Origin: a virus
Taxonomy: Duplodnaviria; Caudoviricetes
Virus record (IMG/VR): IMGVR_UViG_3300047539_000071
Coordinates: 2,372 to 66,371 of that record
DNA length: 64,000 nt
Strand: one strand, 5' to 3'
A program made the position numbers and the translations under genes. This document shows positions 1 through 64,000 of this stretch, piece by piece. The notes beneath the pieces were generated by a model. The model ran no database searches, was not told where the DNA came from, and saw nothing but the letters and a program-made list of their open reading frames with translations. Positions within the stretch are counted from its first letter, which is position 1. The number at the start of each line of letters is the position of its first letter.

Positions 1-38
1 CGATAAACCAAGTTCTCGCAAGTCCGACCAGCACAAGG

Positions 39-341
39 CTAGGCTCCGCGCCGGTAGCTAAGTAAGAGTGCCGCGTAAGTGGCGAGGTCAAGGATCGTGT
101 CTTCAACGGTCTCGTCTGAAACCACGGCCTCCTTCTTGTCAATGAGTAGGGTCTTCAGCCGCGCGAACTTGTCGCTCATGCGGACTAGGATGCCCAGCTC
201 GCCGAACGTACGAAAATTCGCAAACGGGTCTTCATCCGAAGCGTAATCGGAATTCTTGGCGTATGTTAGCGCATACATCTGCTCGGTAATAGCTTTGAAA
301 TTCTGAAGGTACTCCGCGCGATTCCACTTGCCTGCGCTCAT
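39..341 (-). CDS. DUF1599-like nucleotide-modification-associated protein
   Basis: KNSDYA..DPFANF..G..GILVRMSDKFARL..ETVEDTILDLATY pattern; ATG at 341 overlaps the upstream stop. Confidence 0.65.
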   Translation of the reverse strand: MSAGKWNRAEYLQNFKAITEQMYALTYAKNSDYASDEDPFANFRTFGELGILVRMSDKFARLKTLLIDKKEAVVSDETVEDTILDLATYAALLLSYRRGA

Positions 342-562
342 AGCAACTTTCTCCTTTGTGCTTCCATCAGAAACAGGGCTTGTTCCCTGGTCATACCCGC
401 GAGGCTGCACACGTCCAAAAACGAATGTGTCAGCCGGGTGAGCCATTTGACCGCGCGCCGGATCAGATATGTCTCCACATCCGCACGACCCTCCGAATCC
501 ATCACTGCCTGCCGGATGACGGTTAGCCACAAAATCCTTTCGCGTTCGGAGACCTCAAGCAT
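338..562 (-). CDS. Hypothetical phage protein
   Basis: 74 aa, ATGA-coupled to the next gene. Confidence 0.55.
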   Translation of the reverse strand: MLEVSERERILWLTVIRQAVMDSEGRADVETYLIRRAVKWLTRLTHSFLDVCSLAGMTREQALFLMEAQRRKLL

Positions 563-1137
563 ACAGAGGCATTGTGCCCGAAGTTAAAGGCCGCGTCAAG
601 CTCTTTTGCCATGTCCTCAAAACGGTACAAAAACGAGGTCTCAGCTTCCTGCGCCGACCAAGGCCAGATCGTCTCGTCAAACGGGCAACATTCCGGGTAC
701 CAATTGCCGGGGGTAGTCATCAACCGTAAGTCCCTTGCTTCTGTCAGAAACATGCGTTTATCGAGAAGTTTCACGGCAATAGGCTCTTTCGGGGGAAGGC
801 CGAAGTGGGTAGTTATGGCATCCGTAAACTTCTCTTCGATCGCCCGGAAACGAGCCATTTCAGGCTGGTGTTTAAGTGGCGAAACCATATCGCCAATGTA
901 GGCTTCGCCGGCATCGTGGAGTAGGCCCCACATACGATCTGCCAGGGAGCACTTCAGGCTGATGCGGACGGAGTGCTCCGCGACAGAATAGAACTTGCGG
1001 ATATGGCCGTTGAAGCGGCATTGCATCGAAAGGGCGTGGGCGATATCGACGATGTCGATATCGTTGGGGTCTGGGTTCAGAACGTCAATCGTGCGCCCCG
1101 TAAATGTTCGGATGGTCGATCTCTCTGTGCTTGCCAT
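523..1137 (-). CDS. HD-domain phosphohydrolase (YfbR-like 5'-deoxynucleotidase)
   Basis: DIAHALS..CRFNGH..FYSVAEHS..LLHDAGEAYIGD motifs. Confidence 0.85.
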   Translation of the reverse strand: MASTERSTIRTFTGRTIDVLNPDPNDIDIVDIAHALSMQCRFNGHIRKFYSVAEHSVRISLKCSLADRMWGLLHDAGEAYIGDMVSPLKHQPEMARFRAIEEKFTDAITTHFGLPPKEPIAVKLLDKRMFLTEARDLRLMTTPGNWYPECCPFDETIWPWSAQEAETSFLYRFEDMAKELDAAFNFGHNASVCLRSPNAKGFCG

Positions 1138-1260
1138 CGCTCTCTCCGGTAATGGGTGATCCCGATTGCTGGGGTAACTAGCCTAGTTACCCAAATATCG
1201 GGTTCGTCTTCAGGGTAGTCTGTCTCGTAGTAGTCCAAGGGGGGAACCTCTACCTCTATT

Positions 1261-1536
1261 TTAAGCCTCGATTGGACCGTCCGGAAACGGCAGATTCAAT
1301 TGATCTTCCTGAGGCAAAAGCTCGCCCGCATTGGTTTCTGGCTCCATAATCTTCACAATTCCCCGGAGCATGTCCGGGATGTTTGTGATGTTGGCCATGA
1401 CATGGGTATCAAAGTTATCCTCGTTGTGCGCGACTATGCAGATGATATAGCCTGCCTCTTTTGCGCGCTCGACTAGCGTATTGGCGTACTCAATAACGGG
1501 CACGCCGTTTGCTGCCTTTGCCTCGTTGAATTTCAT
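1261..1536 (-). CDS. Hypothetical protein
   Basis: Start MKFNEAK at 1536, ATGA overlap with the upstream ORF. Confidence 0.5.
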   Translation of the reverse strand: MKFNEAKAANGVPVIEYANTLVERAKEAGYIICIVAHNEDNFDTHVMANITNIPDMLRGIVKIMEPETNAGELLPQEDQLNLPFPDGPIEA

Positions 1537-1796
1537 AGGTCTCCTTGGCGATATTCGATCCAATCCGCAGTAACTTGCCGGGAGTAATCGTGGACCGTCT
1601 GCTCGACGTCCCCTCCACCTTTTGCGCAGCGGATAAAGGGGGTTGATTCGAGCGTGTCCCTGATCACAGTCCCGAAGCCATAGACCCTCTCGGCGCCGCA
1701 GGAACGGCATTTGAACAGATGTGTGCTTCCTTGGCTCATCGTGATTTTAGCGACGGAAACCCTCCCCTTTGGGGTGGGAGGAGTCGCGTTCTCCAT
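1533..1796 (-). CDS. Small Cys-containing hypothetical protein
   Basis: CxxC (CRSC); operon-style coupling. Confidence 0.5.
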   Translation of the reverse strand: MENATPPTPKGRVSVAKITMSQGSTHLFKCRSCGAERVYGFGTVIRDTLESTPFIRCAKGGGDVEQTVHDYSRQVTADWIEYRQGDL

Positions 1797-1854
1797 GTAT
1801 TAAAACTCCGAAACTTACAATCTTCGGGCTTGTAACTTTGACCTAATCTCTTGC

Positions 1855-2430
1855 TTAAACGCATAGCCCACCCCACTGTTGCGCCATCGCATCCGCAATT
1901 CCCGGCAGCGTCCGGCTGCGCTCCTTCCACCTGTCCGGCCCCGGAGATGCATAATGAACTCGCGGTATACGTCCCTCAACAATCTTCGTCGGCACCAGTT
2001 TGGGCAGGTTCTTGAGCCACAGACACGTTGCCTTCGTCTCACCATGCCCGAATTGCCAAGGCTGGATGATCTGGTCGGGCTTGCGCCACTTCGTACTGAG
2101 CACGCCGATGGGGTTCTCAATAGCAATGCGCAGCGTATGCGATTCCCCAATCAATTTTACGAAGCCGATTGCATCTTTCTGCTCGTCTTCTTTCCCTGAA
2201 AACCATCGCGCCCCGCTTGAAGCTAGGTGAGTACATGGCGGATGAGCAATTATTAAGTCCCAATACCCACGGTTGTCTTCACCGAACAGACAGTCCACTA
2301 AGTCTTCCTGATAATGGAATTCGCTTTCGTCCTCGGCGGCCAGTAGATCGCAACTCCAAGCATCATGCCCTCTGGCCCGGAACGCCTCTCGCACCACGCC
2401 CGAAAACTCGCACGCCACAAGCACTCTCAT
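1855..2430 (-). CDS. Phage C5 DNA cytosine methyltransferase-like protein
   Basis: VLVACEFSG, AHPPC (PC motif), IENP, Q.WQFGH..TK.T.LW, RS.T motifs. Confidence 0.75.
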   Translation of the reverse strand: MRVLVACEFSGVVREAFRARGHDAWSCDLLAAEDESEFHYQEDLVDCLFGEDNRGYWDLIIAHPPCTHLASSGARWFSGKEDEQKDAIGFVKLIGESHTLRIAIENPIGVLSTKWRKPDQIIQPWQFGHGETKATCLWLKNLPKLVPTKIVEGRIPRVHYASPGPDRWKERSRTLPGIADAMAQQWGGLCV

Positions 2431-2735
2431 TCCTCCACTCTCTTTTCCTTGGTCAAGCCCAACCTTTTAGGTTGGGTAGTTGACTTCTTGTTTTTCTCCG
2501 TGTACCAAATGGGAGGACGACCAGGACCGCCCGCCTTCCACGCCGCGGTACCTTCCTTGGTACGGCGTCTCGTTTTGAGACTGTTTCCGCAGTCCCTGCA
2601 AAACTTTGCATATGGAGAGCTACCGCGAGGGCTCGGGCAGTTGATGCAGAGGCCCTTGCGGTAGTTTGAGACCTTGTATCGTAACGATCGGCCCATGTTC
2701 TCCGTTCCCTTCGGCTTGCCTTTCCGTGTTGCCAT
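2427..2735 (-). CDS. Basic zinc-finger hypothetical protein
   Basis: CxxC..CxxC; ATG 5 nt downstream of a -10 box. Confidence 0.55.
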   Translation of the reverse strand: MATRKGKPKGTENMGRSLRYKVSNYRKGLCINCPSPRGSSPYAKFCRDCGNSLKTRRRTKEGTAAWKAGGPGRPPIWYTEKNKKSTTQPKRLGLTKEKRVEE

Positions 2736-2740
2736 GTGCC

Positions 2741-2770
2741 ACGGTACCAGTAACCTCGATTCGGTGTCAA
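2741..2770 (-). promoter_or_regulatory. Leftward sigma70-type promoter
   Basis: TTGACA-N18-TACCGT with extended TG. Confidence 0.6.
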
Positions 2771-2864
2771 TAAAAAAATGCAGGTACAATCAAGTTAACC
2801 GCGTCGGCCCGTTCAAACAGCCCACCTGGACCCCTCTTTGGTCCGCGGACGGCGCGGAATTTTA

Positions 2865-2894
2865 TTGACATAATTGTCAGATCCTTGCTACATT
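2865..2894 (+). promoter_or_regulatory. Rightward sigma70-type promoter of the replication operon, with overlapping palindrome
   Basis: TTGACA-N18-TACATT with extended TG; TGACA-TAAT-TGTCA palindrome at 2866-2879. Confidence 0.65.
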
Positions 2895-2926
2895 CTTCTT
2901 ACGGGTCGGCGTCACTGAGACAAATT

Positions 2927-4945
2927 ATGGAACGAGTAAACCTCTGGATCGACATCGAAAGCCGGTCTGAGCTGGACTTGAAAGAAGTCGGGCTCGACAA
3001 TTACTCAAAACACCCTTCAACCCAAATCACCCTATTCGGGTGGTGCATCAACGACGCCTTGCCTACTATGTGGCGCCCCTGGGAGCGCCCGGAAGCGCCG
3101 GAAGAGCTTCGGCTCATGCTGACGCGGCCTGAAATCTATAAATTCTGTTTCAACAGTCAATTCGAGCAAACCATGCTCCGGGCATGCTTAGGGATTGACA
3201 TTCCTACTGAGCAATTCGTGGACGTGGCTACCCACTGCAAATACGCGTCCATTGCCGGCAACCTCGAGTTCTGCGGCGATGTGATTGGCATCGATGCGGA
3301 CGACGCGAAGATGGCAATCGGGAAGTCGCTGATTGCGAAGTTCTGCAAGCCTAAGAAGATAACCAAAAAGGATCCGACCGGCGGTTTCAGCGACTGGAAT
3401 TCGCACCCTGAAGAATGGGCGCAGTTTGAGGCTTACTGCGCGAACGACATTATTGCAGAGCGTGCAATCTTCTACAAACTGAAGGCGTTTCAGTTGCCGC
3501 CGAACGAGCGGAAGATTTGGTGCCTGGATCAGAAAATCAACACGCGCGGAATTCCGATCGATACAAAGTTCGTGGCGAACTGCGACAAGTTCGTCGAGGA
3601 CGAGAAGAGTCTTTTGATGAAAGAGTTCCGCGACCTAACGGGGCTCGAGAATCCAAACTCGGTGAAACAACTGCTGGGATGGTTGAAGACGAAAGGCTAT
3701 CCGTACAATAGCCTGGGGGCGCCACGCGTCAAGGCGGCTCTCGAGGCCAGCAAAGCGTGTGCCGCGTCAGATGCGATGCCAACAGCGGGGGAGCGGGCGT
3801 TAGAACTCCGTCAGTTGCTCGCTAAGTCGAGCACCGCGAAATTGCAAGCAATCAAAGATCTGATCGGTGCCGATGACCGGTTGCGGTTTCAGTATGTCTA
3901 CGGCGGGGCAGCCCGCACGCTACGCTGGTCGGGACGAGGCGCACAGCCGCAAAATTTTCCTCGCCCTTCAATCAAAGATGTGGAAGGAGCAACCAATGCG
4001 ATTCTTGCGGGCGATCTTACTGCCCTGCGCACTTGCGGGCCTGTGCTTGGCGCCGTTTCTAGCTGCCTCCGTGGGGCTATCAAAGCAGAAACGGGAAAGG
4101 TTCTTGTTGCGTGTGATCTTTCCTCTATCGAAACCGTAGGCTCCGCGTGGCTGACCGACTGCACGCCGCTGCTGGCTGTCTTCGCAGCGGGCAAAGACCC
4201 GTACATCGATTTCGCCACGAAGATGTTTGGCGTGCCCTACGAGGTTGTAACGAAGGAACAGCGACAGATGAGTAAGCCTGCCGTGCTCGGGGCCTGCTAT
4301 GGGCTCGGGGGCGGGGAAATGGGCGTCGATACAGCGGGCGACGATATCCGCACCGGGTTGTGGGGTTATGCGCTCAACATGGGCCAGGATTTACCGCAAG
4401 ACTTCTGCCATGACTGCGTGAAGACCTACCGCGATGTCTACTCGGAAATTAAAGATCAGTGGCGGCAGCTTGAAATGGCCGCCGGCAAAGCATGCCTTGA
4501 GGGCAAGCGGTACACCGCATGCCGCTGTCACTTCGATGCCGTGCCTGGGAAGATCCTCTACATCACTCTACCTAGCGGGCGGCGATTACATTACCTGAAA
4601 CCGAAAGTGAGCGAGTATTTGTGGTTCGGAAAACCGAGCTACAAAATCTCTTACGAGAACAATATTCTCGGCGGCTGGGGCCGAGTTCACACCTTCGGCG
4701 GAAAGATTCTGGAGAATATAGTGCAAGCCTTTTCTCGCGACATTTTGACGGCAGGGATGCTGCGGGCCACTGAATTAGGTTTCTCCATCATCATGCACTC
4801 TCACGACGAGATCGTGGCGGAAGAGACGATCGGATCATCTTTGAATGGCGAGAAGCTGCGCGAGGCAATGGTGGCGCCGCAGGCATGGGCGCCAGGACTT
4901 CCACTGAAAGCAGAACCGTCCGAATCAGAAAGGTATAAGAAATAA
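2927..4945 (+). CDS. polA: Family A DNA polymerase (phage type)
   Basis: Exonuclease motifs DIE, FE, YCAND; motif A DLSSIE, motif B RQMSKPAVLGACYG, motif C HDE. Confidence 0.95.
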   Translation: MERVNLWIDIESRSELDLKEVGLDNYSKHPSTQITLFGWCINDALPTMWRPWERPEAPEELRLMLTRPEIYKFCFNSQFEQTMLRACLGIDIPTEQFVDVATHCKYASIAGNLEFCGDVIGIDADDAKMAIGKSLIAKFCKPKKITKKDPTGGFSDWNSHPEEWAQFEAYCANDIIAERAIFYKLKAFQLPPNERKIWCLDQKINTRGIPIDTKFVANCDKFVEDEKSLLMKEFRDLTGLENPNSVKQLLGWLKTKGYPYNSLGAPRVKAALEASKACAASDAMPTAGERALELRQLLAKSSTAKLQAIKDLIGADDRLRFQYVYGGAARTLRWSGRGAQPQNFPRPSIKDVEGATNAILAGDLTALRTCGPVLGAVSSCLRGAIKAETGKVLVACDLSSIETVGSAWLTDCTPLLAVFAAGKDPYIDFATKMFGVPYEVVTKEQRQMSKPAVLGACYGLGGGEMGVDTAGDDIRTGLWGYALNMGQDLPQDFCHDCVKTYRDVYSEIKDQWRQLEMAAGKACLEGKRYTACRCHFDAVPGKILYITLPSGRRLHYLKPKVSEYLWFGKPSYKISYENNILGGWGRVHTFGGKILENIVQAFSRDILTAGMLRATELGFSIIMHSHDEIVAEETIGSSLNGEKLREAMVAPQAWAPGLPLKAEPSESERYKK

Positions 4946-5646
4946 TGAAGATACTAGGGCTTGACACCGAAACGACCGGCTTAAATCCTCAGACCGACTC
5001 CATCACTGAAGTCGGGCTCGTGCTCTTCGACACAGAAGTACGTGTGCCGGTTCGCGTTTCCGGCTTTCTGGTCAAGGGCGGTTTCATCAGCGAAGAGATT
5101 ACGCGCGTCACCGGGCTTACCAACGAACTTACCGCCGAGTACGGTTACACGCAGCAGCTGGCGTGTAAAGCAATCGCGCATATGGCCCTTGGGGCAGATT
5201 ACTTCTGCGCTCACAATGCCCCGTTTGACCGCGGCTTTGTTAGCGAGATGTTCCGCAAAGAGAAGATGGAATCCCCCCTGAAGCCTTGGATTGACACCCG
5301 CACCGACTTGCCGCCGGAGGCATACAAAAAGGGGAAGAGCGCTTCGCTGAAGTACCTCTGCTGCGACCACGCTATCTACTACCACGCCCACCGTGCAGTC
5401 AACGACGTTCTCGCCATGCTGGAGCTCCTCTCCCGCTATGATCTCGACACCATCTGTGAACGTGCTGCCACTCCCAATGTGGAAGTGCGCGCAGTGGTCT
5501 CGTTTGACGATAAGCAGCTGGCGAAGGAACGATCATATTATTGGAAGCCAGAACTCAAGCAATGGCGGAAGCCAATGAAGGCCAACGAAGTAGAACGAGA
5601 AAAGAACGAAGCGCCGTTCCCCGTCATTCTGATCGAGGGCGAATAA
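4945..5646 (+). CDS. DEDDh 3'-5' exonuclease (DnaQ-like)
   Basis: LDTETTG, AHNAPFD, HRAVNDV. Confidence 0.9.
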   Translation: MKILGLDTETTGLNPQTDSITEVGLVLFDTEVRVPVRVSGFLVKGGFISEEITRVTGLTNELTAEYGYTQQLACKAIAHMALGADYFCAHNAPFDRGFVSEMFRKEKMESPLKPWIDTRTDLPPEAYKKGKSASLKYLCCDHAIYYHAHRAVNDVLAMLELLSRYDLDTICERAATPNVEVRAVVSFDDKQLAKERSYYWKPELKQWRKPMKANEVEREKNEAPFPVILIEGE

Positions 5647-5852
5647 TGAAAATCGACATAGGAACCCTACGGCGACGGTTGTTTATTCCGATCAATCACG
5701 AGTGGAACGGCATTGTTCGTGGCATAACGGCTGAGTATGAGTACGACAAAAAAGTGGATGTAGAGTTGGTGTGCGATGCTATGGCTAGGTTTTATAAAAA
5801 CCGCGCCACCATAGCCCGGATGATGCGAGAGTGGCGGGAGGTACTAAAATGA
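5646..5852 (+). CDS. Hypothetical protein
   Basis: TAATG coupling, 68 aa. Confidence 0.5.
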   Translation: MKIDIGTLRRRLFIPINHEWNGIVRGITAEYEYDKKVDVELVCDAMARFYKNRATIARMMREWREVLK

Positions 5853-5947
5853 CGCCAGAACTTAGTGGCGCAATCGCAACTTTAGTCAACGTAATCACGG
5901 CGGGCGTGGTAATCTTGATCTTCGCCTTTATCTGGAGGAATATGTGA
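5849..5947 (+). CDS. 32-aa membrane peptide
   Basis: MTPELSGAIATLVNVITAGVVILIFAFIWRNM; overlaps both neighbouring genes by 4 nt. Confidence 0.45.
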   Translation: MTPELSGAIATLVNVITAGVVILIFAFIWRNM

Positions 5948-6912
5948 GCACAATCACAAAGCTGTACGGAGGTCGAGCAACATGCACGTTCCGAGAGAAG
6001 GCACACACTTACAACTTCCTAGTTCCGAATGTTTGCGACAAACTCTGGCAACCTTCTGTGACTGGCGTTTTGGGAATGAAGGCCAAGCCTGCTCTGGTGG
6101 GTTGGGCGGCGAAAGAGTCTCTGAGCGTGGTTCGGCGCCGGCTCGGGGAGTATCAATCCGCAAACGGGGAAAACGCCCAGATGTTTCCGCACAACGTCTT
6201 AGAGTGGATAGCTGACGCGGAAGAAAACTGGCGGGAAGAGGACAGCAGCACCACCATCGGCACTGTCGCGCACCGATTCGCATATGAGGATCTCCGCTTC
6301 CGGTGCGGACTTACCAACACGAAACCGAAGTTCCCGATCGAACATGACCCAGTGTTAATGCCTGATTTTACGGCGGGCATGCTCGAGATGGCAAACAATT
6401 CCGCTGTCCAGGTCTTGCAGTACTTCGACGCGCACGACTTCAGGCCGTTACAGATGGAGCGCCCGTTATGGAGCCCTATTCGGGGCTTCTGCGGAACCCC
6501 GGATTTCATCGGGTACATCGACAACATACTCTCGGTCGCAGACTATAAGACTTCAAAGAAGATCTACGCCGAATATTGGGCACAGCTCTCCGCACTGCAA
6601 TTCATGTATGAAGAGGAGTTCGGCGGTTGCATCGCCCAAAGAGTGGCCATAAACATCCCGAAGGATGGGACCACGCTCCAGGTCGAGACGCGAAAGTTCG
6701 ACTACCGGCACGCCGAAGACCTCGGAATGTTCTTCAACTGCCTGGGCACATACCACTGGAATCGGGCCAATGATGACTTTGCAGCGGGTGACCCGGTCAG
6801 GGTGCTAGGAGACATATTTGGGGCGCACCCTCCGCTGGCATGGGCCACCCGTCCTGATGATCAACGACCAGACCAGCGGCGTGGGGTATTGACAGACGAT
6901 TGCCCCTTTTGA
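5944..6912 (+). CDS. PD-(D/E)XK exonuclease
   Basis: PSVTGVL, GTPD, ADYKTS, QLSA motifs. Confidence 0.8.
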   Translation: MSTITKLYGGRATCTFREKAHTYNFLVPNVCDKLWQPSVTGVLGMKAKPALVGWAAKESLSVVRRRLGEYQSANGENAQMFPHNVLEWIADAEENWREEDSSTTIGTVAHRFAYEDLRFRCGLTNTKPKFPIEHDPVLMPDFTAGMLEMANNSAVQVLQYFDAHDFRPLQMERPLWSPIRGFCGTPDFIGYIDNILSVADYKTSKKIYAEYWAQLSALQFMYEEEFGGCIAQRVAINIPKDGTTLQVETRKFDYRHAEDLGMFFNCLGTYHWNRANDDFAAGDPVRVLGDIFGAHPPLAWATRPDDQRPDQRRGVLTDDCPF

Positions 6913-6970
6913 TAGTCTCTTGAAGGCAGCTTTGCTGCTAAATTCAATCGCACAAATCAGGGAGTCACAA

Positions 6971-7495
6971 ATGCCTATTTACGCCCCCGAGTCAACCAGC
7001 TTTACCCCCGCAACAGCCGGCGAACAGCAAGGAGTCATCGCGAAAGTGGTGGATCTTGGCCTCGTTAAGTCGGAGTACAAGGGTAAGGAAACCATCAAAC
7101 CGAAGATCCAGGTGATCTGGCAGGTAACAGAGAAGGATGAGAAAAACCTTCCGAAGCGCGTCAGCCAGTTCTTCACGTTGTCCCTCGATCAGAAGGCCAA
7201 CCTTTACAAGTTCTGCATGCAACTGTTCGGAAAGGTTCCTGACAAGAGCTTCGACTTCTCGGAACTCGAAGGCACCAACCGGAACCTGTTGCTCGTCCCT
7301 TCCCCGGACGGCAAATATACTAACGTTGCCGGCATCTTGGCCCTAAAGCCGGGTCAGGCGAAGTTGAAAATCGTGCCGTTCGAAGTCAAGTCGAAAGTGG
7401 TAGGAGATCTGAAGCCCGCCGCGGCCATTCAGGGCGCCGCAGGCACCAAGATCACCGAAGCCGCTCCGATTACAGACGACGATATTCCGTTCTAG
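6971..7495 (+). CDS. Single-stranded DNA-binding protein
   Basis: Beta-rich core and acidic C-terminal DDDIPF tail; next to the exonuclease. Confidence 0.75.
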   Translation: MPIYAPESTSFTPATAGEQQGVIAKVVDLGLVKSEYKGKETIKPKIQVIWQVTEKDEKNLPKRVSQFFTLSLDQKANLYKFCMQLFGKVPDKSFDFSELEGTNRNLLLVPSPDGKYTNVAGILALKPGQAKLKIVPFEVKSKVVGDLKPAAAIQGAAGTKITEAAPITDDDIPF

Positions 7496-7638
7496 CCTAA
7501 TCTCTACGGCAAGGACGGAAGGGGGCGTACAGGCATAGGACTGAGCACTTCGAACCTCAGGTACCGCCTGACGCCTCCACCTCCCTCGACAACGAAGCAG
7601 CGGGCAGCGGACGATTGCGATGCAACGGAGGAAGTCTT

Positions 7639-7947
7639 ATGAGCGAGACGCGAAATATCATCGAAAAAATCCTCTTCAGAAGGGCACTCGAACACAAACT
7701 CGAAGGCTATACGCTCGTAACCGCTTTAGAAATCTCGGAGGCTTTGAAGTCTGAATATTGCTGCCCGGAATGTGCGGCACCTCTGGAATTGGCGAAGCAG
7801 CGCGTTACGATAGTAGAACGGCTGATGAAACTGTCCTACATCAAGGCCACACGCAATGCCAGTGTGGGTCAAGAAATTTTCGTTTGCCGCGATGATGTGA
7901 TTACGATGATTCACGAGTACGCCAAAGCTGACCAGGAGAAATCATGA
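7639..7947 (+). CDS. Hypothetical protein
   Basis: GGAGG upstream; CPEC motif. Confidence 0.55.
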   Translation: MSETRNIIEKILFRRALEHKLEGYTLVTALEISEALKSEYCCPECAAPLELAKQRVTIVERLMKLSYIKATRNASVGQEIFVCRDDVITMIHEYAKADQEKS

Positions 7948-8150
7948 GCCGCTCCACTATCTCTGCGGAACTGGAGGCTCGATCGAGAAAGAAAGAGGGC
8001 ATCTTTCTGATGCTGCTCGCCAAGTCTGAAAAGGAGTCAAAAGATTATGATCGAGGATGACGACTTAACAACGGCCTTCGTGATTCTGTGCCTCTGCTTT
8101 CTGCTGTTCATTGCAGGCAAAATAATCTTTCAAGGAAGCTGGTGGATCGC

Positions 8151-8699
8151 TTGAAAATCTGCGCGCACTGTGGAGACTCGAAACCCCTAGTGGAGTTCAA
8201 CGTACATGCGACGAACAAAGACGGACGGCGCTCCGACTGCCGTTTATGCCAGCGACTAGAACTGAAAGAGTGGCGAAAGAATAACCCCGCTGAAAACGCA
8301 GCCCGGGACAAGAGGGCGCGAGCTAAATACCGTGCGCTGCATCTAGAAGAGGAGAGAGCACGAATACGGCGAAACGGACCCTCCAATAAAGCCCGAAGGC
8401 GTGCTGCAAAAACCGGCGTGGGCGGGAGTCATACACCTAAAGAATTGGAAGCACTTAAACTCTTTTATGGCTGGAGCTGCGTAGCGTGCGGTCTAACTGA
8501 AGCAGAGATCACAACCCTCAACAGAAAATTGGTTGGAGATCACGTTTTACCTATCACTAAAAAAGGATCCAACAGCATCACCAACATACAGCCCTTGTGC
8601 CACGGTGTCGGAGGCTGCAACAACCGCAAAACTATCAAACATATCGACTATCGTCCTGACGCTGGATTGTGCTTTGCGATTATGAAACTAATGGGGTAA
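8151..8699 (+). CDS. HNH endonuclease
   Basis: CxxC pairs, DHVLP..GSNSITNIQPLC..CN. Confidence 0.85.
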   Translation: MKICAHCGDSKPLVEFNVHATNKDGRRSDCRLCQRLELKEWRKNNPAENAARDKRARAKYRALHLEEERARIRRNGPSNKARRRAAKTGVGGSHTPKELEALKLFYGWSCVACGLTEAEITTLNRKLVGDHVLPITKKGSNSITNIQPLCHGVGGCNNRKTIKHIDYRPDAGLCFAIMKLMG

Positions 8700-8707
8700 A
8701 CTCTCTT

Positions 8708-10573
8708 ATGCAAAACTTCACGGAACGCGCCTCGGCTGCAATTCGCCGGGGCTTTTCAATTATTCCCGTAGAACCGCGCGGCAAAACACCACTGCGCGGA
8801 GCCAAGAGCCGTACGAATACCGAAGATGGCGTCCGCGCTTTCGCTGCGCAAGTTCCAGAGGACGCAAACTTCGGAATCGTCTCGGACGATACTTTCACCA
8901 TCCTCGAGACTGACAATCTCGATAAGTTCCTGGCTGCGCTCGGCCAAGAGCTCCCTGTTACTTTCTGTGTCTCCGCGAGCCCCAATCGCGCCTATTTCGT
9001 ATTCGAGCAAACCGCTCGGAGTAGGGCAGTGACGAAGAACTACGAGTGGGAGGGCGTATTCGAGTGGAGGCATAAAAACGAGTACTGTGTCGGGCCAGGA
9101 TCTGTTCACCCCTCCGGGCGTACTTACGAGGTCATCACCGACTCGCCGGCAGCGGCGTTCCCCGATTGGCTCGTTAGCCGGTTGCAGGAGCTGTACAAGA
9201 ATGCGCCCGTCAGCACGAAGCCCAACGCGACAAATGAGGTCGATCGGGACGCTTACACGACCCTTCGTGACGCGTATCTATGGGAGCTCAATCCCTCGGA
9301 CATGCTCAAAGAACAGGTAGAAATAAGCCTGGGGCGCCACGGTACCATGCTGTCCGTTGCCGGGTTGCTGCACGACGGCGAACGCACGCAAGAAGAGGCC
9401 GTCACCATAATCGGAGAGCTGTGGGATAAATTCTGCACAAGGCCGCCACGCGGTAAAAAAGAAATCGAGGATATCGTTCAGCATGCCTTTGGAAAGAACC
9501 CCTGCAATTTCGAGCCGCAAAACCTCCCGATCCCGATTCATAGCGGGCTCACCATCTATGCAACCGAAGGGGAGAAAGAAGCCGGTCTCGACGAAGCCAG
9601 CCTCCGACTATTCCATACTTACGCCGAATTCCAAAGCACGCCCCCCATCCAGTTCGCCATCAAAAACTTCCTCCAGATACAGGGCGCTACGATGCTTGGC
9701 GGCCTGCCGGGGCATGGGAAGACATTGGTTGCGCTCGCAATGGTGCGATCGCTCTTAGAGGGGGATCCTCTCTTCGGCTACTTTCCGGTCAATGAAGTCT
9801 CACAGCGCGTCGTCTATCTTATCCCCGAATGCGGTCATAGCCCGTTCAAATCGCGCCTAGAAACGTTCCGCCTAGAAGAGCACATCAAAAGTCGCCGATT
9901 TCTCTACCGCACCTTGTCAAAAGGCCAGATCTTAAAATTGGACGATAAAGTGTTGCTCCACGCGTGTAAGGGCGCGGATGTCTTTCTGGACACTGCGATT
10001 CGGTTCATAGACGGGGATGAGAACGCTTCTACCGACCAGAAGGTTTTCAACGACAACCTGTTCGCGCTGCTAAACGCCGGCGCCCGGACGATAACCGGCC
10101 TCCATCACAGCCCCAAAAGCGCGGAGACTGCAAACTACATGAGCCTTGAGAACACCCTTCGGGGAACCGGGGAGCTGGGGGCTGCTCTGAGCTCCTGCTG
10201 GGGCATAAGGCAATGCGACAAGCTCAAGAACACCCTCTACATAGATTCGGTCAAAGCCCGAGATTTCATCCCGGATGAAGCCTTCTTGCTTGAGGGTAGA
10301 CCCCATCTGGACGCTACCGGCTATTTCAAGATGCTAAAGGCTCCTGGCGCCGCAGGCAGCCTCAACGACAACAAACCGCGCCGGGAAGGCGAGAAGAGCG
10401 GCGGGCGTCCATTACCAGAAGGCACAGACAAAGACGTTTGTATGGGCCGAATCCTGTCTCTCAAAGCGGAAGGGAAGAGTTTGAGAGAAATTGCGGAGGA
10501 TCTGGGCGTCTCCAAAGACACTGTCTCACGGTGGCTCAAAGAGACGGAAGAAAAGTCAAAACGGCTGGAATAG
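8708..10573 (+). CDS. Bifunctional primase-polymerase plus AAA helicase with C-terminal HTH
   Basis: Prim-pol motifs (IPVEPRGKTP, NFGIV, GPGSVHPSG), Walker A GLPGHGKT, HHSPK, HTH SLREIAEDLGVSKDTVSRW. Confidence 0.9.
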   Translation: MQNFTERASAAIRRGFSIIPVEPRGKTPLRGAKSRTNTEDGVRAFAAQVPEDANFGIVSDDTFTILETDNLDKFLAALGQELPVTFCVSASPNRAYFVFEQTARSRAVTKNYEWEGVFEWRHKNEYCVGPGSVHPSGRTYEVITDSPAAAFPDWLVSRLQELYKNAPVSTKPNATNEVDRDAYTTLRDAYLWELNPSDMLKEQVEISLGRHGTMLSVAGLLHDGERTQEEAVTIIGELWDKFCTRPPRGKKEIEDIVQHAFGKNPCNFEPQNLPIPIHSGLTIYATEGEKEAGLDEASLRLFHTYAEFQSTPPIQFAIKNFLQIQGATMLGGLPGHGKTLVALAMVRSLLEGDPLFGYFPVNEVSQRVVYLIPECGHSPFKSRLETFRLEEHIKSRRFLYRTLSKGQILKLDDKVLLHACKGADVFLDTAIRFIDGDENASTDQKVFNDNLFALLNAGARTITGLHHSPKSAETANYMSLENTLRGTGELGAALSSCWGIRQCDKLKNTLYIDSVKARDFIPDEAFLLEGRPHLDATGYFKMLKAPGAAGSLNDNKPRREGEKSGGRPLPEGTDKDVCMGRILSLKAEGKSLREIAEDLGVSKDTVSRWLKETEEKSKRLE

Positions 10574-10834
10574 ACTGTCCCGCCTGGGACAGAAGAAAGT
10601 CGGAGGCAGCATCCCGGGCCGGTTGAACCGGAACCATAGTGGAGGTTCACCGGGCTGGGGGTTTTGGGACTGTCCCATAATTCCATATCTAGGTAATACG
10701 GGACAAGGGACAGTTGATTCTAAAGGAGTTACGCCTCACCGCCGAAGCCCGTGGGACAGTAGGGGTTTACTGATTCTAAAGGGGTTGCGGTTTCTGAAGT
10801 CGGAATCAGAGGTCCGTGGGACAGTTGTGGGACA
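10574..10834. repeat. Origin-like element, copy 1 (GGGACA iterons)
   Basis: 8 GGGACA/TGTCCC hexamers, 2x TGATTCTAAAGG, hairpin at 10613-10659. Confidence 0.75.
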
Positions 10835-10897
10835 GGGAAATGTTACGGGAAATGCGGCTAACCCGGCTCGGATCCAAATGCTCATAAACTCGGAGGC

Positions 10898-11172
10898 TGT
10901 CTCACAACTGTCTCACTGGGACGGAAGAAAAGTCGGAGGCAGCATCCCAGTCCGGGAGAACCGGAACACTAGTGGAGGTTCCTCCCGGGGCTGGGGGTTT
11001 GCTACTGTCTCAAACTCTTTTTCCTAAGGGGTATGAGACATGCGACAGCTGATTCTAAAGGAGTTACACTGATCCGCCGGGGTCTGTGAGACAGCAGGGT
11101 TTTACTGATTCTAAAGGGGTTGCGGTTTCCGAAGACTGAATTTTATAGTCCGTGAGACAGTTGTGCGACAAG
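10898..11172. repeat. Origin-like element, copy 2 (GAGACA/GCGACA iterons)
   Basis: Colinear diverged copy: 6 GAGACA/TGTCTC, 2 GCGACA, 2x TGATTCTAAAGG, hairpin at 10946-10995. Confidence 0.75.
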
Positions 11173-11182
11173 CCGTGAAGGG

Positions 11183-11467
11183 CTAAACCTTCTTGAGCCA
11201 CGGCTGGGGCTGTTTTGTCCGACCGTCGTCATCCCACTTGACGACGGCGTCCTCGTCATTAGTTCGCTCAACCGTGCCAATTTCTCCCGTCGGCTTTCCG
11301 AAGTTGCCTAATTCCTCGACTCGATCTCCTGGAGTTAGTTCTTGGTCGGTAGCCGGGGGCGTGACTAGCGCTGGCCTCTTGGCTCGGTCTGTGTCGGCGG
11401 GTGCTCCGGCGTGTGGCAGAGGCGGTTTCGGAGCGGTGCGCAGTTTTGGTGCCCGTTTACGGCTCAT
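11183..11467 (-). CDS. Small protein with SH3/KOW-like C-terminal half
   Basis: GDRVE..GEIGTV..AVVKWDD pattern; GGAGG RBS. Confidence 0.65.
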   Translation of the reverse strand: MSRKRAPKLRTAPKPPLPHAGAPADTDRAKRPALVTPPATDQELTPGDRVEELGNFGKPTGEIGTVERTNDEDAVVKWDDDGRTKQPQPWLKKV

Positions 11468-11833
11468 ATTTCCTCCGGACTGGCATTTCCTTAAACGTGT
11501 TGGGTTATGGGGCGGGCCTACCTAACTCCAGAACTTAAAAACGCGGTTACAATCCACACAAAGCAGGTGAAAGGCCGTGCAAGCGAAATTGAGCCCCAGC
11601 GTAAAAAACAAACTGGAGACTCCCGCCCAGGCGTAAATCCCGATCAGCCCCAACAAACTCATCAAAAACAGTGAAATTGTCTTTGTCATGGAAGTGGCCT
11701 CTTCAGCATCATTGCGCAGGTTAAAGATAAAAGCTGATCCGAATTGCTCACAATGGAAAATAAAAAGACAGACGGTAAATTCTCCACGGTCTTGTGACGG
11801 TAACGAAGCGGATGTGCTATCTTTAGGGCATAT

Positions 11834-12424
11834 ATGTCCCCCAAAATGTCCGCTCCGGTAGACTTCCGATCTATGGCCCGCCGCTGGCGTTCCGGATCGA
11901 AGGCCCGGGCCTTGAAGCTAGGTAGAATGATAGACTTACCATCGATCGACGAGGTGTTTGACCACCTCTGTTCTCTGCCAGTGCCTCTTCGGTGCTCGTA
12001 TTGTGATGTCCGCATTTACCGCCCCCAAATGGATCACCGAATCAGTCTAAGTCGAGGGGGAAGCGCGGAAACCTCCAATCTAGCTTTAACCTGTAAGCCT
12101 TGCAATCTTGCGAAAGGGCCTCTGAACGAGGTCGAATGGCGCTCATTGCTATCATTCTTAGACACTTGGGAGGATGCGGGCGCTGCGAAAAGCCTTCTCA
12201 GCCGGCTCCGCGGAGCTTTCTGGTGCTACAAGCCGGCGGTAAGGGCCCGGAAGAACGTCTCCGTGAATTTAAAAACGCGCCTAGAAGGCCCCGCGCGACC
12301 CGTTTCCTGTGCCGTACAGCTCGATTCACCGAAAGAGGGTATCTACCCACCCATTTGCCACCAGCATCGTGTACGGGGCTGCGATTGGTGCGCAGCTACG
12401 GGTGGAGACGGATATATTGACTAA
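11834..12424 (+). CDS. HNH endonuclease
   Basis: CSYC..DHRISLSRGG..SNLALTCKPCNLAKG. Confidence 0.85.
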   Translation: MSPKMSAPVDFRSMARRWRSGSKARALKLGRMIDLPSIDEVFDHLCSLPVPLRCSYCDVRIYRPQMDHRISLSRGGSAETSNLALTCKPCNLAKGPLNEVEWRSLLSFLDTWEDAGAAKSLLSRLRGAFWCYKPAVRARKNVSVNLKTRLEGPARPVSCAVQLDSPKEGIYPPICHQHRVRGCDWCAATGGDGYID

Positions 12425-12435
12425 GAAAGGGTTAA

Positions 12436-12714
12436 ATGAAAGCATGGATTGCAAAGATCGGACAGAGTATTCAATTTGTAGCGTTCTGGGCGCATCTCGG
12501 CGTTGCCGGGTTGTTGATTGTCCTTATAAACAAACTACTTTCAAAACGTCCAGCGGAAATCTTGGCGCTGGTAATCATTGTTGCTGGCGGCGTCAAGGAA
12601 TATTACTTTGATGCAACTACAGAACAAAATCCGCCTCAAACGTTTTGGGATAACACTGAAGACTTCATCGGCTGGTGCGTTGGTTCACTTGTTGGTTTCT
12701 TATTAATCCACTGA
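12436..12714 (+). CDS. Small multi-pass membrane protein
   Basis: Three hydrophobic segments. Confidence 0.65.
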   Translation: MKAWIAKIGQSIQFVAFWAHLGVAGLLIVLINKLLSKRPAEILALVIIVAGGVKEYYFDATTEQNPPQTFWDNTEDFIGWCVGSLVGFLLIH

Positions 12715-12720
12715 TCCCCA

Positions 12721-12831
12721 AGGCGCAACGAAGAGGTATAGGCGCAACGAAGAAGTTGCGCGTAGGAACTAGGCGCAACTTGAACATTATTATGAACCTT
12801 AACTCGTTTAATGAACATTATTATGAACCTT
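12721..12831. repeat. Intergenic repeat cluster
   Basis: AGGCGCAAC x3 plus one inverted copy; exact 20-mer TGAACATTATTATGAACCTT x2. Confidence 0.8.
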
Positions 12832-12869
12832 GTGCGATTCCCCGCCGTGGGTAGCGGATAGGCGTAACA

Positions 12870-12892
12870 AAACCCCCCAGGAAGGGGGGTTT
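12870..12892. terminator. Bidirectional intrinsic terminator
   Basis: AAACCCCCC-AGGAA-GGGGGGTTT between convergent gene blocks. Confidence 0.7.
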
Positions 12893-13183
12893 CGTGCACA
12901 GGACTGCTTCTCTTTTTCTTAATAAACCCGCAAGGGAGTTGCGGGAATGCGGAGATTAAGGGTGTTTTTCTCCGCAGAATCGGTACCAGTTTTCATTTCG
13001 CATGCTTCCGCATAACGACACGCTCCGCATTTCTTGCAGTTGTACATTTCAGTTCCTCCCCTTCGTTAAACGCACGTCCCGAGTCATATCCTGCTTTCCT
13101 CAAGGGACTTGTGGCTGCTTTGGCAGGTGCCACGTCACAAAATCATTGCATCCGCCACAGAATACAATGTGGCTTCGAGAAAT

Positions 13184-13426
13184 TCAGGCACGATGTTTCT
13201 CCGAGCCGCTAAAAGCCACGTTGCACCAACCGACAAAGCCGCACTCCGGGCAATGCCGAGTGTGTGGATCGTCCCAGATCATCGCGGCGCATCCGTTGGG
13301 ACAGATATTTTCCTCCATCCTTGCCTGATGCTGCGCGGCGTCACGAATATCAGCCTGATCCTTCTCAGGGTCGCCCGACGAAGGAATCGCCATGCATCGC
13401 ATCCGCTCTTCTAGGGATTTCGGCAT
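13184..13426 (-). CDS. Zinc-ribbon hypothetical protein
   Basis: CPNGC..CPECG. Confidence 0.55.
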   Translation of the reverse strand: MPKSLEERMRCMAIPSSGDPEKDQADIRDAAQHQARMEENICPNGCAAMIWDDPHTRHCPECGFVGWCNVAFSGSEKHRA

Positions 13427-13525
13427 CAGCTCACTATTCTTTCTTCCACCGCTTCAACAAAGCGATTGTGTCGTGCCCGACGACAATACCAACACCGACC
13501 GCCAATATGCCGAGAATTATGATGA

Positions 13526-14404
13526 TCACATATCCCTCTTGTCTCGGAATCCAACAAACACTGGATGCCGGGGTTTGTCTTTACAACCGATGGGGAAGTA
13601 CTTGACTTTCACCACGCGGCCCATCGTCTTCGGATCGTCCCACATAAGCTGCCGCATTTCGTCATCGAAGCCGGTACCGACTCGGAAGGTCACCCCGGAG
13701 TAATCACCGTTGATGCCGATGACCTCCAGGGCGCCTAACGTGCCCATACCAGTCTTGTTTTCCTGGTGCGAGCTGCGGGCAGTCCGACCAAGCTCGTTCG
13801 TGAACGCAACATTTTCGTTGTGTTGCCGTTCGTCGAGCCTTATGATGCGCGCCTCACAGTCTTTGAACCGCTTGAGCTTCAGCAGGTAGCCTTCCTTCAA
13901 CGAAGACCGGCCATTCTTGTAAGGTCCGTCCAGACTCCGGAGCATTACGCCTTCCGCGCCCCTCTCAAGCAGTTCCATTTCGAACAACTCAAGGGTTGCC
14001 AGCGTGGGGACGATCACGTGATGCACAACCTCAGCGAACGGATGATCTACAATCGCCGATAGTAGATCAAACCGCCTCTTGAACCCTACATTCTCAAACC
14101 GATCGAAGAGGCGAAAGGTGACGCCGATAGCGGGTTTGTCGTCAGACATTACGACAGATACGGTCTTGCGATAGCAATCTTCTGCGAAGGGGTCGCCCAG
14201 GATCAACTCTCCGTCCAAACCTTCTGGCAGGTCGGCAAACATTTCCTGAACGTATTTGTTGGGGATTGGCTTCAGGGAGCGAGAGAGCAAAACCCCGCCT
14301 TGTACGGTCGCCCGGATTCCGTCTAGTTTCTGCGACGCCATGAGCGGAAACTTCAACGTGGATACGTCTTCAATTGCAGTTGCCAACATCGGTTTGAAAG
14401 GCAT
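13526..14404 (-). CDS. ATP-dependent DNA ligase (minimal phage type)
   Basis: KLDGIR, LDGEL, EGVMLR, LLKLK, C-terminal OB fold VGTGF..PRHPVF. Confidence 0.92.
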   Translation of the reverse strand: MPFKPMLATAIEDVSTLKFPLMASQKLDGIRATVQGGVLLSRSLKPIPNKYVQEMFADLPEGLDGELILGDPFAEDCYRKTVSVVMSDDKPAIGVTFRLFDRFENVGFKRRFDLLSAIVDHPFAEVVHHVIVPTLATLELFEMELLERGAEGVMLRSLDGPYKNGRSSLKEGYLLKLKRFKDCEARIIRLDERQHNENVAFTNELGRTARSSHQENKTGMGTLGALEVIGINGDYSGVTFRVGTGFDDEMRQLMWDDPKTMGRVVKVKYFPIGCKDKPRHPVFVGFRDKRDM

Positions 14405-14405
14405 G

Positions 14406-14600
14406 TTAGTCTCTCCCTTTGAAAGGTCTCAGTAGAGTGGATGGGTGGTTTAGGTAATTCCAGAGCCGTTGCTGCGCGGCATCCATCGGCTCTGCGTGCT
14501 GCGAATCGCATGTAAAAGTGCCGCTATGGACGTGTTCCCAGCCGCTTGTAAATTTGTCTCCCCGAATTATTTCTTTGTGACAATTAACGCAGGTTTTCAT
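14406..14600 (-). CDS. Hypothetical protein
   Basis: MKTCVNC start with ATGA overlap. Confidence 0.5.
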   Translation of the reverse strand: MKTCVNCHKEIIRGDKFTSGWEHVHSGTFTCDSQHAEPMDAAQQRLWNYLNHPSTLLRPFKGRD

Positions 14601-14842
14601 TTTTCCTTTAGTTGCCGGCGGGCAATCGGTCTCCATTGATCCAGCGTGACCGGCCAGCCGCTTGTCTTCGTACTGTACTTGGCACAGCCCAGGGCTTGCA
14701 CCGCGCATTCAGATGAACAAACCCACACAGTCTGTTTCCGCGCCCGCTTGTCGCCATACTGTTTTTCTGCGAGCACTTCAATGCTCAGGCCGTCTTGGGA
14801 GAGGGCGTTTGGGGGAAGGCCACAATTAGCACAGGAGCTCAC
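14597..14842 (-). CDS. Cys-rich hypothetical protein
   Basis: CANC..CSSEC; coupled overlaps. Confidence 0.55.
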   Translation of the reverse strand: MSSCANCGLPPNALSQDGLSIEVLAEKQYGDKRARKQTVWVCSSECAVQALGCAKYSTKTSGWPVTLDQWRPIARRQLKEK

Positions 14843-15036
14843 TTACCGGCTCCGATCTCTAGAGCTTCCTTGATGATGCAGTTTTGGTCGTGCTGTGGGA
14901 GGTCGATGAACAGATCCCATTCATGGGCGGGGTTGCGGAACTTGAACCGTTGTACGGCCATATCTAGCGCCCAATATTGAACCGTAGCGTTCAGGGGCTC
15001 GATGGGAGTTTGCTTCTTGTTTAGTGGACTGCGCAT
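14839..15036 (-). CDS. Hypothetical protein
   Basis: AGGAG RBS; coupled overlap. Confidence 0.55.
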   Translation of the reverse strand: MRSPLNKKQTPIEPLNATVQYWALDMAVQRFKFRNPAHEWDLFIDLPQHDQNCIIKEALEIGAGK

Positions 15037-15110
15037 GTGTGTTGCTCCTGTTTTGTGTTACTAAAGCATCATAGCCCGGGGTAGGGTTTGATGGCAATGG
15101 CCCGAACGTG

Positions 15111-15302
15111 CTACTTGTTCTTTGCGTCTAAATGAGAGCCGGCCATATTGTCTCGTATATCGCACAGCATGAGGGCAATGTAAAAGATTGCTTTGGTGGT
15201 CGCGCCTTCGATCAACAGGGCGTCTGACCCGCGGGAAGCACGCTGGATCGTGGTGTCTAGGTCGTCGATGATGTTTTCGAGTTCTTTCTTGGTAACGCTC
15301 AT
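15111..15302 (-). CDS. Hypothetical protein
   Basis: GGAGG RBS preceded by an 8-bp hairpin at 15316-15337. Confidence 0.55.
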   Translation of the reverse strand: MSVTKKELENIIDDLDTTIQRASRGSDALLIEGATTKAIFYIALMLCDIRDNMAGSHLDAKNK

Positions 15303-15387
15303 ATTTCCTCCAGCAGGGACGCCTTGTTAGGCGTCCCCGCATGTTAAAACAGGCCCTCAATCCAGTTCCACAACCGCGTCCACCAAC

Positions 15388-15747
15388 TTATTGCTCTGAC
15401 GCTGACAGGCCCGTTGGCGGTTGTGGTGCTCCCAAAGGGACGGTCACCAAAATGCTCGGGCACGGTGTTGACTCTCCCGCCCCGTTGACCGATGAAACTT
15501 CATAGCTGTATTCGGCCCCAGCAACCACAGCTAGGTCCGTGTAGGTCGTTGCGGTTGGTTCCGGGCTTGCGATGCTGACGAAGGTTCCGACAACACCGGC
15601 AGTGACCGGGGCTCTTTTTACGTCATAACTCACGACTGCGTCGCCCGTAGTTGGTGCGACCCAGGTTAATACCACTTGATGTGCCAATGTTGCTCCTTGT
15701 GCCGCGATGGCGGCCATGAACAGAAATGCTGAGAGAATGTATTTCAT
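15388..15747 (-). CDS. Secreted fibronectin type III domain protein
   Basis: Signal peptide MKYILSAFLFMAAIAAQG; LTW..P, Y.VKR, YTD, YSYEV..VNGAGES. Confidence 0.8.
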   Translation of the reverse strand: MKYILSAFLFMAAIAAQGATLAHQVVLTWVAPTTGDAVVSYDVKRAPVTAGVVGTFVSIASPEPTATTYTDLAVVAGAEYSYEVSSVNGAGESTPCPSILVTVPLGAPQPPTGLSASEQ

Positions 15748-16046
15748 GCCCGTCTATCATCTCGAAGTTCGTACAGTTTGTCAAGCCATTCGATTTCAGG
15801 CTGCGCCGCATAGAGCTCCTGGGGTGTCGCTTCAGGGTACGGAAGGTCTCGATTAGGGTACGGAAGGTCTTGATTAGCGAATAGCGGCTCGTCATACTGA
15901 TCGTCCGCCGCCCTGTTCCACCATGCGGGATCTTGCTCCGTCTTGAAAGAATAGCTGATCTGTTTCTTCTGGCACGCGGGGCAGAGGATACCGCGAGTGG
16001 CATCATACAAAAGTCCGCAGTGTGCGCAACAGGCTACTATGTTCAT
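15744..16046 (-). CDS. Zinc-ribbon hypothetical protein
   Basis: CAHC..CPAC with acidic tail. Confidence 0.5.
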   Translation of the reverse strand: MNIVACCAHCGLLYDATRGILCPACQKKQISYSFKTEQDPAWWNRAADDQYDEPLFANQDLPYPNRDLPYPEATPQELYAAQPEIEWLDKLYELRDDRRA

Positions 16047-16858
16047 CGTTTCCTCCGTGTTGTTAAGCGAACAAAGACGGCCAGGAACAAGACACTGAAA
16101 ATAAGCGCGGCCCACTCACCGATATCCGGCACATGCACCGGCGGGGAGCTTACGCAGCAAACGTAAATTGGTACGCTCGGTGCGTAAGGCGTAACGCCGA
16201 TTGGCGTAACCGGCACCGCTATAGGGGTCGTTTGAGTGCTAATCGGCCCTTGTATGGGTACAGCAGTCAATCCCGTGGGCGGATTCGGAGGCTCGTCGAG
16301 TGTAGGGACTTTTGGCCGATTCGGCGTCTCAGGGGCGGGCACTACATCGGGCACGTCCAGCGTCGTAGGCTCAAGATCCTGCGGGATTACAGGGGCCTGT
16401 GGCCCGATTGACAGCATGTTCCCGCACGCCGCTCGGAGGAGATATTTTCCATCGGTGAGGATAAGCGTACCCTTCGGCAGGACTTTGCATTCCTTCGTCC
16501 ACGCGAACGTTCTTGGCCCGCTCCGGTATGCGATGAAAAAACATTGCGGTCGGGCCAGCGTCTCAAACACCGCAGATGAGAAATCGAATCCTGCGAACAG
16601 GTGAGCGAGGTCAGGGTCTGCGTACAGGGCGCCCGAAAAATCCTGTAAACTTCGGACACCGCCCTTGATGAAGCCGCGAAACGGTGTGCTCTTGACGAGC
16701 GCACTTTCAACTGGCTTTGGGTGCTCTTGAGAGCACAATGTTCCCGCTCGGTGTCGCCGCTATTGTCGCCTGCGGGGGCTTAGGCCAGACCCACCAGACC
16801 AGCCCCGAGATAAACAACAGGACAAAAAAAGGATTCGTAACCAGCTTTTACTCTTCAT
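16043..16858 (-). pseudogene. PEP-CTERM-like exosortase substrate with a disrupted N-terminus in this assembly
   Basis: C-terminal VPDIG, transmembrane helix and RRKR; Pro/Thr linker; ATG 16858 with GGAGG; in-frame TAG at 16760-16762 between two compensating 1-nt shifts. Confidence 0.65.
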
Positions 16859-16961
16859 TGCCGCCTCCATATATAAATTTTGGTATACGGCTTTGGCACG
16901 CAGTCACGATAGACTGCTACCAGGGACCAGAACCACAGAATCAGAGCCGCCACGAATCCTG

Positions 16962-17186
16962 TTATAGCCCAGAACATGGTTTCCTCCCACACGGACAGGC
17001 CACCAATCCCAGCTCTATAGCCTTCAACCACGCTTCGTACCGGGTCGAAATGCCCAGCTTCTCATATATCTTCTTTGGAGCTTTCTTCGCGTAGCTCTCG
17101 GACAGGCCCATCACAATTGCAATCTGAAATGTGCCGAAGCCTTCACCACACAACCGGAGCCATTGAGTTTCGCGCACTGTTAACAT
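16962..17186 (-). CDS. Stand-alone LuxR-type HTH regulator
   Basis: LTVRE..L..G....IA..MGLS......KIYEKLGISTR.EA..KAIELGL. Confidence 0.8.
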   Translation of the reverse strand: MLTVRETQWLRLCGEGFGTFQIAIVMGLSESYAKKAPKKIYEKLGISTRYEAWLKAIELGLVACPCGRKPCSGL

Positions 17187-17347
17187 TTCAACATCCTATC
17201 TTGGAAGGTAGAATTTTACAATGGCACTGAAGTGCCAAGTCAGTTCTTGTATACGCATTTGCAATGCCCCATCCCATCGCTTCCGCAGTTGCGTCATGGC
17301 GCGACGCAAGATGACGGCGGGATCACGTTTTAACTTCTGTTCATCAG

Positions 17348-17881
17348 TCATTTGCATCCTTTCTGTGATATCCACGTCAGGCCGCCACGAAGGATGGTCA
17401 TCTTCTTGGTCTGCCAGTAGTAGACTGTGAGCCCTCGACTCGATGCGGCATAGATGTCGAAGTGGTCTTTGTCTGCCCAGCCCGTGTCACCCAGCCCGTT
17501 GCCCGCGATGTTATTGCTGGGTGTGCTCGGATAAGCACCGCTGTTGTTCGGGTGAATGTGAAACAGTGCGAACGTCGTATTGTAGACGTACACCGTCTGC
17601 TTGTCTTTCTCATTCGTGTGCGGCATAATGTCGATAGAATAGAAGCCGTCCGCACCGCTCACTATGAACGTCTCCTCTATGCCGGTTGTGCCGTTGCCCG
17701 ATTCCTGCCAGATAGTTTTCAGGGACGTTATAACGTCCGGCTGGCAGTACAGCGGAGCGGTCTGGCCGTGGAGGATATTCGCCATCGATTGGCCGTGGAC
17801 ATACTTCGCGGCCAGCATTAGAAGTAGGCCCGCTATAGCCCAGGTCAGCAGCGTGTATGTTCGGATTTGGGAGCGCGTCAC
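17348..17881 (-). CDS. Exported JAB/MPN-like protein
   Basis: N-terminal hydrophobic signal; E..FHIHPN..PS..D. Confidence 0.55.
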   Translation of the reverse strand: MTRSQIRTYTLLTWAIAGLLLMLAAKYVHGQSMANILHGQTAPLYCQPDVITSLKTIWQESGNGTTGIEETFIVSGADGFYSIDIMPHTNEKDKQTVYVYNTTFALFHIHPNNSGAYPSTPSNNIAGNGLGDTGWADKDHFDIYAASSRGLTVYYWQTKKMTILRGGLTWISQKGCK

Positions 17882-18102
17882 TTGCGCCTCCGCGTATTGA
17901 CGTAGCCTGAGTACTTCAAGCTGCGCGCCGGTATTTGGTTATTCTTGCTCTGTTTCTTGTTCTGCGCCATTGAATTGCCCCCACTCTTCGTCGGGAGTCA
18001 GCTCCCGTCTCTTCTTATTTGGAATCGATTGAGGGCGCGGGCACTTCACGCGCTCCCGGCTGAGAGCTTTAACTAACTGCACTTTGTCTAACGTTTTGCG
18101 CT

Positions 18103-18279
18103 TCATCGGAGTATGCCGTGCGTCTTGATGTACCGCCGAATGTGGTTAAGTAGCCACTCTTCTTCGAACATTTCGTGCGAGGCTGTCTCGTAATCGGACA
18201 CATAATTAGACAGCGCTGTCTCCAGCATGATCAGGTGATCGTCAGTTAACATGATCGGCGAATTGTCCATCTTGCTCAT
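18103..18279 (-). CDS. Hypothetical protein (58 aa)
   Basis: Translated by hand (MSKMDNSPIM...); ATGA overlaps on both sides. Confidence 0.5.
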   Translation of the reverse strand: MSKMDNSPIMLTDDHLIMLETALSNYVSDYETASHEMFEEEWLLNHIRRYIKTHGILR

Positions 18280-18860
18280 TTTTTCCCTTTCAGTTTCAGC
18301 ACGCCGAAGACGCCGGCGGAAGCCTCAATGTCAGATGCGCGCAAGTAGTGCGCGGTAGAGCTGATACTTCTCTGTCCTAGAAACTGCCTTACTCGATGGA
18401 TTCCGACAGAGTCAATCGAGTGCATTGCAACCGAATGGCGCAAAATGTGCGGGTGCTGCCGCTGTTCTGGGAAGCCTAGTTGCTGGCAGTAACCTTGCAC
18501 GATCCGGAAAACTTGACTTCTCGAGATGCCGAATAGCTTCACAACTCCAGGGCGCATCCGCGCAAGGGCCTTCATAGGTTCGGCTTCAGACCACAATGGA
18601 TCTTCGTCAGCATAAAGCGGCTGGGTGTTTAGGAATCCGTGTTTCAGTCGCTGCACCCGCAGGTTATCGCCTTGAATGCTGTTACCATCCAGCCCGGTCA
18701 ACTCAGACACCCGCAGGCCGTGGAGGTACATGGTGAGTATCGCCAGCCAATTCCGAGAACTGTGGGCCTTCGCAACCTCTAGCAGCCTCTGCACTTCGGC
18801 CACGGATAAGTGAACATAAGTGTTAGAGAGGCCCCATCGGATTCGGTTTGGTTTGTTCAT
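18276..18860 (-). CDS. Catalytic-domain-only tyrosine recombinase (FimB/FimE-like)
   Basis: HGLRVSEL, RLK, HPHILRHS, LGQ, TAHY; no N-terminal arm- or core-binding domain. Confidence 0.85.
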   Translation of the reverse strand: MNKPNRIRWGLSNTYVHLSVAEVQRLLEVAKAHSSRNWLAILTMYLHGLRVSELTGLDGNSIQGDNLRVQRLKHGFLNTQPLYADEDPLWSEAEPMKALARMRPGVVKLFGISRSQVFRIVQGYCQQLGFPEQRQHPHILRHSVAMHSIDSVGIHRVRQFLGQRSISSTAHYLRASDIEASAGVFGVLKLKGKK

Positions 18861-18869
18861 AGTCTCCAC

Positions 18870-18922
18870 TGTGAACTAGCTTACTAGGGGAGGGCTGGGG
18901 CCACAATGGCCCGTTCGTGCTA
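18870..18922 (-). promoter_or_regulatory. Early promoter module A
   Basis: TTGTGG-N17-TAAGCT; near-identical 53-bp copy at 20302-20354. Confidence 0.7.
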
Positions 18923-19303
18923 TAACCGCCCCTCTTCCTTGCCCTTGCGCTCCTCAAGGTATTTGGCTGCTAGGCCGGTAGCGACCGCGTTACACCCAGG
19001 GCACGGCTCGCTGTTATAGCCGTACAACCCTTCAAGCTCCCCACTACGCCCGCAGAGCGTGCCGCCGTAATATACGGTACGGAGAGACGTGGTGACCGGG
19101 TAGGCGCTTGAGTTTACGATGTGGCGCTTAGTGCTGCCGCCCGCGTACGTTGCCAGGAAAGGCAGGTAGCGGACCACGTCAGCGAATTCGTACGTCGGTC
19201 GCGCCAAGTCGTAGTAGGCACGTTTAAGTGCCCGTTTGTTTTCGATTGTTCCGTCGCTAAGGAACTTCTGTACGGCGTAGAATAGTGCTCTGTTTTTTAC
19301 CAT
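18920..19303 (-). CDS. Hypothetical protein
   Basis: GAGGAG RBS, 127 aa. Confidence 0.6.
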   Translation of the reverse strand: MVKNRALFYAVQKFLSDGTIENKRALKRAYYDLARPTYEFADVVRYLPFLATYAGGSTKRHIVNSSAYPVTTSLRTVYYGGTLCGRSGELEGLYGYNSEPCPGCNAVATGLAAKYLEERKGKEEGRL

Positions 19304-19558
19304 TTGTGTTCTCCTCTGATAAAGTGATCTATTTGGTACTAATCGGCACCTTTTGGCCGTTTTGTGATCTATTTGTCACTAATCGGCACCTTATGGCCCC
19401 TTTCGCTTCTTCAATCGATAACTCAAGCGTAATATACCAGCCAGCACCAAACCTTGGCGAGTACAAAACTGCGACCTTGCCATTTTCGAATTACCTTTTC
19501 CATAGCCATAGTTCCTCCTGATTTATCCAGCGGGGGAGGGCGGGGAGGGCCGAAAGTG

Positions 19559-20290
19559 CTACGAACCAAGGCGCAACGTTTTGTTGATTCCGACAGCTGC
19601 GCCGTATGTTTTGCCCGCGTAGTAGCCGGCAGAACTGCGTATCGAGGTGGCGCGTGCGGTGACAGTCCTGGGGAACAACTCCCGGAACTTATCATTGGTT
19701 GCCTTGACCATTTGATCAATGCGCACTAGCCCGGTCTGCTGGCCATTCAGCCGCAAACCCGCCTTGAGCCCGTTCAGGTTCGTCGCCAGACGTTCCGCAA
19801 TAGCGGCAGCAAACCCCAGATTGAATGCGGTAATGAATGAAGTCCGGGAGTGGATAGCGCCGGCATCGCGGGCTGCCTGCGGCGCCATTTCCTTACAGGC
19901 TTTCGACAGGTAGACAAACAATGCAGTGGTCGCCGCCCGATCACTAGCGCGTCCGACAATGGAGTAGCGATTACACCGGGCATATCCGACGACCCGGCAA
20001 AAGTTTGCTTGGGCAATGCCACTGATCAGGATGCTAGTCCACCTATCCTGCCTTGACTTATAAGGCACGCCCATCATTTCGTCGGCATTAATTACCGCGT
20101 TCATAACCGGCTCATTGAGCTCCTCAGCCGCGAATTCAACGTCGCTCATGTCCAGTTTGTATTTCAGCAAGAGCTCCTGCGCCTTCGCAGCGAACGCCTC
20201 AGCCTCAGCCAAGTTTCCGATAGCCTTAGCCCCGTCAGCCATAGCCATTAGTTTCCGCAGCTTGTCTATCATGCCTTCTTTATTTTCCAT
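19559..20290 (-). CDS. DUF2786-domain protein
   Basis: IDKLRKLMAMA...EAEAFAAKAQELLLKY N-terminus. Confidence 0.8.
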   Translation of the reverse strand: MENKEGMIDKLRKLMAMADGAKAIGNLAEAEAFAAKAQELLLKYKLDMSDVEFAAEELNEPVMNAVINADEMMGVPYKSRQDRWTSILISGIAQANFCRVVGYARCNRYSIVGRASDRAATTALFVYLSKACKEMAPQAARDAGAIHSRTSFITAFNLGFAAAIAERLATNLNGLKAGLRLNGQQTGLVRIDQMVKATNDKFRELFPRTVTARATSIRSSAGYYAGKTYGAAVGINKTLRLGS

Positions 20291-20301
20291 TTTGGTCTCC
20301 A

Positions 20302-20354
20302 TGTGAACTAGCTTACTAGGGGGAGGGCTGCGGCACAATGGCCCGTTCGTGCTA
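20302..20354 (-). promoter_or_regulatory. Early promoter module B
   Basis: TTGTGC-N17-TAAGCT; copy of 18870-18922. Confidence 0.7.
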
Positions 20355-20575
20355 GTGGCGATTGCCGATCCAACCGCGCCAAACGTCGGCGACCATGTAC
20401 ATAACCGTCGCGGCTGCCATGTACAGTGCATATGCAAAGTTCTGAAGTACTTCAGTTAACATTGGTAACACCTCCATGTAAGATCGCCGGCAAGGCATCG
20501 GCTAACAACGGATATTCAATGCGTCATATCAGTTGCAATATCGGCTACATATGGGTAAGATAATACCCATTATGG

Positions 20576-20872
20576 CTAGGACGGGACCATCGGTAAGATG
20601 TCAATCGCATCAAACCGTGATTTGATTGCGAGCAATTCAGACTCGTTAAGTTCAAGTACCTTAGCCCGTGCGAACTCTTCAGATGTTTCGTGGCGTTCGA
20701 CGAAGAGGCGAGCGACTGCGTTCATTAGAGCGATACGTTCTGTTTCGTGCATAAGGGGATTCTCCAGACGTGATCGACGTTGGCGGTTGATGCGGTTCAT
20801 GCGAACACGCGACAGTGAATTGTTCCAACGATGGGCGGCCTTGCCCGTAAACGAGATTGAATTGCGCGACAT
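20576..20872 (-). CDS. Hypothetical protein
   Basis: AGGAG RBS, 98 aa. Confidence 0.5.
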   Translation of the reverse strand: MSRNSISFTGKAAHRWNNSLSRVRMNRINRQRRSRLENPLMHETERIALMNAVARLFVERHETSEEFARAKVLELNESELLAIKSRFDAIDILPMVPS

Positions 20873-20933
20873 TTGTTTCTCCTGTTGTGATTCAATACAG
20901 TTTCTTGCAACGCCGGACGTGCCGGCCCGCGTG

Positions 20934-21119
20934 TCAGCGTGGCTTCTGGTTTACCTTGAACGTATCTAGCGCCTCGCGCACATTGAACAATCCGTCTCTT
21001 GTAACGAGCCGGCCTATTTCAGCGCACAGATCGTGCCACTGGTTAGGCGTTAGTATTGGGTCTGGTTTCTTCTCAGCATATGCAAAGTTCTGAAGTACTT
21101 CAATTAACATTGGTAACAC
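20934..21119 (-). CDS. Hypothetical protein
   Basis: Start region duplicated at 20428-20494. Confidence 0.5.
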   Translation of the reverse strand: MLPMLIEVLQNFAYAEKKPDPILTPNQWHDLCAEIGRLVTRDGLFNVREALDTFKVNQKPR

Positions 21120-21157
21120 CCCCAGGTAAGATCACCGGCAAGTCATTGGCTAGTGGC

Positions 21158-21388
21158 CTATGAGGATTGCTCAGTCTTTTCTTCGATTCGCTTTGGACGA
21201 TACGCTGCGAAGTCGAATATGTAATTGACAGCATCGTTGACTTCAGTTGGACGGTGCTCCCGAACCGCAAACCACCGCGACATTAACTCATGACCCGCGG
21301 CGTCCGCCTCTTCTTTAGTTGCGAAGACACAGCCGTTCGTGGCCCACGTGTTAGACGTATCTGCGATGACTTCAGACTTCCATGCCAT
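21158..21388 (-). CDS. Small early protein
   Basis: GAGG RBS; WKSEVIAD..W..N...FATKEEA pattern. Confidence 0.6.
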   Translation of the reverse strand: MAWKSEVIADTSNTWATNGCVFATKEEADAAGHELMSRWFAVREHRPTEVNDAVNYIFDFAAYRPKRIEEKTEQSS

Positions 21389-21494
21389 AATGATTCCTCT
21401 CCGTTAGAAAATGGGGGGGGGGGGGCGCTCACTGACCCGGTCGTTTGCCTCAAGGCTCGTGCCCGTCGAATCTTAAAATCAGTGAGCAAAGTCT

Positions 21495-21722
21495 TTACTT
21501 GACACTGATAACAATGCCATCCTTCAAGACAGCCGATGCATACCATCTATGAGGCTGTGGATAGTGCGGGCCCTCAAGTGTAATGGGGCCGTCCGTAGGT
21601 TCGTTGCCGGCAAATGGTCCGGGTTGAAATACTCGTACCGGCATTGCGGGATAGCCCGTCTTCCATGCGGCTACCGCCGCTTTCAGATCCTTTTTGCTCT
21701 TGAAATTAGTTTGCGTGTACAT
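21495..21722 (-). CDS. Small early protein
   Basis: AAGGA RBS; LEGPHYP.PH.WYA; own promoter. Confidence 0.65.
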   Translation of the reverse strand: MYTQTNFKSKKDLKAAVAAWKTGYPAMPVRVFQPGPFAGNEPTDGPITLEGPHYPQPHRWYASAVLKDGIVISVK

Positions 21723-21743
21723 TTGTTCCTTTCTATTGATGCA

Positions 21744-21780
21744 ATCTTACCGCGCATATATGCTATTCACAATGGCCCGT
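21744..21780 (-). promoter_or_regulatory. Early promoter module C
   Basis: ACGGGCCA-TTGTGA-N17-TAAGAT. Confidence 0.65.
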
Positions 21781-21889
21781 TAGTGGCGGCCTATGGCCCG
21801 TCTGTGCTAGAATCCGCCACGTTTCAAGAGCACGATTACCGCGCCGTATGCTGTGGTCAATTGCAAAGCAACCAAGAATAAAAAATAGC

Positions 21890-22117
21890 TCATATGGAAG
21901 CCTCTCGTTCTGCTAACCTTTCGGCCTTGATTCGCTTATGGTCTTCGGCTGCATTCTCTTCCAATGCGTCGATTGCCTGCCCCAACGTAATAGTGGGGCC
22001 AATCTTCCGGACGATATCACGCACGTCGAAGACTCCTGTAACAGTCCATACGCAAGTCTTACCATCGTACCGAAGTACCTTTCCGGCCACGTGTTCTATT
22101 CGGTCCAATGCTGTCAT
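21890..22117 (-). CDS. Hypothetical protein
   Basis: GGAGG RBS within a repeated leader. Confidence 0.55.
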   Translation of the reverse strand: MTALDRIEHVAGKVLRYDGKTCVWTVTGVFDVRDIVRKIGPTITLGQAIDALEENAAEDHKRIKAERLAEREASI

Positions 22118-22172
22118 TTTATAGCCTCCGTCGAATTGAGTAGAACCTGGGGGAGGGCCGATTGGTTGACTG

Positions 22173-22409
22173 CTACACTCCTACAATTGCTTTGAGTGCT
22201 GTGTCCGTATGCGTATCGTGCATATACTTGTAAAGCGTATCGCAAAGGAACGACAGTGCAGGACGGCCAGCCGCATGGAAGTAATCCCAGCGTACTCGCT
22301 TGTCTGAGAACGTTGGATTCGCTTTGCGGTACTCCGCGACAGGCATGCGCGCTAATACAGGTTCGATCATGCCGCGCAACGTTTCGAGGTCTTGAGATGT
22401 AATTTTCAT
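22173..22409 (-). CDS. Hypothetical protein
   Basis: GGAG RBS; YMHDTHTDTAL C-terminus. Confidence 0.6.
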   Translation of the reverse strand: MKITSQDLETLRGMIEPVLARMPVAEYRKANPTFSDKRVRWDYFHAAGRPALSFLCDTLYKYMHDTHTDTALKAIVGV

Positions 22410-22602
22410 GTTATTTTCTCCAGTGATTCAATCGTACCGTAGTGGGCTCGATGTTGAGTAAGGACATTACTGCAGCATCGTGCTTGGTTGGTGGGTTCAG
22501 GTTAGCGAACGTACCCGGCTTGCATTCACAGTTTGGATTCGTGCAATTCATTGTGTTCTCCTCGATTGATTCGTTATGCGTAGGGGGGCGGGCTGATCAG
22601 TC

Positions 22603-23292
22603 TTATGCCGGCAAGGATAGCTGCACAAACCCGCTGGTATCCTTTTTAGCGCGCCCTTTGGCATATAGGCCGATGACCACCGCCTTACGTTTCTTGTCAA
22701 GGAATCTTAGGTCTGATTCGTCTCCATTGACCACCTTAAAACCTTCCCACATGGGGGGAATCCGTTTTGAATCGAAGACCACCGCGACGTTAATGCCATG
22801 ATGTAATGCGGCCATAGCGTGCTTATGATTGTCTTCCGAAAGGGAAAATGTTAGGTGGTAATTCTTGCGTGCCCGTTCCCAAGGCTTAGGGATCTTCGTA
22901 TAATCGTAGAATTGGACGGCAGGGAAGAGCTCACAGAAATAATGTGGCATTTTCGGAAGATCGGACGTACCGTTCAAACGCACGCAAGGGATTAGGTTCT
23001 CTCTCTCCGCACGCGCAACCAAGGCAGTAATATCCTTCGCAATCTGGGTATAAAACGAAACGTGGTCGCGTTTCAACCATTTTGTTTTTTCGATTCGGGC
23101 AAGATTTATCATGGGGAAGACTTGTGACCGGCCCGCAGTGTACAGACAGGATGCGCGACACCCTGCGGAGGAAAACGGGCACACGTTCAATACTCCAGAC
23201 TCATCCGCTGGAGCAAGATATAAAATGCCCGTTAGAAAGCCTTTCTTTTGCCCCTTGACTGTCTTCGCATCCCCTACTGTTAGCAATTTCAT
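22603..23292 (-). CDS. GP88-like protein
   Basis: LYLAPA..NVCP.S.GC...CL, RLNGTSD, FYDYTK, YHLTFS, GD.SDLRFLD. Confidence 0.65.
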   Translation of the reverse strand: MKLLTVGDAKTVKGQKKGFLTGILYLAPADESGVLNVCPFSSAGCRASCLYTAGRSQVFPMINLARIEKTKWLKRDHVSFYTQIAKDITALVARAERENLIPCVRLNGTSDLPKMPHYFCELFPAVQFYDYTKIPKPWERARKNYHLTFSLSEDNHKHAMAALHHGINVAVVFDSKRIPPMWEGFKVVNGDESDLRFLDKKRKAVVIGLYAKGRAKKDTSGFVQLSLPA

Positions 23293-23339
23293 GTTAGCCT
23301 CCATCGAATTGAGTAGAACCAAGGGGAAGGCGGACGTTT

Positions 23340-23624
23340 CTAGCGCGATAGGTCTCGAATGCGCATCTGGAGATAGGCTTTGTACTCTTCAGCTGTGAGT
23401 AGGCTGTTAGTACAGCACAAACCACCAAACTTACTGTCTGATAGCAGCTGAAAGTGAGCATGCCCCATTGTATTAGCCTTGGGGCATCCGGGTAAGTTTA
23501 CTACTTTCACTTTGTCGCCGAAGGCTAGCTGGCCCAGGCCTACTGCTATTGGTGGGTGTAGTTTGTCAACCATTACAGGCACGTAATGGTAAATGGAATT
23601 GACTCTAACTTTTTTTATTCTCAT
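23340..23624 (-). CDS. Hypothetical protein
   Basis: 94 aa in the early operon. Confidence 0.55.
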   Translation of the reverse strand: MRIKKVRVNSIYHYVPVMVDKLHPPIAVGLGQLAFGDKVKVVNLPGCPKANTMGHAHFQLLSDSKFGGLCCTNSLLTAEEYKAYLQMRIRDLSR

Positions 23625-23629
23625 TTTGA

Positions 23630-23910
23630 TTATCCTTTCAGCTGGTCAATTGCTATCCGTGCGTCTTCCACAGTCAAGTATCCTTGGAAGACTCCCACGG
23701 TACTAATGCCGCCGTCGTTTTCGACAGAACGTACAGAGTACCGCTTGGGTAGAGTTAGCTCCATCCGTTCTGAGGAAATGAAGTACTGACCACCGATCAA
23801 ACGCGATTCGATACAAGAGTGAAAAAACCGCATTGTGGCTGCTGAGAACCAATGATTATCGATACCCTTGTTAGCTTTTTTTTTACGTCAGCCATTGTCT
23901 TGAAGATCAT
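23630..23910 (-). pseudogene. Early gene frameshifted in an A9 tract
   Basis: ATG 23910 overlaps the upstream stop; adding one A at 23876-23884 joins it to ORF 23630-23833. Confidence 0.55.
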
Positions 23911-24092
23911 CGTGTTTCCCCCTTGAGTGTATAGCTGGGATAGATCATGCATCGGTCGCAATAGTCTTCGTTATTCTTGCACGTGCATATGTCTTCGATG
24001 TGACTTTCATCCGCGCCGTGCTCCAGCTGGGTAAGCAAACCACGCCGTAAGAAACGCTGGCAAAGCTTCGCCCGGAGGAACGTTTCATGCAA
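23907..24092 (-). CDS. Hypothetical protein
   Basis: First gene of the leftward arm, Cys-rich. Confidence 0.4.
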   Translation of the reverse strand: MHETFLRAKLCQRFLRRGLLTQLEHGADESHIEDICTCKNNEDYCDRCMIYPSYTLKGETR

Positions 24093-24415
24093 GCTGGAGC
24101 CGATCTAGCGTGCAACAATTCACCTGAAGTGTCGCAAGCCGTTGATTCTAAACGCGCTAAACGCGGCCTTTTTTCCCGCCTTAATCCGCCTATGCTGTGC
24201 AGCGATCGCCCCACCGTTCGCCGTTTCTTCGCCCTCGAGCGAGCGGTTGGACCCAGGGGGAGCGAGTAAGCAGGGGGTGGTCTGGCAATGGCGATTGACC
24301 TCTTATCACGCGGGGACCGTGGGTCTTATGCGCACAGTGACGTCCTGCAAGCGGTTTGATTTTCAATAAGATAACCCCGAAGTAATAACTGTACGGTGAC
24401 GTTGCCGTTTTCCCC

Positions 24416-24445
24416 TTGACGGCGCCGTATCGGGCGGGCTATAGT
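24416..24445 (+). promoter_or_regulatory. Rightward sigma70-type promoter of the morphogenesis arm
   Basis: TTGACG-N18-TATAGT. Confidence 0.7.
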
Positions 24446-24529
24446 AAGGGCAGTTGATCGAGTTTGTGCAGTGACGTTCCGTTAAGAAAACTACCCCCTA
24501 CTATTTCTGAATCAAGGAGATACGGCCGA

Positions 24530-24811
24530 ATGAACCATATCAGCGCTACCAGCCAAATCACCCCAGAAAAGAACGCCACCAACCTGCGGATGCTTACCCT
24601 GTCGGAGAAGCTCCCGACCATCTTTACCTACCAGCCCGCGGACGCGAAACAGCAGCAGCAGTTCGTTTTGATCCGCGAAGCGGCCCTCCATCTGGCCCAG
24701 GTGATCCTAGCCAACACGCCGGGTTCCGCAGACCAGACGGCAGCGATCCGACTCCTGCGGGAGGCCGTTATGACGGCCAACGCGGCAATCAGCCTGAAGG
24801 GCATCGTCTAA
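24530..24811 (+). CDS. Acb2/Tad1-like helical hairpin protein
   Basis: FTYQP..Q...IREAA..LA..I...TP.SADQTAAIR.LREAVMTANAAI; AAGGAG RBS. Confidence 0.6.
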   Translation: MNHISATSQITPEKNATNLRMLTLSEKLPTIFTYQPADAKQQQQFVLIREAALHLAQVILANTPGSADQTAAIRLLREAVMTANAAISLKGIV

Positions 24812-25098
24812 TGGATACCCGGATGGAGGCAGTTCTCCTTAAACGTTTTGGTAGTGATGAGCCGATCCCCCCGGTGAACGAGGATGCGGTCTCTCTCCGT
24901 ATCCTTGCGCCGGGGACGGCGTTACCTCCTCAGCGGTATCGAATTTTGTCAGATGATGACGGGCATGATTACATTGTCGAAGTCGAACGTGAAGTTGAGT
25001 TCTACGACACCCTCGAGGAGCAAGCGGATATGGGCGAGTTCCGATCCATCGGCGGCAGCCCGACTCTCGTTAGTTTCACGGACCCGGTGATAGACTGA
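24811..25098 (+). CDS. Acidic hypothetical protein
   Basis: TAATG coupling. Confidence 0.6.
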   Translation: MDTRMEAVLLKRFGSDEPIPPVNEDAVSLRILAPGTALPPQRYRILSDDDGHDYIVEVEREVEFYDTLEEQADMGEFRSIGGSPTLVSFTDPVID

Positions 25099-25101
25099 GT
25101 C

Positions 25102-25698
25102 ATGGCGAAAAAGAAAGTCCCCGCGGAGCGAGAGGAACTGGACGTACTCAACCGTCCCGATAGTTACGGCTCGTCTTCACGCGGAGGCGGCAAGACGCCG
25201 CAGATCCGCCATACCAACCCGGAGGTCGCAAAGCATGTCGCTCGTTTGGTCATCGGCTGCAACATGGACTATGACGCAGCGGTCCAAAAGATGTGGGAAG
25301 ACGAATTCCCAGATGCAACCGAAGCCCAAATTGTCGCGAAGGCCGAAGTGCTCCGAGCCTCCCCGCATGTCCAGAGAGAGATAGGAGCGCACCTTGAGAA
25401 GATTGGCTTCGGCGATAAGGCTCAAAGCAAGCTCATTGCCATGCTGTGGAAAGAAGTGCTTGGTGATAACGACAAGCGTTGGGCGAGCGCGGCCCGACTC
25501 CTCGCCGAGATTACGCAAGCTGCTAAAGCAAAGGCGAAGGGCGAAACGATTCCTGTGCTGAAGTTCGCCGGCATGGAAGAGGGTCTCAAGAACATGCTCG
25601 GCGACGCCGCGCCTACAGACAAGTACATTACAATAGATCTTGAGGAAGACGATGCCACAGGATCAGACCCAGACGCAACCGGCTACAGCGGCGAATAA
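25102..25698 (+). CDS. Probable terminase small subunit
   Basis: Helical 198-aa protein upstream of TerL; called by position. Confidence 0.5.
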   Translation: MAKKKVPAEREELDVLNRPDSYGSSSRGGGKTPQIRHTNPEVAKHVARLVIGCNMDYDAAVQKMWEDEFPDATEAQIVAKAEVLRASPHVQREIGAHLEKIGFGDKAQSKLIAMLWKEVLGDNDKRWASAARLLAEITQAAKAKAKGETIPVLKFAGMEEGLKNMLGDAAPTDKYITIDLEEDDATGSDPDATGYSGE

Positions 25699-26011
25699 TC
25701 CCGGCGTCCTCGACGCAATTCGGCAGTATGCGTCATCCGCACTGGACAACCTCAAGTCTCGATTCACCACGCCTGGAGGCCAGCCGGTAATTCAAGCCGG
25801 TCCCGGCTCTGCTCTCGACACCAAAAACAATCAACTACAGCAGTTGCAGCCGCAGCAGCCATACTCCGCGCTACAGCAGAATGCACCGATGCTCACGAAC
25901 CCCACGCTGTCACATGCGCAGAGCCCGTACGGCACGCAGCCGGGAGAACAGCGGATCGATACGAGCGGCATGACTGGCTTCACCAACATCAAGAGAAGTC
26001 CCGGGTTATAA
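25640..26011 (+). CDS. Gln/Pro-rich disordered protein
   Basis: Low complexity; late operon. Confidence 0.55.
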   Translation: MRKTMPQDQTQTQPATAANNPGVLDAIRQYASSALDNLKSRFTTPGGQPVIQAGPGSALDTKNNQLQQLQPQQPYSALQQNAPMLTNPTLSHAQSPYGTQPGEQRIDTSGMTGFTNIKRSPGL

Positions 26012-26031
26012 TTAACAACAGGAGCACCACA

Positions 26032-26352
26032 ATGTCCAAGAATGATCCGACCGGCAAACAGCACTACGATGTAACCACGACTTCCTCGCAGAAGCACGGC
26101 AAAGGCACGGAGAAACAGGATCAGACGGGCTCATCGTCTTCCGCAGATTTCACCCCGAAGACTCCCTCCGGTTTCTTAGGCGGGCTCAAAGGTGTTCTGT
26201 CCGATCACTCTCTCAACGCATCTGACTCAAGAAGTTTCGCGACGGGTGGCGCGGGAACTTCCGCAAAGACTCAGTCCAGCCGACCGGGCGTGGGTGGCGG
26301 AAACGCCGGCAAGCCGACTAAGAATTCTGGCGCGACCAGTTTCGGAGCGTAA
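26032..26352 (+). CDS. Gly/Ser/Lys-rich disordered protein
   Basis: AGGAG RBS; low complexity. Confidence 0.6.
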   Translation: MSKNDPTGKQHYDVTTTSSQKHGKGTEKQDQTGSSSSADFTPKTPSGFLGGLKGVLSDHSLNASDSRSFATGGAGTSAKTQSSRPGVGGGNAGKPTKNSGATSFGA

Positions 26353-26353
26353 C

Positions 26354-26710
26354 ATGGAATACAACGGCAAGGGCAACAGAGACGTAACTCAGACCACCAG
26401 CGGCGGGCTCCCCGGTTTCTCCGGGATCAAGCACCGCGGCATGGATGCAGGCAAACAGATCACCGGCAAGTCCGGGGATAAGAGCTCGCGCGGGAAAGAT
26501 TCTTCGCGTGAATCTACGAAGGATCTGATCCGCGATAGTTACGCGACTCTCTTCGCCCGCCCTGATCAATCGTTCGACGGAAAACAATACCAGGACACTC
26601 AGAAGAGCATGAAGGGTCTGCCGTTAACCGGCGCGCCGATCGGCTCTGAGAATAGGCAATCCAAGGCGCCGCGGCAGAATACGAGCGGCTCTATGAGGGT
26701 TGGTGGGTAA
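26354..26710 (+). CDS. Gly/Ser/Lys-rich disordered protein
   Basis: GGAG RBS, start 1 nt after the previous stop. Confidence 0.6.
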   Translation: MEYNGKGNRDVTQTTSGGLPGFSGIKHRGMDAGKQITGKSGDKSSRGKDSSRESTKDLIRDSYATLFARPDQSFDGKQYQDTQKSMKGLPLTGAPIGSENRQSKAPRQNTSGSMRVGG

Positions 26711-26968
26711 GTGTTCTCCCCCGAGTCAAGCCTGTCAGCGAAGAGTTTCAGTTTGAAACCCCCAGCACTGCCGGGGCTCAATCCGCCAACCGATCACTCC
26801 AATCCTTTTTCCGGCATCAAGCGCGCGGGCCAAGCCAAGCGTGCGCAGAATTTTGAGAAGTTCCAGCAGCAGAAGGACAATAAAAGTTTCGGCGGTTCGC
26901 AGGCACAGAGCCAGGGCAGCGGCTTCGGGAGCCAAGCCGGCAGCACAAAGCCAGAGAAATTTTCGTAA
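26711..26968 (+). CDS. Ser/Gln/Lys-rich disordered protein
   Basis: GTG start directly after the previous stop. Confidence 0.5.
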   Translation: MFSPESSLSAKSFSLKPPALPGLNPPTDHSNPFSGIKRAGQAKRAQNFEKFQQQKDNKSFGGSQAQSQGSGFGSQAGSTKPEKFS

Positions 26969-26970
26969 CG

Positions 26971-27129
26971 GGAAGACCGGTGCCGAAGCGGGGCGGTCAA
27001 ACTCTTCCTAAAACCGAAAGGTACAGAAGGCACCGTTACGAGAACCCCGCTCCTTAATTTTGGCCCGCAGCGGATGCCACAAGAGCTGGCTGCGGATTCC
27101 AGGGGCAACCGACGCCAACTCGGTCCCTG
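26971..27129 (+). ncRNA. Candidate structured RNA upstream of terL
   Basis: Perfect 7-bp pairings 26978-84/27029-35 and 26987-93/27045-51, GAAA hairpin, two further stems. Confidence 0.4.
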
Positions 27130-27131
27130 TA

Positions 27132-27168
27132 CGACGCCACCGGATAAAACCGGTGGCGTTGCTTTTTT
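27132..27168 (+). terminator. Intrinsic terminator immediately before terL
   Basis: CGACGCCACCGG-ATAAAA-CCGGTGGCGTTG followed by T6. Confidence 0.8.
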
Positions 27169-27187
27169 CGCCGTGCGATAATCGGAT

Positions 27188-28846
27188 ATGCCCGAAGCGC
27201 CAGCATTCCGTAAATACGAACTACAGGAACAGATCGGTGAGAAACTTAAAAATCTTCTCCCTAGTCAACGCGCTTTCTTGTTTGGCCCGGAGAGATTCAG
27301 CGCGATTAGCGGCGGCTTCGGCTCAGGGAAATCTTTCGCGCTTGTTCTTAAGGGCCTCATTTTATCTGCTGCAATTCCAGGCAATGTTGGTAGTTTACTC
27401 TGCTATCGCGGGACTGATGTTGAGAAGCGCTTGGTACCGCTATTTATGGAAGAGGTTTGCCCGCCGCAATGGAGAAAGTCATACAACAAGAACAAGAAAG
27501 TAGCCGTACTCCGAAATGGATCAGTCATCAGTTTCGACCACATCAAGGACCGCACTTCTGCGGCTGCGTCTGGCGCCGGTACGGGCCGAATCGGTTCGAA
27601 CTGGGGCTGGTGCGGAGTTGATCAAGCCGAAGAAATAGAAGAGCAGCATTGGGATGCGCTGATGTCCCGCCTCCGATTACCGCGAGCGCCGCGGAAGTTC
27701 GGTTTCATGTCCCTCAACCCGGCGGGACGAGATTGGATATGGAATAAGTTCTACCAGAAGGTGCGACCCTGGCCGAAGGATAAAGACAATCGTGCGCAAC
27801 CGATTGACAGCCAATTTTTTCAGGTACTGCGCCAAGCCCCGAACACTTTAGGGGTTTGTGTTAACTCAGAAGAGAACAGAATTTCAAATGGAGGGTTCGT
27901 TGAAGACGCCTACTTCGATTCACTACTCGAAACTTACGGATTGGCTTGGGTGGAGAGATTCGTCTGGGGACAGTTCGACGACTTCAAAGGAAAAATGTTT
28001 CCCGACTTTAGCGGCGGCCTCGTTGACTACGACTCGGCTAGCGTCCACGTCATCGATGACTTTCCCATCCCCCGCCACTGGTCTCTCACCACCGGAATTG
28101 ATGTCGGCGGCGATTCGCCGTGGGCCGTTGTCCCTACTTATTCAGACGAGCAAGGCAACCTCGTCGTCACAAACGGTTTCCACGCCCGCACTGGCAGGGT
28201 TTCCGAAGTCTGCGCATGGATTAAACGTCACACACCCTGGAACGATAACCGGACCATGCACGTTCTTGATCCCGAGAACAAAATCGCAACCATCGAACTT
28301 TCAGACAACGGAATTTACTGTCAGAATGCCATCAAGGATGTTAATCCCGGCCTCCTCAGAATGGAAGGCTATGTCCACGTACATCCTTTCCGTCGTCTCC
28401 CGCACTGGTACCAAGAGACGCAACCGCAGGCGAAGTTTGAGAAATTTCGTAAGAAGGGTTCTCCTAAACTATTTGTTTTTAAGTCCGCTATGGTTGCGCG
28501 AAAAGAACTAGATATCTGCAAATGGGATCCAGAGAAGACCGACAAGATGTATAAGAGTTCGACGGCTCGCTTTGACGCCGTAGAAGCTATCCGCTATGTC
28601 ATCATGTCGAAGCCAGAAGCCTCAAAGGTCGGCATCGACGAGAACGCCGACAAGTATTATGAGATGGAGAAGAAGGACCGCGGGGCAGCTGCGGAGTGGC
28701 GGGAGATGGAGCGCCGCAGGACAGCTCGCGCTGGCAAAGGTAAGAACCCGCTCCTCGACATGGATTCGGATAACGATATCAGCAGCGTGAAGTCAGAGGA
28801 GTTTATGGGTAAATCGCAGCGTTGGGATTTTGGCGATGGAGAATAA
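27188..28846 (+). CDS. terL: Terminase large subunit
   Basis: Walker A SGGFGSGKS, Walker B-like GVDQAEE, SLNP coupling motif, RNase H-like GIDVG...DAVEAIRY. Confidence 0.92.
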   Translation: MPEAPAFRKYELQEQIGEKLKNLLPSQRAFLFGPERFSAISGGFGSGKSFALVLKGLILSAAIPGNVGSLLCYRGTDVEKRLVPLFMEEVCPPQWRKSYNKNKKVAVLRNGSVISFDHIKDRTSAAASGAGTGRIGSNWGWCGVDQAEEIEEQHWDALMSRLRLPRAPRKFGFMSLNPAGRDWIWNKFYQKVRPWPKDKDNRAQPIDSQFFQVLRQAPNTLGVCVNSEENRISNGGFVEDAYFDSLLETYGLAWVERFVWGQFDDFKGKMFPDFSGGLVDYDSASVHVIDDFPIPRHWSLTTGIDVGGDSPWAVVPTYSDEQGNLVVTNGFHARTGRVSEVCAWIKRHTPWNDNRTMHVLDPENKIATIELSDNGIYCQNAIKDVNPGLLRMEGYVHVHPFRRLPHWYQETQPQAKFEKFRKKGSPKLFVFKSAMVARKELDICKWDPEKTDKMYKSSTARFDAVEAIRYVIMSKPEASKVGIDENADKYYEMEKKDRGAAAEWREMERRRTARAGKGKNPLLDMDSDNDISSVKSEEFMGKSQRWDFGDGE

Positions 28847-28988
28847 AGACGACAAGGTCGTAGAAAGCATCCGCAAGATCGTTACGACATTTCCGAAGCA
28901 TGCCATTTACGACTTCGGAGAGCAGCTAACGTGGCAGCAGATCGAGGCGTGGGGAAGACTAATCAACGAGCAATGGGGGAGCACATAA
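28836..28988 (+). CDS. Hypothetical protein (50 aa)
   Basis: Translated by hand (MENKDDKVV...); TAATG coupling to the next gene. Confidence 0.45.
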   Translation: MENKDDKVVESIRKIVTTFPKHAIYDFGEQLTWQQIEAWGRLINEQWGST

Positions 28989-29365
28989 TGTTCGGCTGGA
29001 AACTGATAAGAGAATCTGAGTTGCTGCTGATGAAGCAAATGGCCGATATGGAATTGAAACTGGCGGTCGCGCGCGTCCTCCATGCAGAGACCTACGCAAC
29101 TAAGTGGGAAGGCATCGTCAGCCACGAACGCGAACGGATAGATCACGAGCGGGAGAGGGCCGACCGCATCGCCGATTCCCTCTTCCAGAGCTCCGGTCTG
29201 CCGCCGGTGAGCCCGGTGGTGATTGCCGAAGAGAAAGAGAAGCAGCACGAAACCAAGATGGCCCAGCAGGACTACGAAAAAGCCATGAAAGAGATCTTCG
29301 ACGAAACGTGGGACGAAACGATCGCCGAGTCAGACGAAGGCGTCGTTTCACCACCGACACCGTGA
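28988..29365 (+). CDS. Coiled-coil hypothetical protein
   Basis: Lies between terL and portal. Confidence 0.6.
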   Translation: MFGWKLIRESELLLMKQMADMELKLAVARVLHAETYATKWEGIVSHERERIDHERERADRIADSLFQSSGLPPVSPVVIAEEKEKQHETKMAQQDYEKAMKEIFDETWDETIAESDEGVVSPPTP

Positions 29366-29388
29366 GATAATCGATACTGAGGTTCGCA

Positions 29389-31806
29389 ATGGCAAGCACT
29401 TATAGCGGAAGCGAGAACACTGATCCGATAATGAAGCCTTCAGAGGCTCCAGGCGCTCCGGACGAGCAGGATACTCCTTCTGATCCATACAACCTAAAAG
29501 ACCCTGACGTACTCGCAGATATCAACGAGCGCATAGATCGCTGTCTTAAGGCCGATGCATTCTCCCGTATTTTTTTCGAGAATAATTGGGGCCGCAACGT
29601 TTTCTTTTATGCCGGTGCACAGTGGCTGCGTAAGGTCGGCGGCAAGTGGGAGCGCCGCAATCTACCCTCATGGTTCCCTCGCAGTCAAACCAACAAGTTC
29701 GCAGAGAAGGCAAACGACATCATTACCCAGCTGTTGACGGGCGGGCGCGTTCCCATCTCTTACTCGCCGGCAACCGACGATGAAGCCGACATAGGCGTGG
29801 CAGAAGTAGGTGAGAGCATCCGCGACGTGATGTACACCGAAGCGGAGTGTGACCAGCAGGCACAAAAGGTTGCGAGTTGGATGGTCATCACCGGCAATGC
29901 TTTCGGCATCCCGCACTACGACATGGATGATCGCTACGGAACTGTTGCGAACCCTATGGCTCAGGGCGCCGCAGGCCCGGAACAAAAACCAGAACTAGAT
30001 GCAGACGGTCAACCGAAACCAATTTGTGAATCTTACCCCCAGGGTGCGCTGCAATTAGAAGTGTGCGGCCCGTTTGAAATCCGTGGCGACTACCGCATCG
30101 ACGATGTCCGTAAGTGGAAGAATTTCGTTCACCAGAAGCGGTACGATTTAGCGTGGGCAAAAGAGCATTGGCCTGATTTCAAAGACAAGATTGAACCGGA
30201 TGCGGGAACCTCCAATGACACCTCCCAGTTCTTTATGGACTTATTTGCGAACCTCACTCCAGACTTTGCGTTTGGAGCGGGGTTGGCTTCGAACAGTTCC
30301 ACCAGCGGCAAGTATCCCAAGGTCACTGCCTACTGCATCCGCGAACTTCCTTCGAAGAAGTATCCGGAAGGGCTCTTTGCTATCCGGCTCGGGAAGACTT
30401 CCTCGGAAGCGATCGTAGAAGCCGGTCCTCTTCCACTAAAGTTTGGTGTCGGAGTGAAGAAAGGCCAATACATGCTGCCCTTAATTCATTGGGGCTGCAA
30501 TATCGTTCCTGGCCGTCTCTGGCGTAAGACGCCGATGGACGATCTAGTTTCAATGCAAGTTTTCCGCAACATGGTGGAAGCGAACATCCGACTGTCCGTG
30601 CAACGCATGGGGAACGCGGTATGGTTGCTGCCGAAGGGCTGCGGCGTGGATACATTGACGGGAGCACCGGGACAGCAGATTCCCTACAATCCTTTTGTAG
30701 TGGGCGGTACGCAATTTGCCAAACCTGAACGCGTACCGGCGGAATTAAATAACCTCGGCGCACTGATCGCTCTCTTGAAAGAGATCGATGGTTGGATGGA
30801 ACAAGTCGCCGGAACGTTCTTCTTGCAAGGCGGAAACGCACCCCCGGGTGTAACCGCAGCGTCAGCTCTCGCTTACCTCGGGGAGAAGGGCCAACAATCC
30901 CTATCTACCCTGCGCTCCGGATGGGCGCTTGGATGGGCAGAGTTTGACAAAATGGGCCTGGAGATCTGCCGAGAAAATTGGGATGACACAAGAATGCGAG
31001 CCGTAGCCGGAAAAAATCGGAAATGGCAAGTTGAGAAGTTCACCAAGGCAGACCTTCAAGGCTCAGTCAACATCATCATCGATTGGAACGCCCTAGCGCC
31101 GAAGTCTAACGCGACCGAACGCGCCACTATCGGCCAGCTGGTGCAGTTAGGGTTCGTCGATCCGCACGATCAAGAAATGCAGATCACCGTTCTAAAGAAA
31201 TTCGGCGAACTGTCCCTGAAGGGCTCGCTCGACATTGATATCGAGGATGCTGCAAAGGAACAGGACCGATTCATTCTCAAGAATCAGCAACCGCAGGTTC
31301 GCCCGTTCGTTGACAACTCGATGGTTCATTTGCGCGAGCATGTGGACTTTGCGAAGACCGATGAATTCAGGGAGATGCCGCAAGATAAGCAGGATGCGTG
31401 GTATGAGCACATTAAGAACACGGTGCTCGACATCACTACTCGCAGACAGATGCTGACGCAGACTGGTTTGGATCCTGACCAGCCGGCATTGGCTGAGGTG
31501 CCCAGCGCCGCAGCTGCGACCGCAGCTCAGGCAGCGCTACAAGCCCAGCAGCAACAGGCCGATGCTGCGGCAGCTCAGAACGGCGGCGTACCGAATGGCG
31601 CCGAGGGTCCGGATGCTCGACTAAATCCAGACGGTACACAGCCAGCACCCGCCCCGGACGGCAGTCAAATGCCCGACTTAGCGGACACCAACGCCCCGAA
31701 CGCGCCGCAGCAGGCAGCTGGCGGCCCCATACAGGCGGCCCCTATGGCGCAGCCCCCAAGCATTAAACCACCCGGTAGCCCGCGAACTATCGGAGTTCCG
31801 CAGTAA
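29389..31806 (+). CDS. Portal protein
   Basis: 805 aa after terL; FYAGAQW, TNKF, PATDDEAD, podoviral portal layout with disordered C-terminal tail. Confidence 0.85.
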   Translation: MASTYSGSENTDPIMKPSEAPGAPDEQDTPSDPYNLKDPDVLADINERIDRCLKADAFSRIFFENNWGRNVFFYAGAQWLRKVGGKWERRNLPSWFPRSQTNKFAEKANDIITQLLTGGRVPISYSPATDDEADIGVAEVGESIRDVMYTEAECDQQAQKVASWMVITGNAFGIPHYDMDDRYGTVANPMAQGAAGPEQKPELDADGQPKPICESYPQGALQLEVCGPFEIRGDYRIDDVRKWKNFVHQKRYDLAWAKEHWPDFKDKIEPDAGTSNDTSQFFMDLFANLTPDFAFGAGLASNSSTSGKYPKVTAYCIRELPSKKYPEGLFAIRLGKTSSEAIVEAGPLPLKFGVGVKKGQYMLPLIHWGCNIVPGRLWRKTPMDDLVSMQVFRNMVEANIRLSVQRMGNAVWLLPKGCGVDTLTGAPGQQIPYNPFVVGGTQFAKPERVPAELNNLGALIALLKEIDGWMEQVAGTFFLQGGNAPPGVTAASALAYLGEKGQQSLSTLRSGWALGWAEFDKMGLEICRENWDDTRMRAVAGKNRKWQVEKFTKADLQGSVNIIIDWNALAPKSNATERATIGQLVQLGFVDPHDQEMQITVLKKFGELSLKGSLDIDIEDAAKEQDRFILKNQQPQVRPFVDNSMVHLREHVDFAKTDEFREMPQDKQDAWYEHIKNTVLDITTRRQMLTQTGLDPDQPALAEVPSAAAATAAQAALQAQQQQADAAAAQNGGVPNGAEGPDARLNPDGTQPAPAPDGSQMPDLADTNAPNAPQQAAGGPIQAAPMAQPPSIKPPGSPRTIGVPQ

Positions 31807-31826
31807 TGCGGTAGAATAGGAACATC

Positions 31827-32165
31827 ATGTTACAGGAAACCAATTCATCAGTTTATCTGCCCAATGCCGTCGATGGCAACGGTTTCGCTTACCAGGTTCA
31901 GGAAACTCACACCGGGGGTGTTACCAATATCCCATCCGGCACCGGCTGCCAACCCGCTAACGGTTGCTGCCCCAATTGTGGGCGCTGCCCGCATTGCGGA
32001 CAGACGCCGATTAACCCGCCTCAGGTTCCGCATCACCTTCCCGCGTACACAATGACGCCACCATATCGCACGGAGAACGCGGCCTACGAAAGTTATCTCG
32101 AGTACGACACGGACGGTGCTGCTCATCGCGCGAACATGCAGAACCGCATGGACATCTCTCACTAA
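31827..32165 (+). CDS. Hypothetical protein
   Basis: CPNCGRCPHC; TAGAAT upstream. Confidence 0.5.
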   Translation: MLQETNSSVYLPNAVDGNGFAYQVQETHTGGVTNIPSGTGCQPANGCCPNCGRCPHCGQTPINPPQVPHHLPAYTMTPPYRTENAAYESYLEYDTDGAAHRANMQNRMDISH

Positions 32166-32491
32166 TGGACGCCGGAATTCAGTTGGCGCCACTCACGGAC
32201 CCGAAGCCGTGGGGATGGGTGGGACCGACGGAAGAAGATCTCTCCACCCGCCGCAAACCGCGACGTTATGCGACCGTAGATGTGGGCAAATGCGAACCGT
32301 GCCCTTGGCCTCTCGACTTCTGCATGTGGCTTGGGTCTGAACTCTTCTTCAGTAATCGCAGGCACATTCTTCAGATGACAGGCGCGACCTGGATAGGCGA
32401 CGACCCCGTACCCACGAATGGTACACTGGCACAGGGACTAGAAACATGGTTAAAATCTGTATCCGGTCTCTCTGAAGTAGCGCACAACTAA
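32165..32491 (+). CDS. Hypothetical protein
   Basis: TAATG coupling. Confidence 0.55.
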   Translation: MDAGIQLAPLTDPKPWGWVGPTEEDLSTRRKPRRYATVDVGKCEPCPWPLDFCMWLGSELFFSNRRHILQMTGATWIGDDPVPTNGTLAQGLETWLKSVSGLSEVAHN

Positions 32492-32569
32492 TACCGGAGC
32501 AGAAGAACTCGAAAGAGTACCGGACTCAAACGGCGGAATGTTCTGACTATGCCGACTAGGTAGTGCACT

Positions 32570-33280
32570 ATGCGGCGCATTCTCGCTCTTCTTCTGTCCG
32601 TAGGTATGGCTCTATGCTCTTTCATCGGACTGCCCACGGGGTATGCTAAATCCCAGCGCCACAAAGCCGCCCACATCATACTCATGACTGCCGGCGATCG
32701 CAAAGCCGGTTGCTCGGCTACAGCAGTCGGCCCGCACACCTTACTCACTGCGGAACACTGCTACGTTGGACAAAACACCTTACTCGGGATGACTCTCGGA
32801 CAAGATGTTTGGGGTCCGGAGAAACTTTACATCGACTCAACTGTTGATGAAGTCCGCGCTGGTACAGCGGTGCAGCACGTCATCAAACGCATCATTCTCG
32901 ACCATCAAGATCACATGCTGCTGGATTTCGGATCCGACACTCACTTCACGACATTCATTCCGATGAAATTTCGGGAGCCGGTACAGGGGGAACATTACTA
33001 CCTGTTCGGCAACCCCGCCCTTATCGTAGACCAGTACCGCGAGGGTTATGTGACGGGCAAAGATAATATGTCACCGGACGAAGAAGGGTTGGAATACTTC
33101 ATCTCCCATACATGCTATCTGTTGTCGGGCCCGGTTGTGGGCGGGGATAGCGGGTCGTCCATTTACGCCCTAGATGGTACACTCATTGGCATTACCACGT
33201 ACGGTCTGGAGGATGGTGCGTTCATCGGTTCGTACCCGATACGATTTACCGCTTCTCAAATCAATGAATCTTTGATATAA
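32570..33280 (+). CDS. Trypsin-like serine protease with signal peptide
   Basis: Catalytic triad TAEHC, QDH, GDSGS; hydrophobic N-terminus. Confidence 0.88.
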   Translation: MRRILALLLSVGMALCSFIGLPTGYAKSQRHKAAHIILMTAGDRKAGCSATAVGPHTLLTAEHCYVGQNTLLGMTLGQDVWGPEKLYIDSTVDEVRAGTAVQHVIKRIILDHQDHMLLDFGSDTHFTTFIPMKFREPVQGEHYYLFGNPALIVDQYREGYVTGKDNMSPDEEGLEYFISHTCYLLSGPVVGGDSGSSIYALDGTLIGITTYGLEDGAFIGSYPIRFTASQINESLI

Positions 33281-33289
33281 AGGGGAATC

Positions 33290-34015
33290 ATGACCACAAA
33301 GAGAAAGAGTGATCAGGAACCGTCCGCGGAAGAGAAGCAGCTCTTCCTAGCCCAAGCCGCGCAGGCTAAAGCCGAGGCTCTGAAAGCAGAGCACGAAGCA
33401 GAAGGCCACAGATTCCAGACAGCGAACATCCGCCTTCAGTATGAAGAGAACAAGCGCGTAACTGACACAGTGTTGGCTGGCGACAGCTACCACCACGTCT
33501 ACCGCTTCCAGCAGGAAGTGGACGAGCTATCGACTTCCGTTTGCATGTCCACCCTTGCGCGGTGGGCGCGCATGGACCCTAAGTGCGATATGGAAATCAT
33601 CTTCAATTCCCCCGGCGGGTCCAGCATCCACGGCCTCGCACTGTACGATTTCCTGAAAGACTTGACGCGCAAGGGACATTTTATCCGCACGAAAAGTCAA
33701 GGCATAGCCGCCTCTATGGCGGGTGTTCTGCTTCAGGCGGGCACTGTTCGTGTGATGGGCCGAGAATCCTGGCTTCTAATCCACGAGGCTTCTTTCGGGG
33801 TGGGCGGCAAGATTGGTTCCGTGGACGACACGGTTGAATGGGTCCGCAAGATGTGTGACCGCATGCTCGATATTTTCTCGGAGCGGGCGGCAGAAGCAAC
33901 ACATAAACCTGTGAAGAGCGTTAAGGCTTTCATCAAGAAGAGCTGGACTCGAAAGGACTTCTGGGTGTCCTCGGACGAAGCCCTTAAATATGGGTTTATT
34001 GACGAGATAGACTAG
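33290..34015 (+). CDS. ClpP-family protease
   Basis: NSPGG, AASMAG, LIHE, DEALKYGFIDEI. Confidence 0.9.
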   Translation: MTTKRKSDQEPSAEEKQLFLAQAAQAKAEALKAEHEAEGHRFQTANIRLQYEENKRVTDTVLAGDSYHHVYRFQQEVDELSTSVCMSTLARWARMDPKCDMEIIFNSPGGSSIHGLALYDFLKDLTRKGHFIRTKSQGIAASMAGVLLQAGTVRVMGRESWLLIHEASFGVGGKIGSVDDTVEWVRKMCDRMLDIFSERAAEATHKPVKSVKAFIKKSWTRKDFWVSSDEALKYGFIDEID

Positions 34016-34056
34016 GGCCTATTGCCGCTGCGGTAAACTATAGGCTGGAGCCTATT

Positions 34057-34239
34057 ATGCCGTGGGACGAAGTTTTGGACAAATGGAAGGCGGGCAAGTT
34101 GCATTCTGGATCCAAAACTGGTCCCGATGTGACCGGCCAAAAGCAGGCAGTAGCGATCATGCTGTCAGAGAAGAAGGCCGCTGGTGAAGGGAAGAAAGAA
34201 TATTCCGCATCCGGGTTCTCGGGAGTCAAACACACCTAA
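34057..34239 (+). CDS. DUF6496-like small basic protein
   Basis: KAGKLHSGSKTGP.V...KQAVAIMLSE. Confidence 0.75.
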   Translation: MPWDEVLDKWKAGKLHSGSKTGPDVTGQKQAVAIMLSEKKAAGEGKKEYSASGFSGVKHT

Positions 34240-34360
34240 ATGCTTCGTTTGCGAAAAACCTATAACGAAGGTAATCGAGTTCGATAATCGCCAGCAGTGG
34301 TGCAAGAAATGCTGGAAAGAACACTTGCGCGAGTTGCGCTCACTCTGATATAGTCTCCTC

Positions 34361-35338
34361 ATGTCACGCAATAAGCAGCCCTTCTGGAAACAGAAACCAC
34401 AGAACGTGGCGCCGCAGGCACAGCCACAAACCCCTCCCCCTAACGCCCCAAGCTATGCGCCGGTAGCCGGCAAACCGCCGCTCAAAGTCCTGGTAGCGAT
34501 TTTCACCGGCGAAGAACGCCACGGTTGGGTCAACCCCCGGCTGGCAACGACTCTCCTGAAGATTGCATTTGACCGACGTATTGCCATGAGCTTCGTGCCG
34601 GTCCATGCGGTTCATCCGATCTGCGCCGCCCGCAACATGGCGGTCAGCGAGTACTTCCTGAAGAGTGATTGCGACATGCTGGTGATCTTCGACAATGACG
34701 TTTGTCCTCCGGACAACGTAGTAGATGCCTTTATAAGCATGCCCGATGAAGCCAACGTCGGCGTGTTGCCGTATTGGGTTTGGCTGCCGGATAAGAAGCA
34801 CACGATGCCTTGCTTCGGTCATTGGGAAGACGGCGTAATGATCATCCCTGATCCGACCACCATCAAACGCGGGTGGCAGAAGATGGGTGCTGGCGGTACC
34901 GGCTGCATGTTTATTCGGCGGAAGGTATTCACGTCCCCCGACAAATTGGCAGCACCGTTCTTCAAGATCATCTCGACAGCCGAGAAGGGTCAGGTCGTGA
35001 GCGAAGATATCTATTTCACTGGGCGGGCCGCGGAAGCGGGTTTCCCGACATGGCTCAACCCCGACTTCATTTGCAGCCACATGCACACCGTCGATTTGGC
35101 GGAAATCAACATGGGTACGGTGATGATCCTGAACAGATTCACCGAAACCCTCAAAGCTAAGTACGGCGAGAATGGCGTAAAGCTCGGCACATTGATTCAG
35201 GAGCTGGCGCCGGAACTCAAGGAGTCTGCGGAGAAACTCCGAATCATCTCTGACGCAGCCTATGATAGCGTTGCGCAGTCCGAGAAGGAAGGCGCGGAGC
35301 GCCAGGAAATCAGCCGCAAAGCAATCAAAGAGGGATAA
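34361..35338 (+). CDS. GT-A glycosyltransferase (GT2-like)
   Basis: ARN, FDND (DxD), GTGCMFIRR.VF, SEDIYF. Confidence 0.85.
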   Translation: MSRNKQPFWKQKPQNVAPQAQPQTPPPNAPSYAPVAGKPPLKVLVAIFTGEERHGWVNPRLATTLLKIAFDRRIAMSFVPVHAVHPICAARNMAVSEYFLKSDCDMLVIFDNDVCPPDNVVDAFISMPDEANVGVLPYWVWLPDKKHTMPCFGHWEDGVMIIPDPTTIKRGWQKMGAGGTGCMFIRRKVFTSPDKLAAPFFKIISTAEKGQVVSEDIYFTGRAAEAGFPTWLNPDFICSHMHTVDLAEINMGTVMILNRFTETLKAKYGENGVKLGTLIQELAPELKESAEKLRIISDAAYDSVAQSEKEGAERQEISRKAIKEG

Positions 35339-35470
35339 TGACTAAATATTTGACTGGCAAACCTTTCTCAGTGGCGTGCTCTCGCGGCAACCTAACCGAC
35401 ACGGAGTACTTTGTCCGTGTTGGCGCTCTTGTATATTGTCCGACTTGTAAGACGGAGAAAGCCCCACAAC

Positions 35471-35644
35471 ATGAGCACTCGACAAACACAGATCGTAAAG
35501 GAAATTGAATTCATCCAGCAGCGTGCGCTGCATCTTGCTGTGCAACCGCGGAACGTCTACGGCGTGCTCCTGCGAGAGGATGACCGTGCAGAGGCGGGCA
35601 TGCTCCGTCAACTGATCGAAGAGTTGGAAGGTGAATTGCTATGA
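35471..35644 (+). CDS. Hypothetical protein
   Basis: 57 aa, overlap-coupled. Confidence 0.45.
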   Translation: MSTRQTQIVKEIEFIQQRALHLAVQPRNVYGVLLREDDRAEAGMLRQLIEELEGELL

Positions 35645-35802
35645 ACGACACCGCCACTCGCTACTTAACGGGCACCGGCTTTATGATCTGCGCCGGTTGC
35701 CTCGTCTACTTAGGGCAATCCGTCTTCTCACTCATCCCCGCTGTTGCCGGCGTGGTTGTGCTCGGCTCGCTACTACTTGACAAGATCCGGGAGGGCAAAT
35801 GA
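35641..35802 (+). CDS. Small two-helix membrane protein
   Basis: MNDTATRYLTGTGFMICAGCLVYLG...; ATGA overlaps. Confidence 0.5.
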   Translation: MNDTATRYLTGTGFMICAGCLVYLGQSVFSLIPAVAGVVVLGSLLLDKIREGK

Positions 35803-37427
35803 CGAGCGCCGTAATTGGGGTGGTTAAAGACTGTGGATGGGAATACCTTCGCAATTACGCCGTCTCCCTATCCCGCTGCGGATTTGATGGCGACAAGGTT
35901 CTGTTCGTGGACAACATCACAGATGATGCTTTCACGAAACTGCTTGGCCTCGGCTTCACGTTGGTCAACTACAACGCGCCGAAAGATCTGGACGGCAAGA
36001 AGTTCAACTCCTGGGAAGACGGAATGGCCTGGGGCTTCTTTGGCCGCTGGCGCTTTGCTCCGGTGATCGATTGGCTGAAAATGGACTTAACCCCCGGCGG
36101 CCCCGCGCGCATCGATAACTATCGATACATCGTTTGGTGCGACGTGCGGGATGTGATGTTCCAATTGGATCCGATTGAGTGGATGAACGATCAGAGCCCA
36201 ATCGCTCTCGGGCACCTGTACGGCGCAGCGGAGGGTTGCATTATCAAAGACCAACCGCACAACGCGAACTGGGTGCAGCGGACTGCCCCCGCATTGTGGC
36301 ATTGGATGCAGAATGAAGAAGTCCTCTGCTCGGGCACCTTTGCGGGAGATGCCTCTACCATGCTGAAGGTTTTCGAGCATATGTACGGCCTGCATGAGAG
36401 CGTGAAGGATATGGCAGCGTTCGATCAGGGGTTGTGGAACGTGACGGCGCGCACGCACCCATTCAAAACGACCCTTAACATCCCGAAGATGAAGAAAGGT
36501 TTCTGCGCAACGGGCTGGCCGTCGAAGGCTAAAGATTTCAGTCCCTATACGACCGATACGGAACCGGTATGGAATTGGGAGGACATGATTTGCGAAGCCC
36601 CCGAGACCGGCATTCCCTTCGCAATAGTTCATCAATATGATCGCGAACCTCGGTGGCGCGATAAGATCAACGACATTATGAGCGAAAGCGCCCCGGTCGA
36701 ACGGATGCAGCAAATACCGGCGAACCCGATGATCCTTATCGTGTCCTGCGAAGCCTACAGGCACAACGGAATCCAAGACGCTATCCGCAACACATGGGCG
36801 AAAGGTCTGAAGAATTACAAGTTCCTGCTAGGCCACAATTGCCTTGGGACGCCTATTGCTGAGGATGAATTGGTGGTTCTCGCGGACGATGACTACGCGA
36901 GCATCTGCTGGAAACAGCGAGAGGCTTACAAGGCTCTGCTGGCAGAAGGACCGTACACCGGAGGACCGAACTCGAATCCGTACACGCACGTTTTTACGTG
37001 CTGCACAGACACCTATGTAATTCCTGACCGGCTGTGGCAGTGCGGCTATGAGAAGCATGCATACTGCGGATCGGTAGTTCAGCATGCTGCCTCCGTAATG
37101 GGCAACATCCCGTTCGCGCAAGGCGGGGCGGGCTTCTGGCTCAACAGGCGTGCACTTGCGATCCTGGCCAACGACAAGTCCTGCCGGCTGCTTCCACCGG
37201 ACATCTGGGTGAGTTACGTTTTGTCGAAATTCAACATCCCTTGCGCCCACGCTGCGCAGGCGTTCTGGCACGGCTTTCCTGTGCCCGAGCCATTTGAATC
37301 CGACAAGGTCGTCACGATGCACCTATCGCGAGGGACGGGGAAGTACGATCCAGAGTGGATGCTAGACGTTCACGGCGTATTCACCCGAACCGGGAAGCTA
37401 CCCGTACCGGGCCGACAACCACTATAA
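35799..37427 (+). CDS. Two-domain glycosyltransferase (GT-A plus GT31/Fringe-like)
   Basis: DVRDV.FQ, SGTFAG, DQG, VHQYDR; then IRNTW, DDDY, CTDTYV, GGAGF, PDIW. Confidence 0.8.
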   Translation: MTSAVIGVVKDCGWEYLRNYAVSLSRCGFDGDKVLFVDNITDDAFTKLLGLGFTLVNYNAPKDLDGKKFNSWEDGMAWGFFGRWRFAPVIDWLKMDLTPGGPARIDNYRYIVWCDVRDVMFQLDPIEWMNDQSPIALGHLYGAAEGCIIKDQPHNANWVQRTAPALWHWMQNEEVLCSGTFAGDASTMLKVFEHMYGLHESVKDMAAFDQGLWNVTARTHPFKTTLNIPKMKKGFCATGWPSKAKDFSPYTTDTEPVWNWEDMICEAPETGIPFAIVHQYDREPRWRDKINDIMSESAPVERMQQIPANPMILIVSCEAYRHNGIQDAIRNTWAKGLKNYKFLLGHNCLGTPIAEDELVVLADDDYASICWKQREAYKALLAEGPYTGGPNSNPYTHVFTCCTDTYVIPDRLWQCGYEKHAYCGSVVQHAASVMGNIPFAQGGAGFWLNRRALAILANDKSCRLLPPDIWVSYVLSKFNIPCAHAAQAFWHGFPVPEPFESDKVVTMHLSRGTGKYDPEWMLDVHGVFTRTGKLPVPGRQPL

Positions 37428-37441
37428 CGGAGGGCGTTGTT

Positions 37442-39160
37442 ATGAAGATCTACGATTGCATCATGTTCAATGGCGAGCACGACGTACTCGAGGTTCGCCT
37501 CAACGAGCTCGATCCTCTCGTTGACCACTTCTTCATCTGTGAGAGCCTCGAGCCTCATGGCGCCGCAGGCACTCGAAAGTACCAAAAGTTTGACCAATCG
37601 CTGGTTCAGGATTTCAAAGACAAGATAACTTACATCGCGCTAAACTATCTTGAGCCTGCCTACACGGATGCGAAGAGCGGTTGGGCGAGAGAGAACTTTC
37701 ACCGGAACGCCCTGTTTCAGCATTTGCTGAAACTGACTAATCCAGTGATAGGTCCGGAAGACATAATCCTTAACTGTGACGCAGACGAGATCCCGCGCCC
37801 CCAGGCGGTCGTGGCTGTAGCCGAAACCGCTCCCGATGATCAGGTCGTGTACTTCGACATGCTCATGTACTACTACAACGTCAACAACCAAGTGAACTGC
37901 GCATGGCGGCGGGCGAACATGGGTAAGTTTAAGGTGTATCAAAAGCTCGGCGGCTTCCAGGCGCCTCGCGGCATTTTGGACATGCCGTTGACTTCCGGCA
38001 CTCCTATTGTCGTCGTAAAGAACGGCGGTTGGCACTTCAGCTACTTCAGCGGAGTGGATGGGGTGCTAGATAAAGTCCGAAGTTTCGCACATTCTTCGGA
38101 CGCTGCTTCGAAAAAAATCGCGGAGAAAACAGGCCGCGAGATAGCAGAGATGATATCCTCTCGGGCAGACCCTTTCCACGAAGGCGTAAAGTTCGTTTAT
38201 ACCCCCTGCACCGATCCGCAACTGCCCACCAGCGTGACTCAGAGGCGGCAACACTTCGCCAAGTTGACTGGCGAGTACTTCGACACTGTGAACAATGTTC
38301 TGCCGCCGAAGACGTGCGGGACGACAGATGCTGTGATCGGCGTTATTCGTAATTACGATTGGGGCAACATCAAACCCTACGCACTCTCCCTGGCTCAGTC
38401 TGGTTTCAAAGGCGAGAAGATCATGTTCTGCAAGAACGTCTCGCGAGCATGTCAGACGAGGCTCACTGAAACTGGCTTTACCGTAATACCTTACGTGGAT
38501 AGCCCGGAGACGGATGCCGCGGAAGCGGGGAGCTATATGGTGTTCAACGTTCACCGCTTCAGGCCGGTGATTGAGTTCCTATCCAAGCATGCCGACAAGT
38601 ACCGCAATATTCTGTGGTGCGACGTTCGCGATGTGGTATTTCAAAGCAACCCTGGTCACTTCATGAAGAGTAAATTGACCGGCCCTATCCGCATCCTCGC
38701 AGCCAGCGAGGGGTTCAGGATATCGGAAAACATGGAATATAACGACCGCTGGCTGGCCGCAGCGGCTCCTGAAGCCTACAAAGAACTACGGAACAACGAG
38801 GTCTGCTGCGACGGCACAATAGCTGCTGACGCCTCTATGATGCTGCGACTCTTCGAACGCATCTATGAGCGCGCGATTGTGGCAGGCAACGATCAGGGCG
38901 TATTCAATTACCTGATCCGAAAACCGTACGCGCACGTCACGCGCATCCCCTCGCAGACGGAAGGCTTCATCTCCACTTGGTTCCCGGAGAAGACTGCGGA
39001 GCGTGCTCCGAATCTACCGGACAGCTACGGCGGAATACCAGTATTCGATGAGACGTCTGGGGTTGTATATACCCCAGATGGGCGCACAAAGTTCGCAGTC
39101 GTTCATCAGTTTGACCGATCACCGCGATGGAGTAAGATCTTCCAAGAGAAGTTTGCATGA
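37442..39160 (+). CDS. Two-domain glycosyltransferase (GT17-like plus GT-A)
   Basis: YDCIMFNGE.DVLE.RL, DADEIP, GGWHFSY; C-terminal domain paralogous to the 35799 N-terminal domain. Confidence 0.85.
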   Translation: MKIYDCIMFNGEHDVLEVRLNELDPLVDHFFICESLEPHGAAGTRKYQKFDQSLVQDFKDKITYIALNYLEPAYTDAKSGWARENFHRNALFQHLLKLTNPVIGPEDIILNCDADEIPRPQAVVAVAETAPDDQVVYFDMLMYYYNVNNQVNCAWRRANMGKFKVYQKLGGFQAPRGILDMPLTSGTPIVVVKNGGWHFSYFSGVDGVLDKVRSFAHSSDAASKKIAEKTGREIAEMISSRADPFHEGVKFVYTPCTDPQLPTSVTQRRQHFAKLTGEYFDTVNNVLPPKTCGTTDAVIGVIRNYDWGNIKPYALSLAQSGFKGEKIMFCKNVSRACQTRLTETGFTVIPYVDSPETDAAEAGSYMVFNVHRFRPVIEFLSKHADKYRNILWCDVRDVVFQSNPGHFMKSKLTGPIRILAASEGFRISENMEYNDRWLAAAAPEAYKELRNNEVCCDGTIAADASMMLRLFERIYERAIVAGNDQGVFNYLIRKPYAHVTRIPSQTEGFISTWFPEKTAERAPNLPDSYGGIPVFDETSGVVYTPDGRTKFAVVHQFDRSPRWSKIFQEKFA

Positions 39161-40260
39161 GAGAAGACTTTCTAATTGTGGGCGCGGGGATCACGGGGCT
39201 GACGATAGCAGAGCGGTTGACGAGCATCGGCAAAACAGTAACTATAGTGGATAAGGAGCTCTATATCGGCGGCAACTGCGCCGATCGCTTCAACGAGCAC
39301 GGCATCCTAATTCATCCGTTCGGCCCACATCTGTTTCATACCAATTCGAAGAAAGTATTTCGCTACCTCTCACAGTTCACGGATTGGATCCCCGGCGACT
39401 ACCGCGTGAAAAGTTTCAACGGTGGAAAGCATTGGAGCTTCCCTATCAACCTTGAAACTTTCGAAATGCAATACGGCAAGCTGACGACGCCGGAAGTCAT
39501 GGCGGGTTGGTTGAAGGCGCAAACTCCAAACTACGGCACCCCGAATAATTTCGTAGAGGCTGTAGTTGGGAAGATCGGCTGGGGCTGGTACAAACAATTC
39601 TACGAGGGATATACGACTAAAATGTGGGGCTGTCACCCTGAGGATTTAGATGCTTCTGTTGGGCGCCGGATACCTGTCCGCACCAACCGCGACGACCGAT
39701 ACTTCGACGATGAGTACCAGTTCATGCCGAAGCAAGGCTACTCCACCATGTTCGAAAACATGCTCGGGTACAAAGACAATCTTAAAGTGCTTCTCGGTAT
39801 GGACCGGGAAGAGTGGCGCCAGATGATGAAACTCGCAAAACATACAATTTTCACCGGGGCAATCGATGAGTACTTCAACTACGCGTGGGGAGCGCTCCCC
39901 TACCGAACCTTGCGATTCGAGCATGAGACTTTCCCGACTGACCTTGTGCAGCCTACAGGCATTGTCACTTATCCCGAATTCTCCACTTCACGCACTCGTT
40001 CGGTCGAAATCAAACACTTCACGAAGCAAGCGCACCCAAGTACGACGGTTGTTACGGAATACCCTGAAGAGTGGGCTCATGGCCGGGAGCGCCTTTACCC
40101 CGTCCCCACACCCACTGCCCGGGAGCGACACGGCAAGTACGCACGCATGGCGCGGGACCATAAGAACGTCACGTTCCTCGGAAGGCTCGGGACGTATCGC
40201 TACCTAAACATGGATCAGGCCGTTGGTGCGGCCTTGATGACTTTCGACAGGATGTTCTGA
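39157..40260 (+). CDS. glf: UDP-galactopyranose mutase
   Basis: GAGITG, IGGN, H.FGPHLFHT, EGYT.K.WG, YFDD.YQ, GRLGTYRY.NMDQ. Confidence 0.95.
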   Translation: MREDFLIVGAGITGLTIAERLTSIGKTVTIVDKELYIGGNCADRFNEHGILIHPFGPHLFHTNSKKVFRYLSQFTDWIPGDYRVKSFNGGKHWSFPINLETFEMQYGKLTTPEVMAGWLKAQTPNYGTPNNFVEAVVGKIGWGWYKQFYEGYTTKMWGCHPEDLDASVGRRIPVRTNRDDRYFDDEYQFMPKQGYSTMFENMLGYKDNLKVLLGMDREEWRQMMKLAKHTIFTGAIDEYFNYAWGALPYRTLRFEHETFPTDLVQPTGIVTYPEFSTSRTRSVEIKHFTKQAHPSTTVVTEYPEEWAHGRERLYPVPTPTARERHGKYARMARDHKNVTFLGRLGTYRYLNMDQAVGAALMTFDRMF

Positions 40261-40457
40261 AGAGTAGTTGGTTTCCCGAGAGCATCACAAACCGCAGCGT
40301 CCGCGTGAAACGCAATCAAACCGCACGCCAAGATCTTCGATAAAGTCGTTTTGTGGTTCCGCAGCTCGTAGACACCTACCGCGGCGATCAGCAAATGCCA
40401 AGCGGATTTGTATGCGCGCTCAATGTGATCGCTGCGGTAAGTGTGGCGCTGCCTCAT
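40215..40457 (-). CDS. Small antisense-oriented hydrophobic protein
   Basis: TATGCT box 6 nt upstream of ATG; two hydrophobic stretches. Confidence 0.45.
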   Translation of the reverse strand: MRQRHTYRSDHIERAYKSAWHLLIAAVGVYELRNHKTTLSKILACGLIAFHADAAVCDALGKPTTLQNILSKVIKAAPTA

Positions 40458-40541
40458 TCCTCAAGCATACCCTAACCTCTGATAAGATTGCTATAGTATC
40501 CACCTACGGTAAAGGTGGGGGCAACTATCGAGGCGAACACC

Positions 40542-41114
40542 ATGATTAATTTAAGAAATGAAGGCGACTTCCCGATCGTAATGAAGCTCAAGGGATCGTT
40601 GACCACGACTGGCGTTGGGAGCTATGATTTCTCGGCTCCGATTCCGTTCAACAGCATTCTGAAAGCAGTTTGGGCTTACGAAGGCGCGGGCGGATACTCT
40701 GCCCACGGCGGCGTGCCGGATGCAGTCGATCTTCAATACGGTGCGCCCGGTGTCGCGCCGACAACTCTTTTGACAGCGGGAAACTGGATGTTCAACTTCC
40801 CGAATTCGAGTTTGGCAACGAACGTTGCGACAGCTCTCGCGCTCGACACGATCATCCCTGTAGCATTACCCGGGGCGGCTGCCGCGACGGTGAGTGTTAC
40901 GGTCGGAGGCTACGGAGTGGCGAACATCACCTCTACCGTTGGTAACCCTCCGGTGTTTGTGCGCGGTGGAATTTTGAAGATCGTGGTCGAAGCAATCTCG
41001 ACGACTGCCGGCAGCGATCTGACAGTAGTTTGCGAAGTGGCGCGATCTCGACAGGGCTGCAATTGGGAGCCAGTTGAGACGGGGACTTACGGAACCGACA
41101 GCGACATTTTCTAA
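40542..41114 (+). CDS. Probable virion structural (capsid decoration-like) protein
   Basis: Beta-rich, Gly/Thr/Ala-rich; upstream of scaffold. Confidence 0.5.
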   Translation: MINLRNEGDFPIVMKLKGSLTTTGVGSYDFSAPIPFNSILKAVWAYEGAGGYSAHGGVPDAVDLQYGAPGVAPTTLLTAGNWMFNFPNSSLATNVATALALDTIIPVALPGAAAATVSVTVGGYGVANITSTVGNPPVFVRGGILKIVVEAISTTAGSDLTVVCEVARSRQGCNWEPVETGTYGTDSDIF

Positions 41115-41182
41115 GTTTGCGGGGGCGCCCGCTATGACTGTAAATCGATCGGCAACTCCGATCTAAACAGGATGGTTACGTG

Positions 41183-42109
41183 ATGGCAGAAGAACTCGAT
41201 GATCTGGCAACTCCAGAACTTGAGGTCGATGAGCAAGTAGTGGATCAGGATGATTCTGATGCACCAGTGGTAGACGAGCCGTTCTTACCAGTGAACGATC
41301 GGACCACGTATAGGACGAGGGAAGACGCCATAGCAGGCTTCAATTCCGCGGCCCAACGGATCCAGGAACTGTCACAGTGGGAGAAGCAGGCCAAACAGTG
41401 GAACCTAACGGACCCGCGGCAGCTTGACGCAGTAGCCAACGAACTCCTCGCACTGAGGAAAGAGAAGGCAGAAGCGGCAGCTCAAGCAGGTAAGCGCAAT
41501 ACGGCTACCGTTTCGGACCCAACGGACCCGAAAGCCAAAGAAGAGGCTCAGGTTCGCGAGTACATGAAGAACCTCGGATATATCTCGAAAGAGGATCAAG
41601 AAGAGGCTCTGAAGGAACTTCGCGAAGCTGTAGCTGAAATGAGGAATCAGGGCTCGCAGTCGAGGGAGCTGGGCTTCCAAGCACAGGAAGCGGATGCCCG
41701 AGACGCAGTGGAAAAGTATATCGCTGCAGACGGATTTAAGGATCCGGCAGGGACGAAGTCCAACGTGATCGGAACACTGATCAAGGACTGGATCAACAGC
41801 AGCGATGACCGGATTGATGAGTGGTCTAAGGGCGGCAGAGCCGCAACGGCCCTCGTAAAGCAAGGTTACGATCTTGCGCTCAGTCATCTGGAATGGAAGC
41901 CGGTTGTCGGCACAGTCCAGAAACCCGCTGATCAGAATTATTCCTTAGACAAGGCGAAAGCTATGGCTAGGAACAAGAAAGGTTTACCGGCGCAGGGACA
42001 AGGGAAAGACCGGGACAAGGACGGTAAGTTCACGACTCCGAAGCAGAAGGGGCACATTAATGCCGAACTGCACGAGCGAGCGTGGAAGCACCTCCAAGAA
42101 ACGGATTAG
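41183..42109 (+). CDS. Capsid scaffolding protein
   Basis: Acidic N-terminus, coiled coil, basic C-terminus; directly upstream of MCP. Confidence 0.7.
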   Translation: MAEELDDLATPELEVDEQVVDQDDSDAPVVDEPFLPVNDRTTYRTREDAIAGFNSAAQRIQELSQWEKQAKQWNLTDPRQLDAVANELLALRKEKAEAAAQAGKRNTATVSDPTDPKAKEEAQVREYMKNLGYISKEDQEEALKELREAVAEMRNQGSQSRELGFQAQEADARDAVEKYIAADGFKDPAGTKSNVIGTLIKDWINSSDDRIDEWSKGGRAATALVKQGYDLALSHLEWKPVVGTVQKPADQNYSLDKAKAMARNKKGLPAQGQGKDRDKDGKFTTPKQKGHINAELHERAWKHLQETD

Positions 42110-42146
42110 TCTCTAACTCCCAGCCGCATCGATCAACAGGAGCGTT

Positions 42147-43472
42147 ATGGCAGGAGCAACAGTTTCATCGTTTTCGTCCGCACTCAAGAACGTGTACCTT
42201 CCTGGTATTCGCGAAGAGCTCAACGAGAAGACCAATCTTCTCGACCTCTTCACGGAAGGCGACTTAACCCAATACGAATGGCAAGGTAACCAGCTTGTCT
42301 TCGCTCTTCACTCTTCGCGTAACTACAGCGGCGTCATGTACGTTGCTGAAGGCGGCGCGTTGCCAGTGGCCGGATCTCAGGGAGTTGTAAACCTGAACAT
42401 CCCCATCGCTCACCTTAAGGGACGTATTCAGTTGTCCTACGAAGTGATGCGAGCCTCGCGTTCGGACAAGGGTTCGTTTGTCCGCGCGATGGATCTGGAA
42501 CAGAAGGGTCTCGTGAACGACGTAGCCCGTCAGCGCAACCGTGCGCTCGCCGGCTTCGGTTCGGAAATTCTGGCAGTATCCACCTTGAGCACCTCCGGAG
42601 TCAGCTTCACCGTTGACAACCCGGGCGGGGTTCTGGGAACCACCAACCCCGTCCGCTTCATTAAGGTCGGGATGATCATCGTTAGCCAAGCAGTTGTGGG
42701 CGGCGCTGTTCACGGTGTGGGAACTGTCACGGCTGTGTCCGGTTCGCTCGTTACTGTCGCTGCTGCGATGGGATCGACGTCCGGCGATGTGATCACGCTA
42801 GGAACCACCTCCGTCTCCGCGACGGGCGCCGGCTCCTACGGTCTGAACCCCGGTCCTGATGGGACTGTCGGCGCAGACACCAGCGATATCGCTTCACAGG
42901 GTATTCTGGGCCTGATCGACAACGGAACCTACATTGCGACGATCTTCGGTTTGGGTCGGACTGCCAATGCGTTCTACAACAGCACCGTCATGACGAACGT
43001 CGGAACCATTAACACCGACATTCTTCAGCGCGGCGTGGACAACACTGAGGAAGTAAGCGGCGAGATGATCGACAAGTTCATCTGCCACAGCTCAGTGCGG
43101 CGCGAGATTTCGAAGTTGACGGAAGCCGATCGGCGCTATGCGTCCGATGCAGCTCCGAAGAACTACGACGCCGGTACCCTGGCTGGTGCGAACAAGAAGG
43201 ATCTGACCTACAACGGTTGGTCTTTCCGTACCGACAAGGACTTCGCGTACGGTTGCTTGGCCGGTGTGAACACTTCACACTTGCAGTGGCTGCCAGAAAC
43301 GAAGGGTGAGTGGGCTGAGGATGATGGAACGATTCTTCTGCGCGTTGCCAATGTGGACGCATACGAAGCTCGTTTTCGTGTCAGCGAAAACTTTGCGACT
43401 GACAAAGCGAACGCTCACGTGATGTTTTCCGGCGTCACGGTCAATATTACGTCGGGAGTCTATGCAGATTGA
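42147..43472 (+). CDS. Major capsid protein
   Basis: 441 aa after scaffold; AGGAG RBS; followed by a strong terminator. Confidence 0.88.
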   Translation: MAGATVSSFSSALKNVYLPGIREELNEKTNLLDLFTEGDLTQYEWQGNQLVFALHSSRNYSGVMYVAEGGALPVAGSQGVVNLNIPIAHLKGRIQLSYEVMRASRSDKGSFVRAMDLEQKGLVNDVARQRNRALAGFGSEILAVSTLSTSGVSFTVDNPGGVLGTTNPVRFIKVGMIIVSQAVVGGAVHGVGTVTAVSGSLVTVAAAMGSTSGDVITLGTTSVSATGAGSYGLNPGPDGTVGADTSDIASQGILGLIDNGTYIATIFGLGRTANAFYNSTVMTNVGTINTDILQRGVDNTEEVSGEMIDKFICHSSVRREISKLTEADRRYASDAAPKNYDAGTLAGANKKDLTYNGWSFRTDKDFAYGCLAGVNTSHLQWLPETKGEWAEDDGTILLRVANVDAYEARFRVSENFATDKANAHVMFSGVTVNITSGVYAD

Positions 43473-43497
43473 GCATATTGCTTGAAGTTAACAACTT

Positions 43498-43527
43498 AGG
43501 CCCCTCTTTTGAGGGGCCTTTTCTTTT
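43498..43527 (+). terminator. Intrinsic terminator after MCP
   Basis: AGGCCCCTC-TTTT-GAGGGGCCT followed by a T-rich tail. Confidence 0.85.
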
Positions 43528-43543
43528 GTGTTATATTTAAGGC

Positions 43544-44026
43544 ATGCCAAAAACAATAGAAGAAATCCGTGCAGCTTCTAACGAACGCCAAAAACTTTAC
43601 CGCGCTCACCATCCACAGCGCGCAAAAGATTCGGTGAGAAAATGGAAAGAGAAGAATCCGACATACTTTATAGAGTGGAGAGAAAAGAACCCTGCCACTG
43701 TTCTGATAGGGTTCGCGAAAGCGCGTGCCAAGAAAGGTCGCCTTCCGTTCGATCTGTACGAACACACGGAAGAGATACAGCGCCGCCTCGGTGCCGGAGT
43801 TTGTGAAATGAGCGGCCTTCCTTTCGAGAAAGGGATAACAGTGCCCGGGCCTCTTAGCGCCAGCATCGATCGCATCGAACCAAAATTGGGGTACGTCTAC
43901 TCAAACATTCGCATAATCTGCCTTGCTCTTAATCGCGCTTTCGGCGATTGGGGAGAAGAGGAGCTGTTCCGAATCGTAGATGCCGTGCGTGCTAGAATCA
44001 GTCAAGCGCCAATATCGAACGCATAA
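43544..44026 (+). CDS. His-Me finger-like endonuclease (free-standing, homing type)
   Basis: AKARAKK, CEMSG, SIDRI..LGY..SNIRIIC..LN. Confidence 0.7.
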   Translation: MPKTIEEIRAASNERQKLYRAHHPQRAKDSVRKWKEKNPTYFIEWREKNPATVLIGFAKARAKKGRLPFDLYEHTEEIQRRLGAGVCEMSGLPFEKGITVPGPLSASIDRIEPKLGYVYSNIRIICLALNRAFGDWGEEELFRIVDAVRARISQAPISNA

Positions 44027-44100
44027 CTGGCTTCTTCCGTTGCGCTGCGGAACGCCGATAACACTTCAAACCGCGGGGGTTGCCCCCGAAGAGGAGCGTC

Positions 44101-44616
44101 ATGGAAGCACTACAAGCGCGAGTCCGCATCATCCTACCCGAGAACGAAACCTACAATCAGGAAACCGGCGAAGCAATCACCGGCGCAGCCGTTCTCAAGC
44201 AAATGAAAATCAACAACGTTTGGCGCAATGACGCCAAAGGCCGGTATGCCGCGACCATGTACGATGGTCAGACGTTCAAATTCCGAGAGGGCGAAATCAC
44301 CATCGTGCCCGTCACCGTAGCCCGCCACCTTCGCCGCATGTCGGCCATCGTAGTCGGCCCAGACAAACTCAATGGCCCGCTCATGCCATACCTCGAGATC
44401 GTCGATACCTACGACATGACGCAGCCCCAGAAGGTAACGGTTGAAGTCCCTGCAAAGACCACACCGACAACGTGCATGATCTGCGGTAAGGATCAGCTAA
44501 CGTTCCCGGCCCTAATGCGCCACCAGATGTCAGAGCACGCCGACCAGTTCGAAGAGAAGAAGGCTTCGAAGAAGTCCGCGGCAACGCAATGGGACGCGCC
44601 AGAGTCCGAGGAGTAA
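44101..44616 (+). CDS. Protein with C-terminal C2H2 zinc finger
   Basis: CMICGK......LMRHQMSEH; GAGGAG RBS. Confidence 0.7.
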   Translation: MEALQARVRIILPENETYNQETGEAITGAAVLKQMKINNVWRNDAKGRYAATMYDGQTFKFREGEITIVPVTVARHLRRMSAIVVGPDKLNGPLMPYLEIVDTYDMTQPQKVTVEVPAKTTPTTCMICGKDQLTFPALMRHQMSEHADQFEEKKASKKSAATQWDAPESEE

Positions 44617-44829
44617 ATGGAGCACGTTCTCGTAAAGAAGTCCTCGCATATCATGTCGGTCGGGTACGATCCCGACCGGCGTGAGATGCAGATTGCTTTC
44701 CACAACGGAAAGACGTATTCTTACCCCAGCGTCCCCGAGCACGTCCATAAAACGATGATGGTGACGGGATCGAAGGGTGAGTACTTTCACCGGCACATCA
44801 ATTCGAAATTCAAAGGGGTGGAACTGTGA
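44617..44829 (+). CDS. KTSC-domain protein
   Basis: SSHIMSVGYD..F.NG.TY.Y..VP..SKGEYF. Confidence 0.9.
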   Translation: MEHVLVKKSSHIMSVGYDPDRREMQIAFHNGKTYSYPSVPEHVHKTMMVTGSKGEYFHRHINSKFKGVEL

Positions 44830-45014
44830 GCACTACGCAATTATCCGTAGCAGCAATCGAGGCCCTCGAAGCACTCGAGCGGGTTCAAGAGTTATACGGC
44901 ACTGGCACCGCCGCGGACCACCGCGCCCGGTTAGACCACGCACACGACCTTATGGAGAAAGCCGGGTTCGTACGCCTCGAGTTCCCACCGGAGGCTGTCA
45001 ATGAAGCCGCCTAG
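44826..45014 (+). CDS. Hypothetical protein
   Basis: Overlap-coupled. Confidence 0.45.
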   Translation: MSTTQLSVAAIEALEALERVQELYGTGTAADHRARLDHAHDLMEKAGFVRLEFPPEAVNEAA

Positions 45015-45585
45015 TTGGTTCACGCAGCTGCTAGCGCAAATGGACCCGCTATTATCCGTCCGCAGATCGATAGTCACCAACCATTGGGTTATCGAGCGGA
45101 AGGGCGTCATCGTGGGATCCGAAATCGAGACCCTAAAGCGCCGCAGGGACAGGTTCTATAAGTGGATTACATATCCCGCCACACCAGAACAGCGCGAACA
45201 GATTCACAAGAATCGGAAAGAGTGGCAGTCGTTGTCTGACGAGGTTGCTTCCGCGGAACAGCAGAAGCGCGTTATTTGCCGGCCCCGCACGATCAACCGG
45301 CAAGTTTACGACGATCTGTGCCAAGCGGATATCCAGCGGTACGGCGGCTTCGCACGCTTCTGTACTGAGACCGAGCAGCACGAGGAGCGGCTCGAAGCAG
45401 ACCAGGAGCGAGTTCTGTCGAACAGGCGCAAGGCGTTTAATGCCGAAGTGTTCGATATGCTCTCGTTCTTGCGCCGTAAACGGCTTACGGCCCTTGACCA
45501 CAATAAAGACGATATGAAGTTCCTTCTTCATGGCACCCACACGGCTGAAGGGGAAGGTCCGGTGATTAAGTTAACTGACTTCTAA
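45001..45585 (+). CDS. Hypothetical protein
   Basis: GGAGG RBS, 194 aa. Confidence 0.65.
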   Translation: MKPPSWFTQLLAQMDPLLSVRRSIVTNHWVIERKGVIVGSEIETLKRRRDRFYKWITYPATPEQREQIHKNRKEWQSLSDEVASAEQQKRVICRPRTINRQVYDDLCQADIQRYGGFARFCTETEQHEERLEADQERVLSNRRKAFNAEVFDMLSFLRRKRLTALDHNKDDMKFLLHGTHTAEGEGPVIKLTDF

Positions 45586-45631
45586 ATGAGGACTCACAGG
45601 GCTGTACAATATATTAGGGACTGGAGTCAAC

Positions 45632-46351
45632 ATGAGCATCACACAGGTGACCGGGCAATACCTAATCGACATGGCGAACGATCTGCTCGCCGGATACCAG
45701 AACGGCGTAGACAGCCGTGCCCTCCTTACCTACCTGAATCTTGGTAAGGACGTCATCTGGTCGGTCACAAAAGAACTAAAAGATGAGTATTTCCAGGTCT
45801 TTTCGCAGACCACCATCAGCACTCAGACCAACTATTTTCCGCAACTCGTCATGGGAACCCGGCAGTATACCCTTCCGGAAGATCTTCGGAACATCGACTT
45901 TATCGAAGTCCAATCCCCGACTGGCACGCCGATCGGACGCTTCACTTACGCTGCGGCTAACTCTGCCGAGTTTCGTGCAGAGCGCGAGCAGTCGAATGTT
46001 GCTGGCGGGGCGATGGAGAACGATTACGAATACCTCTACACCATCGCGGGCCGCGACCAGTTTGTCATGGCAAAATATCCGGCGCAACCGTACATTCTGA
46101 TTCTCTGGTACACCTGTTCTATCGCAGACTTTGAAGCCGGCGATATCGTGGACGACATTCTGTTTCCTTTCTCAAAACAGCTCGCTCAATACGCTGCAAA
46201 GGCGACAATGCTTGCCGACCAAGACCCGGGTCAATTCGCAGCGTGGTCTAAAGAGTGGCGCGAGAACATAATCAACATGACCCAAGGAGCCGCAACCCGC
46301 AATGACGCCGATCCGCAGTTTGTCGAAGACTTTGACGGGAGTTGCGACTAA
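45632..46351 (+). CDS. Head-tail adaptor protein
   Basis: Size, position before the nozzle, YTLPED motif. Confidence 0.65.
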   Translation: MSITQVTGQYLIDMANDLLAGYQNGVDSRALLTYLNLGKDVIWSVTKELKDEYFQVFSQTTISTQTNYFPQLVMGTRQYTLPEDLRNIDFIEVQSPTGTPIGRFTYAAANSAEFRAEREQSNVAGGAMENDYEYLYTIAGRDQFVMAKYPAQPYILILWYTCSIADFEAGDIVDDILFPFSKQLAQYAAKATMLADQDPGQFAAWSKEWRENIINMTQGAATRNDADPQFVEDFDGSCD

Positions 46352-49300
46352 TGGCGCGTAAGGAAGAGCAGAAATGGAACCTGCTCGGAAGCGGGCAAGA
46401 TTCCTATAGCGGACAGAACGCCCAGAACCCCGCCACGTCCCGCCTAATCCAGAGTTGGATCGTGCAGGACGACGGTCAGCTGCACAGAGAGCTTCCGGAA
46501 CCCTTCTACGCCTATTCAGGTTCGACCAGCACTGCGCAGACACTGCCCGGGCCGATCTGTGGCCTGTACGAATTTGACCAGAACAACGGCCAGGGCGCGA
46601 TCAACCGATTCTACTTCTGTGCCGCGCGCGTAAACTCAACTGTCGGAACCCAGAATTGCCTGTTCTACGAGAACGTGGTCACCTCCACTTCTTCGAACTG
46701 GATCCAAGTGGCCTCTGTGGCGACCCTTGCGAATGCCCCGATGTGCGTGACACAAGAAAACAATTTCTTCTTGAGTGACGGCGTCTCCAACTGGCTGTTC
46801 AACGGCACCATCTGGGTGGCATGCGGAATTAACATCCCGTTGAATCCGCCGGCAATCAATATTGCCATTAAAGGAAACCCACAGGTTCTGATCAGCAACC
46901 AACCGATCGTAATCGCAGATGCAACCCTGGCGAGTGGCGGCGTTGGCGTCTACCTGTACGCAAATGATCAGTCTGGCGATTTCGCAGCCGGTGCAAACGT
47001 GATGGCCAACCCCACCACGACCTCAAGTTGTACCGCATCTACTTCGAATTACATTGACCCTTCGCTGCTCTTCAATCCTCCGCAGTATAACGGCACAACC
47101 GACCCGTCGATCGGGCCGATGGAATGGGGCCGACTGACGAGCACCTCTGGCGGAAATCCTTTTGCGTACTACGCTCTGCCTTATCCCGCCAATAACGACA
47201 CGAGTTACGAGACGGTTGTTTTGACGGCTCTCGTTATACCAGTCGAGGGAACGTACAACATCACCTTTATCCACGATGACGGAGCCTTCTTCGGATTCGG
47301 GCAAGGTCTTACTAGCGGAGCTATCCCCACCTGCTCTGATGGGCCCACGAACGTGCCTTTCCAAGGAAATCCGCCGATCACACCAGTAGGTGGTTTCCCG
47401 ATTCTGTTCGGAAATAACAACAGCGGTTTCACCGCCGAGAATACAACCGTAACTTTTCCGGAGGCAGATACCTACTACCTCGAGATCGACCATCGTAATT
47501 GGAATTCTGGACCGCAACAGTGTATAGGGTTCGGTATCGTGCTCGGCAGCATGCCGGCAGGAACTACCGCCTCTGGCAATCCATATCTCGCTAATTCGAG
47601 CAGCATTTCCGGACTGACTTCCGCGCTCGGTCGGTACTATTGGTATGACAACGCGGACCAAACGATCGGAGTGGCAACGGAGAGTTCCACGTCTCCGATA
47701 GGTTCAATCACTGGCCCAACCATCGCCGCGAGCATTGACGTGTTTCAGCAACCCGGCACATTCAACTCAGCCACCACCACGACCGTCGTTACCGGCCACA
47801 ATTCGACAGACAGCCCGGGCCCGATATCGCCAGACCTGGACGGCACTATGGCCGGAAAGCTCCTTTACCTTAATGGGGTTCTTACGGGCACGATCGCAAA
47901 CGTTGGCCACGGCACGACCCTCAGCCTGACGAAAGCGGGGCCACCGGTTCAAACAACCCTTGCAAACGGCTCAGTGGTTTATGAAGCTGCCTATTCCTTT
48001 ATTTGGGTTGGACAGACAACCCCAGGCGCACCCGCCGCGGGAACCTCCGTTCTCATCTCTCCGGGAGCCAACAATGCTCTCGCGGGAACTATATGGAACG
48101 TCTCAGGGTTCACGAATTCTGGGAACAACATATCAAGTGCTGTAGCGCTCTCTTCGACAGACAATACGATCACCTTCAACAACGCCAGCTCGATAGCAGA
48201 GACACATGCGGCAACAGCCACTTCGCCGGGGAATACCCTCAACCTAACGGCAGTCGCACTGCATACCGTAAACACGGCACGCGCCGTCATCTGCGACCCG
48301 CGCTGCACGCACTGGAATATCTACGCATCTGAAAGTGAGGGCTCTCAGATCGGCGAGTACCTGACCTCTGTACCGGTAACCTCGACTTCATACCGCGATA
48401 CGTCTGCCTTTCTAGACAAGGCGAACAATAATTTTTTACCGATCTTCAGACCAGTGCGGAACGATCCGCCAGTGGCAAGTAAACTTCTCACGGTCCATAA
48501 GGTCCGTCAATTCAGGCGCGAAGAGTCGTCACCCAATTTCTTCACCTTCACCGCTAACGAAGAGGTGACCGCCGGCAACAATGGCGATCCGGCTCAGTGC
48601 CTGCCGGGAGCAGACAGCTACACCGTGTCTGACATGGTGAATGTTGTTTCGTTCCCGGATCAATCCGCCCGCTTACGTGCGCTCATCAGCCACATGGATG
48701 CGCTCTATATGTTCAGCGAGAAGCAATGCTATCCGCTGTACGGGCAATCTGTAGATGATTTTGCTATCTCTCAGATGGTCACGTTCGATCTAGGCGCCGC
48801 AGGCAGGTTTGCGGGAACCAGTACCCCGAACGGCCTTGTCTTTGGTTCTTACGACAAGCGGGCCTTCCTGTATCCTACGTCTCTGTATTCGACGTACTTG
48901 GCCCAAGGCGGTGCAGCACAATCTGCGCTTACTGAAATCGGCAAACCTCTTCGCAACGTGTTGAAACAAATTCCTTCAACTAGGCTTGATGAGTGGGTAT
49001 CTGTACACTACCACTACGGCATTCGCGACTGGTGGGTCATCTCGTTCCCGACATCCACGACTGTCGATGCGCCCCAGACTTGGGTTTGGGACTTTATGAC
49101 GAAAGGTTGGTTCCAGTTGCAACGAGGTTTTGCCTCACTGCAAGTCTTCGAGGTCTCGGAAGGCGCCCTGGTTCTAATGGGCGGGGGAGTTGACGGCAAC
49201 ACCTACGTCATTGATGACCAAACCGGAACCTATACGCCCACTGGAAATTATCCAGTTTCAACGTGGAGGCCGGCATTAATTAACTTCGGTAATGAAGAGG

Positions 49301-49620
49301 TCGCGCACGTCTTCCGAAGACTGGAGCTCGAGTTTGACTCAGAAGCTCTGGCAAAGAGCACTTCCATAACTATGTGGCTGGACCCAGTCAACGTAGACAG
49401 CCCTGGTCAGGGCCGCACGTTGAATTTACGGCCCGCGCTCGGTGCCTGTCGCTATACCGCGATGGTAAACGACAATGAGGGCGGTTCGCTCTGTCAGCGC
49501 ATGCTGCTGCAAGTTCAGTCGGTGGCTAACGGGCAGGGCGGCGTAATCCGCGGAATCAAACTGGTCGCCGACGATGCTCCGGGTTTCCTGACGGGTGCGA
49601 ATAGGCCGGGAGGCAACTAA
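46351..49620 (+). CDS. Tail nozzle/stabilisation protein with internal PA14-like insert
   Basis: About 1090 aa, beta-rich, after the adaptor; FIHDDGAFF..YLEIDH insert. Confidence 0.7.
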   Translation: MARKEEQKWNLLGSGQDSYSGQNAQNPATSRLIQSWIVQDDGQLHRELPEPFYAYSGSTSTAQTLPGPICGLYEFDQNNGQGAINRFYFCAARVNSTVGTQNCLFYENVVTSTSSNWIQVASVATLANAPMCVTQENNFFLSDGVSNWLFNGTIWVACGINIPLNPPAINIAIKGNPQVLISNQPIVIADATLASGGVGVYLYANDQSGDFAAGANVMANPTTTSSCTASTSNYIDPSLLFNPPQYNGTTDPSIGPMEWGRLTSTSGGNPFAYYALPYPANNDTSYETVVLTALVIPVEGTYNITFIHDDGAFFGFGQGLTSGAIPTCSDGPTNVPFQGNPPITPVGGFPILFGNNNSGFTAENTTVTFPEADTYYLEIDHRNWNSGPQQCIGFGIVLGSMPAGTTASGNPYLANSSSISGLTSALGRYYWYDNADQTIGVATESSTSPIGSITGPTIAASIDVFQQPGTFNSATTTTVVTGHNSTDSPGPISPDLDGTMAGKLLYLNGVLTGTIANVGHGTTLSLTKAGPPVQTTLANGSVVYEAAYSFIWVGQTTPGAPAAGTSVLISPGANNALAGTIWNVSGFTNSGNNISSAVALSSTDNTITFNNASSIAETHAATATSPGNTLNLTAVALHTVNTARAVICDPRCTHWNIYASESEGSQIGEYLTSVPVTSTSYRDTSAFLDKANNNFLPIFRPVRNDPPVASKLLTVHKVRQFRREESSPNFFTFTANEEVTAGNNGDPAQCLPGADSYTVSDMVNVVSFPDQSARLRALISHMDALYMFSEKQCYPLYGQSVDDFAISQMVTFDLGAAGRFAGTSTPNGLVFGSYDKRAFLYPTSLYSTYLAQGGAAQSALTEIGKPLRNVLKQIPSTRLDEWVSVHYHYGIRDWWVISFPTSTTVDAPQTWVWDFMTKGWFQLQRGFASLQVFEVSEGALVLMGGGVDGNTYVIDDQTGTYTPTGNYPVSTWRPALINFGNEEVAHVFRRLELEFDSEALAKSTSITMWLDPVNVDSPGQGRTLNLRPALGACRYTAMVNDNEGGSLCQRMLLQVQSVANGQGGVIRGIKLVADDAPGFLTGANRPGGN

Positions 49621-50174
49621 TGTCTGTCGGCCAATCAGCACAACCGTTCAGTGCACCACGGCCCCGCTCCGTGCCCACACTAGGACAATCCCAAGATCCG
49701 TCTGTCGTATTTGCGAAGTGGCAATCGCAGATCGCGGCCAATGTGCGCAACGTGGCGCCGCAGGCAACGCCGCAGAATTTCAGCGTGACAAATTCGCCGG
49801 GTACACTTACTCTCAAATGGGGGCAGGTTTTGAACAGCTCCGGAGCAGATGGCTATGAAATCCTCAAGAGCGTCAGCGGTAACTTCAAAACAGATTTGCA
49901 GGTCATTCCTATTGGACACGTCAATCAGACCAGCTACACTGATGCTGTTGGCGGCAGTACCAAATGCAGTTACCGAATCCGTACAACCAGCGGAACGCCT
50001 CAAACTCCTCAGTCTGCTCGGGGGCCAGAATCTGGCGTTGTTGCTCACACTTCACTGGCGACTACAAGCACTGCTACCGGCGTTACCGTCCGCGACCAAG
50101 TGACCACCGACAAAAGCCGGTCCCTCGCACGCCTGGGAAACTACGGCATATTCAAACCCGCGACGAACAGCTAA
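49620..50174 (+). CDS. FN3-like virion protein
   Basis: P.NFSV..LTLKW..YEI..SYTD..YRIR. Confidence 0.6.
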   Translation: MSVGQSAQPFSAPRPRSVPTLGQSQDPSVVFAKWQSQIAANVRNVAPQATPQNFSVTNSPGTLTLKWGQVLNSSGADGYEILKSVSGNFKTDLQVIPIGHVNQTSYTDAVGGSTKCSYRIRTTSGTPQTPQSARGPESGVVAHTSLATTSTATGVTVRDQVTTDKSRSLARLGNYGIFKPATNS

Positions 50175-50192
50175 TATTGGACATGGTACGAT

Positions 50193-50450
50193 GGTGAGGT
50201 AGTCACCGCACATTGCGGGGGTGGCAGCTGGACTGTCACAGAATGTTTCATCTGGGGTTTAGGCCCTGCCCGGTGTTGACTGGAAATGTGAGACCGCCGG
50301 CCCACGAGTTTCTGCGCAAGCAGGAACAGTAAGGCGTGGGAGCGGCCTGTTTAAGCGGCGGCTAGAACGAGGTGCTCCCGCGCCGAACTGACTTCCCATT
50401 CTAACTGATATGATTGATATGCCGCTTCCGCCGATCCGGTCGGAGGAAGC
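50193..50450 (+). ncRNA. Candidate structured leader RNA / RNA switch
   Basis: Extended -10 at 50184-92; nested stems, GCAA tetraloop; RBS-sequestering hairpin at 50424-50450. Confidence 0.5.
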
Positions 50451-50969
50451 ATGCCCTCACCGGCAATCAATCAAGCGCCTACTTTTGCAAACATTCCCTG
50501 CTTCGTCCCTAGCGGCGTTCTCTGGTATACCCAAGATTTAGGAAATCTCTACATCGGCACAGGCGTGTCGGACAATGGAGGAACTCCAGGCGTCAATGAA
50601 ATTGGATCCGGATCTTTCCCCATCATTGAAGCTGGTGCTCAGTCATCTACTCAGACTACTAACCCTACAAACCTCACGCTGGTGGCCGCAGCCTCTGTAA
50701 TGTATAACGTGTCGTTGTACATGGGCACCGCGGGAACGGCTCCAAGCCCGCAGTACGTGGAAACAACACTCTCGTGGACTTCCCCGCTCATCGGTGCAGA
50801 CAGCATCTCAGCAACCCTTTCGCTGTTTAACGGGGCCGCTGTAGTCATGGAAACTTTTCCAATTTTCTGTGTGGCCGCGACCAGCATCACTCTCGGATTC
50901 GCTTATGGAGGAACGGCAACCAATGCGCCTTACAGTTATTCCGCGCGCGTTGTGCAAATGCCTATATAA
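50451..50969 (+). CDS. Tail-associated structural protein
   Basis: N-terminus paralogous to the 63136 gene (LWY.QD.G.L.IGTG). Confidence 0.65.
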   Translation: MPSPAINQAPTFANIPCFVPSGVLWYTQDLGNLYIGTGVSDNGGTPGVNEIGSGSFPIIEAGAQSSTQTTNPTNLTLVAAASVMYNVSLYMGTAGTAPSPQYVETTLSWTSPLIGADSISATLSLFNGAAVVMETFPIFCVAATSITLGFAYGGTATNAPYSYSARVVQMPI

Positions 50970-50972
50970 ATT

Positions 50973-51641
50973 ATGTCTATTGTCACGATGGGTGCAGCTT
51001 CGGTTGATGCGAATGTTCGCTATGTTAGGTTCGTTGACGGCTCCATTCAGGAGAGTGCCGCCCTAGCACCACCATCCGGCGGTGCTGTTGGCAATCCCCT
51101 TCTTACCGACGGAAGCACCCCTCCGAATTTAAGTTGGGGTGACGTATTCATTGGCTCGTTGCAAGGCTTCACCGGTTTCGTTACTGGAACAATCAGCGGC
51201 ATCTATGCGGCGGCTGTCGTATCTACGAGCGGGGCACAGTTAACCGTCCAAGGTACTGATGGCTCGTCTTGCAGCGTGCAGGATTTCACGACCTCGACTG
51301 CGGGTTTCTACGTTAATCCGCCGTCTCATTCAAATTCGACAAACATGATTGCCGGCGAGGTCACCTTAGGGCAGCCTAGCGGAAACACAACTCTGGTTGG
51401 TCAAGCGACAGGAAACACTACCCTCATTTTTCCAGCTAGCGCTGGGCTCGCGGGACAATTCTTGCAATCTGACGGCGGAAATCCAGACCAGACTTTATCA
51501 TGGGAAGGCGCCGCAGGCACCAGTACTCCCGCCACAGTAGGGTCTCCGGGCACCTCCGGTTTGATTGCTTATGATGATGACTACATCTACGTTTGTTGGA
51601 CAACAAATAGTTGGAAGAGAGCCGCCCTTTCAACGTGGTAA
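50973..51641 (+). CDS. Tail fibre-like protein
   Basis: GQFLQSDG repeat type; C-terminal G.IAYD..YIYVC..NSWKR.AL.TW. Confidence 0.65.
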   Translation: MSIVTMGAASVDANVRYVRFVDGSIQESAALAPPSGGAVGNPLLTDGSTPPNLSWGDVFIGSLQGFTGFVTGTISGIYAAAVVSTSGAQLTVQGTDGSSCSVQDFTTSTAGFYVNPPSHSNSTNMIAGEVTLGQPSGNTTLVGQATGNTTLIFPASAGLAGQFLQSDGGNPDQTLSWEGAAGTSTPATVGSPGTSGLIAYDDDYIYVCWTTNSWKRAALSTW

Positions 51642-51650
51642 ACTAGCAGC

Positions 51651-52076
51651 ATGTCAATCAGCCGACTTACCACCCGACCTGTCGAGGTCGGAGACGCCGA
51701 ACATCTCGACGCCCTCCGCAAACAATTCGAAACCGATGGTCGCATTGATGTGCCTTTCGGATACCGCAATACCGGCGTTGAAACTCTCGTGGTGGAGCGT
51801 GATAAAGAGGTTGTCGGAGCTGTGCTAGCTACTGCCGCAGTAGTCGTCGATTTCATAAAAGATCCTCAAGCACGCGGAGGTGATATCTACAGCGCCGTCC
51901 TTCTTGGGGAGCGAACGTTAACCTACATGGCCCAAAAGAATGGGATATCCACAGCGATCTGCGCAATCCCCAATCATCTGACCGAATACATCGATATGGT
52001 GAAACGCAGCGGGTATACTGAGGTGTTCCAGAACTGTGTCATGCTTCGGAGACCCTTAGCAAAAGAGATAGAATAG
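51651..52076 (+). CDS. GNAT-fold protein
   Basis: TRPVEVGD..VVER..VVG..GY pattern; sits before the ejection proteins as in other podoviruses. Confidence 0.55.
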   Translation: MSISRLTTRPVEVGDAEHLDALRKQFETDGRIDVPFGYRNTGVETLVVERDKEVVGAVLATAAVVVDFIKDPQARGGDIYSAVLLGERTLTYMAQKNGISTAICAIPNHLTEYIDMVKRSGYTEVFQNCVMLRRPLAKEIE

Positions 52077-52093
52077 AGATCAGGAGTTTCTCT

Positions 52094-52624
52094 ATGTCTA
52101 CTGCGGGCCGCACCCAGCAACAGAATACTGTCAAGCAGGCTAACACGAATACAGGTGTCGCCAGCGGCCTCGAGAACCAGGGCCAGAACATTGCCAGCTC
52201 AGAAATCAACACTAGCGGCGGCCTCTCACCCCTAATTGCCAAACAATCAGCAAATGAACAGGGGCAGATCGGAAAAGCCTATACCGGCGCGACCCAAGTT
52301 GCGAACCGCGGCCTTTCCCAGCGCGGGATGGGCGTGGCACCTAGCGGGCTCGGAGCCTCTATCACGAACACCGGAATCAACAATGCTGGCATGGCCAAGA
52401 CTGGTGAAATCGGCCAAGCCTTCGGTGAACAGAATAATCTGAACAACACTGCCCTGAACCAACCGATCAGCGCATTAAACGCGGGTACGGGCGCAGTAAA
52501 CGCATCGACCGGTGCAAACACAGCTCTCAGCAACATGCCGACAATGGCCGGACAGGTCTTCTCCGGACTTGAAGGTCTTGGTCAAACAGCCGGCAAAGCG
52601 ATGACGGGTGTTGGGGCAATGTAA
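52094..52624 (+). CDS. Ejection/pilot protein 1
   Basis: Gly/Asn/Gln-rich with C-terminal glycine-zipper-like end. Confidence 0.6.
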   Translation: MSTAGRTQQQNTVKQANTNTGVASGLENQGQNIASSEINTSGGLSPLIAKQSANEQGQIGKAYTGATQVANRGLSQRGMGVAPSGLGASITNTGINNAGMAKTGEIGQAFGEQNNLNNTALNQPISALNAGTGAVNASTGANTALSNMPTMAGQVFSGLEGLGQTAGKAMTGVGAM

Positions 52625-52640
52625 TAATGAACGGAGCAAA

Positions 52641-54278
52641 ATGGCAGACGATAGTTTAGGTCTTAACGATATTCTAAACATGGCGGGAGCTGGTGCGCCG
52701 CAACAGCCGCTCAACGTCTCGCAGACGCCTGCGCCGCAACAGCCGCTCAACGTCTCGCAGACGCCTGCGCCGGTTCCTCCACCCCCGACACTGACGAATA
52801 CGCCTTTGGCGCCAGCCCTGGCCGGTCCCGCAGGAGCCGCGGCGTTGCCGCCTGTAGCACCGACGCCCGTAGCACCCTCCGCGCCCGGTGCGCCAGATGC
52901 AAAGCGGTCCATGCTCGACACAATGACTTCCTCGGCCACTCAGCCGACTGCACCGGCGTCCGCCGCACCAGAAGAACAATCTTTAGCCCTACCCGCGAGT
53001 ACCGCGGGCGACCAGGGAACCGCAGATCTAGAATCGAAGATCGCCACACCGGGCAATCTCGCGCTGGGGGCTGCCGCCGACAAAGCAGAGCAGCCGAAAT
53101 CATTTCTCGACAAACTGAAAGGCGCTTCGAGTTCATTCGGACAAGGTGTTGCAGGCGCAACGGGTATGGAGGCTTTTGTTCCGGGTTCCGGCGCCACACC
53201 CATGCAAAAGGGTGCGGCTATCATGAGTCTCCTCGGAAAGATTGGAGCAGTAGGCAGCGCTGCGACTGGCAGCCCAGAACAAAAACAACAGGCAATTGAG
53301 AGACAAAGGAATCAAGCAACACAACAGCAGGCCATGGCGCAATTGCAGGCAAACGAGCAGTACCACCAGGGTATGTTGGGCATCAATAAGCAGAAGGCTA
53401 ACACTGGAGACCAAGCACTTGACATTAAGCAGCAACAGGCAGACACTGCTGCACAAAAAGTCGTAGGTGCTATGAACGCGAAAGGGTATGCCCAGGATCC
53501 AGACGGCACTTGGCGCCCAAAGACTGCTCAGGAAATCTTAGCGGATCCGATGCTTTCGCAAAATATGGAAATGAAGCATACGGCTGAGGCAGCCTCGAAG
53601 GCAAAAACCGATTTGGACAATGCAATCACCGCTGGAAAGACAAATCCTGATAGCCTCACTCAGCAGAATATCGTAGCGGCCCTTCAGCAAAAGAAACATC
53701 AGGCCGATGCGCAGTTGGCCCTCGCTCAAGCTCACTTTCAGCAAGGCGAGAATTTCCATGCAGACTCAAGGCAAGACAAGAGTTTTCAATTCAACCAGGA
53801 GCAACTTGAAAAGATTCGTACCCCAGTAGATCAGCGGGCGACACGTATGGTCACCCTTAAAGATTCTTTGGCGCAAGGTACTCCGCAGGCAGATGCCTTG
53901 ATCGCCCCGGAATTGCTTACCGCGGCTGCGGGTGGTGCGGGTTCCGGTTTAAGAATGAACGAAGCAGAAATATCCCGGATTGTAGGCGGCAGGAACCAAT
54001 GGCAAACGTTGCTGGCCAAAGCTCAGGCTTGGCAGGCAGATCCGACTAAAGGGTTTGCCCTTACTCCGTCTCAGCGGGTTCAGGTTGGCCAACTCATTGA
54101 CGTGATGAGTAAGCGCCTAGACATGACTACAGGCGCAGTCGGGCAGCGTGAGCCACGATCAAATTCTACAAGGCATAATAGGACCGGGCGGGGCGCATCC
54201 GATAGCCTACGCAGATGGACCGCAAGGAAGGCTCATAAAGATGCAAGCCGGCGGCCCTTGGATTCCTCTAGCGGGTAA
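52641..54278 (+). CDS. Ejection protein 2
   Basis: Pro/Ala-rich N-terminus with a 36-bp tandem duplication (52695-52772); Gln-rich coiled coils; C-terminus possibly frameshifted. Confidence 0.6.
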   Translation: MADDSLGLNDILNMAGAGAPQQPLNVSQTPAPQQPLNVSQTPAPVPPPPTLTNTPLAPALAGPAGAAALPPVAPTPVAPSAPGAPDAKRSMLDTMTSSATQPTAPASAAPEEQSLALPASTAGDQGTADLESKIATPGNLALGAAADKAEQPKSFLDKLKGASSSFGQGVAGATGMEAFVPGSGATPMQKGAAIMSLLGKIGAVGSAATGSPEQKQQAIERQRNQATQQQAMAQLQANEQYHQGMLGINKQKANTGDQALDIKQQQADTAAQKVVGAMNAKGYAQDPDGTWRPKTAQEILADPMLSQNMEMKHTAEAASKAKTDLDNAITAGKTNPDSLTQQNIVAALQQKKHQADAQLALAQAHFQQGENFHADSRQDKSFQFNQEQLEKIRTPVDQRATRMVTLKDSLAQGTPQADALIAPELLTAAAGGAGSGLRMNEAEISRIVGGRNQWQTLLAKAQAWQADPTKGFALTPSQRVQVGQLIDVMSKRLDMTTGAVGQREPRSNSTRHNRTGRGASDSLRRWTARKAHKDASRRPLDSSSG

Positions 54279-54299
54279 CTTAGCGGCGGGGAGATAAGC

Positions 54300-56777
54300 A
54301 TGGGCTCCAAAGCCGACAGCGTGACAATTCCACAACCGCTTTCTAGCGGAGCTACGGATCAACCGACCGCCCCACAAAGCGGTACGCCTGATCTATACAG
54401 CGATCTTCCGCCGGGGTACTCTGCGCCTAGCACTGCCCCAAAAAGTCCAGATCTTTACAGCGATCTTCCGGCGGGATATTCCCGTCCCAGCACGGCGCCG
54501 CAGGCATCGTACGATCCGAATCCAGCAGCTACCCTGCTCGGTCGGCAACCGGCGGAACCGGCGGGTGCGTGGAACCCTGCCCGCATTCAGCCGATAACGG
54601 GCCCCCTCGCTCCCGGGAATGATTATGCCCCAACCCCAGGATTTAAGGCGCGCACTGCGGGTGAAGCAACAGAAGCATATCATCATCCGCTTGAAGCGCT
54701 GAAAGGCGCAGCTAAGGGTGTGGTTGGCGTTATGGGGAATGTGCTCCCCGGCGTACAGAGCGAGAACGTAGATCAAAAGACTTTAGCCGATAACCCCTAC
54801 ATCTCACAGAGCGTGAAAACCGCCCTAGCCGGCCCTCAACAGCAACCACAGGATCTATCCGGAGGAGTTGTATCCGGAATTCTTCAGCCACAAAACACAG
54901 CCCAACAAGCGGGCGCCGATGCAGCCAACATATATGCCGGAGTGCAGGGAGCGCGCCAATTAGCAAAAACCCTACCAAGTTTACGCAACCCCATAGAGAA
55001 TCCAGTGTCCCAAGGTCGGTATCTCCCAGAGGGTGCTAATTTCTCGGGAGTAATGCGGTCAAACTCCCACTTCGACATGCCGGCAGAAGCGTCGCGGGCG
55101 ATCCCGGCCATGAAAGAAGCCGCAGCTGACTTAGGTACAAAGCCAAGCGATTTCCAAGGCATGAACGGGCCGACGATGACAAAGCGCATCGTTGACCACG
55201 CCATAGACATCAATGAAGCTCGCAACGTGCGGGCCATTGACCCCGTCCGTTCACAACCTGCTGATGTTTCTACCAGCCAAGATTTAGCAGACCTCATGGA
55301 TAAAAAGAACCCGACGGTTGGGGACGTAGATAAATTCCGCATGGAGGCTAACAAAAAACTTTCGAAGTCAGGTTATTACGGACAATCTCCATCACAGCAA
55401 TACTCTGCTGGCCCGGATCTGGCAAAACTAGAGAGTGCAGCCAGCCAAGCTCGTGACCTCGTTTATGACGATGTCTACAAGCATACTGGTGTAGACATCC
55501 GGCCACAGAAACAGATCGAGGCATCGCTTATCAAACTGAATGACGTGGCCAACTCAACCAACAACACTTTGTCGCAACAGGAAGCGAAATTTCAAAACAC
55601 GCCGATAAAGGATAGGATACTTGGATCAGTTAAGAGGCTAATCGCAATCAAAGCGAACCCCACAAATGCTTTCGAACCGGGCGTGAGTTCGCCTACAGAT
55701 GAGTTCAATGCGAACATGAAGAAAGTTTTCCAGAACGACGGAAGCGTCACTCCGGGGTCCGTAATGAAGAATGCAAAGTTGCTCGATTCACCGAAAGGCG
55801 TGTTGACCCCGCCCCCCGGCGTAACACCGCCTGAGCCGAGTCGGCAACTGAACCTTGATCTGCAACCGGCGAAACAGCAACCTAAATTTAATCTGGAGCC
55901 GCCCCCCGGCGTAACACCGCCTGAGCCGAGTCGGCAACTGAACCTTGATCTGCAACCGGCGAAACAGCAACCTAAATTTAATCTGGAGCCGCCCCCCGGT
56001 GTAACGCCACCTGAGCCGGATCGGCAACTGAGTCTGAACATGCGACCGGGACACCACGGATTTAATCTGGAGCCGCCTCCGGGCGTGACCCCACCCACAC
56101 CGTCACAGCAGTATGGCCTTCCCGGTTTTGGCGGGCCGTCGGGAGTGGACGCGAACGTACCACCGCAACCGGATCTCGTTCCAACTTCGGGCGCTACACG
56201 GCTGCCCGCAAGTTCCATTCCCACGCGCCTACAGTTGGCAGCTGAGAATGCGAAGACCGGGCCGCGAGAACTGCCGATCGACATGCTCCGGAAAATGGGC
56301 ATTAGCGACCCCTCTGTGCAGGAAGAAGGTCTCGCGCAGCGTGCAAGATCTGCGGAAGTGGCGAAGAAGTATCCAGTTGAGAAGGGGTCTCTGGCGAAGC
56401 CACCACAAGATCCGTTTAACGCACCGACCGAAGCGGCGGGACCAAAGGCGCAGAAGAGCGCTAGCAAACCGATGCCTGAAGCAGAGAGTCAACTCGATGC
56501 TCTCAAACGGAAGATGGGCATAAAACCGGAGACCGTAAACGGGTCAGGCGAGTCTTCCGCTTCCCAGGAAGCTATCAACCGGGCCAAGTCCGAGAAGACC
56601 GCCGGGGTTAAGAGAGTAGTGGTTGACACGCGCAGCGGAAATGAGCGACCATTGGTAGGAGTCGATGCTGTAGACTACACCCCTAAACCTTACGAGTCCG
56701 TCGAGTTCCGCGGCGGTAAGCGCGATGGCGAGATAATCGATCAAGGCAGCAGTGCACGGAAGTACAAGAGGAAGTAA
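54300..56777 (+). CDS. Ejection protein 3
   Basis: 825 aa with internal Pro-rich repeats. Confidence 0.6.
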   Translation: MGSKADSVTIPQPLSSGATDQPTAPQSGTPDLYSDLPPGYSAPSTAPKSPDLYSDLPAGYSRPSTAPQASYDPNPAATLLGRQPAEPAGAWNPARIQPITGPLAPGNDYAPTPGFKARTAGEATEAYHHPLEALKGAAKGVVGVMGNVLPGVQSENVDQKTLADNPYISQSVKTALAGPQQQPQDLSGGVVSGILQPQNTAQQAGADAANIYAGVQGARQLAKTLPSLRNPIENPVSQGRYLPEGANFSGVMRSNSHFDMPAEASRAIPAMKEAAADLGTKPSDFQGMNGPTMTKRIVDHAIDINEARNVRAIDPVRSQPADVSTSQDLADLMDKKNPTVGDVDKFRMEANKKLSKSGYYGQSPSQQYSAGPDLAKLESAASQARDLVYDDVYKHTGVDIRPQKQIEASLIKLNDVANSTNNTLSQQEAKFQNTPIKDRILGSVKRLIAIKANPTNAFEPGVSSPTDEFNANMKKVFQNDGSVTPGSVMKNAKLLDSPKGVLTPPPGVTPPEPSRQLNLDLQPAKQQPKFNLEPPPGVTPPEPSRQLNLDLQPAKQQPKFNLEPPPGVTPPEPDRQLSLNMRPGHHGFNLEPPPGVTPPTPSQQYGLPGFGGPSGVDANVPPQPDLVPTSGATRLPASSIPTRLQLAAENAKTGPRELPIDMLRKMGISDPSVQEEGLAQRARSAEVAKKYPVEKGSLAKPPQDPFNAPTEAAGPKAQKSASKPMPEAESQLDALKRKMGIKPETVNGSGESSASQEAINRAKSEKTAGVKRVVVDTRSGNERPLVGVDAVDYTPKPYESVEFRGGKRDGEIIDQGSSARKYKRK
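55809..56102 (+). repeat. In-frame 90-bp tandem repeats
   Basis: PPPGVTPPEPSRQLNLDLQPAKQQPKFNLE x2, an 84-bp variant and a partial fourth copy. Confidence 0.95.
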
Positions 56778-57796
56778 TGGCAGACAAACCGAAGCCGAAG
56801 AGTGAACCCGAAGCGCCGCAGGCACCCGCACCTTCTAAGATGTCTCAAGAAGCCGTGATGGAGCACGCCAAGACTGGCAACTCCGTATTCGATCCCCGGA
56901 CGGGAAAGAACCTTACCGGTTCAAACAACATTGCTGTTGACATTGCCCCGGAGTACGCGCACGTTCACGATCATCCGCCGACATCTGCCGAGCACGAGAC
57001 CTTTACGGCTCAAGTTCACCACATTACGTCAAAGCATGCCAATTCGGCGGTTGGTTCGTACTATGACGAAGAAACAGGACTGCACCATTTGAAGGTAGTT
57101 GGCCTGACGCCGTCCAAGATTGCAGCCGTTAGAATGGCGCAACACATGGGCAGTGATCACGCCTATAATCTGGCAACCGACGAAAAGATTCCGACCGGCC
57201 ACTTCGGGCCACCGCAACCGTCACATATGAACGTTGACCGGAGACTCGAGATGTTGCGCGCGGATTCGCCGAAGCGAGAGCCGTATTCCGGCACACATTT
57301 TTCTGACAGAAAACTTGACAAGATCCAAGGCGCACACCGAGGTGCACTCGGCGCGAAGGGTGTAGATGCGTCCAGAGCGGATTCAGACCGCGTCCATGCC
57401 GGAACCAAAGCCGGTTATGGCAACGATGCACCAGCAGGTTTCTATACCACCAAAGCAGGACACGCAGCCCCGGCTATGGAGGCCGCCAAACAACATGCTT
57501 ATAGCGTTCGCGGTCATTTTGCTTTTGGAAGCACTGACTCTCCAGAGTTTCAGCAGGGGTATCAGAACGGTGTCCAGCACGCGAAAGCGAACGGCGCCGA
57601 TGACAAGACGGCCCACCAACTCGGGCAGAACAACGCCGAACATTCGCTAGCTGATGCCGGATATGACGGGTATCATAATCCGAAGCATCCGGGAGTCCGC
57701 TTTCACTTCGGAGACCACGATGCCGAACCCGTAATGACTCACCCGCACATGGAACCCAGAGAGCCTAAGCAAGAAGCTCCTCCGCAGGAGAAGTAA
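56777..57796 (+). CDS. His-rich internal virion protein with ART-like C-terminal domain
   Basis: GTHFS..GFY..YSV..AGYDGY pattern. Confidence 0.45.
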   Translation: MADKPKPKSEPEAPQAPAPSKMSQEAVMEHAKTGNSVFDPRTGKNLTGSNNIAVDIAPEYAHVHDHPPTSAEHETFTAQVHHITSKHANSAVGSYYDEETGLHHLKVVGLTPSKIAAVRMAQHMGSDHAYNLATDEKIPTGHFGPPQPSHMNVDRRLEMLRADSPKREPYSGTHFSDRKLDKIQGAHRGALGAKGVDASRADSDRVHAGTKAGYGNDAPAGFYTTKAGHAAPAMEAAKQHAYSVRGHFAFGSTDSPEFQQGYQNGVQHAKANGADDKTAHQLGQNNAEHSLADAGYDGYHNPKHPGVRFHFGDHDAEPVMTHPHMEPREPKQEAPPQEK

Positions 57797-59500
57797 ATGG
57801 GCAGCGTTCTCGCGGAGACCCAGATCGACAACACCCCCAACACAAGCTATCCAGACAGCTTTGTGCGGTTCCGTTTGCGCGGTTTCACTGGTGACGTTCC
57901 CGTCACCACCACTTCGGCAACCATCGCCGTAACTGCAACACTAGCCATCGGGCCGATGTCGCAAGTTCTGGTTCCAAACATCAACATTTTACCCGCAGCT
58001 ACCTTCTACACAGTCGAGCAATGGAGTAAACGGAGGATCACTTCGTCAGCGAACTACACCCTGAACACCAGCGGGGATCTGAGCGTTGCTACGCCATACC
58101 CGGAACCGCCGATAGCCTCGTTGCTGACGCCGGTATTCTCCCCAACGGGCGGAACGTTTACCACGATCCAAAGCGTGACAATCGTCTCGGATCCGAATTC
58201 TCAAGCAACGTACTACACAACAGACGGCTCAACACCAACCACGCTCTCAACCCTTTACTCTGGGGCGATCTCCGTTAGCACCAGCAAAACCCTAAAAGCA
58301 ATATCTGTAGGGGCTGGTTTTAACAATTCTCCTGTTGGGGCAGCTTCTTTCACCATTAACCTTCCGACATTAGCCACACCGACGTTCTCCCCCGCTGCGG
58401 GAACGTACACTTCTGCGCAGAGCGTAACGGTTCTCTCAGACTCAAACGCGACAGCCACTTACTATACGACCGACGGCTCAACGCCAAATTCTGGATCGAC
58501 TTTGTACACAGGCGCGATAACAGTCTCGAGTAGCGAAACGATCAAAGCGATTTCCTACGCAACAGGCTACGTTACTTCAGCGGTCGGCTCTGCCGCCTAT
58601 CTAATCCACGGCCAATTGGCGACTCCGACGTTTGCTCCGGGCGCCGGCAGCTATAACAGCATCCAGAGTGTGACCATCACTTCGGACGCAAACGCCACGA
58701 ACACGTACTACACGACTGACGGCACCACCCCGACAAACGCATCTACTCCGTACTCAGGTGCGATATCTGTTGGAACTACCGAAACATTGAAAGCGATTTC
58801 GTACGCTTCGGGCTACCCGACTTCAAATGTTGGCAGCGCTGCTTACACCATCACCCTCGGAATTTCATTGGTGAATTCGGCAATAGCCCAGGCTGCCAGT
58901 ATTGGGTTGAGTCCGGCGACCACCACTGGCGTCGATACGACCGGCGCCAACTTCCTCGTCGTAGCTGTGTCTAACTACGACAGCAACAGCGGAACAGTAA
59001 CGATCACTGACACTATAGGTGGCAGCCCAAGCGGAAACACTTGGGTTCTTGGCGGCCCCAGCACACGATACGGATTCAACCAAGGTGGAAACTTCTACTG
59101 GTATGTCTACGCTGCGAACGTTGGGGCGAACCACGTATTCTCGGCAGCTGTTACGGGAAATGCGACTCCTACTATCGCGGCGATGGCGTGGGCCGGAATG
59201 CCGTCCAGCGGATCGCCGTCGAGCGTCACGTCCGGAACTGGCGCGAGCCCGTTCCAGACCCCGACCGGGTTGGCTGCGAATGCCGGCGACTTAGTGCTGG
59301 CAACGTTCGGCGGCCTACAACCGAGTCCGACAGTTTCCGTCGATACTGGCTTTACGATCGCACAGCAAGACTTCACAAGTTACTGCGGAGAGGCAGCTGC
59401 GTATCTGGTGCCAGGGTCGAGCGGCACTTACACTCCGACCTGGACTTGGACCGGCGGATCAGGGACAAGCAACGCAAGCATAATCGTGTTCCCGGGGTAA
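57797..59500 (+). CDS. Tail fibre with three Fn3-associated (CHB_HEX_C-like) repeats
   Basis: 3x TP.FSP..GT....QSVT..SD..A..YYTTDGSTP. Confidence 0.85.
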   Translation: MGSVLAETQIDNTPNTSYPDSFVRFRLRGFTGDVPVTTTSATIAVTATLAIGPMSQVLVPNINILPAATFYTVEQWSKRRITSSANYTLNTSGDLSVATPYPEPPIASLLTPVFSPTGGTFTTIQSVTIVSDPNSQATYYTTDGSTPTTLSTLYSGAISVSTSKTLKAISVGAGFNNSPVGAASFTINLPTLATPTFSPAAGTYTSAQSVTVLSDSNATATYYTTDGSTPNSGSTLYTGAITVSSSETIKAISYATGYVTSAVGSAAYLIHGQLATPTFAPGAGSYNSIQSVTITSDANATNTYYTTDGTTPTNASTPYSGAISVGTTETLKAISYASGYPTSNVGSAAYTITLGISLVNSAIAQAASIGLSPATTTGVDTTGANFLVVAVSNYDSNSGTVTITDTIGGSPSGNTWVLGGPSTRYGFNQGGNFYWYVYAANVGANHVFSAAVTGNATPTIAAMAWAGMPSSGSPSSVTSGTGASPFQTPTGLAANAGDLVLATFGGLQPSPTVSVDTGFTIAQQDFTSYCGEAAAYLVPGSSGTYTPTWTWTGGSGTSNASIIVFPG

Positions 59501-59511
59501 AATAGAAGAGG

Positions 59512-60552
59512 ATGGCATCTCAGATAATTATCACCGGAACGTTGGAAGATGTCGGAGGAAATGATCTCCAGACGCCTAGCGGGTTCGTGCGCTTCCGACT
59601 CCGGAACTTTCAAGGCTTCGTACCCGTAATTTCCGGGACGAGCATCATAGCCGAGCCTCAGATTGACGCACAGCCCAACAGCTCTGGGTATATCGATGTG
59701 CTAATTTGGGGTAACAACAACATTACTCCCGCGAACACGTTCTACACAGTCGAGTTCTGGTCGAATGGTCGGATAACTTCGTCCGGAAATTACGTCTTCA
59801 ACGTAAACACTGACCTCGGTTCTGCTTCACCAATCAACCCGGCGCCGAATCCGAGTCTTCCCACGATAGCCTTCTTGAACAACGGGCTGATGAACAGCTC
59901 CCAGATTCGCCTCAACCTCGAGAGCACCGATGACTCCGTAGCGATCGTGGACGATGGAAACGGAAACATCAATCTAAGCGCCGCAGGCGGGGGCGGCGGA
60001 TTCGACAGCCTCGGCGGATTCTGGGGTGGTGGTTGGCCGATGATGGCCCCGTACGGGCTCAACATGAGCCAAGAGAATATCGAAGTGGTTGGGGCGGGCG
60101 ATCTGCTTCTGTGGCAATTCGCGCTTGTAAATTCCTGGACAATTTCAAAAGTAACTGTTGGCCTGCAAGCATCCGGTTCTACGGGTTGCCAGTCCTATTT
60201 TGGGCTCTACAATTCTTCTGGGCAGTTAGTCCTAAACAGCGGCTCGTTTGCTTCCGATGCAGCGCCAGGGATATTAACCAACTCGATTACACCGGTCGTA
60301 CTGCCAGTGGGCATATACTATCTGTTCGCTGCGGACGGAAGCCCGCGCACAGAAGGGCCGGCGCCATACTTCTACACTTGGGCTCCAGCAACCGGCGCGA
60401 ATGCGCAAGCGTTGTTGATGGTTCAAGCATCAAGCACGAAAGTTGGAATCGGAGCAAACGCTGTCACAAAAGTCTCAGGCCCGCCGACGAATACGGGGTT
60501 AATATCTGCGACAAATACCGAAGCGATTCCTGCCGTATTCTTCTCGGTGTAA
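59512..60552 (+). CDS. Tail fibre / receptor-binding protein
   Basis: N-terminus paralogous to the 57797 gene (FVRFRLR..TFYTVE.WS..RITSS.NY). Confidence 0.7.
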   Translation: MASQIIITGTLEDVGGNDLQTPSGFVRFRLRNFQGFVPVISGTSIIAEPQIDAQPNSSGYIDVLIWGNNNITPANTFYTVEFWSNGRITSSGNYVFNVNTDLGSASPINPAPNPSLPTIAFLNNGLMNSSQIRLNLESTDDSVAIVDDGNGNINLSAAGGGGGFDSLGGFWGGGWPMMAPYGLNMSQENIEVVGAGDLLLWQFALVNSWTISKVTVGLQASGSTGCQSYFGLYNSSGQLVLNSGSFASDAAPGILTNSITPVVLPVGIYYLFAADGSPRTEGPAPYFYTWAPATGANAQALLMVQASSTKVGIGANAVTKVSGPPTNTGLISATNTEAIPAVFFSV

Positions 60553-60556
60553 CCCT

Positions 60557-60826
60557 ATGAACAGCCCAGATATCGACCGTATCTTTTCGACGCTCCAAGA
60601 CCAGAACCGGGTCATGCACGAGCAGGGTCTCGCGATGGCGACTCTTATCCAGGAGTGCAAGGGTACCAATGAGCGGCTGTTTGGCACCGGCAACACACCA
60701 GGGCTCTTCAGCATCGTGATGAAGCATGACAGGCAACTCGGATACGTGCGGGGCGCCGCGGCGTTGATCGCGCTTCTCTGGTCTGCCGCCGTCGCTTTCG
60801 TTGTGGCTAAAGTAAGTCACCACTGA
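60557..60826 (+). CDS. Coiled-coil protein with C-terminal TM helix (holin/antiholin-like)
   Basis: Single C-terminal hydrophobic helix; near the endolysin. Confidence 0.5.
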   Translation: MNSPDIDRIFSTLQDQNRVMHEQGLAMATLIQECKGTNERLFGTGNTPGLFSIVMKHDRQLGYVRGAAALIALLWSAAVAFVVAKVSHH

Positions 60827-60895
60827 TAAGCAAACCTTGGTCTGCCGCAAGGCGGGCCGCCCATGATGCTAAAATGGAGATGGAGAAATAACACC

Positions 60896-61369
60896 ATGAG
60901 CCTCCCGTCATATCCTCCCGCGCTACCGAACCAGAGCCAAACGCTCCTGGCGTACGATCGTGGATCCCAGGCGTATTTCTTCAAGAATGCCGTTTCAACC
61001 AGCGGTGCGTTGCCCGCAGTTTCATCCACTTACGGAAATAGTTTAGGGGCTCCGACGGGCTCTGTGATCTACGGGATTCCAAATGCAGTGGCGGTTGAGA
61101 ACGCCATGCAAGACATAATGATCCAGGTCGATTGCTACGGCTCGACTGCAACAGCCGGTCCTGGCGCAACCGTGGCGCTATACGGATCTTTGGACGCAGT
61201 TCAGTTCTACGCTTTGACAACCGTTGCCGTGACCACCATCGGCGCGTTGGTTTCGCTGGCGAAGTTGATTACCCCCGGCATTAAGCCGAAGTACATCACT
61301 GCCGGCGTGACTGCGTATACGGGCGTGGGCGGAACAACCGACAGCGTAACCTGTTCGATGTTTGCCTAA
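60896..61369 (+). CDS. Probable structural protein
   Basis: Beta-rich, Thr/Ala/Gly-rich. Confidence 0.5.
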   Translation: MSLPSYPPALPNQSQTLLAYDRGSQAYFFKNAVSTSGALPAVSSTYGNSLGAPTGSVIYGIPNAVAVENAMQDIMIQVDCYGSTATAGPGATVALYGSLDAVQFYALTTVAVTTIGALVSLAKLITPGIKPKYITAGVTAYTGVGGTTDSVTCSMFA

Positions 61370-61412
61370 TATACGAGGCTTTCCGCGCTGAAACAGGGGG
61401 ATTGCCTAATAT

Positions 61413-61841
61413 ATGATCTATTCCAAGAACGGACTTCACCTTACAGAGCAGTTTGAATCTTGTCGGCTCGTAGCCTACCAGGACAGCAAAGGCATCTGGA
61501 CGATTGGTTGGGGACACACCTTCGGCGTTCATGAGGGGCTCACTTGCACGCGGGATAAGGCGGATGCTTGGCTGCTCGAGGATATCCAAAGCGCCGCAGG
61601 CACGGTCAACCGGATGGTCACCGTTTCCCTAACTCAGGACGAGTTTGACGCACTAACCGATTTCGTGTTTAACGCCGGCAGCGGGAACTTCTCAGGCTCA
61701 ACCATGTTAAGATTGCTCAACCAAGGAAACTATGCGGGTGCCTCCGAACAATTTGAGAAATGGGATCATTCCGGCGGCGTGGAGATTGCCGGCCTGCTTA
61801 GGCGCCGAAAGGCAGAAGAGGGAGAATTCAATGGAGTATGA
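61413..61841 (+). CDS. Endolysin, GH24 lysozyme
   Basis: E-x8-D-x5-T (FESCRLVAYQDSKGIWTIGWGHT), GLLRRRKAE. Confidence 0.93.
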   Translation: MIYSKNGLHLTEQFESCRLVAYQDSKGIWTIGWGHTFGVHEGLTCTRDKADAWLLEDIQSAAGTVNRMVTVSLTQDEFDALTDFVFNAGSGNFSGSTMLRLLNQGNYAGASEQFEKWDHSGGVEIAGLLRRRKAEEGEFNGV

Positions 61842-62010
61842 CTGCCAGTATCGGACGGACTACGGATGCCCGTGCCGATCGTGGGTGGATAAAAGGTTGG
61901 TTGTAGACGGTGAGCCGATCTATTGCACTACGCACCGGGCAGACATGCTTCACATTGACGCCCTCGAGAAAGAGATCAACGACGTAATCGAGAAGGCCCG
62001 CCGCAAATGA
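61831..62010 (+). CDS. Hypothetical protein
   Basis: Cys/His-containing, 59 aa. Confidence 0.45.
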   Translation: MEYDCQYRTDYGCPCRSWVDKRLVVDGEPIYCTTHRADMLHIDALEKEINDVIEKARRK

Positions 62011-62022
62011 TAAAATGAGTCC

Positions 62023-62586
62023 ATGCTCAACTTCATCAAAACCGAGAAGGCTTGGATCCTATCTCATCTAGTTTGGATTGTTGCTGTAGCGGTTGCGTTG
62101 GTTGTCGGGCATATCGCCCTCACCGAGCACGACCAGCGAGTTGCCGCGGAAGCAGCAATGAAGATCTCTGAAGCCAACGTTTCGCAGCTCCAGGCGCAAA
62201 TCAAGAATACAGACAATGTAGCCGCCCAGAAGGTGCAGACGATCGTCAAGATCGTCCACGATTTAGGGCCGAACGCTACTCCGGGACAGATCGTAGCCGC
62301 CGTACCGCAGCTCACCGATGCACCCCTCAATGCCCGGGTAATCGCGAACGATCCGGCGAACATATCGGTTGCCGCCGTGCCCTTTCTCCAGTTCCTTCAG
62401 ACCAGCGCAACCAACAGCGTTCTGCTGGGTGCGTGCCAATCTGATTTGACAAACGAGACAGCCATTGTTGGCCAAAAACAGGACGAGATTACCGCCCTCA
62501 AGAAGAAACCCTCATTCATATCTCGCGTCAAGCATGTGGCCGAAGCAGTTGGGGTTGGGATCGCGATTGGTATACTGTTAAAGTGA
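62023..62586 (+). CDS. Spanin-like lysis accessory protein
   Basis: N-terminal TM helix, coiled coil, C-terminal hydrophobic helix; after the endolysin. Confidence 0.5.
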   Translation: MLNFIKTEKAWILSHLVWIVAVAVALVVGHIALTEHDQRVAAEAAMKISEANVSQLQAQIKNTDNVAAQKVQTIVKIVHDLGPNATPGQIVAAVPQLTDAPLNARVIANDPANISVAAVPFLQFLQTSATNSVLLGACQSDLTNETAIVGQKQDEITALKKKPSFISRVKHVAEAVGVGIAIGILLK

Positions 62587-62759
62587 GTGTTTCTGACATC
62601 ATTTCGAAGATGGATACAGTTCTCGGGATTCTCGTGAAGTACGAGATCCACGCGTTCGTGCTGCTGATCGTGGGCTGCGGAATGTACCTACACGGAGTAC
62701 ACGACCAAGGTCAAGTGATCATCGGTGCCGCTCTGCTGGTGTTCAAAGGACAGAAATAA
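62583..62759 (+). CDS. Holin-like small membrane protein
   Basis: 58 aa, two hydrophobic helices, translated by hand. Confidence 0.45.
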   Translation: MSVSDIISKMDTVLGILVKYEIHAFVLLIVGCGMYLHGVHDQGQVIIGAALLVFKGQK

Positions 62760-63124
62760 TGCTGACAAAATTCAAGACGTGGTTCTTCAATCTGTTTAAG
62801 TCTGCGGAGCATGAGCTCTCGTTGGAAGCAGTAAAATCCCACGTCAGCGAAGTTGTGGCGGAAGCGGTCAATCACGTAGCCGTCCTGATAGTAGAAAGTA
62901 GATCAAACGCCAACGCCGATCTAAAAAAGTACATCGGGGAAGAGATTTGCAAGCGCTATGACAGCCTCGTAGCTGACGCCGGCAAAGCCGCACGGCTCAT
63001 GGAGCATTCGAAGATTGTTATGGCAGCCTGCGACTACTGCCACTTACCCTCACGGAGATTCTCAATCAGCAAGGTAGACGGAAAGACGATCTGCTCTAGC
63101 TGTGCGGCCAAGGGCATCAACTAA
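62759..63124 (+). CDS. Hypothetical protein with C-terminal zinc ribbon
   Basis: CDYC..CSSC. Confidence 0.55.
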   Translation: MLTKFKTWFFNLFKSAEHELSLEAVKSHVSEVVAEAVNHVAVLIVESRSNANADLKKYIGEEICKRYDSLVADAGKAARLMEHSKIVMAACDYCHLPSRRFSISKVDGKTICSSCAAKGIN

Positions 63125-63135
63125 GGAGATCTTAG

Positions 63136-64000
63136 ATGATCGCGATCCTAGAGGCCGTCAATAAAACAGCCATTCCGAATTTTGTGCCTGCCAATGTTCT
63201 ATGGTATGCGCAGGATACTGGAGACTTGTGGATTGGTACTGGCAGTTCTGAGCCGCCAAACGTTCTACTAGTGCAGGCTGGCGGGTCCGCTACTCCCGGC
63301 GGGACTAACGGCGAAATTCAATACAACGAACTCGGCGCGTTTGCCGGCAGCGGACTTCTGACGGATTCAACAGGGGATCTTACCGTCCCCGGATTCTTGG
63401 CGATCGACGGAATCCTCTACGACTCCACAAGCACCCAAGGTGCGCCCGGTCAGGTTCTAGAGTCTACCGGTGCCGGCACACAATGGGTCACTGCAACGAT
63501 CGGCGGGCCTTATCTTCCGTTGACTGGCGGAACTTTGTCCGGGACGTTGACGGCTCCAACCATAGATGTAACGAGCATCATTGCCTCCACTCTCACGGTT
63601 ACGACAGCGACAGTGTCGAATTTAGAAATCGGGCAGTACGGTGATGCGAACTTCTCCCGAATCTCTGGCGGCCTTATAGCTGTAGGAGACGGCCCTATCG
63701 GGGACGAGACCGGCGGCCTGATTATGAACGCGCTCCATCTGGGCGGGCCTCTATCTGACAGTACCAATTACGCGGGTGCGAACGGTGAACTCTTAGCATC
63801 AACTGGATCCAAAATCGCCTGGGTAACAGGTACGGCCCTATCAACACTAGTTGTAGGCGCGCTTACTGCGACCGTCGCTACAATCACCGCGCTCACTGCC
63901 GCGACGGCAACTATCACGGCCTTGATAGCTACCACGGCCACGGTAACAACTGAGACTGTCGGAACTGAGACTGTCACGGCCCTCACTGCCACAACCGCCA
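63136..64000 (+). CDS. Tail fibre-like protein, truncated by the window end
   Basis: AAGGAG RBS; open frame MIAILEAV... to the window end; YLPLTGGTLSG motif; Thr-rich repeats. Confidence 0.75.
   Translation, partial: MIAILEAVNKTAIPNFVPANVLWYAQDTGDLWIGTGSSEPPNVLLVQAGGSATPGGTNGEIQYNELGAFAGSGLLTDSTGDLTVPGFLAIDGILYDSTSTQGAPGQVLESTGAGTQWVTATIGGPYLPLTGGTLSGTLTAPTIDVTSIIASTLTVTTATVSNLEIGQYGDANFSRISGGLIAVGDGPIGDETGGLIMNALHLGGPLSDSTNYAGANGELLASTGSKIAWVTGTALSTLVVGALTATVATITALTAATATITALIATTATVTTETVGTETVTALTATTA

Follow-up and report, generated by a model that had tools for sequence, protein, structure and literature searches.

On balance, we favour the view that the 610-bp gap downstream of the primase-helicase gene of this uncultured soil phage is its replication origin, made up of twin cassettes whose iterons form two affinity classes for one HTH initiator. 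Taken on its own, the claim that the gap serves as an origin recognised by the initiator through its C-terminal HTH is probable; that a single initiator reads two affinity classes of iteron is put forward tentatively. The window, that is the whole stretch analysed, comprises 64,000 nucleotides, and positions refer to it throughout (Table 1).

Twin cassettes downstream of the initiator gene

The gap is gene-free, with the initiator gene on one side and a convergent small ORF on the other. The initiator is encoded by the window's sole primase-helicase gene, which directly precedes the gap. Its HTH_23 match (E = 9e-8) scores above the Pfam cut-off and predicts a DNA-binding domain; the window encodes no further HTH of this type. 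Phage proteins that match the initiator in tblastn carry a repA annotation, and its relatives keep the helicase core and the HTH, some having DnaB_N or a zf-CHC2 primase in place of Prim-Pol. The 94-aa ORF that closes the gap has no Pfam family.

The gap is filled by two colinear cassettes of ~263 bp each (10574-11172), which are tandem direct copies ~59-70 bp apart. A repeat search paired 10574-10648 with 10907-10981 and 10650-10806 with 10985-11141, a spacing of 333-336 bp, and MAFFT and global alignments gave 80-83% identity between the cassettes. The initial annotation had described two colinear copies after the primase-helicase, an iteron switch from GGGACA to GAGACA or GCGACA, a 12-mer conserved twice per copy and a covarying hairpin with a 14-nt loop, and each of these features was recovered here. 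It had also pointed to a 10-mer (at 10520) and a 15-mer (at 10543) of the gene itself as matching copy 2; they do recur there, at 10907 and 10921. The two belong to a partial third copy of the cassette left end, in which an A-type iteron (minus strand, 10520-10529) coincides with the recognition-helix codons T-V-S and the 15-mer (10543-10557) forms the second part. The partial copy matches 10907-10916 plus 10921-10935 at 25/25 positions, apart from a single 10-nt indel. The match of the HTH codons to copy 2 is more simply explained by the tandem duplication that would have produced the twin, its unit starting within the final 54 nt of the gene, than by self-recognition.

Table 1. Features of the initiator gene and of the gap that follows it (window positions unless residues are given).
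Feature	Position	Strand	Remarks
Initiator gene	8669..10573	+	634 aa; Pfam domains
Prim-Pol domain	residues 22-167		PF09250 (Pfam)
AAA_25 RepA/DnaB-like helicase (RecA-type)	residues 322-485		PF13481 (Pfam)
C-terminal HTH_23	residues 594-626; nt about 10448-10555		Pfam
Partial third copy of cassette left end	10520..10557	+	inside initiator gene
Cassette 1, G dialect	10574..10836	+	iterons GGGACA(G)
Cassette 1 iterons	10574-10581, 10669-10676	-	
Cassette 1 iterons	10586-10592, 10700-10705, 10707-10714, 10753-10760, 10818-10825, 10829-10835	+	
Hairpin 1	10613..10660	+	14-nt loop, then G5T4 run
AT-rich patch 1	10677..10700		candidate unwinding element, 71% AT
Degenerate host-type boxes, cassette 1	10715-10726, 10771-10782	+	iteron precedes each
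Spacer between cassettes	10837..10895		59 bp
Cassette 2, A/C dialect	10896..11172	+	
Cassette 2 iterons	10896-10903, 10907-10914, 11004-11011	-	
Cassette 2 iterons	11035-11040, 11042-11048 (GCGACAG), 11088-11095, 11154-11161, 11165-11171 (GCGACAA)	+	
Cassette 2 degenerate iteron	10918-10923		GGGACG
Hairpin 2	10945..10997	+	loop matches hairpin 1 at 12/14 nt
AT-rich patch 2	11004..11027		67% AT; position equivalent to patch 1
Degenerate host-type boxes, cassette 2	11050-11061, 11106-11117	+	
Convergent ORF, closes gap	11183..11467	-	94 aa; gene call in related contigs reaching that far

The gap sequence recurs at 99-100% identity in seven other contigs, obtained from seven samples with several assemblers; contig L026 ends within copy 2 and contig L027 is interrupted by a scaffold gap where copy 1 ends. 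The presence of the twin arrangement in seven independent contigs rules out a misassembly of two strains, which had been raised as a possible source of the duplication. Overall, the near-relatives share 99% identity, and their conservation of the gap therefore tells little about selection.

The iterons are specific to this location. Across the complete 66,371-bp record, all eight matches to the strict iteron GTG[G/A/C]GACAG fall at window positions 10521-11160. GGGACAG was found seven times in the ~700-bp region and six times in the remaining 63 kb, the corresponding figures for GAGACAG being six and five. Copy 1 contains eight GGGACA, and GAGACA occurs seven times and GCGACA twice between 10500 and 11200. 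The two GAGACAGC sites located at 18182 and 18215 do not match the iteron in its extended form and were taken as chance occurrences.

The second base of the iteron distinguishes the two cassettes. It is G at 8/8 sites of cassette 1 and A or C, never G (0/8), in cassette 2. Between aligned sites it was altered (G to A or C) in seven of eight cases, compared with 1/40 for the five other core positions (Fisher p = 8.5e-7). The core outside position 2 is nearly unchanged, while the flanks diverged by 17%. We conclude that the one-base partition of the iterons is real and non-neutral. Restriction-site avoidance was rejected as the driver of the G to A change, GGGAC and GAGAC occurring at the expected frequency genome-wide.

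These figures bear on the idea that one of the two cassettes is a functionless duplicate, either decaying or neutral. Such a history would suit the commonness of tandem duplications, the degenerate second site of cassette 2 (GGGACG) and the slippage variants of the spacer, which has lost 12 bp in two variants from the population. However, both cassettes keep the GACA core (except at GGGACG), hairpin pairing, boxes and spacing despite 17% divergence, and the changes cluster on a single iteron position. We therefore regard a functionless copy as quite improbable; selection would have maintained both cassettes since the duplication. A small mobile MITE-like cassette that inserted twice is very improbable. 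Cassette 2 does end in a 19-nt terminal inverted repeat (95% complementary), and the cassette of the nearest relative is inverted, but the rest of the phage genome contains no further copy, the supposed 'terminal repeats' are none other than the iterons, and recombination between inverted iterons explains the inversion in the relative.

Hairpins, AT-rich patches and host-type boxes

Both hairpins lie on the same strand, as direct repeats, with predicted folds of -32.8 kcal/mol (z = -2.5) for hairpin 1 and -36.7 kcal/mol (z = -3.1) for hairpin 2. Between their arms there is one double change, T-A to G-C, along with indels that preserve pairing. Both copies and the nearest relative, L002, retain the hairpin with differing arm sequences, a comparison of single folds, since the three-sequence alignment was too poor for pair counting. 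The AT-rich patches are short (24 bp); patch 1 falls at the 99th percentile of the genome and has inverted iterons on both sides. Neither a sigma-70-like promoter nor a clear DnaA box was found in the region, GC skew gave no origin signal, and Rfam covariance models produced zero matches at E up to 10 in 9500-12500.

The hairpins also suggest a non-origin account, in which they are terminators of two convergent transcription units and the iterons are operators or a partition (centromere-like) or packaging site. Consistent with this, the gap sits between convergent genes, a short plus-strand T run follows each hairpin and phage P4 carries a terminator in the corresponding position; iteron arrays are also found in parC-type centromeres. 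Nevertheless, no promoter-like sites were found, leaving operators nothing to act on, the terminase gene is 16 kb from the gap, and no Par protein was noticed among about 20 ORFs scanned. The L002 hairpin has the reverse orientation with respect to the helicase gene and so cannot terminate that gene. As iterons are, in addition, linked to an HTH-bearing helicase across many lineages, we judge a non-origin role improbable.

The 12-mer TGATTCTAAAGG has exactly four occurrences in 64 kb, two in each cassette, and represents a degenerate version of a REP-like repeat from Acidobacteriota genomes. No Rfam family was assigned to this host-type box in 20 viral and host loci scanned at the gathering threshold. 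No gene family was consistently found beside it among 54 viral loci (maximum 7/54), and its occurrence was not tied to an initiator-type helicase. An IHF site within the box was rejected; the apparent match was due to a half-palindrome upstream, and the boxes in the window depart from the consensus. A role as ribosome-binding site or promoter of a neighbouring gene was likewise rejected, as no start codon follows the box in the window. A start codon does come after the box in L003, L007 and L100. Acidobacteriota are a major, poorly studied soil phylum, and the embedding of a host REP-like box in origin-like regions of their phages points to a host factor. The two degenerate boxes of each cassette would probably recruit a host DNA-binding factor.

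Relatives and known replication systems

In more than 10 diverged relatives, lineage-specific iterons occupy the same position, directly after the helicase gene. Relatives with their own iterons after the gene span 26-75% identity, and the order of gene, then iterons, is a family-wide rule. The nearest of them, L002 (75% protein identity), has a single cassette, inverted but with its internal order unchanged, and mixed bases (G, A and others) at iteron positions 1-3. Given this single inverted copy, the cassette is a discrete module. The lineage-specific iterons and the L002 cassette support an origin read by the C-terminal HTH. The initial annotation's description of the elements as origin-like is therefore sustained by the sole primase-helicase upstream, its HTH, the location-unique iterons and the iterons of relatives. 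The further proposal of two origins of different specificity is the less likely reading, there being one HTH in the window and mixed bases in L002, with strong and weak sites of a single initiator fitting the pattern equally well.

There was no nucleotide match among cultured phages, and their protein matches to the initiator were partial (26-28% identity). A single-protein scan of IMG/VR with the initiator returned zero relatives, and alignment-based scans returned few close ones. Scanning IMG/VR for A-type iteron arrays yielded mostly coding repeats and one locus with a helicase match (26% identity), whose recognition helix is unrelated.

An iteron origin after the gene for a self-loading helicase is a known design, and to that extent the basic call is ordinary. 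The closest known layout to the present twin is that of satellite phage P4 (annotated record NC_001609), in which the order is gene, terminator, two iteron repeats. P4 alpha, like the initiator, combines primase, helicase and a C-terminal DNA-binding domain in one polypeptide, and crr consists of two direct repeats directly after the alpha gene (4291-4410 and 4471-4590), about 60 bp apart, with iterons in both orientations as in the phage cassettes. The domains differ, however (Toprim, SF3 and winged helix in alpha; Prim-Pol, AAA_25 and HTH_23 here), and P4 was absent among the tblastn matches of the initiator. Moreover, the P4 repeats are 120 bp long and share an identical iteron, whereas the ~263-bp phage cassettes show a systematic one-base change. 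P4 also requires a separate ori 4.5 kb away, while the phage has no second iteron cluster, other matches being scattered singletons at chance level.

In SaPI/PICI elements, Rep or a fused Pri-Rep is a self-loading helicase, described for SaPI as AAA+, with a C-terminal DNA-binding domain; the ori lies just downstream of rep and has six to twelve short iterons, in opposite orientations flanking an AT-rich centre, and each SaPI has its own iteron sequence (PMC9371898). Each phage cassette similarly has short, oppositely oriented iterons around an AT-rich centre downstream of the gene. SaPI Rep, however, pairs its AAA+ helicase with a winged-helix C-terminal domain, rather than RecA-type AAA_25 with HTH_23, and its single ori has no twin, hairpin or host-type boxes. 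The oriV of RSF1010 (IncQ) is served by the RepA helicase, the RepB' primase and the iteron binder RepC, with the hairpins ssiA and ssiB (PMC4234260; PMC8567376). The phage resembles it in having a RepA-type AAA_25 helicase, an archaeo-eukaryotic-type primase and a predicted iteron reader, and in combining iterons with hairpins. In RSF1010 these are three separate proteins rather than one, and the hairpins, which lie on opposite strands, serve as priming signals; those of the phage are direct repeats on one strand and only candidates for that role. Finally, pRN1 ORF904 and its Bordetella phage BIP-1 counterpart are Prim-Pol/helicase/winged-helix proteins with a stem-loop origin downstream of the gene, but with an SF3 helicase and a 100-nt stem-loop without iterons, in contrast to AAA_25, a ~50-nt hairpin and dense iterons in the phage.

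Reading of the two iteron dialects

In the model that we favour, the C-terminal HTH of the Prim-Pol/helicase would bind the iterons of both cassettes. The duplex would open at the AT-rich patch flanked by inverted iterons, extra same-sense iterons sitting to the right of the patch in each cassette. The GC-rich hairpin on the cassette left could act as an operon terminator, as a Prim-Pol priming or loading signal, or as both. The difference at position 2 would set two affinity classes for the same initiator and make its loading ordered or cooperative, by analogy with P4 ori/crr or the DnaA boxes of oriC. At oriC, one initiator fills high- and low-affinity DnaA boxes, which differ at single positions, in an ordered manner; those sites are interspersed and their initiator is of another protein family, whereas the phage sites are divided between two duplicated cassettes. 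A single initiator acting on strong and weak sites is the most parsimonious reading, and it accounts for the base pattern as well as two specificities do. The 8/8 versus 0/8 split is nevertheless tidier than affinity tuning alone predicts, and two readers fit it about as well.

Given the Asp in its recognition helix, the initiator may be cognate to cassette 2 alone. The helix residue that follows the first position was compared with iteron position 2, with covariation over three clades only: S accompanies G (L002, L017 and L010), K or R accompanies T (L007, L008, L009, L018 and L019), and D accompanies A/C plus G in the present phage. L003 has R and a poorly defined iteron. A specificity switch caught midway, or two readers, is an unlikely but substantial alternative. 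One copy of the duplicated origin would have co-evolved with a Ser-to-Asp helix change towards A/C iterons, while the old G-type copy persisted through relatives' initiators or residual binding, perhaps with a cross-replication or decoy role during co-infections. A carboxylate accepts hydrogen bonds from the amino groups of A or C, unlike a residue that reads O6/N7, and the partition into G-only and never-G sites is what a change to an Asp-type reader would give. Relatives with a K-S helix have G-type iterons, K-D being found in the present phage alone, and the 3' end of the gene holds an A-type iteron and is identical to the left end of cassette 2. One-base iteron variants are also mixed in adjacent sub-units of L008, L018, L019 and L010. 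On the other hand, the window encodes just one such HTH, the residue-base covariation comes from three clades, and no relative joining a K-D helix to a purely A/C-type origin was found in the IMG/VR scans. Cassette 1 separates cassette 2 from the gene, which excludes import of the HTH together with cassette 2 in a single block, and L002 has G, A and other bases within one cassette.

What is new in the phage is a probable origin in duplicate, with one iteron base cleanly separating the two copies while other functional features are kept. The way in which an initiator-origin pair can acquire a new specificity without passing through a non-viable intermediate is a question for plasmid incompatibility and for phage/satellite cross-talk. 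A duplicated, two-dialect origin is a concrete candidate for the intermediate and may show how an origin changes specificity. Duplication would have let the helix (Ser to Asp) and one copy shift dialect together, the old copy keeping the phage viable, a course of events that we hold to be doubtful. To the same low degree we credit its corollary, that the present phage holds two origin specificities, the old one open to relatives' initiators in co-infection. If the duplication did act as such a bridge, and 'dialect pairs' occur in other members of the family, this would be a recurrent route of origin-initiator specificity evolution.

Twin cassettes downstream of the helicase gene

The helicase gene of the window phage encodes a 634-aa protein with Prim-Pol, AAA_25 (RepA/DnaB-like helicase) and C-terminal HTH_23 domains (Pfam); a 609 bp gap without genes lies between the stop codon and a convergent 94-aa ORF. 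Two colinear cassettes were delimited in this gap by repeat search and alignment, and all the other elements described in the initial annotation were present. The cassettes start 333–336 bp apart and are 80% identical per MAFFT column (82.6% in a global alignment). The iteron repeats, with the core G-N-G-A-C-A, are specific to the gap region. All eight matches to GTG[G/A/C]GACAG in the complete virus record (66,371 bp; estimated completeness 96%, IMG/VR) fall within the twin region, where iteron 7-mers are ~100-fold enriched; of the 21 window matches to a looser 8-mer, 13 lie within 650 bp and the remainder are scattered singletons.

Misassembly of two strains had been raised as a possible source of the duplication. 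The helicase protein, identical or as >90% variants, is also encoded by seven further contigs, one from each of seven samples, of JGI and ENA origin and from several assemblers (one contig is 67.7 kb). To the extent covered (L026 stops inside copy 2), the gap was identical in all seven apart from one substitution, a 12 bp slippage deletion in the spacer and one scaffold gap. Two of the contigs, L028 and L029, carry the deletion, between two GGGAAATG repeats, and a G-to-A change adjoining the last iteron of cassette 1; in the scaffold L027 an N gap falls exactly where that cassette ends. As these phages are 99.2–99.97% identical across the surrounding 3–7 kb, the contigs confirm the twin structure, against misassembly, and say little on selection.

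The virus is a tailed phage, with a structural module from ~27 kb onward and a replication module holding DNA polymerase A, an RNase T-like exonuclease, two HNH endonucleases, an ATP-dependent ligase and one primase-helicase. Cultured phages gave no DNA-level match to the window, and their protein matches were partial, at 26–28% identity. The taxon-named helicase homologues come from Terriglobales or Candidatus Sulfotelmatobacter, so that the host is probably an acidobacterium.

Coordinates of features in the window and in related contigs
Feature	Contig	Position	Remark
HNH endonuclease gene	window	8088-8699	overlaps helicase gene start
Helicase gene	window	8669-10573	
10-mer; 15-mer in gene tail	window	10520; 10543	identical to 10907; 10921
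Cassette 1	window	10574-10836	
Open frame, cassette 1	window	10574-10642	
Cassette 2	window	10896-11172	
Open frame, cassette 2	window	10907-10975	
HNH endonuclease gene	window	11834-12424	660 bp past twin
Strand-switch region	window	near 22-24.5 kb	low GC
Fifth, partial box	window	24141-24185	12-mer with one mismatch; directly before short hairpin and T run
HNH genes	L002; L007; L008; L009	6186-6602; 5963-6445; 3856-4218; 5006-5491	relatives
GTGACAG then GTTACAG	L008; L018; L019	3700-3805; 4470-4570; 4065-4165	each sub-unit closed by host-type box
GTGGACAG then GGGACA	L010	3990-4190	several iterons within gene's 3′ coding end
N gap	L027	about 4620-4720	
Abrupt change to low-GC DNA	L003	5100-8761	

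A one-base difference between the iteron sets

Eight iteron pairs could be aligned between the cassettes, for which a coordinated switch from GGGACA to GAGACA had been proposed. Cassette 1 has G at position 2 of the core in all eight sites; the sites of cassette 2 have A (five), C (two) or G (one), and this sole G-bearing site also lacks the final A. The switch was upheld, position 2 having changed in 7 of 8 pairs as compared with 1 of 40 at the other five core positions (Fisher p = 8.5e-7). Because the core is nearly unchanged when 17% of positions differ across the whole cassette, a GACA-reading function has been kept in both cassettes while position 2 was driven apart. The unusual part is this clean sorting, which is real and selected. 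Restriction-site avoidance was rejected as its cause, since GGGAC and GAGAC occur at the expected genome-wide counts. One-base iteron variants in adjacent sub-units were also seen in four other family members (L008, L018, L019 and L010).

A third, partial cassette left end lies within the last 54 nt of the helicase gene. Its 10-mer and 15-mer recur in cassette 2, with one 10-nt indel between them; the left ends of cassettes 1 and 2 show 5 differences in about 29 positions. The simplest history would be a tandem duplication of a unit starting inside the helicase gene, the gene-tail remnant being lost later from the second unit by a deletion between two short direct repeats. The Ser codon TCA on the recognition helix makes the in-gene iteron an A-type site; for a G type, the codon would be that of Pro. 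The match of the HTH codons to copy 2 holds as an observation, and we therefore attribute it to history and coding constraint rather than to designed self-recognition.

Iterons, hairpins and recognition helices in relatives

The DNA 3′ of the homologous gene was compared in relatives at 26–75% protein identity. In each lineage whose sequence extends far enough past the gene, a short-repeat cluster begins at or just past the stop codon, usually preceded by a GC-rich hairpin. The repeat differs by lineage: GGGACA-type iterons in L002 and L017, GTGACAG with GTTACAG in L008, L018 and L019, TGACAC in L007 and L009, GTGGACAG in L010, and unrelated 9–10-mers in L012–L016. A recognition helix K-S-(S/T)-V accompanies G at position 2, and (H/F)-K-T-V accompanies T; L003 has H-R-T-V and a poorly defined iteron. 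Among the relatives compared, K-D-T-V occurs only in the window phage, whose iterons are both G and A/C. The helix thus covaries with position 2 (S with G, K with T) across three clades, which is suggestive only. L003 may be a chimeric assembly, changing abruptly past its phage genes to a stretch that carries ribosomal protein L7/L12, L1 and rpoB-like fragments.

In L002, at 75% identity the closest relative, only one cassette (~256 bp) is present, inverted with respect to the gene and with the internal order of the twin: left iterons, hairpin, G5T5 run, inverted iterons around an AT-richer stretch, two iteron-plus-box units and a terminal iteron. The cassette is thus a module. The L002 hairpin differs in inner stem and loop and still folds (-34.7 kcal/mol), a case of true covariation, as claimed earlier for the twin; being inverted, it rules out a mere terminator of the helicase gene in L002. 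Identity between the two copies (82.6%) exceeds that of either copy to L002 (73–76%), so the duplication is younger than the L002 split or the copies have been partially homogenised. Cassette 1 retains L002-like iterons, and cassette 2 more L002-like sequence between iterons.

Starting at the left-end iteron, each cassette has an open stretch of ~22 codons in the same frame, closed by the same TAG within the hairpin loop, and in L003 and L017 the hairpin lies within the coding tail of the helicase gene; the left part of the cassette could thus derive from what was once a C-terminal tail. The HNH genes shift position around the origin among relatives, in most of which one lies directly 3′ of the iterons. 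Through homing and co-conversion of flanking DNA, they could have aided reshuffling of this region.

The 12-mer box and the predicted origin

The 12-mer box, kept twice per cassette at 10715-10726 and 10771-10782 in cassette 1 and at 11050-11061 and 11106-11117 in cassette 2, is a diverged copy of a 17–19-mer, TGATTCTAAAGGACTTA. A pattern scan of IMG/VR located this longer repeat in 119 or more viral contigs; its flanks are unrelated among them, and it often lies within iteron-rich intergenic DNA (viral loci L038, L076, L082, L089, L100, L113 and L128). In the IMG/VR loci examined, it was linked neither to a helicase of the window type nor to any neighbouring gene family. Exact matches in a species-representative genome set were overwhelmingly from Acidobacteriota, three genomes of which carried 53, 84 and 16 copies at ≤2 mismatches (reversed control, 0). 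Host copies often pair in inverted orientation, 26 or 43 bp apart, in the manner of REP/BIME elements, and in Terriglobia (loci L149–L268) adjoin tRNA genes or form arrays upstream of promoter-like sequences; no Rfam family matched the repeat in 20 viral and host loci scanned at gathering threshold. By these features the kept 12-mer is a host element, and the 17-mer a REP/BIME-like repeat of Acidobacteriota (Terriglobia). Variants lie directly 3′ of the iterons in the phage's relatives, and the box is a putative site for a host DNA-binding factor used by these phages in their origins. A fifth, partial copy lies in the strand-switch region, apparently the phage's main regulatory region.

The closest known layout is that of P4 (alpha gene, terminator and crr in the annotated genome). 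In P4, crr consists of a 120 bp direct repeat in two copies with 60 bp between them, and each copy contains five type-1 iterons, in both orientations. The protein families differ; P4 has the same iterons in both repeats, unlike the two dialects here, and a separate ori, whereas iteron scans of the window and whole record revealed no second cluster. SaPI/PICI Rep-ori units likewise place iterons after the rep gene, opposed across an AT-rich centre (PMC9371898). RSF1010 shares a RepA-type helicase and AEP-type primase; its hairpins are priming signals, whereas such a role is putative here. In pRN1 and BIP-1 a stem-loop origin lies 3′ of the gene for a Prim-Pol protein (PMC4234260), an arrangement also predicted for the window phage.

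From these comparisons we assign the gap, with fair confidence, as the phage's origin region, duplicated and crr-like. The initial annotation had envisaged origins of two specificities. Repeats 3′ of the gene across lineages favour the origin; against two specificities, no second HTH of the HTH_23 type is encoded within the 64-kb window, and the L002 iterons are mixed at positions 1–3, which argues that these positions are tolerated, not strictly read. The most economical reading invokes one initiator and two affinity classes of site. It is possible that an initiator switch left an origin with two specificities, which, if true, would be the interesting outcome.

Follow-up and report, generated by a model that had tools for sequence, protein, structure and literature searches.

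A glycosyltransferase island with its own UDP-galactofuranose supply among the head genes of an uncultured peat phage

When a phage encodes a whole set of glycosyltransferases (GTs) amongst the genes for its own head, the question that arises is what these enzymes might glycosylate. The case considered here is an uncultured, podovirus-like IMG/VR genome of about 96% completeness from a peat/permafrost source, of which a window of 64,000 nucleotides was analysed; between the genes for the head protease and the capsid it carries five GT domains together with an enzyme that makes UDP-galactofuranose (UDP-Galf). An initial annotation had placed six catalytic units here on the + strand, inside the head module. 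All six are present at matching positions, with portal, trypsin-like protease and ClpP head protease genes upstream and the major head protein gene downstream (Table 1). That the head-gene block of this phage holds several soluble transferases together with a UDP-Galf supply of their own is a supported conclusion.

Gene packing within the island

Seven ORFs lead from P1 to glf, joined either by overlaps or by a 14-nt spacer. Translational coupling had been proposed from the four large genes, and as far as the tight packing of the chain is concerned this holds; P1 and P2 are, however, 460 nt apart, and the chain is continuous only because three small conserved ORFs, previously missed, bridge this interval (junctions TAATG, a 38-nt overlap, ATGA and ATGA). 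The first of these, orfA, is 41-68% identical in more than 15 contigs, where it sometimes lies 5' of P1, while orfC is 43-64% identical in relatives and is coupled to P2 in most of them. The start of P3 had been put at GTG 37355, but it is almost certainly ATG 37442, which is preceded by GGAGG and lies 14 nt past the P2 stop. In a heuristic scan using a 19-residue hydrophobicity window, none of the GT proteins showed a segment typical of a transmembrane helix or signal peptide, in agreement with the earlier claim that signal peptides are lacking. Just two strong + strand terminators were found in the interval 26500-46400, one at 27132-27161 and the other following the capsid gene, and the scan gave none between 27161 and 43498.

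Table 1 Features of the island and of its flanking genes, in window coordinates.
Feature	Position	Strand	Basis or remark
ClpP-type head maturation protease (upstream island border)	33290..34015	+	Pfam CLP_protease 4e-23; phrog_94 5e-48
orf60, small conserved late protein, 60 aa (DUF6496)	34057..34239	+	Pfam DUF6496 1e-5
Island: P1 (A197-like GT-A), P2 (GT-A + GT31-like), P3 (GT17 + GT-A), Glf	34361-40260	+	
P1, A197-like GT-A glycosyltransferase	34361..35338	+	AF2 model, Foldseek, profile vs PDB 2c0n
orfA, 56 aa, Cys...Cys-Pro-Thr-Cys	35338..35508	+	read from sequence; start overlaps P1 stop (TAATG)
orfB, 57 aa, charged, probably helical	35471..35644	+	34-55% identity in relatives
orfC, small membrane protein, 53-aa hydrophobic hairpin	35641..35802	+	ATGA overlaps with orfB and P2
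P2 N-terminal domain, retaining-type GT-A fold	35799..36683	+	AF2 model, VIA-align, invariant columns
P2 C-terminal domain, GT31-like	36723..37427	+	profile matches to GT31 structures; Pfam Galactosyl_T in homologs
P3 N-terminal domain, GT17, D-A-D-E motif	37442..38161	+	Pfam Glyco_transf_17 1e-18
P3 C-terminal domain, paralog of P2 N-terminal GT-A	38324..39160	+	BLASTP and shared motifs
Glf, UDP-galactopyranose mutase	39157..40260	+	Pfam GLF 1.8e-67 (227 bits) and NAD_binding_8; ATGA overlap with P3
TATAGT box, then RNA-contig start	40492..40519	+	box 40492-40497; contigs begin 40514, 40517, 40519
p199, 199 aa, beta-rich, fast-evolving	40542..41114	+	no Pfam/PHROG match; Atlas fold neighbours
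Scaffolding protein (probable), 309 aa	41180..42109	+	acidic N-terminus, charged, helical; right before capsid gene
Major head protein	42147..43472	+	phrog_14242 5e-37; Ser/Thr/Gly-rich stretch, about residues 145-250
Strong intrinsic terminator after capsid gene	43498..43519	+	terminator scan; RNA contigs end 43475

Identity of the catalytic domains

P1 had been labelled GT2-like, a weak assignment whose sole basis is a Pfam Glyco_tranf_2_3 match at E 0.081. Its AF2 model (pLDDT 83) has a GT-A fold whose nearest neighbour is STIV A197 (Foldseek E 7e-10), to which the sequence profile also extends (PDB 2c0n, E 2e-3). Invariant residues are D111-N-D113 and the ED pair 215-216; the N-terminus is Pro/Gln-rich and poorly ordered, and the protein ends in a helical tail of about 80 aa. 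No Pfam model matches the N-terminal domain of P2, the AF2 model of which (pLDDT 94.6) again shows a GT-A fold, with conserved residues D115-x-x-D118 and H278. VIA-align gives as its neighbours BoGT6a (Z 16.6), mimivirus R699 (16.2), LgtC and the GT8 domain of WbbM (both 15.0) and PBCV-1 A64R (14.1), with LH3 also found in the range Z 16.6 to 14. It should be remembered that for both P1 and this domain such matches are to the generic GT-A fold, the similarity to A197, R699 and A64R being at fold level (9-18% identity).

The GT31-like call for the C-terminal half of P2 is borne out by a profile built from 37 homologs, which matches GT31 structures (C1GalT1 7q4i at E 3e-14; B3GalT5/6; B3GNT2; Fringe), and 14 of the 37 match Pfam Galactosyl_T themselves. 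The canonical GT31 DDD motif is missing, though, C-T-D standing in its place (ctDtY opposite DDDTY in the C1GalT1 alignment). The suggested connection to fungal GfsA, a GT31 Galf-transferase, is to be treated as a lead only, as AfGfsA (8yrl) appears instead among the fold neighbours of the GT-A domain of P2, in the middle ranks (Z 12.1); a Pfam search detected no DUF4422/GT111 Galf-transferase domain in the island. For P3 the GT17-like assignment holds in its N-terminal half, where Pfam Glyco_transf_17 scores 67.8 bits (cut-off 26), and the proposed paralogy of the two GT-A domains is confirmed, the P2 and P3 copies being 35% identical over 291 aa (BLASTP, E 9e-51) and sharing WCDVRDV.FQ, DQG..N and VHQ.DR. 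Nor does the identity of Glf as UDP-Galp mutase need revision, since in addition to its Pfam match it aligns over its full length with solved mutases at E 3e-102 to 8e-64, the best being that of D. radiodurans (3hdq, E 3e-102).

A constant core and variable units in one slot

Synteny in related phages was one of the checks proposed with the initial annotation, and the slot occupied by the island, 3' of ClpP/orf60 and 5' of p199-scaffold-capsid, is indeed filled in the same way in L004, in L005 and in some 25 contigs from metagenomes. Within the slot P1 and one GT-A form a constant core (P1 60-67% and the P2 N-terminal domain 57-63% identical in relatives), and orf60 likewise keeps its position in copies 55-88% identical. 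The GT31, GT17 and second GT-A domains and the sugar-supply genes vary; the GT31-like domain, for instance, is only 31-41% identical in relatives. Against L004 the split is seen directly: P1 63%, P2 N-terminal domain 62%, scaffold 62% and ClpP 60%, as against GT31 31%, GT17 41%, P3 C-terminal domain 37% and p199 35%. In L004, moreover, Glf is replaced by an amino/deoxy-sugar set (DegT aminotransferase, E1-like protein, epimerase/dehydratase and methyltransferase), while L105 has the arrangement P1-orfABC-GT-A-Glf. GT-A, GT31 and Glf occur together again in two unrelated viral contigs (L013, L016).

The interval from portal to capsid is plastic, and in the distant relative MW202554, the capsid protein of which is 39% identical, it is filled by lectin/glucanase and polygalacturonase genes. 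In other phage lineages the genes around the GT-A family include those for DnaB, polymerase, primase and endonuclease, and none of 49 neighbours belongs to a head or tail family.

Possible acceptors of the glycan

The reading that we tentatively prefer, at a likelihood a little short of even, is that the enzymes of the island work as a soluble line in the cytoplasm, building a glycan on the phage's own particle proteins late in infection. Of the interpretation originally proposed, the enzymology stands, i.e. a multi-GT set with UDP-Galf supply, while the virion-protein acceptor, along with the order of steps, the domain using UDP-Galf and the timing, is something we infer, from the weakness of the other readings and from the analogy with mycobacteriophage Corndog. 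In such a scheme P1 and the P2 N-terminal GT-A, the constant pair conserved like portal and scaffold, would install the inner sugar or sugars on the acceptor, and the variable units (GT31-like, GT17 and second GT-A) would lengthen the chain; Glf would convert host UDP-Galp to UDP-Galf, whereby at least one extension step would add galactofuranose. Related phages, retaining the core while exchanging outer GTs and sugar-supply genes, would then carry differing outer glycans.

Head proteins would be the most likely acceptors, namely p199, the capsid protein in its Ser/Thr-rich stretch, or both. The roles earlier given to the genes after glf have to be revised: the 309-aa gene is probably the scaffold, although it has no Pfam or PHROG family match, and p199 is more likely a decoration- or cement-type beta-sandwich protein of the head, and as such a candidate glycan acceptor. 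Its Atlas neighbours are viral hypotheticals as well as jelly-roll or galactose-binding-like folds (a "cement protein" score reaches only 0.78), and it is 30-38% identical in relatives compared with 60-78% for adjacent genes.

Several observations favour glycosylation of the virion: the island runs in the same direction as the head genes without an intervening strong terminator, its slot position is kept in the related contigs, and the fold neighbours A64R, R699 and A197 include GTs that glycosylate viral particles. In those systems GT-A enzymes encoded by the virus decorate its capsid or fibrils without recourse to the secretory glycosylation of the host, but the viruses concerned are those of eukaryotes or archaea and the likeness is one of fold. 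A parallel in arrangement comes from mycobacteriophages, in which phage GTs glycosylate capsid and tail tube (PMC12619734, PMC12363180, citing Freeman et al. 2023), the glycans being built on cytoplasmically assembled particle proteins. Like the island, Che8 (gp108-110), Corndog (gp36-38) and Myrna have several soluble phage-encoded GTs (PMC12363180, PMC12619734), and those of Corndog directly precede the capsid protease and capsid genes (PMC12363180). The GTs of the island, for which glycosylation of the virion is a putative role, have no detectable similarity in sequence with Che8 gp108-110 or Corndog gp37-38 and belong to different families; two-domain fusions, Glf and the three small accessory ORFs set it apart, and its host is probably Gram-negative and from peat.

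Against this, no sequence feature connects any GT with a capsid protein, the slot is plastic and the GT-A family lies near replication genes elsewhere. Peat RNA libraries from three studies also contain long, deep contigs that start at 40514-40519 and end at 43475, whereas only short, low-depth contigs cover the island; the abundant capsid mRNA therefore probably excludes the island and starts 3' of it, with 40492-40519 probably its promoter or 5' end, though starts judged from contig ends without loose letters give only a weak hint.

The membrane hairpin of orfC, through its coupling to P2, hints at membrane work, and with the short tyrosine recombinase encoded in the genome, which makes lysogeny possible, it also counts against a virion acceptor. 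Both speak for transfer of Galf-containing side chains to a lipid-linked or surface glycan of the host (LPS, EPS or a PEP-CTERM-type glycoprotein) during infection or lysogeny, which could block superinfection or keep progeny off cell debris, and in which orfC would tether P2 to the inner membrane; we consider this unlikely. GT-A enzymes whose acceptors are undecaprenyl-linked are likewise soluble or peripheral, the fold neighbour WbbM is a Galf/Galp O-antigen enzyme, the distant relative's slot holds other carbohydrate-active genes, and the candidate hosts, Acidobacteriota, are EPS-rich, albeit weakly linked to this phage. WbbM- and GfsA-type galactan enzymes do combine a GT8-like or GT31 domain with a Glf-supplied donor, but their acceptors are lipid-linked O-antigen or fungal mannan, and no DUF4422/GT111 domain was detected in the island. 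Against the host reading, no Gtr/Wzx/Wzy-like membrane machinery is seen, with no GtrA/B/C-like protein, flippase, polymerase or initiating phosphoglycosyl transferase observed in or near the island and no transmembrane segment in the GTs; orfC is missing from L005, L093 and L100, which nevertheless retain P1 and GT-A; and the island sits within the late structural block, away from the recombinase and the genome-end moron position. Conversion cassettes track host serotypes, and core GTs conserved on a par with structural genes would be unusual for them.

Very improbable, in our estimation, is transfer of galactose or galactofuranose to a modified base of the phage DNA as a protection against restriction. 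For Rhizobium phage RL38J1 this has been proposed, its Glf being placed in a pathway to glycosylated 5-hydroxycytosine (PMC13326640). In RL38J1 and other Pootjesviridae a phage Glf likewise adjoins phage GTs, and the present phage encodes a dNMP phosphatase and a DNA methyltransferase, the L004 island contains an N6/N4 DNA methylase, and the replication-gene neighbours of the GT-A family point the same way. The Pootjesviridae clusters, however, include a thymidylate-synthase-type 5hodCMP synthase, nucleotide kinases and nucleotide-metabolism neighbours (PMC13326640), none of which the island phage has; the 96%-complete record, from which ThyA, ThyX, TET/JBP dioxygenase and C5 DNA methylase are all absent, offers no known way to a hydroxylated base, and this speaks against glycosylation of the DNA. 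Known DNA systems also have one to three GTs, far fewer than the five GT domains here, the templates to which the RL38J1 DNA GTs were matched by their authors (alpha-1,2-glucosyltransferase and UDP-GlcNAc 2-epimerase; PMC13326640) are not GT-A families such as GT6, GT8, GT17 and GT31, and the island lies in the head block. Somewhat less remote, yet still distinctly unlikely, are targets outside the head or the making of a free, cytoplasmic oligosaccharide. Specific evidence is absent for each of the candidate proteins, which are the tail fibre (57797-59500; chitobiase-C repeats, 30% Ser/Thr), host proteins and the secreted trypsin-like protease, whose signal peptide would in any case put the exported product out of reach of cytoplasmic GTs. 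The mycobacteriophage tail tube is glycosylated too (PMC12619734), and tail proteins as targets would overlap with the preferred reading of particle-protein glycosylation.

Enzymes encoded by the island

Four long open reading frames (P1, P2, P3 and glf) span window positions 34361-40260, and the proposal in the initial annotation that this island comprises five glycosyltransferase (GT) domains and a UDP-galactopyranose mutase, all within the head module, is borne out both by the domain identities and by the gene order. The assignment of Glf is unambiguous: Pfam GLF is matched over its entire length (1-203 of 203, 227 bits), NAD_binding_8 is matched in addition, residues 9-14 read GAGITG, and residues 4-366 align with the D. 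radiodurans mutase 3hdq (E 3e-102), the conserved loops being kept. Judged by its sequence, the protein is a UDP-galactopyranose mutase, predicted to interconvert UDP-Galp and UDP-Galf, and its predicted product must feed one of the island GTs. Its closest homologues are at most 51% identical, the few that are named coming from Verrucomicrobiota, and for this reason an attempt to assign a host through them was dropped.

The N-terminal half of P3, described earlier as GT17-like, does match Pfam PF04724 (residues 30-269; 67.8 bits, the curated cut-off being 26). For P1, both domains of P2 and the C-terminal domain of P3 no direct Pfam or PDB match above threshold was obtained (direct PDB sequence searches with P1, P2 and P3 gave none), and alignments drawn from an exhaustive HMMER search and a word-index search were therefore built for profile work. 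P1 matches the GT2 family Glyco_tranf_2_3 only weakly (E 0.081, 13 bits where the cut-off is 27) and the PHROGs family phrog_12406, labelled “glycosyltransferase”, at 8e-5, while against GenBank phages it gave a single 67-residue match (E 9e-4). Its predicted structure (pLDDT 83) has a GT-A fold, closest to that of STIV A197 (profile E 2e-3), and a DND motif is invariant in the family alignment.

The N-terminal domain of P2 is likewise predicted to be a GT-A fold (pLDDT 94.6), and the folds nearest to it belong to retaining enzymes: BoGT6a (Z 16.6), mimivirus R699 (16.2) and LH3 (16.1), followed by LgtC and the GT8 domain of WbbM (both 15.0) and PBCV-1 A64R (14.1); over the set BoGT6a, GTB, LgtC, WbbM-GT8 and glycogenin, Z runs from 16.6 to 13.7 with residues 1-300 covered. 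It had been claimed that this domain and the C-terminal domain of P3 are paralogues, and so they are (35% identity, E 9e-51), the quoted motifs WCDVRDV.FQ, DQG..N and VHQ.DR being present in both. Across 52 sequences of the family D115, D118 and H278 are invariant, and on the model both domains fit a retaining fold of GT6/GT8 type, in which an Asp motif would follow beta-4 and a C-terminal His would act as a metal ligand. Neither domain has a Pfam match (3 of the 52 homologues reach PF03407, at E 1e-3 or weaker), the family profile finds nothing in the PDB, and every database homologue is without a name, so that on sequence grounds this is probably an undescribed family. IMG/VR is rich in it (at least 493 confirmed matches), and it is essentially absent from GenBank phages, where tblastn of P2 gave no match.

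The C-terminal domain of P2 had been called GT31-like, and a profile of 37 homologues does relate it to the Galactosyl_T/Fringe enzymes (C1GalT1 at 3e-14, B3GalT6/5 at 2e-8, and also B3GNT2 and Fringe). The P2 domain alone has no Pfam match, and 14 of the 37 homologues match PF01762 (Galactosyl_T). What does not hold is the canonical metal motif: throughout the family the DDD triplet of GT31 is replaced by C-T-D, the consensus c-t-D-t-Y lying opposite DDDTY of C1GalT1 in the HMMER alignment, and P2 itself reads C-C-T-D-T-Y here. The domain is for this reason named GT31-like rather than GT31.

The gene layout first described stands apart from the start of P3, which is almost certainly ATG 37442, behind GGAGG, and the 460 nt that separate P1 from P2, which turn out to be filled by three small open reading frames that had been missed (orfA, orfB and orfC; see the table). 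These are joined through TAATG and ATGA overlaps, and with a further 4-nt overlap of P3 and glf the whole seven-gene run, P1 to glf, is tightly packed. All three small proteins are conserved at the protein level in the related contig L004 and in many metagenome contigs; orfB is probably helical and orfC a membrane hairpin, and their order relative to P1 differs among relatives. By a hydropathy heuristic rather than a dedicated predictor, no GT contains a hydrophobic segment, in agreement with the statement that none has a signal peptide, and the 53-residue orfC is the sole membrane candidate.

Genomic setting and transcription

The virus record of 66,371 bp, of which the window takes up bases 2372-66371, is about 96% complete according to CheckV. 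GC content is uniform over the window (0.53-0.55 across the island), and many studies have recovered the same DNA in metagenomes of peat and permafrost. Besides replication genes (DNA polymerase A, exonuclease, primase-polymerase/helicase and ligase) the window encodes a short tyrosine recombinase of 197 residues. On the forward strand the order is terminase, portal, trypsin-like protease, ClpP-type head protease, island, capsid gene, SU10-type adaptor and tail genes. Among GenBank phages the closest capsid protein, from an uncultured podovirus, is 39% identical, and the island gave no megablast match.

Features of the window in and around the island
Feature	Window position	Strand	Remarks
dNMP phosphatase	523-1137 and 1855-2430 (jointly with DNA methyltransferase)	-	phrog_318, 1e-58
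DNA methyltransferase	523-1137 and 1855-2430 (jointly with dNMP phosphatase)	-	phrog_757
Trypsin-like serine protease, clear N-terminal signal or lipoprotein-like peptide	32570-33280	+	portal/ClpP interval
orfA (56 aa, Cys pairs), orfB (57 aa), orfC (53 aa, hydrophobic hairpin)	35338-35802	+	P1-P2 interval
Endonuclease VII/HNH-type gene	43544-44026	+	directly 3' of capsid-gene terminator
Tail-fibre-like protein, three chitobiase/hexosaminidase C-terminal repeats, 30% Ser+Thr	57797-59500	+	

Some of these features call for brief comment. The trypsin-like protease shows 28-57% identity among relatives, a secreted protease being unusual in a head module. Besides the endonuclease VII/HNH-type gene there are HNH genes at 8088-8699 and 11834-12424, the set resembling mobile nuclease insertions. 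The dNMP phosphatase and DNA methyltransferase point to roles in the nucleotide pool and DNA methylation; a hydroxymethylase is absent.

Long contigs from four metatranscriptome runs on peat have their starts at 40514, 40517 and 40519 (three studies) and reach as far as 43475, thereby covering exactly the block that runs from p199 (a 199-residue protein gene downstream of glf) through the scaffold to the capsid gene. A TATAGT box, found by eye, lies upstream of these starts at 40492, and a terminator with a 9-bp stem (43498-43519) lies just 3' of the RNA end. Given these starts, the annotated GTG 40515 of p199 would be unusable, and ATG 40542 is the likelier start. On the island there are only short, low-depth RNA contigs; contigs cannot rank expression, and this cover may be DNA carry-over. 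Taken together these data hint weakly at a discrete, abundant p199-scaffold-capsid mRNA that is separate from the island. A sigma-70 promoter scan showed no enrichment over shuffled sequences, the intergenic fold of 40261-40545 was no better than shuffles (z -1.2), and Rfam gave only a chance-level match within 33900-41300.

Variation among related phages

The order ClpP, orf60 (a 60-residue DUF6496 gene), P1, small open reading frames and GT-A recurs in the related contigs L004 and L005 and in about 25 short peat contigs, the constant pair being P1 and the first GT-A. Identities to L004 are 63% for P1, 62% for the first GT-A, 62% for the scaffold and 60% for ClpP; the GT31-like domain (31%), GT17 (41%), the second GT-A (37%) and p199 (35%) diverge much faster. 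L005 carries no more of the island than P1 and a stand-alone GT-A, L105 has P1-orfABC-GT-A-Glf, and L004 has both fusions together with a DegT aminotransferase, an E1-like protein, an epimerase/dehydratase, a methyltransferase and a DNA methylase. Glf was not found in the 18.2 kb examined of the 19.6-kb L004 contig, and as GT31-like and GT17 domains are present there, the assignment of UDP-Galf use to one given domain was rejected.

Further afield, GT-A, GT31-like and Glf genes are adjacent inside larger sugar clusters of two unrelated viral contigs (L013 and L016). The largest other lineages place the GT-A family among replication genes (with DnaB, GT2 and a methyltransferase in locus L024), and no head or tail family occurs among 49 neighbours of the family in other lineages. 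About 50 IMG/VR loci on aquatic phage contigs (60-170 kb) resemble L024 7279-8843, with the unnamed GT-A downstream of a GT2 gene and, as neighbours, DnaB helicase, a DruA-like protein, DUF6267 and a nucleotidyltransferase/kinase gene; these may represent a different use of the family. The portal/capsid interval of a distant podovirus relative, MW202554.1 (3277-8777), holds genes for a “glycoprotein repeat” protein, a concanavalin-like lectin/glucanase and a polygalacturonase-like protein, so that the slot is again occupied by carbohydrate-active genes, here of the degrading rather than the building type. In a scan of genome contigs the one find was a 6-kb Bryobacterales MAG contig, and since this carries only a P1-like gene, an integrated prophage is unsupported.

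Candidate acceptors of the glycan

The reading preferred here, a serious if still tentative possibility, is that the island carries out stepwise glycosylation of particle proteins in the cytoplasm, the glycan including galactofuranose. The island is embedded in the head block and co-oriented with it, and there is no strong terminator between 27161 and 43498. This layout resembles that of mycobacteriophage Corndog, whose GT genes lie directly 5' of the capsid protease and capsid genes (PMC12363180, PMC12619734). The enzymes themselves are unrelated in sequence to Che8 gp108-110 and Corndog gp38 (best score 9 bits by phmmer and profile searches), and by analogy the island would work like the mycobacteriophage system, in which capsid and tail-tube subunits carry glycans, while not being a member of it. 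Against glycosylation of the particle it must be said that the portal-to-capsid slot is plastic, as the degradative genes of MW202554 illustrate, that elsewhere the GT-A family keeps company with replication genes and not with head or tail families, and that the RNA contigs hint weakly at a capsid mRNA from which the island is excluded. A further rival, in which the acceptor is neither a head protein nor a host glycan nor DNA, seems distinctly improbable.

Remodelling of host glycans is unlikely, yet the coupling of the membrane mini-protein orfC to P2 and the presence of a recombinase keep this rival alive; what tells against it is that the GTs have no transmembrane segments and that there is no membrane machinery of Gtr or Wz type, polytopic GtrA, GtrB and GtrC proteins being absent by the hydropathy heuristic. 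The third candidate, DNA, is suggested by the Pootjesviridae, where in 2026 a phage Glf was assigned to a glycosylated 5-hydroxycytosine pathway (PMC13326640). That pathway needs an enzyme of thymidylate-synthase type; more generally, phage DNA glycosylation based on 5hmC, 5hoC or 5hmU calls for a hydroxymethylase or hydroxylase resembling thymidylate synthase, or for a TET dioxygenase together with a C5 methylase. Pfam searches for ThyA, ThyX, TET/JBP and C5 methylase (PF00303, PF02511, PF12851 and PF00145), to which control genomes responded, found none of them in the 66-kb record with E values as high as 1 admitted, some 4% of the genome possibly being missing; glycosylation of DNA by the island GTs is thus very improbable. 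Whereas Glf in the Pootjesviridae clusters is tied to DNA modification (PMC13326640), its proposed use here is for a particle glycan, and phages would then have taken up one donor-supply gene for different ends.

To our knowledge, particle glycosylation has so far been demonstrated in only a few mycobacteriophages. If the preferred reading, glycosylation of particle proteins, is true, similar action in an unrelated podovirus-like peat phage would point to a broader phage strategy with a modular genetic logic. More speculatively, peat phages may share a modular “virion serotype” locus, in which a fixed initiating pair is combined with exchangeable outer GTs and sugar cassettes that co-diversify with a surface decoration protein, the donors being Galf in this phage and amino, deoxy or methyl sugars in relatives, and the hosts probably Acidobacteriota. 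On that reading this would be the first case of particle glycosylation beyond the actinobacteriophages and the first with galactofuranose, its builder being a widespread unnamed GT-A family found on at least 493 viral contigs. The island also offers two natural fusions of paired GT domains, a GT31-like family in which the usual metal motif is missing, and an undescribed GT-A family that is very common in uncultured phages and essentially absent from cultured ones.

Well downstream, the tail-fibre-like protein listed in the table is a possible glycan-binding protein or alternative target of glycosylation.

Follow-up and report, generated by a model that had tools for sequence, protein, structure and literature searches.

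A conserved structured RNA element predicted before a family of small receptor-binding-protein genes in uncultivated phages

Introduction

The late genes of the phage studied here were encoded on the + strand between positions 37355 and 61841 of the window, the whole 64,000-nt stretch of DNA that was analysed, which makes up the greater part of an IMG/VR phage record of 66 kb (96% complete). The intergenic gaps within this block did not exceed ~70 nt, save one of 276 nt (50175–50450), which was flanked by an ORF at 49620–50174 and an ORF at 50451–50969. This raised the question of what the sole long gap of the block contains and how its content is related to the neighbouring genes. A preliminary description of the sequence had reported a gap of this length, which was confirmed, and had read it as a candidate RNA switch controlling the translation of a tail gene. 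The core of that reading, a structured RNA before a tail gene, was borne out. Judged by comparison of related sequences, the gap holds a conserved structured element on the + strand that is tied to the family of the downstream 172-aa gene; the element covaries, and the downstream protein, as modelled, resembles a small fibre tip.

The gap within the late gene block

The gap was located in a podovirus-like tail module, in which a Pfam SU10-adaptor match (45632–46351) was also found, along with a weak PHROG connector match in a protein of 1092 aa. The gap sequence folded with an MFE z-score of −3.0 relative to shuffled sequences, and none of 200 shuffles folded equally well. No tRNA or tmRNA was found in the gap region, and all three forward frames were interrupted by stop codons. 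A scan of the gap for intrinsic terminators (a G+C-rich hairpin followed by a U-run) was empty, and no −35 element was detected by scanning for either of its two −10-like boxes. A gap holding simply a terminator or promoter was rejected on these grounds, the −10-only boxes filling just 18 of the 276 nt. An RNA of a diversity-generating retroelement (DGR) or retron was also rejected, since an RVT_1 search across the 66-kb record gave no match and thus no reverse transcriptase for either. Elsewhere in the window, a hairpin resembling an intrinsic terminator (GGCCCCTC...GAGGGGCC, then TTTTCTTTTG) was located at 43473–43543, just past a 441-aa ORF (42147–43472), and an AT-rich stretch separated this hairpin from the next gene.

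The flanking genes and the cassette site

The downstream gene (50451–50969, + strand) encodes a protein of 172 aa, whose AF2 model (mean pLDDT 88.8) was composed of a small N-terminal domain and a beta-sandwich. The structural matches included TNF/C1q-like and carbohydrate-binding modules, Bdellovibrio fibre tips, the CBD of a cyanophage short tail fibre, parts of lambda gpJ, and viral entries named 'Major tropism determinant N-terminal domain-containing protein', with modest TM-scores of 0.3–0.5. The N-terminal 50 aa also start proteins of 400–690 aa, and many proteins of ~170 aa contain the C-terminal domain. Such N- and C-terminal modularity is the pattern of tail fibres, so the label of a tail gene is reasonable, and the product can reasonably be modelled as a small receptor-binding protein resembling a fibre tip. 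In a 3428-aa protein (P0058), 25 separate stretches matched the C-terminal beta-sandwich, forming a long tandem array.

The upstream gene (49620–50174, + strand) encodes 184 aa with a weak PHROG tail-fibre match. In L002, a 50%-identical relative, a fused tail protein of 358 aa (L002:9066–10142) contained a homologue of this product as its N-terminal half, with 53% identity at residues 6–180. The protein was free-standing in the window, and free-standing homologues of 181–185 aa were found in L003–L005 and L258. The latter half of the 358-aa fusion was not similar to the 172-aa protein.

In L003 and L004, the 184-aa homologue stood alone and a 141-aa gene started 20 nt on, with neither a large gap nor a cassette. 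Compared with these relatives, the window carried an extra cassette composed of the gap, the 172-aa gene, and a 222-aa gene. The layout of L258 was like that of the window, with a 185-aa gene, a 300-nt gap, and genes of 199, 243, and 141 aa. The site right after the 184-aa gene appeared as a cassette hot spot, with no insertion in L003, genes of 172 and 222 aa in the window, and genes of 199 and 243 aa in L258. On the contig that carries P0010 (Logan ERR4998608), the gene after a homologue of the 184-aa protein (79% identity) starts beyond a gap of 346 nt and encodes 467 aa with a match to the Pfam domain Ice_binding; this gap may hold a related leader before a different fibre gene.

Distribution of the element

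The whole conserved element (50196–50453, + strand) was matched in full length by the covariance model R1 (model positions 1–278 of 278). In a cmsearch, the window scored 206 bits (E ~1e-70), a match that holds by construction since the window row was part of the seed alignment. The element was ~255 nt long in the window and 270–290 nt in its relatives. Full-length copies were found in six independent lineages, represented by the window with L011, L006 with L128, L007, L008–L010, the L258–L267 family, and L278. In the five metagenomic lineages other than that of the window, the element immediately preceded homologues of the 172-aa gene. These homologues were 47–49% identical where the whole protein aligned, and only the N-terminal part was shared in L258 and L278; each of the 47–49% homologues was preceded by a gap of 261–306 nt that could be aligned with that of the window.

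Nucleotide identity between lineages was 0.61–0.81 for the element versus 0.53–0.67 for the coding sequence, and between L258 and L278 the values were 0.81 and 0.53, respectively. The gene on the upstream side was not constant, since it encoded 184 or 185 aa in the window and L258, had a Pfam GLF match in L009, and was divergent in L257. This variability indicates that the element belongs with the downstream gene.

A truncated form, consisting of hairpins H1 and Pb and the CAGAA tail (the 5' module), was located upstream of a 169-aa homologue in L257 and before an unrelated 108-aa ORF in L268, another IMG/VR phage. No element was present upstream of the gene for P0008 (L256), a protein with only the N-terminus in common. 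The window contained a single element and the L268 record a single 5' module, and an element repeated behind many promoters was rejected on this copy number of one per genome.

Searches beyond these relatives were negative. The preliminary description had recognised no known riboswitch class and had named an Rfam search as a check; its view stood, as none of the 4227 models of Rfam 15 matched anywhere in the window at gathering thresholds or within positions 49900–50700 at E up to 10, and five relatives yielded only a chance-level CsrB match (19 bits against a threshold of 71). A nucleotide search of GenBank phages gave no similarity, and scans of IMG/VR with either flanking protein, as single proteins and as alignments, gave no relatives. 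A scan of metagenomes and genomes with the pattern GGAA..GAGACCGCC..GGCGGC returned ~240 loci, mostly chance occurrences in G+C-rich DNA, and only L128 was real. The Pb+CAGAA pattern gave only chance matches with 1–2 mismatches in 400 genomes of the phylum of genome G001, and R1 found nothing new in 47 further loci.

Several relatives showed features of their own. In L256, a very long and nearly perfect inverted repeat with arms of ~130 nt (L256:2150–2440), called as a 92-aa ORF, lay directly upstream of the gene that has only the N-terminal 50 aa of the 172-aa protein; either an assembly artefact or a genuine hairpin could account for it. The contig L261 (1093–1508) read as a palindrome, in which the 199-aa gene and the element's 3' part each occurred twice in opposite orientations; this is most likely an assembly artefact. 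Downstream of the cassette in L278 (2766–4006), short ORFs matched the Pfam families T2SSE and T2SSF, as fragmented ATPase and platform genes of a secretion or pilus system, which suggests either that the cassette lies in a bacterial chromosome, as part of a prophage remnant, or that the assembly is rich in frameshifts.

Covariation and the supported helices

The model R1 was built from a 10-sequence alignment, and the sequences were then realigned to it. In this alignment, which, being fitted to a model, is biased towards the structure it was fitted to, 82.9% of the cells were paired compared with 77.8% in shuffled alignments, and none of 500 shuffles reached the observed value. Sixteen pairs were altered on both sides, a number matched in one of 500 shuffles, and the covariation score was 0.253, against 0.158 for shuffles and 0.035–0.10 when the partners were slid by 1–3 columns. 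These statistics are thin, as they rest on six independent lineages. Covariation among homologues had also been named as a check in the preliminary description, and the 16 double-sided pairs provided it as compensatory changes in several helices. G.U pairs were formed only in the + strand reading.

Both the MAFFT and the model-based alignments were imperfect at the helices Pf, Pg, Ph, and PeX in some lineages, and an alignment-free duplex test was therefore relied on for them. In this cognate test, the 5' window of each lineage was duplexed with every 3' window, and the number of the 720 partner permutations that equalled or exceeded the cognate pairing was counted. Among 150 control window pairs, 9% reached 72/720 or lower, 2.7% reached 9/720 or lower, and none reached 1/720. 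Taken from sequence comparison, H1, Pb, Pd, Pf, PeX, and Ph are backed by compensatory changes, and Pe is marginal.

Hairpin H1 (50204–50220, + strand) was formed by CACCGCA and TGCGGGG with a conserved A.G mismatch. It was 100% paired, its cognate test gave 2/720, and one double-sided pair occurred in C-G, G-C, and U-A forms. Hairpin Pb (50222–50243, + strand; TGGCAG/CTGTCA) had the loop CNNGA and was followed by an invariant CAGAA. It was also 100% paired, and three of its six pairs were altered on both sides relative to the CGACGA/TCG(T)TCG of other lineages; the cognate count of 120/720 was the lowest possible, since five lineages were identical at Pb. Hairpin Pc (50255–50266, + strand; GGGT/GCCC) was weakly supported, with 82.5% pairing and a cognate count of 344/720, which is no signal.

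Hairpin Pd (50270–50300, + strand) was formed by CCGGTG and CGCCGG around a 19-nt loop (GGAA...GAGAC), with 100% pairing and a cognate count of 8/720. Four of its six pairs were altered on both sides, giving the forms CCGGTG/CGCCGG, CTGGCG/CGCCAG, TCGGCG/CGCCGA, and CCAACG/CGTTGG. The loop motifs GGAA...GAGAC were missing from L258 and L278, where the central domain had a 13-nt insertion and another Pd loop, which argues against one fixed ligand pocket at this position. Between L264 (1300–1330) and L258, the mini-stem closing a GCAA tetraloop in the Pd loop differed by a change from C-G to T-A (ATGCGCAAGT to ATGTGCAAAT), which is compensatory and affects a mini-hairpin specific to that lineage.

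The arm Pe (50301–06/50335–40, + strand) paired CCCACG with CGTGGG and enclosed the stem Pf (50308–15/50320–27, + strand), in which GTTTCTGC and GCAGGAAC formed 8 bp closed by a GCAA loop. Both pairings had been drawn in the preliminary description and were present in the window, with cognate counts of 28/720 for Pe, which is marginal, and 4/720 for Pf. Two adjacent pairs of Pe were swapped in L007 (CCCGTG/CACGGG), and the Pf loop was of the GNRA type in four of the six lineages. Hairpin Pg (50341–50363, + strand; AGCGGCC/GGCGGCT) carried in its 3' strand the CGGCGG at 50356–61, which was invariant in all lineages. This strand paired imperfectly with a variable 5' strand, its constancy leaves no room for covariation, and the cognate count of 540/720 gave no signal. 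Helix Ph had a cognate count of 9/720.

Other pairings did not survive comparison. A 5'–3' closing helix P0 (GGGAAAG/CTTTCC) was rejected at 672/720. The closing stem proposed earlier (50215–22/50374–81) was likewise abandoned, with 602/720 permutations at least as good as the cognate and an overlap with the covariation-supported 3' strand of H1. Nor did the proposed CCGCCG/CGGCGG arm hold, since CGCCGG at 50295–50300 pairs upstream with CCGGTG at 50270–75 in the fully paired Pd. A pairing of the 5' GGCGAC with GTCGCC was rejected because it was lost in L278, where compensating changes kept PeX.

Two mutually exclusive folds

The long-range helix PeX (50327–43/50374–90, + strand) paired CAGTAAGGCGTGGGAGC with GCTCCCGCGCCGAACTG, enclosed Pg, and excluded Pe. 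It was a helix of 10–15 bp, complementary in every lineage. The duplex energy was −31.4 kcal/mol in the window and −12 to −25 kcal/mol in the other five lineages, in which the sequences differed. The outer-block pairs took the forms GACGAC/GTCGCC, AACGAC/GTCGCT, AACGAA/TTCGTT, and GGCG/CGCC. The cognate count was 1/720, none of the 150 control window pairs was as good, and the pairing probability in the window ensemble was 1.00.

The region can be described by four segments, namely seg1 (Pe 5'), seg2 (Pe 3' and PeX 5'), seg3 (Ph 5'), and seg4 (Ph 3' and PeX 3'). The strands common to Pe+Ph and PeX make the two folds mutually exclusive. The predicted ensembles favoured PeX in the window, L258, L278, and L006 (the GGG of seg2 with seg4, 0.68–1.00) and Pe+Ph in L007 and L008 (the GGG of seg2 with seg1, 0.83–1.00). 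The compensating changes found in both folds provide the best argument for a switch, with Pe only marginal at six lineages.

The ribosome-binding-site hairpin

At the 3' end of the gap, a hairpin (50424–50450, + strand; GCTTCCGCCGA/TCGGAGGAAGC, 50424–34 with 50440–50) buried the GGAGG at 50442–46, the Shine–Dalgarno (SD) sequence of gene 50451. This hairpin, as described before, was present in the window at −17.8 kcal/mol, with an anti-SD:SD pairing probability of 0.80. A hairpin with the same G.A mismatch was found in L258 (−19.4 kcal/mol), L278 (−11.5 kcal/mol), and L006 (−9.2 kcal/mol) at a probability of ~0.8, and it was weak or absent in L007 and L008 (−4.0 and −5.4 kcal/mol), so that four of the six lineages had it. 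These were the same four lineages whose ensembles favoured PeX. The cognate test for this hairpin gave 146/720, which is no signal. The anti-SD block TCCGCCGA (50427–34) beside the SD sequence was near-invariant and was kept in all lineages, followed by T in five of the six and by C in L278; it was among the most conserved blocks of the element. The Rfam thermometer models (ROSE, fourU) did not match the element, and known RNA thermometers are far less stable than a hairpin of −17.8 kcal/mol.

A direct link between the upstream folds and this hairpin had been proposed through GCCGCTT (50421–27) and AAGCGGC (50353–59). The two are exact complements in the window, but the pairing was conserved in only three of the six lineages (the window, L258 with a bulge, and L006), with a cognate count of 64/720. 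The CGGCGG of Pg is complementary to CCGCCG, both being invariant, and their pairing probability in the ensembles was 0.00. The mutually exclusive folds that covariation supports, Pe+Ph against PeX, differ from the pair first put forward. In none of the predicted ensembles did the anti-SD leave the SD for an upstream partner, and no supported pairing was found that joined the choice between Pe+Ph and PeX to the anti-SD.

Promoter-like boxes

The extended −10 noted earlier was present as the box P1 (50184–50192, + strand; TGGTACGAT), a candidate promoter ~11 nt upstream of the conserved RNA. A TAnnnT box occurred at the equivalent place as TATACT in L258, L278, and L006, as TACTAT/TATATA in L007, and as TATAAT in L257, and in most lineages it lay ~7–25 nt upstream of the conserved 5' end. 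A second extended −10-like box, P2 (50406–50414, + strand; TGATATGAT), is a candidate promoter or a conserved single-stranded AU-rich tract. In each of the six lineages, a box of this type (TATAAT, TATACT, or TATGAT) preceded the start codon by ~35–65 nt. P2 could be the real promoter of gene 50451, in which case the structured part would lie outside the mRNA; as a conserved box downstream of the structured domain and ahead of the gene, it keeps the reading as a separate RNA alive.

The heptamer GTACGAT occurred at 37343–49 and 50186–92, both upstream of + strand genes, and the hexamer TACGAT also at 26065 (26064–26070); all three sites were intergenic. GTACGAT may be a phage-specific promoter element.

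Proposed mechanism and alternative explanations

The interpretation that we favour, to which we assign about an even chance, is that of a cis-acting leader RNA gating the receptor-binding-protein gene at 50451. The gap RNA would be the + strand 5' leader of a small receptor-binding-protein cassette, transcribed from the −10-type box at 50184–92. Its architecture would consist of a row of hairpins (H1, Pb, Pd, and Pf), followed by either Pe+Ph or PeX enclosing Pg, and finally by the TCCGCCGA:SD pairing. Acting in cis, the resting fold would bury the ribosome-binding site and keep translation off. A trigger, which might be a protein, a small molecule, co-transcriptional folding, or processing, would refold the leader and expose the site, and the refolding would set the timing or the amount of an accessory tail fibre. 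An RNA of ~255–290 nt with covarying helices and two folds is unusually elaborate for a mere setting of the translation level. A true sensor, in which the accessory receptor-binding protein is made or withheld in response to a metabolite of the host, to a protein of phage or host, or to the infection state, is an unlikely extension of this reading. If it were true, the composition of tail fibres, and hence host range, would be under RNA-level control by a portable cassette of leader and fibre gene in soil phages. Host-range determinants would thereby gain a new regulatory input, and the uncultivated phages of soil and peat a new class of orphan RNA. If it did no more than throttle translation constitutively, the element would still mark a mobile cassette of leader and fibre gene and could aid the annotation of such genes.

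The chief competitor, also unlikely in our estimate, is a stand-alone non-coding RNA (~50196–50390) that starts from the upstream −10 box and ends near PeX/Ph, with the fibre gene expressed from the box at 50406–14 behind a short hairpin leader. It accounts for the conserved −10-like boxes flanking the structured domain in all six lineages and for the occurrence of the 5' module without the remainder in L257 and L268. A U-run (TTTTTC or TTTTCTC) follows the 3' strand of PeX/Ph in L007 and L008, but there is none behind the structure in the window, L258, L278, or L006, and the terminator scan of the gap was empty. Moreover, the element always adjoins and points to the same gene family, and the TCCGCCGA by the SD is highly conserved. 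A strict metabolite or ion riboswitch, with the upstream helices as the aptamer and a ligand picking the fold that exposes or hides the site, is distinctly unlikely. Its multi-helix conserved build, the invariant unpaired CAGAA, CGGCGG, and TCCGCCGA, the mutually exclusive and individually covarying helices, the sequestered SD, and the GNRA loops of Pf in four of the six lineages would all suit a riboswitch. Against this, the helices form a row of hairpins and not a closed junction, with no supported closing helix or junction core (P0 and the closing stem, above), the central domain differs by lineage (the insertion and the other Pd loop of L258 and L278), there is no Rfam relative, and the controlled gene, a structural receptor-binding protein, gives no hint of a ligand.

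Little credence can be given to an element acting at the transcript level, either as a 5' module working on the polymerase or a phage factor in the manner of put- or nut-like antitermination, or on 5'-end stability, or as an RNase III-type processing site formed by PeX+Pg, at which cleavage would free the ribosome-binding site. Sites of the latter type lie between the genes of T7, and PeX+Pg would form a stacked helix of ~20 bp. Likewise, the covarying stem with its fixed loop CNNGA and tail CAGAA is the pattern expected for a contact with a protein or the polymerase, and the 5' module (H1+Pb+CAGAA) stands alone just downstream of −10-like boxes in L257 and L268. However, the element has one copy per phage genome whereas nut, put, and RNase III sites recur, no downstream terminator to override was detected, and the conserved anti-SD block is left unexplained. 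The chance of a non-functional gap, as a decayed gene remnant or as an intron or translational-bypass segment in a once-fused tail-fibre gene, is close to negligible. The flanking ORFs share a reading frame, the product of the upstream ORF corresponds to the first half of the 358-aa protein of L002, and the 184 and 172 aa of the two together come close to the length of that fused homologue. This resemblance is outweighed by a 172-aa protein unlike the second half of the fused protein, by the free-standing and gapless 184-aa protein of several relatives, and by upstream genes that differ or sit on the other strand in relatives, with the element behind the GLF-match gene in L009 and a truncated copy behind the divergent gene in L257. 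Stops occur in all frames, the group I intron model (RF00028) gave no match at E up to 10, and the covariation reflects selection on pairing. The intron, bypass, fused-gene, and coding-remnant readings are refuted for practical purposes by the evidence on the 172-aa protein, the stops, and the covariation.

Comparison with known systems

As a putative cis-acting leader, the element resembles SD-sequestering leaders and translational riboswitches in its covarying 5' leader, its terminal anti-SD:SD hairpin, and the mutually exclusive helices upstream. It differs from translational riboswitches in having neither a closed junction nor a known family, in a choice between Pe+Ph and PeX that has no demonstrable direct connection to the SD hairpin, and in a gene for a phage receptor-binding protein instead of a metabolic or transport gene.

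The lambda nut/boxB and HK022 put sites are promoter-proximal RNA elements of phages. The portable 5' module is like them in its two adjacent stem-loops after a promoter-like box, its conserved loop and tail, and its covarying stem. The element is unlike them in its single copy per genome, its further ~200 nt of structure and anti-SD block, and its lack of a terminator and of apparent sequence similarity. Phage-associated orphan structured RNAs in Rfam include GOLLD, ROOL, and PhotoRC, the last forming leaders of cyanophage psbA. The element shares with them the character of a conserved structured phage RNA of obscure trigger that emerged from comparative metagenomics, but it matches none of the 4227 Rfam models, and its gene association, size, and architecture differ.

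At the level of gene organisation, podoviruses of the SP6/K1-5 type have a split adaptor and separate receptor-binding-protein cassettes. The locus is similar in that an N-terminal anchoring protein (184 aa) is encoded apart from exchangeable small receptor-binding proteins, and the cassette is present or absent among relatives. To our knowledge, no conserved structured leader RNA precedes the exchangeable gene in those systems. Receptor-binding proteins of phages are regulated at the DNA level, by invertible segments, diversity-generating retroelements, and module exchange. A full-text literature search for riboswitches or structured RNAs associated with tail fibres returned nothing relevant, and we know of no conserved structured leader RNA before a tail-fibre gene. 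A structured SD-sequestering leader is of a well-known kind, and the family, its competing-helix architecture, and its link to a mobile cassette appear to be new.
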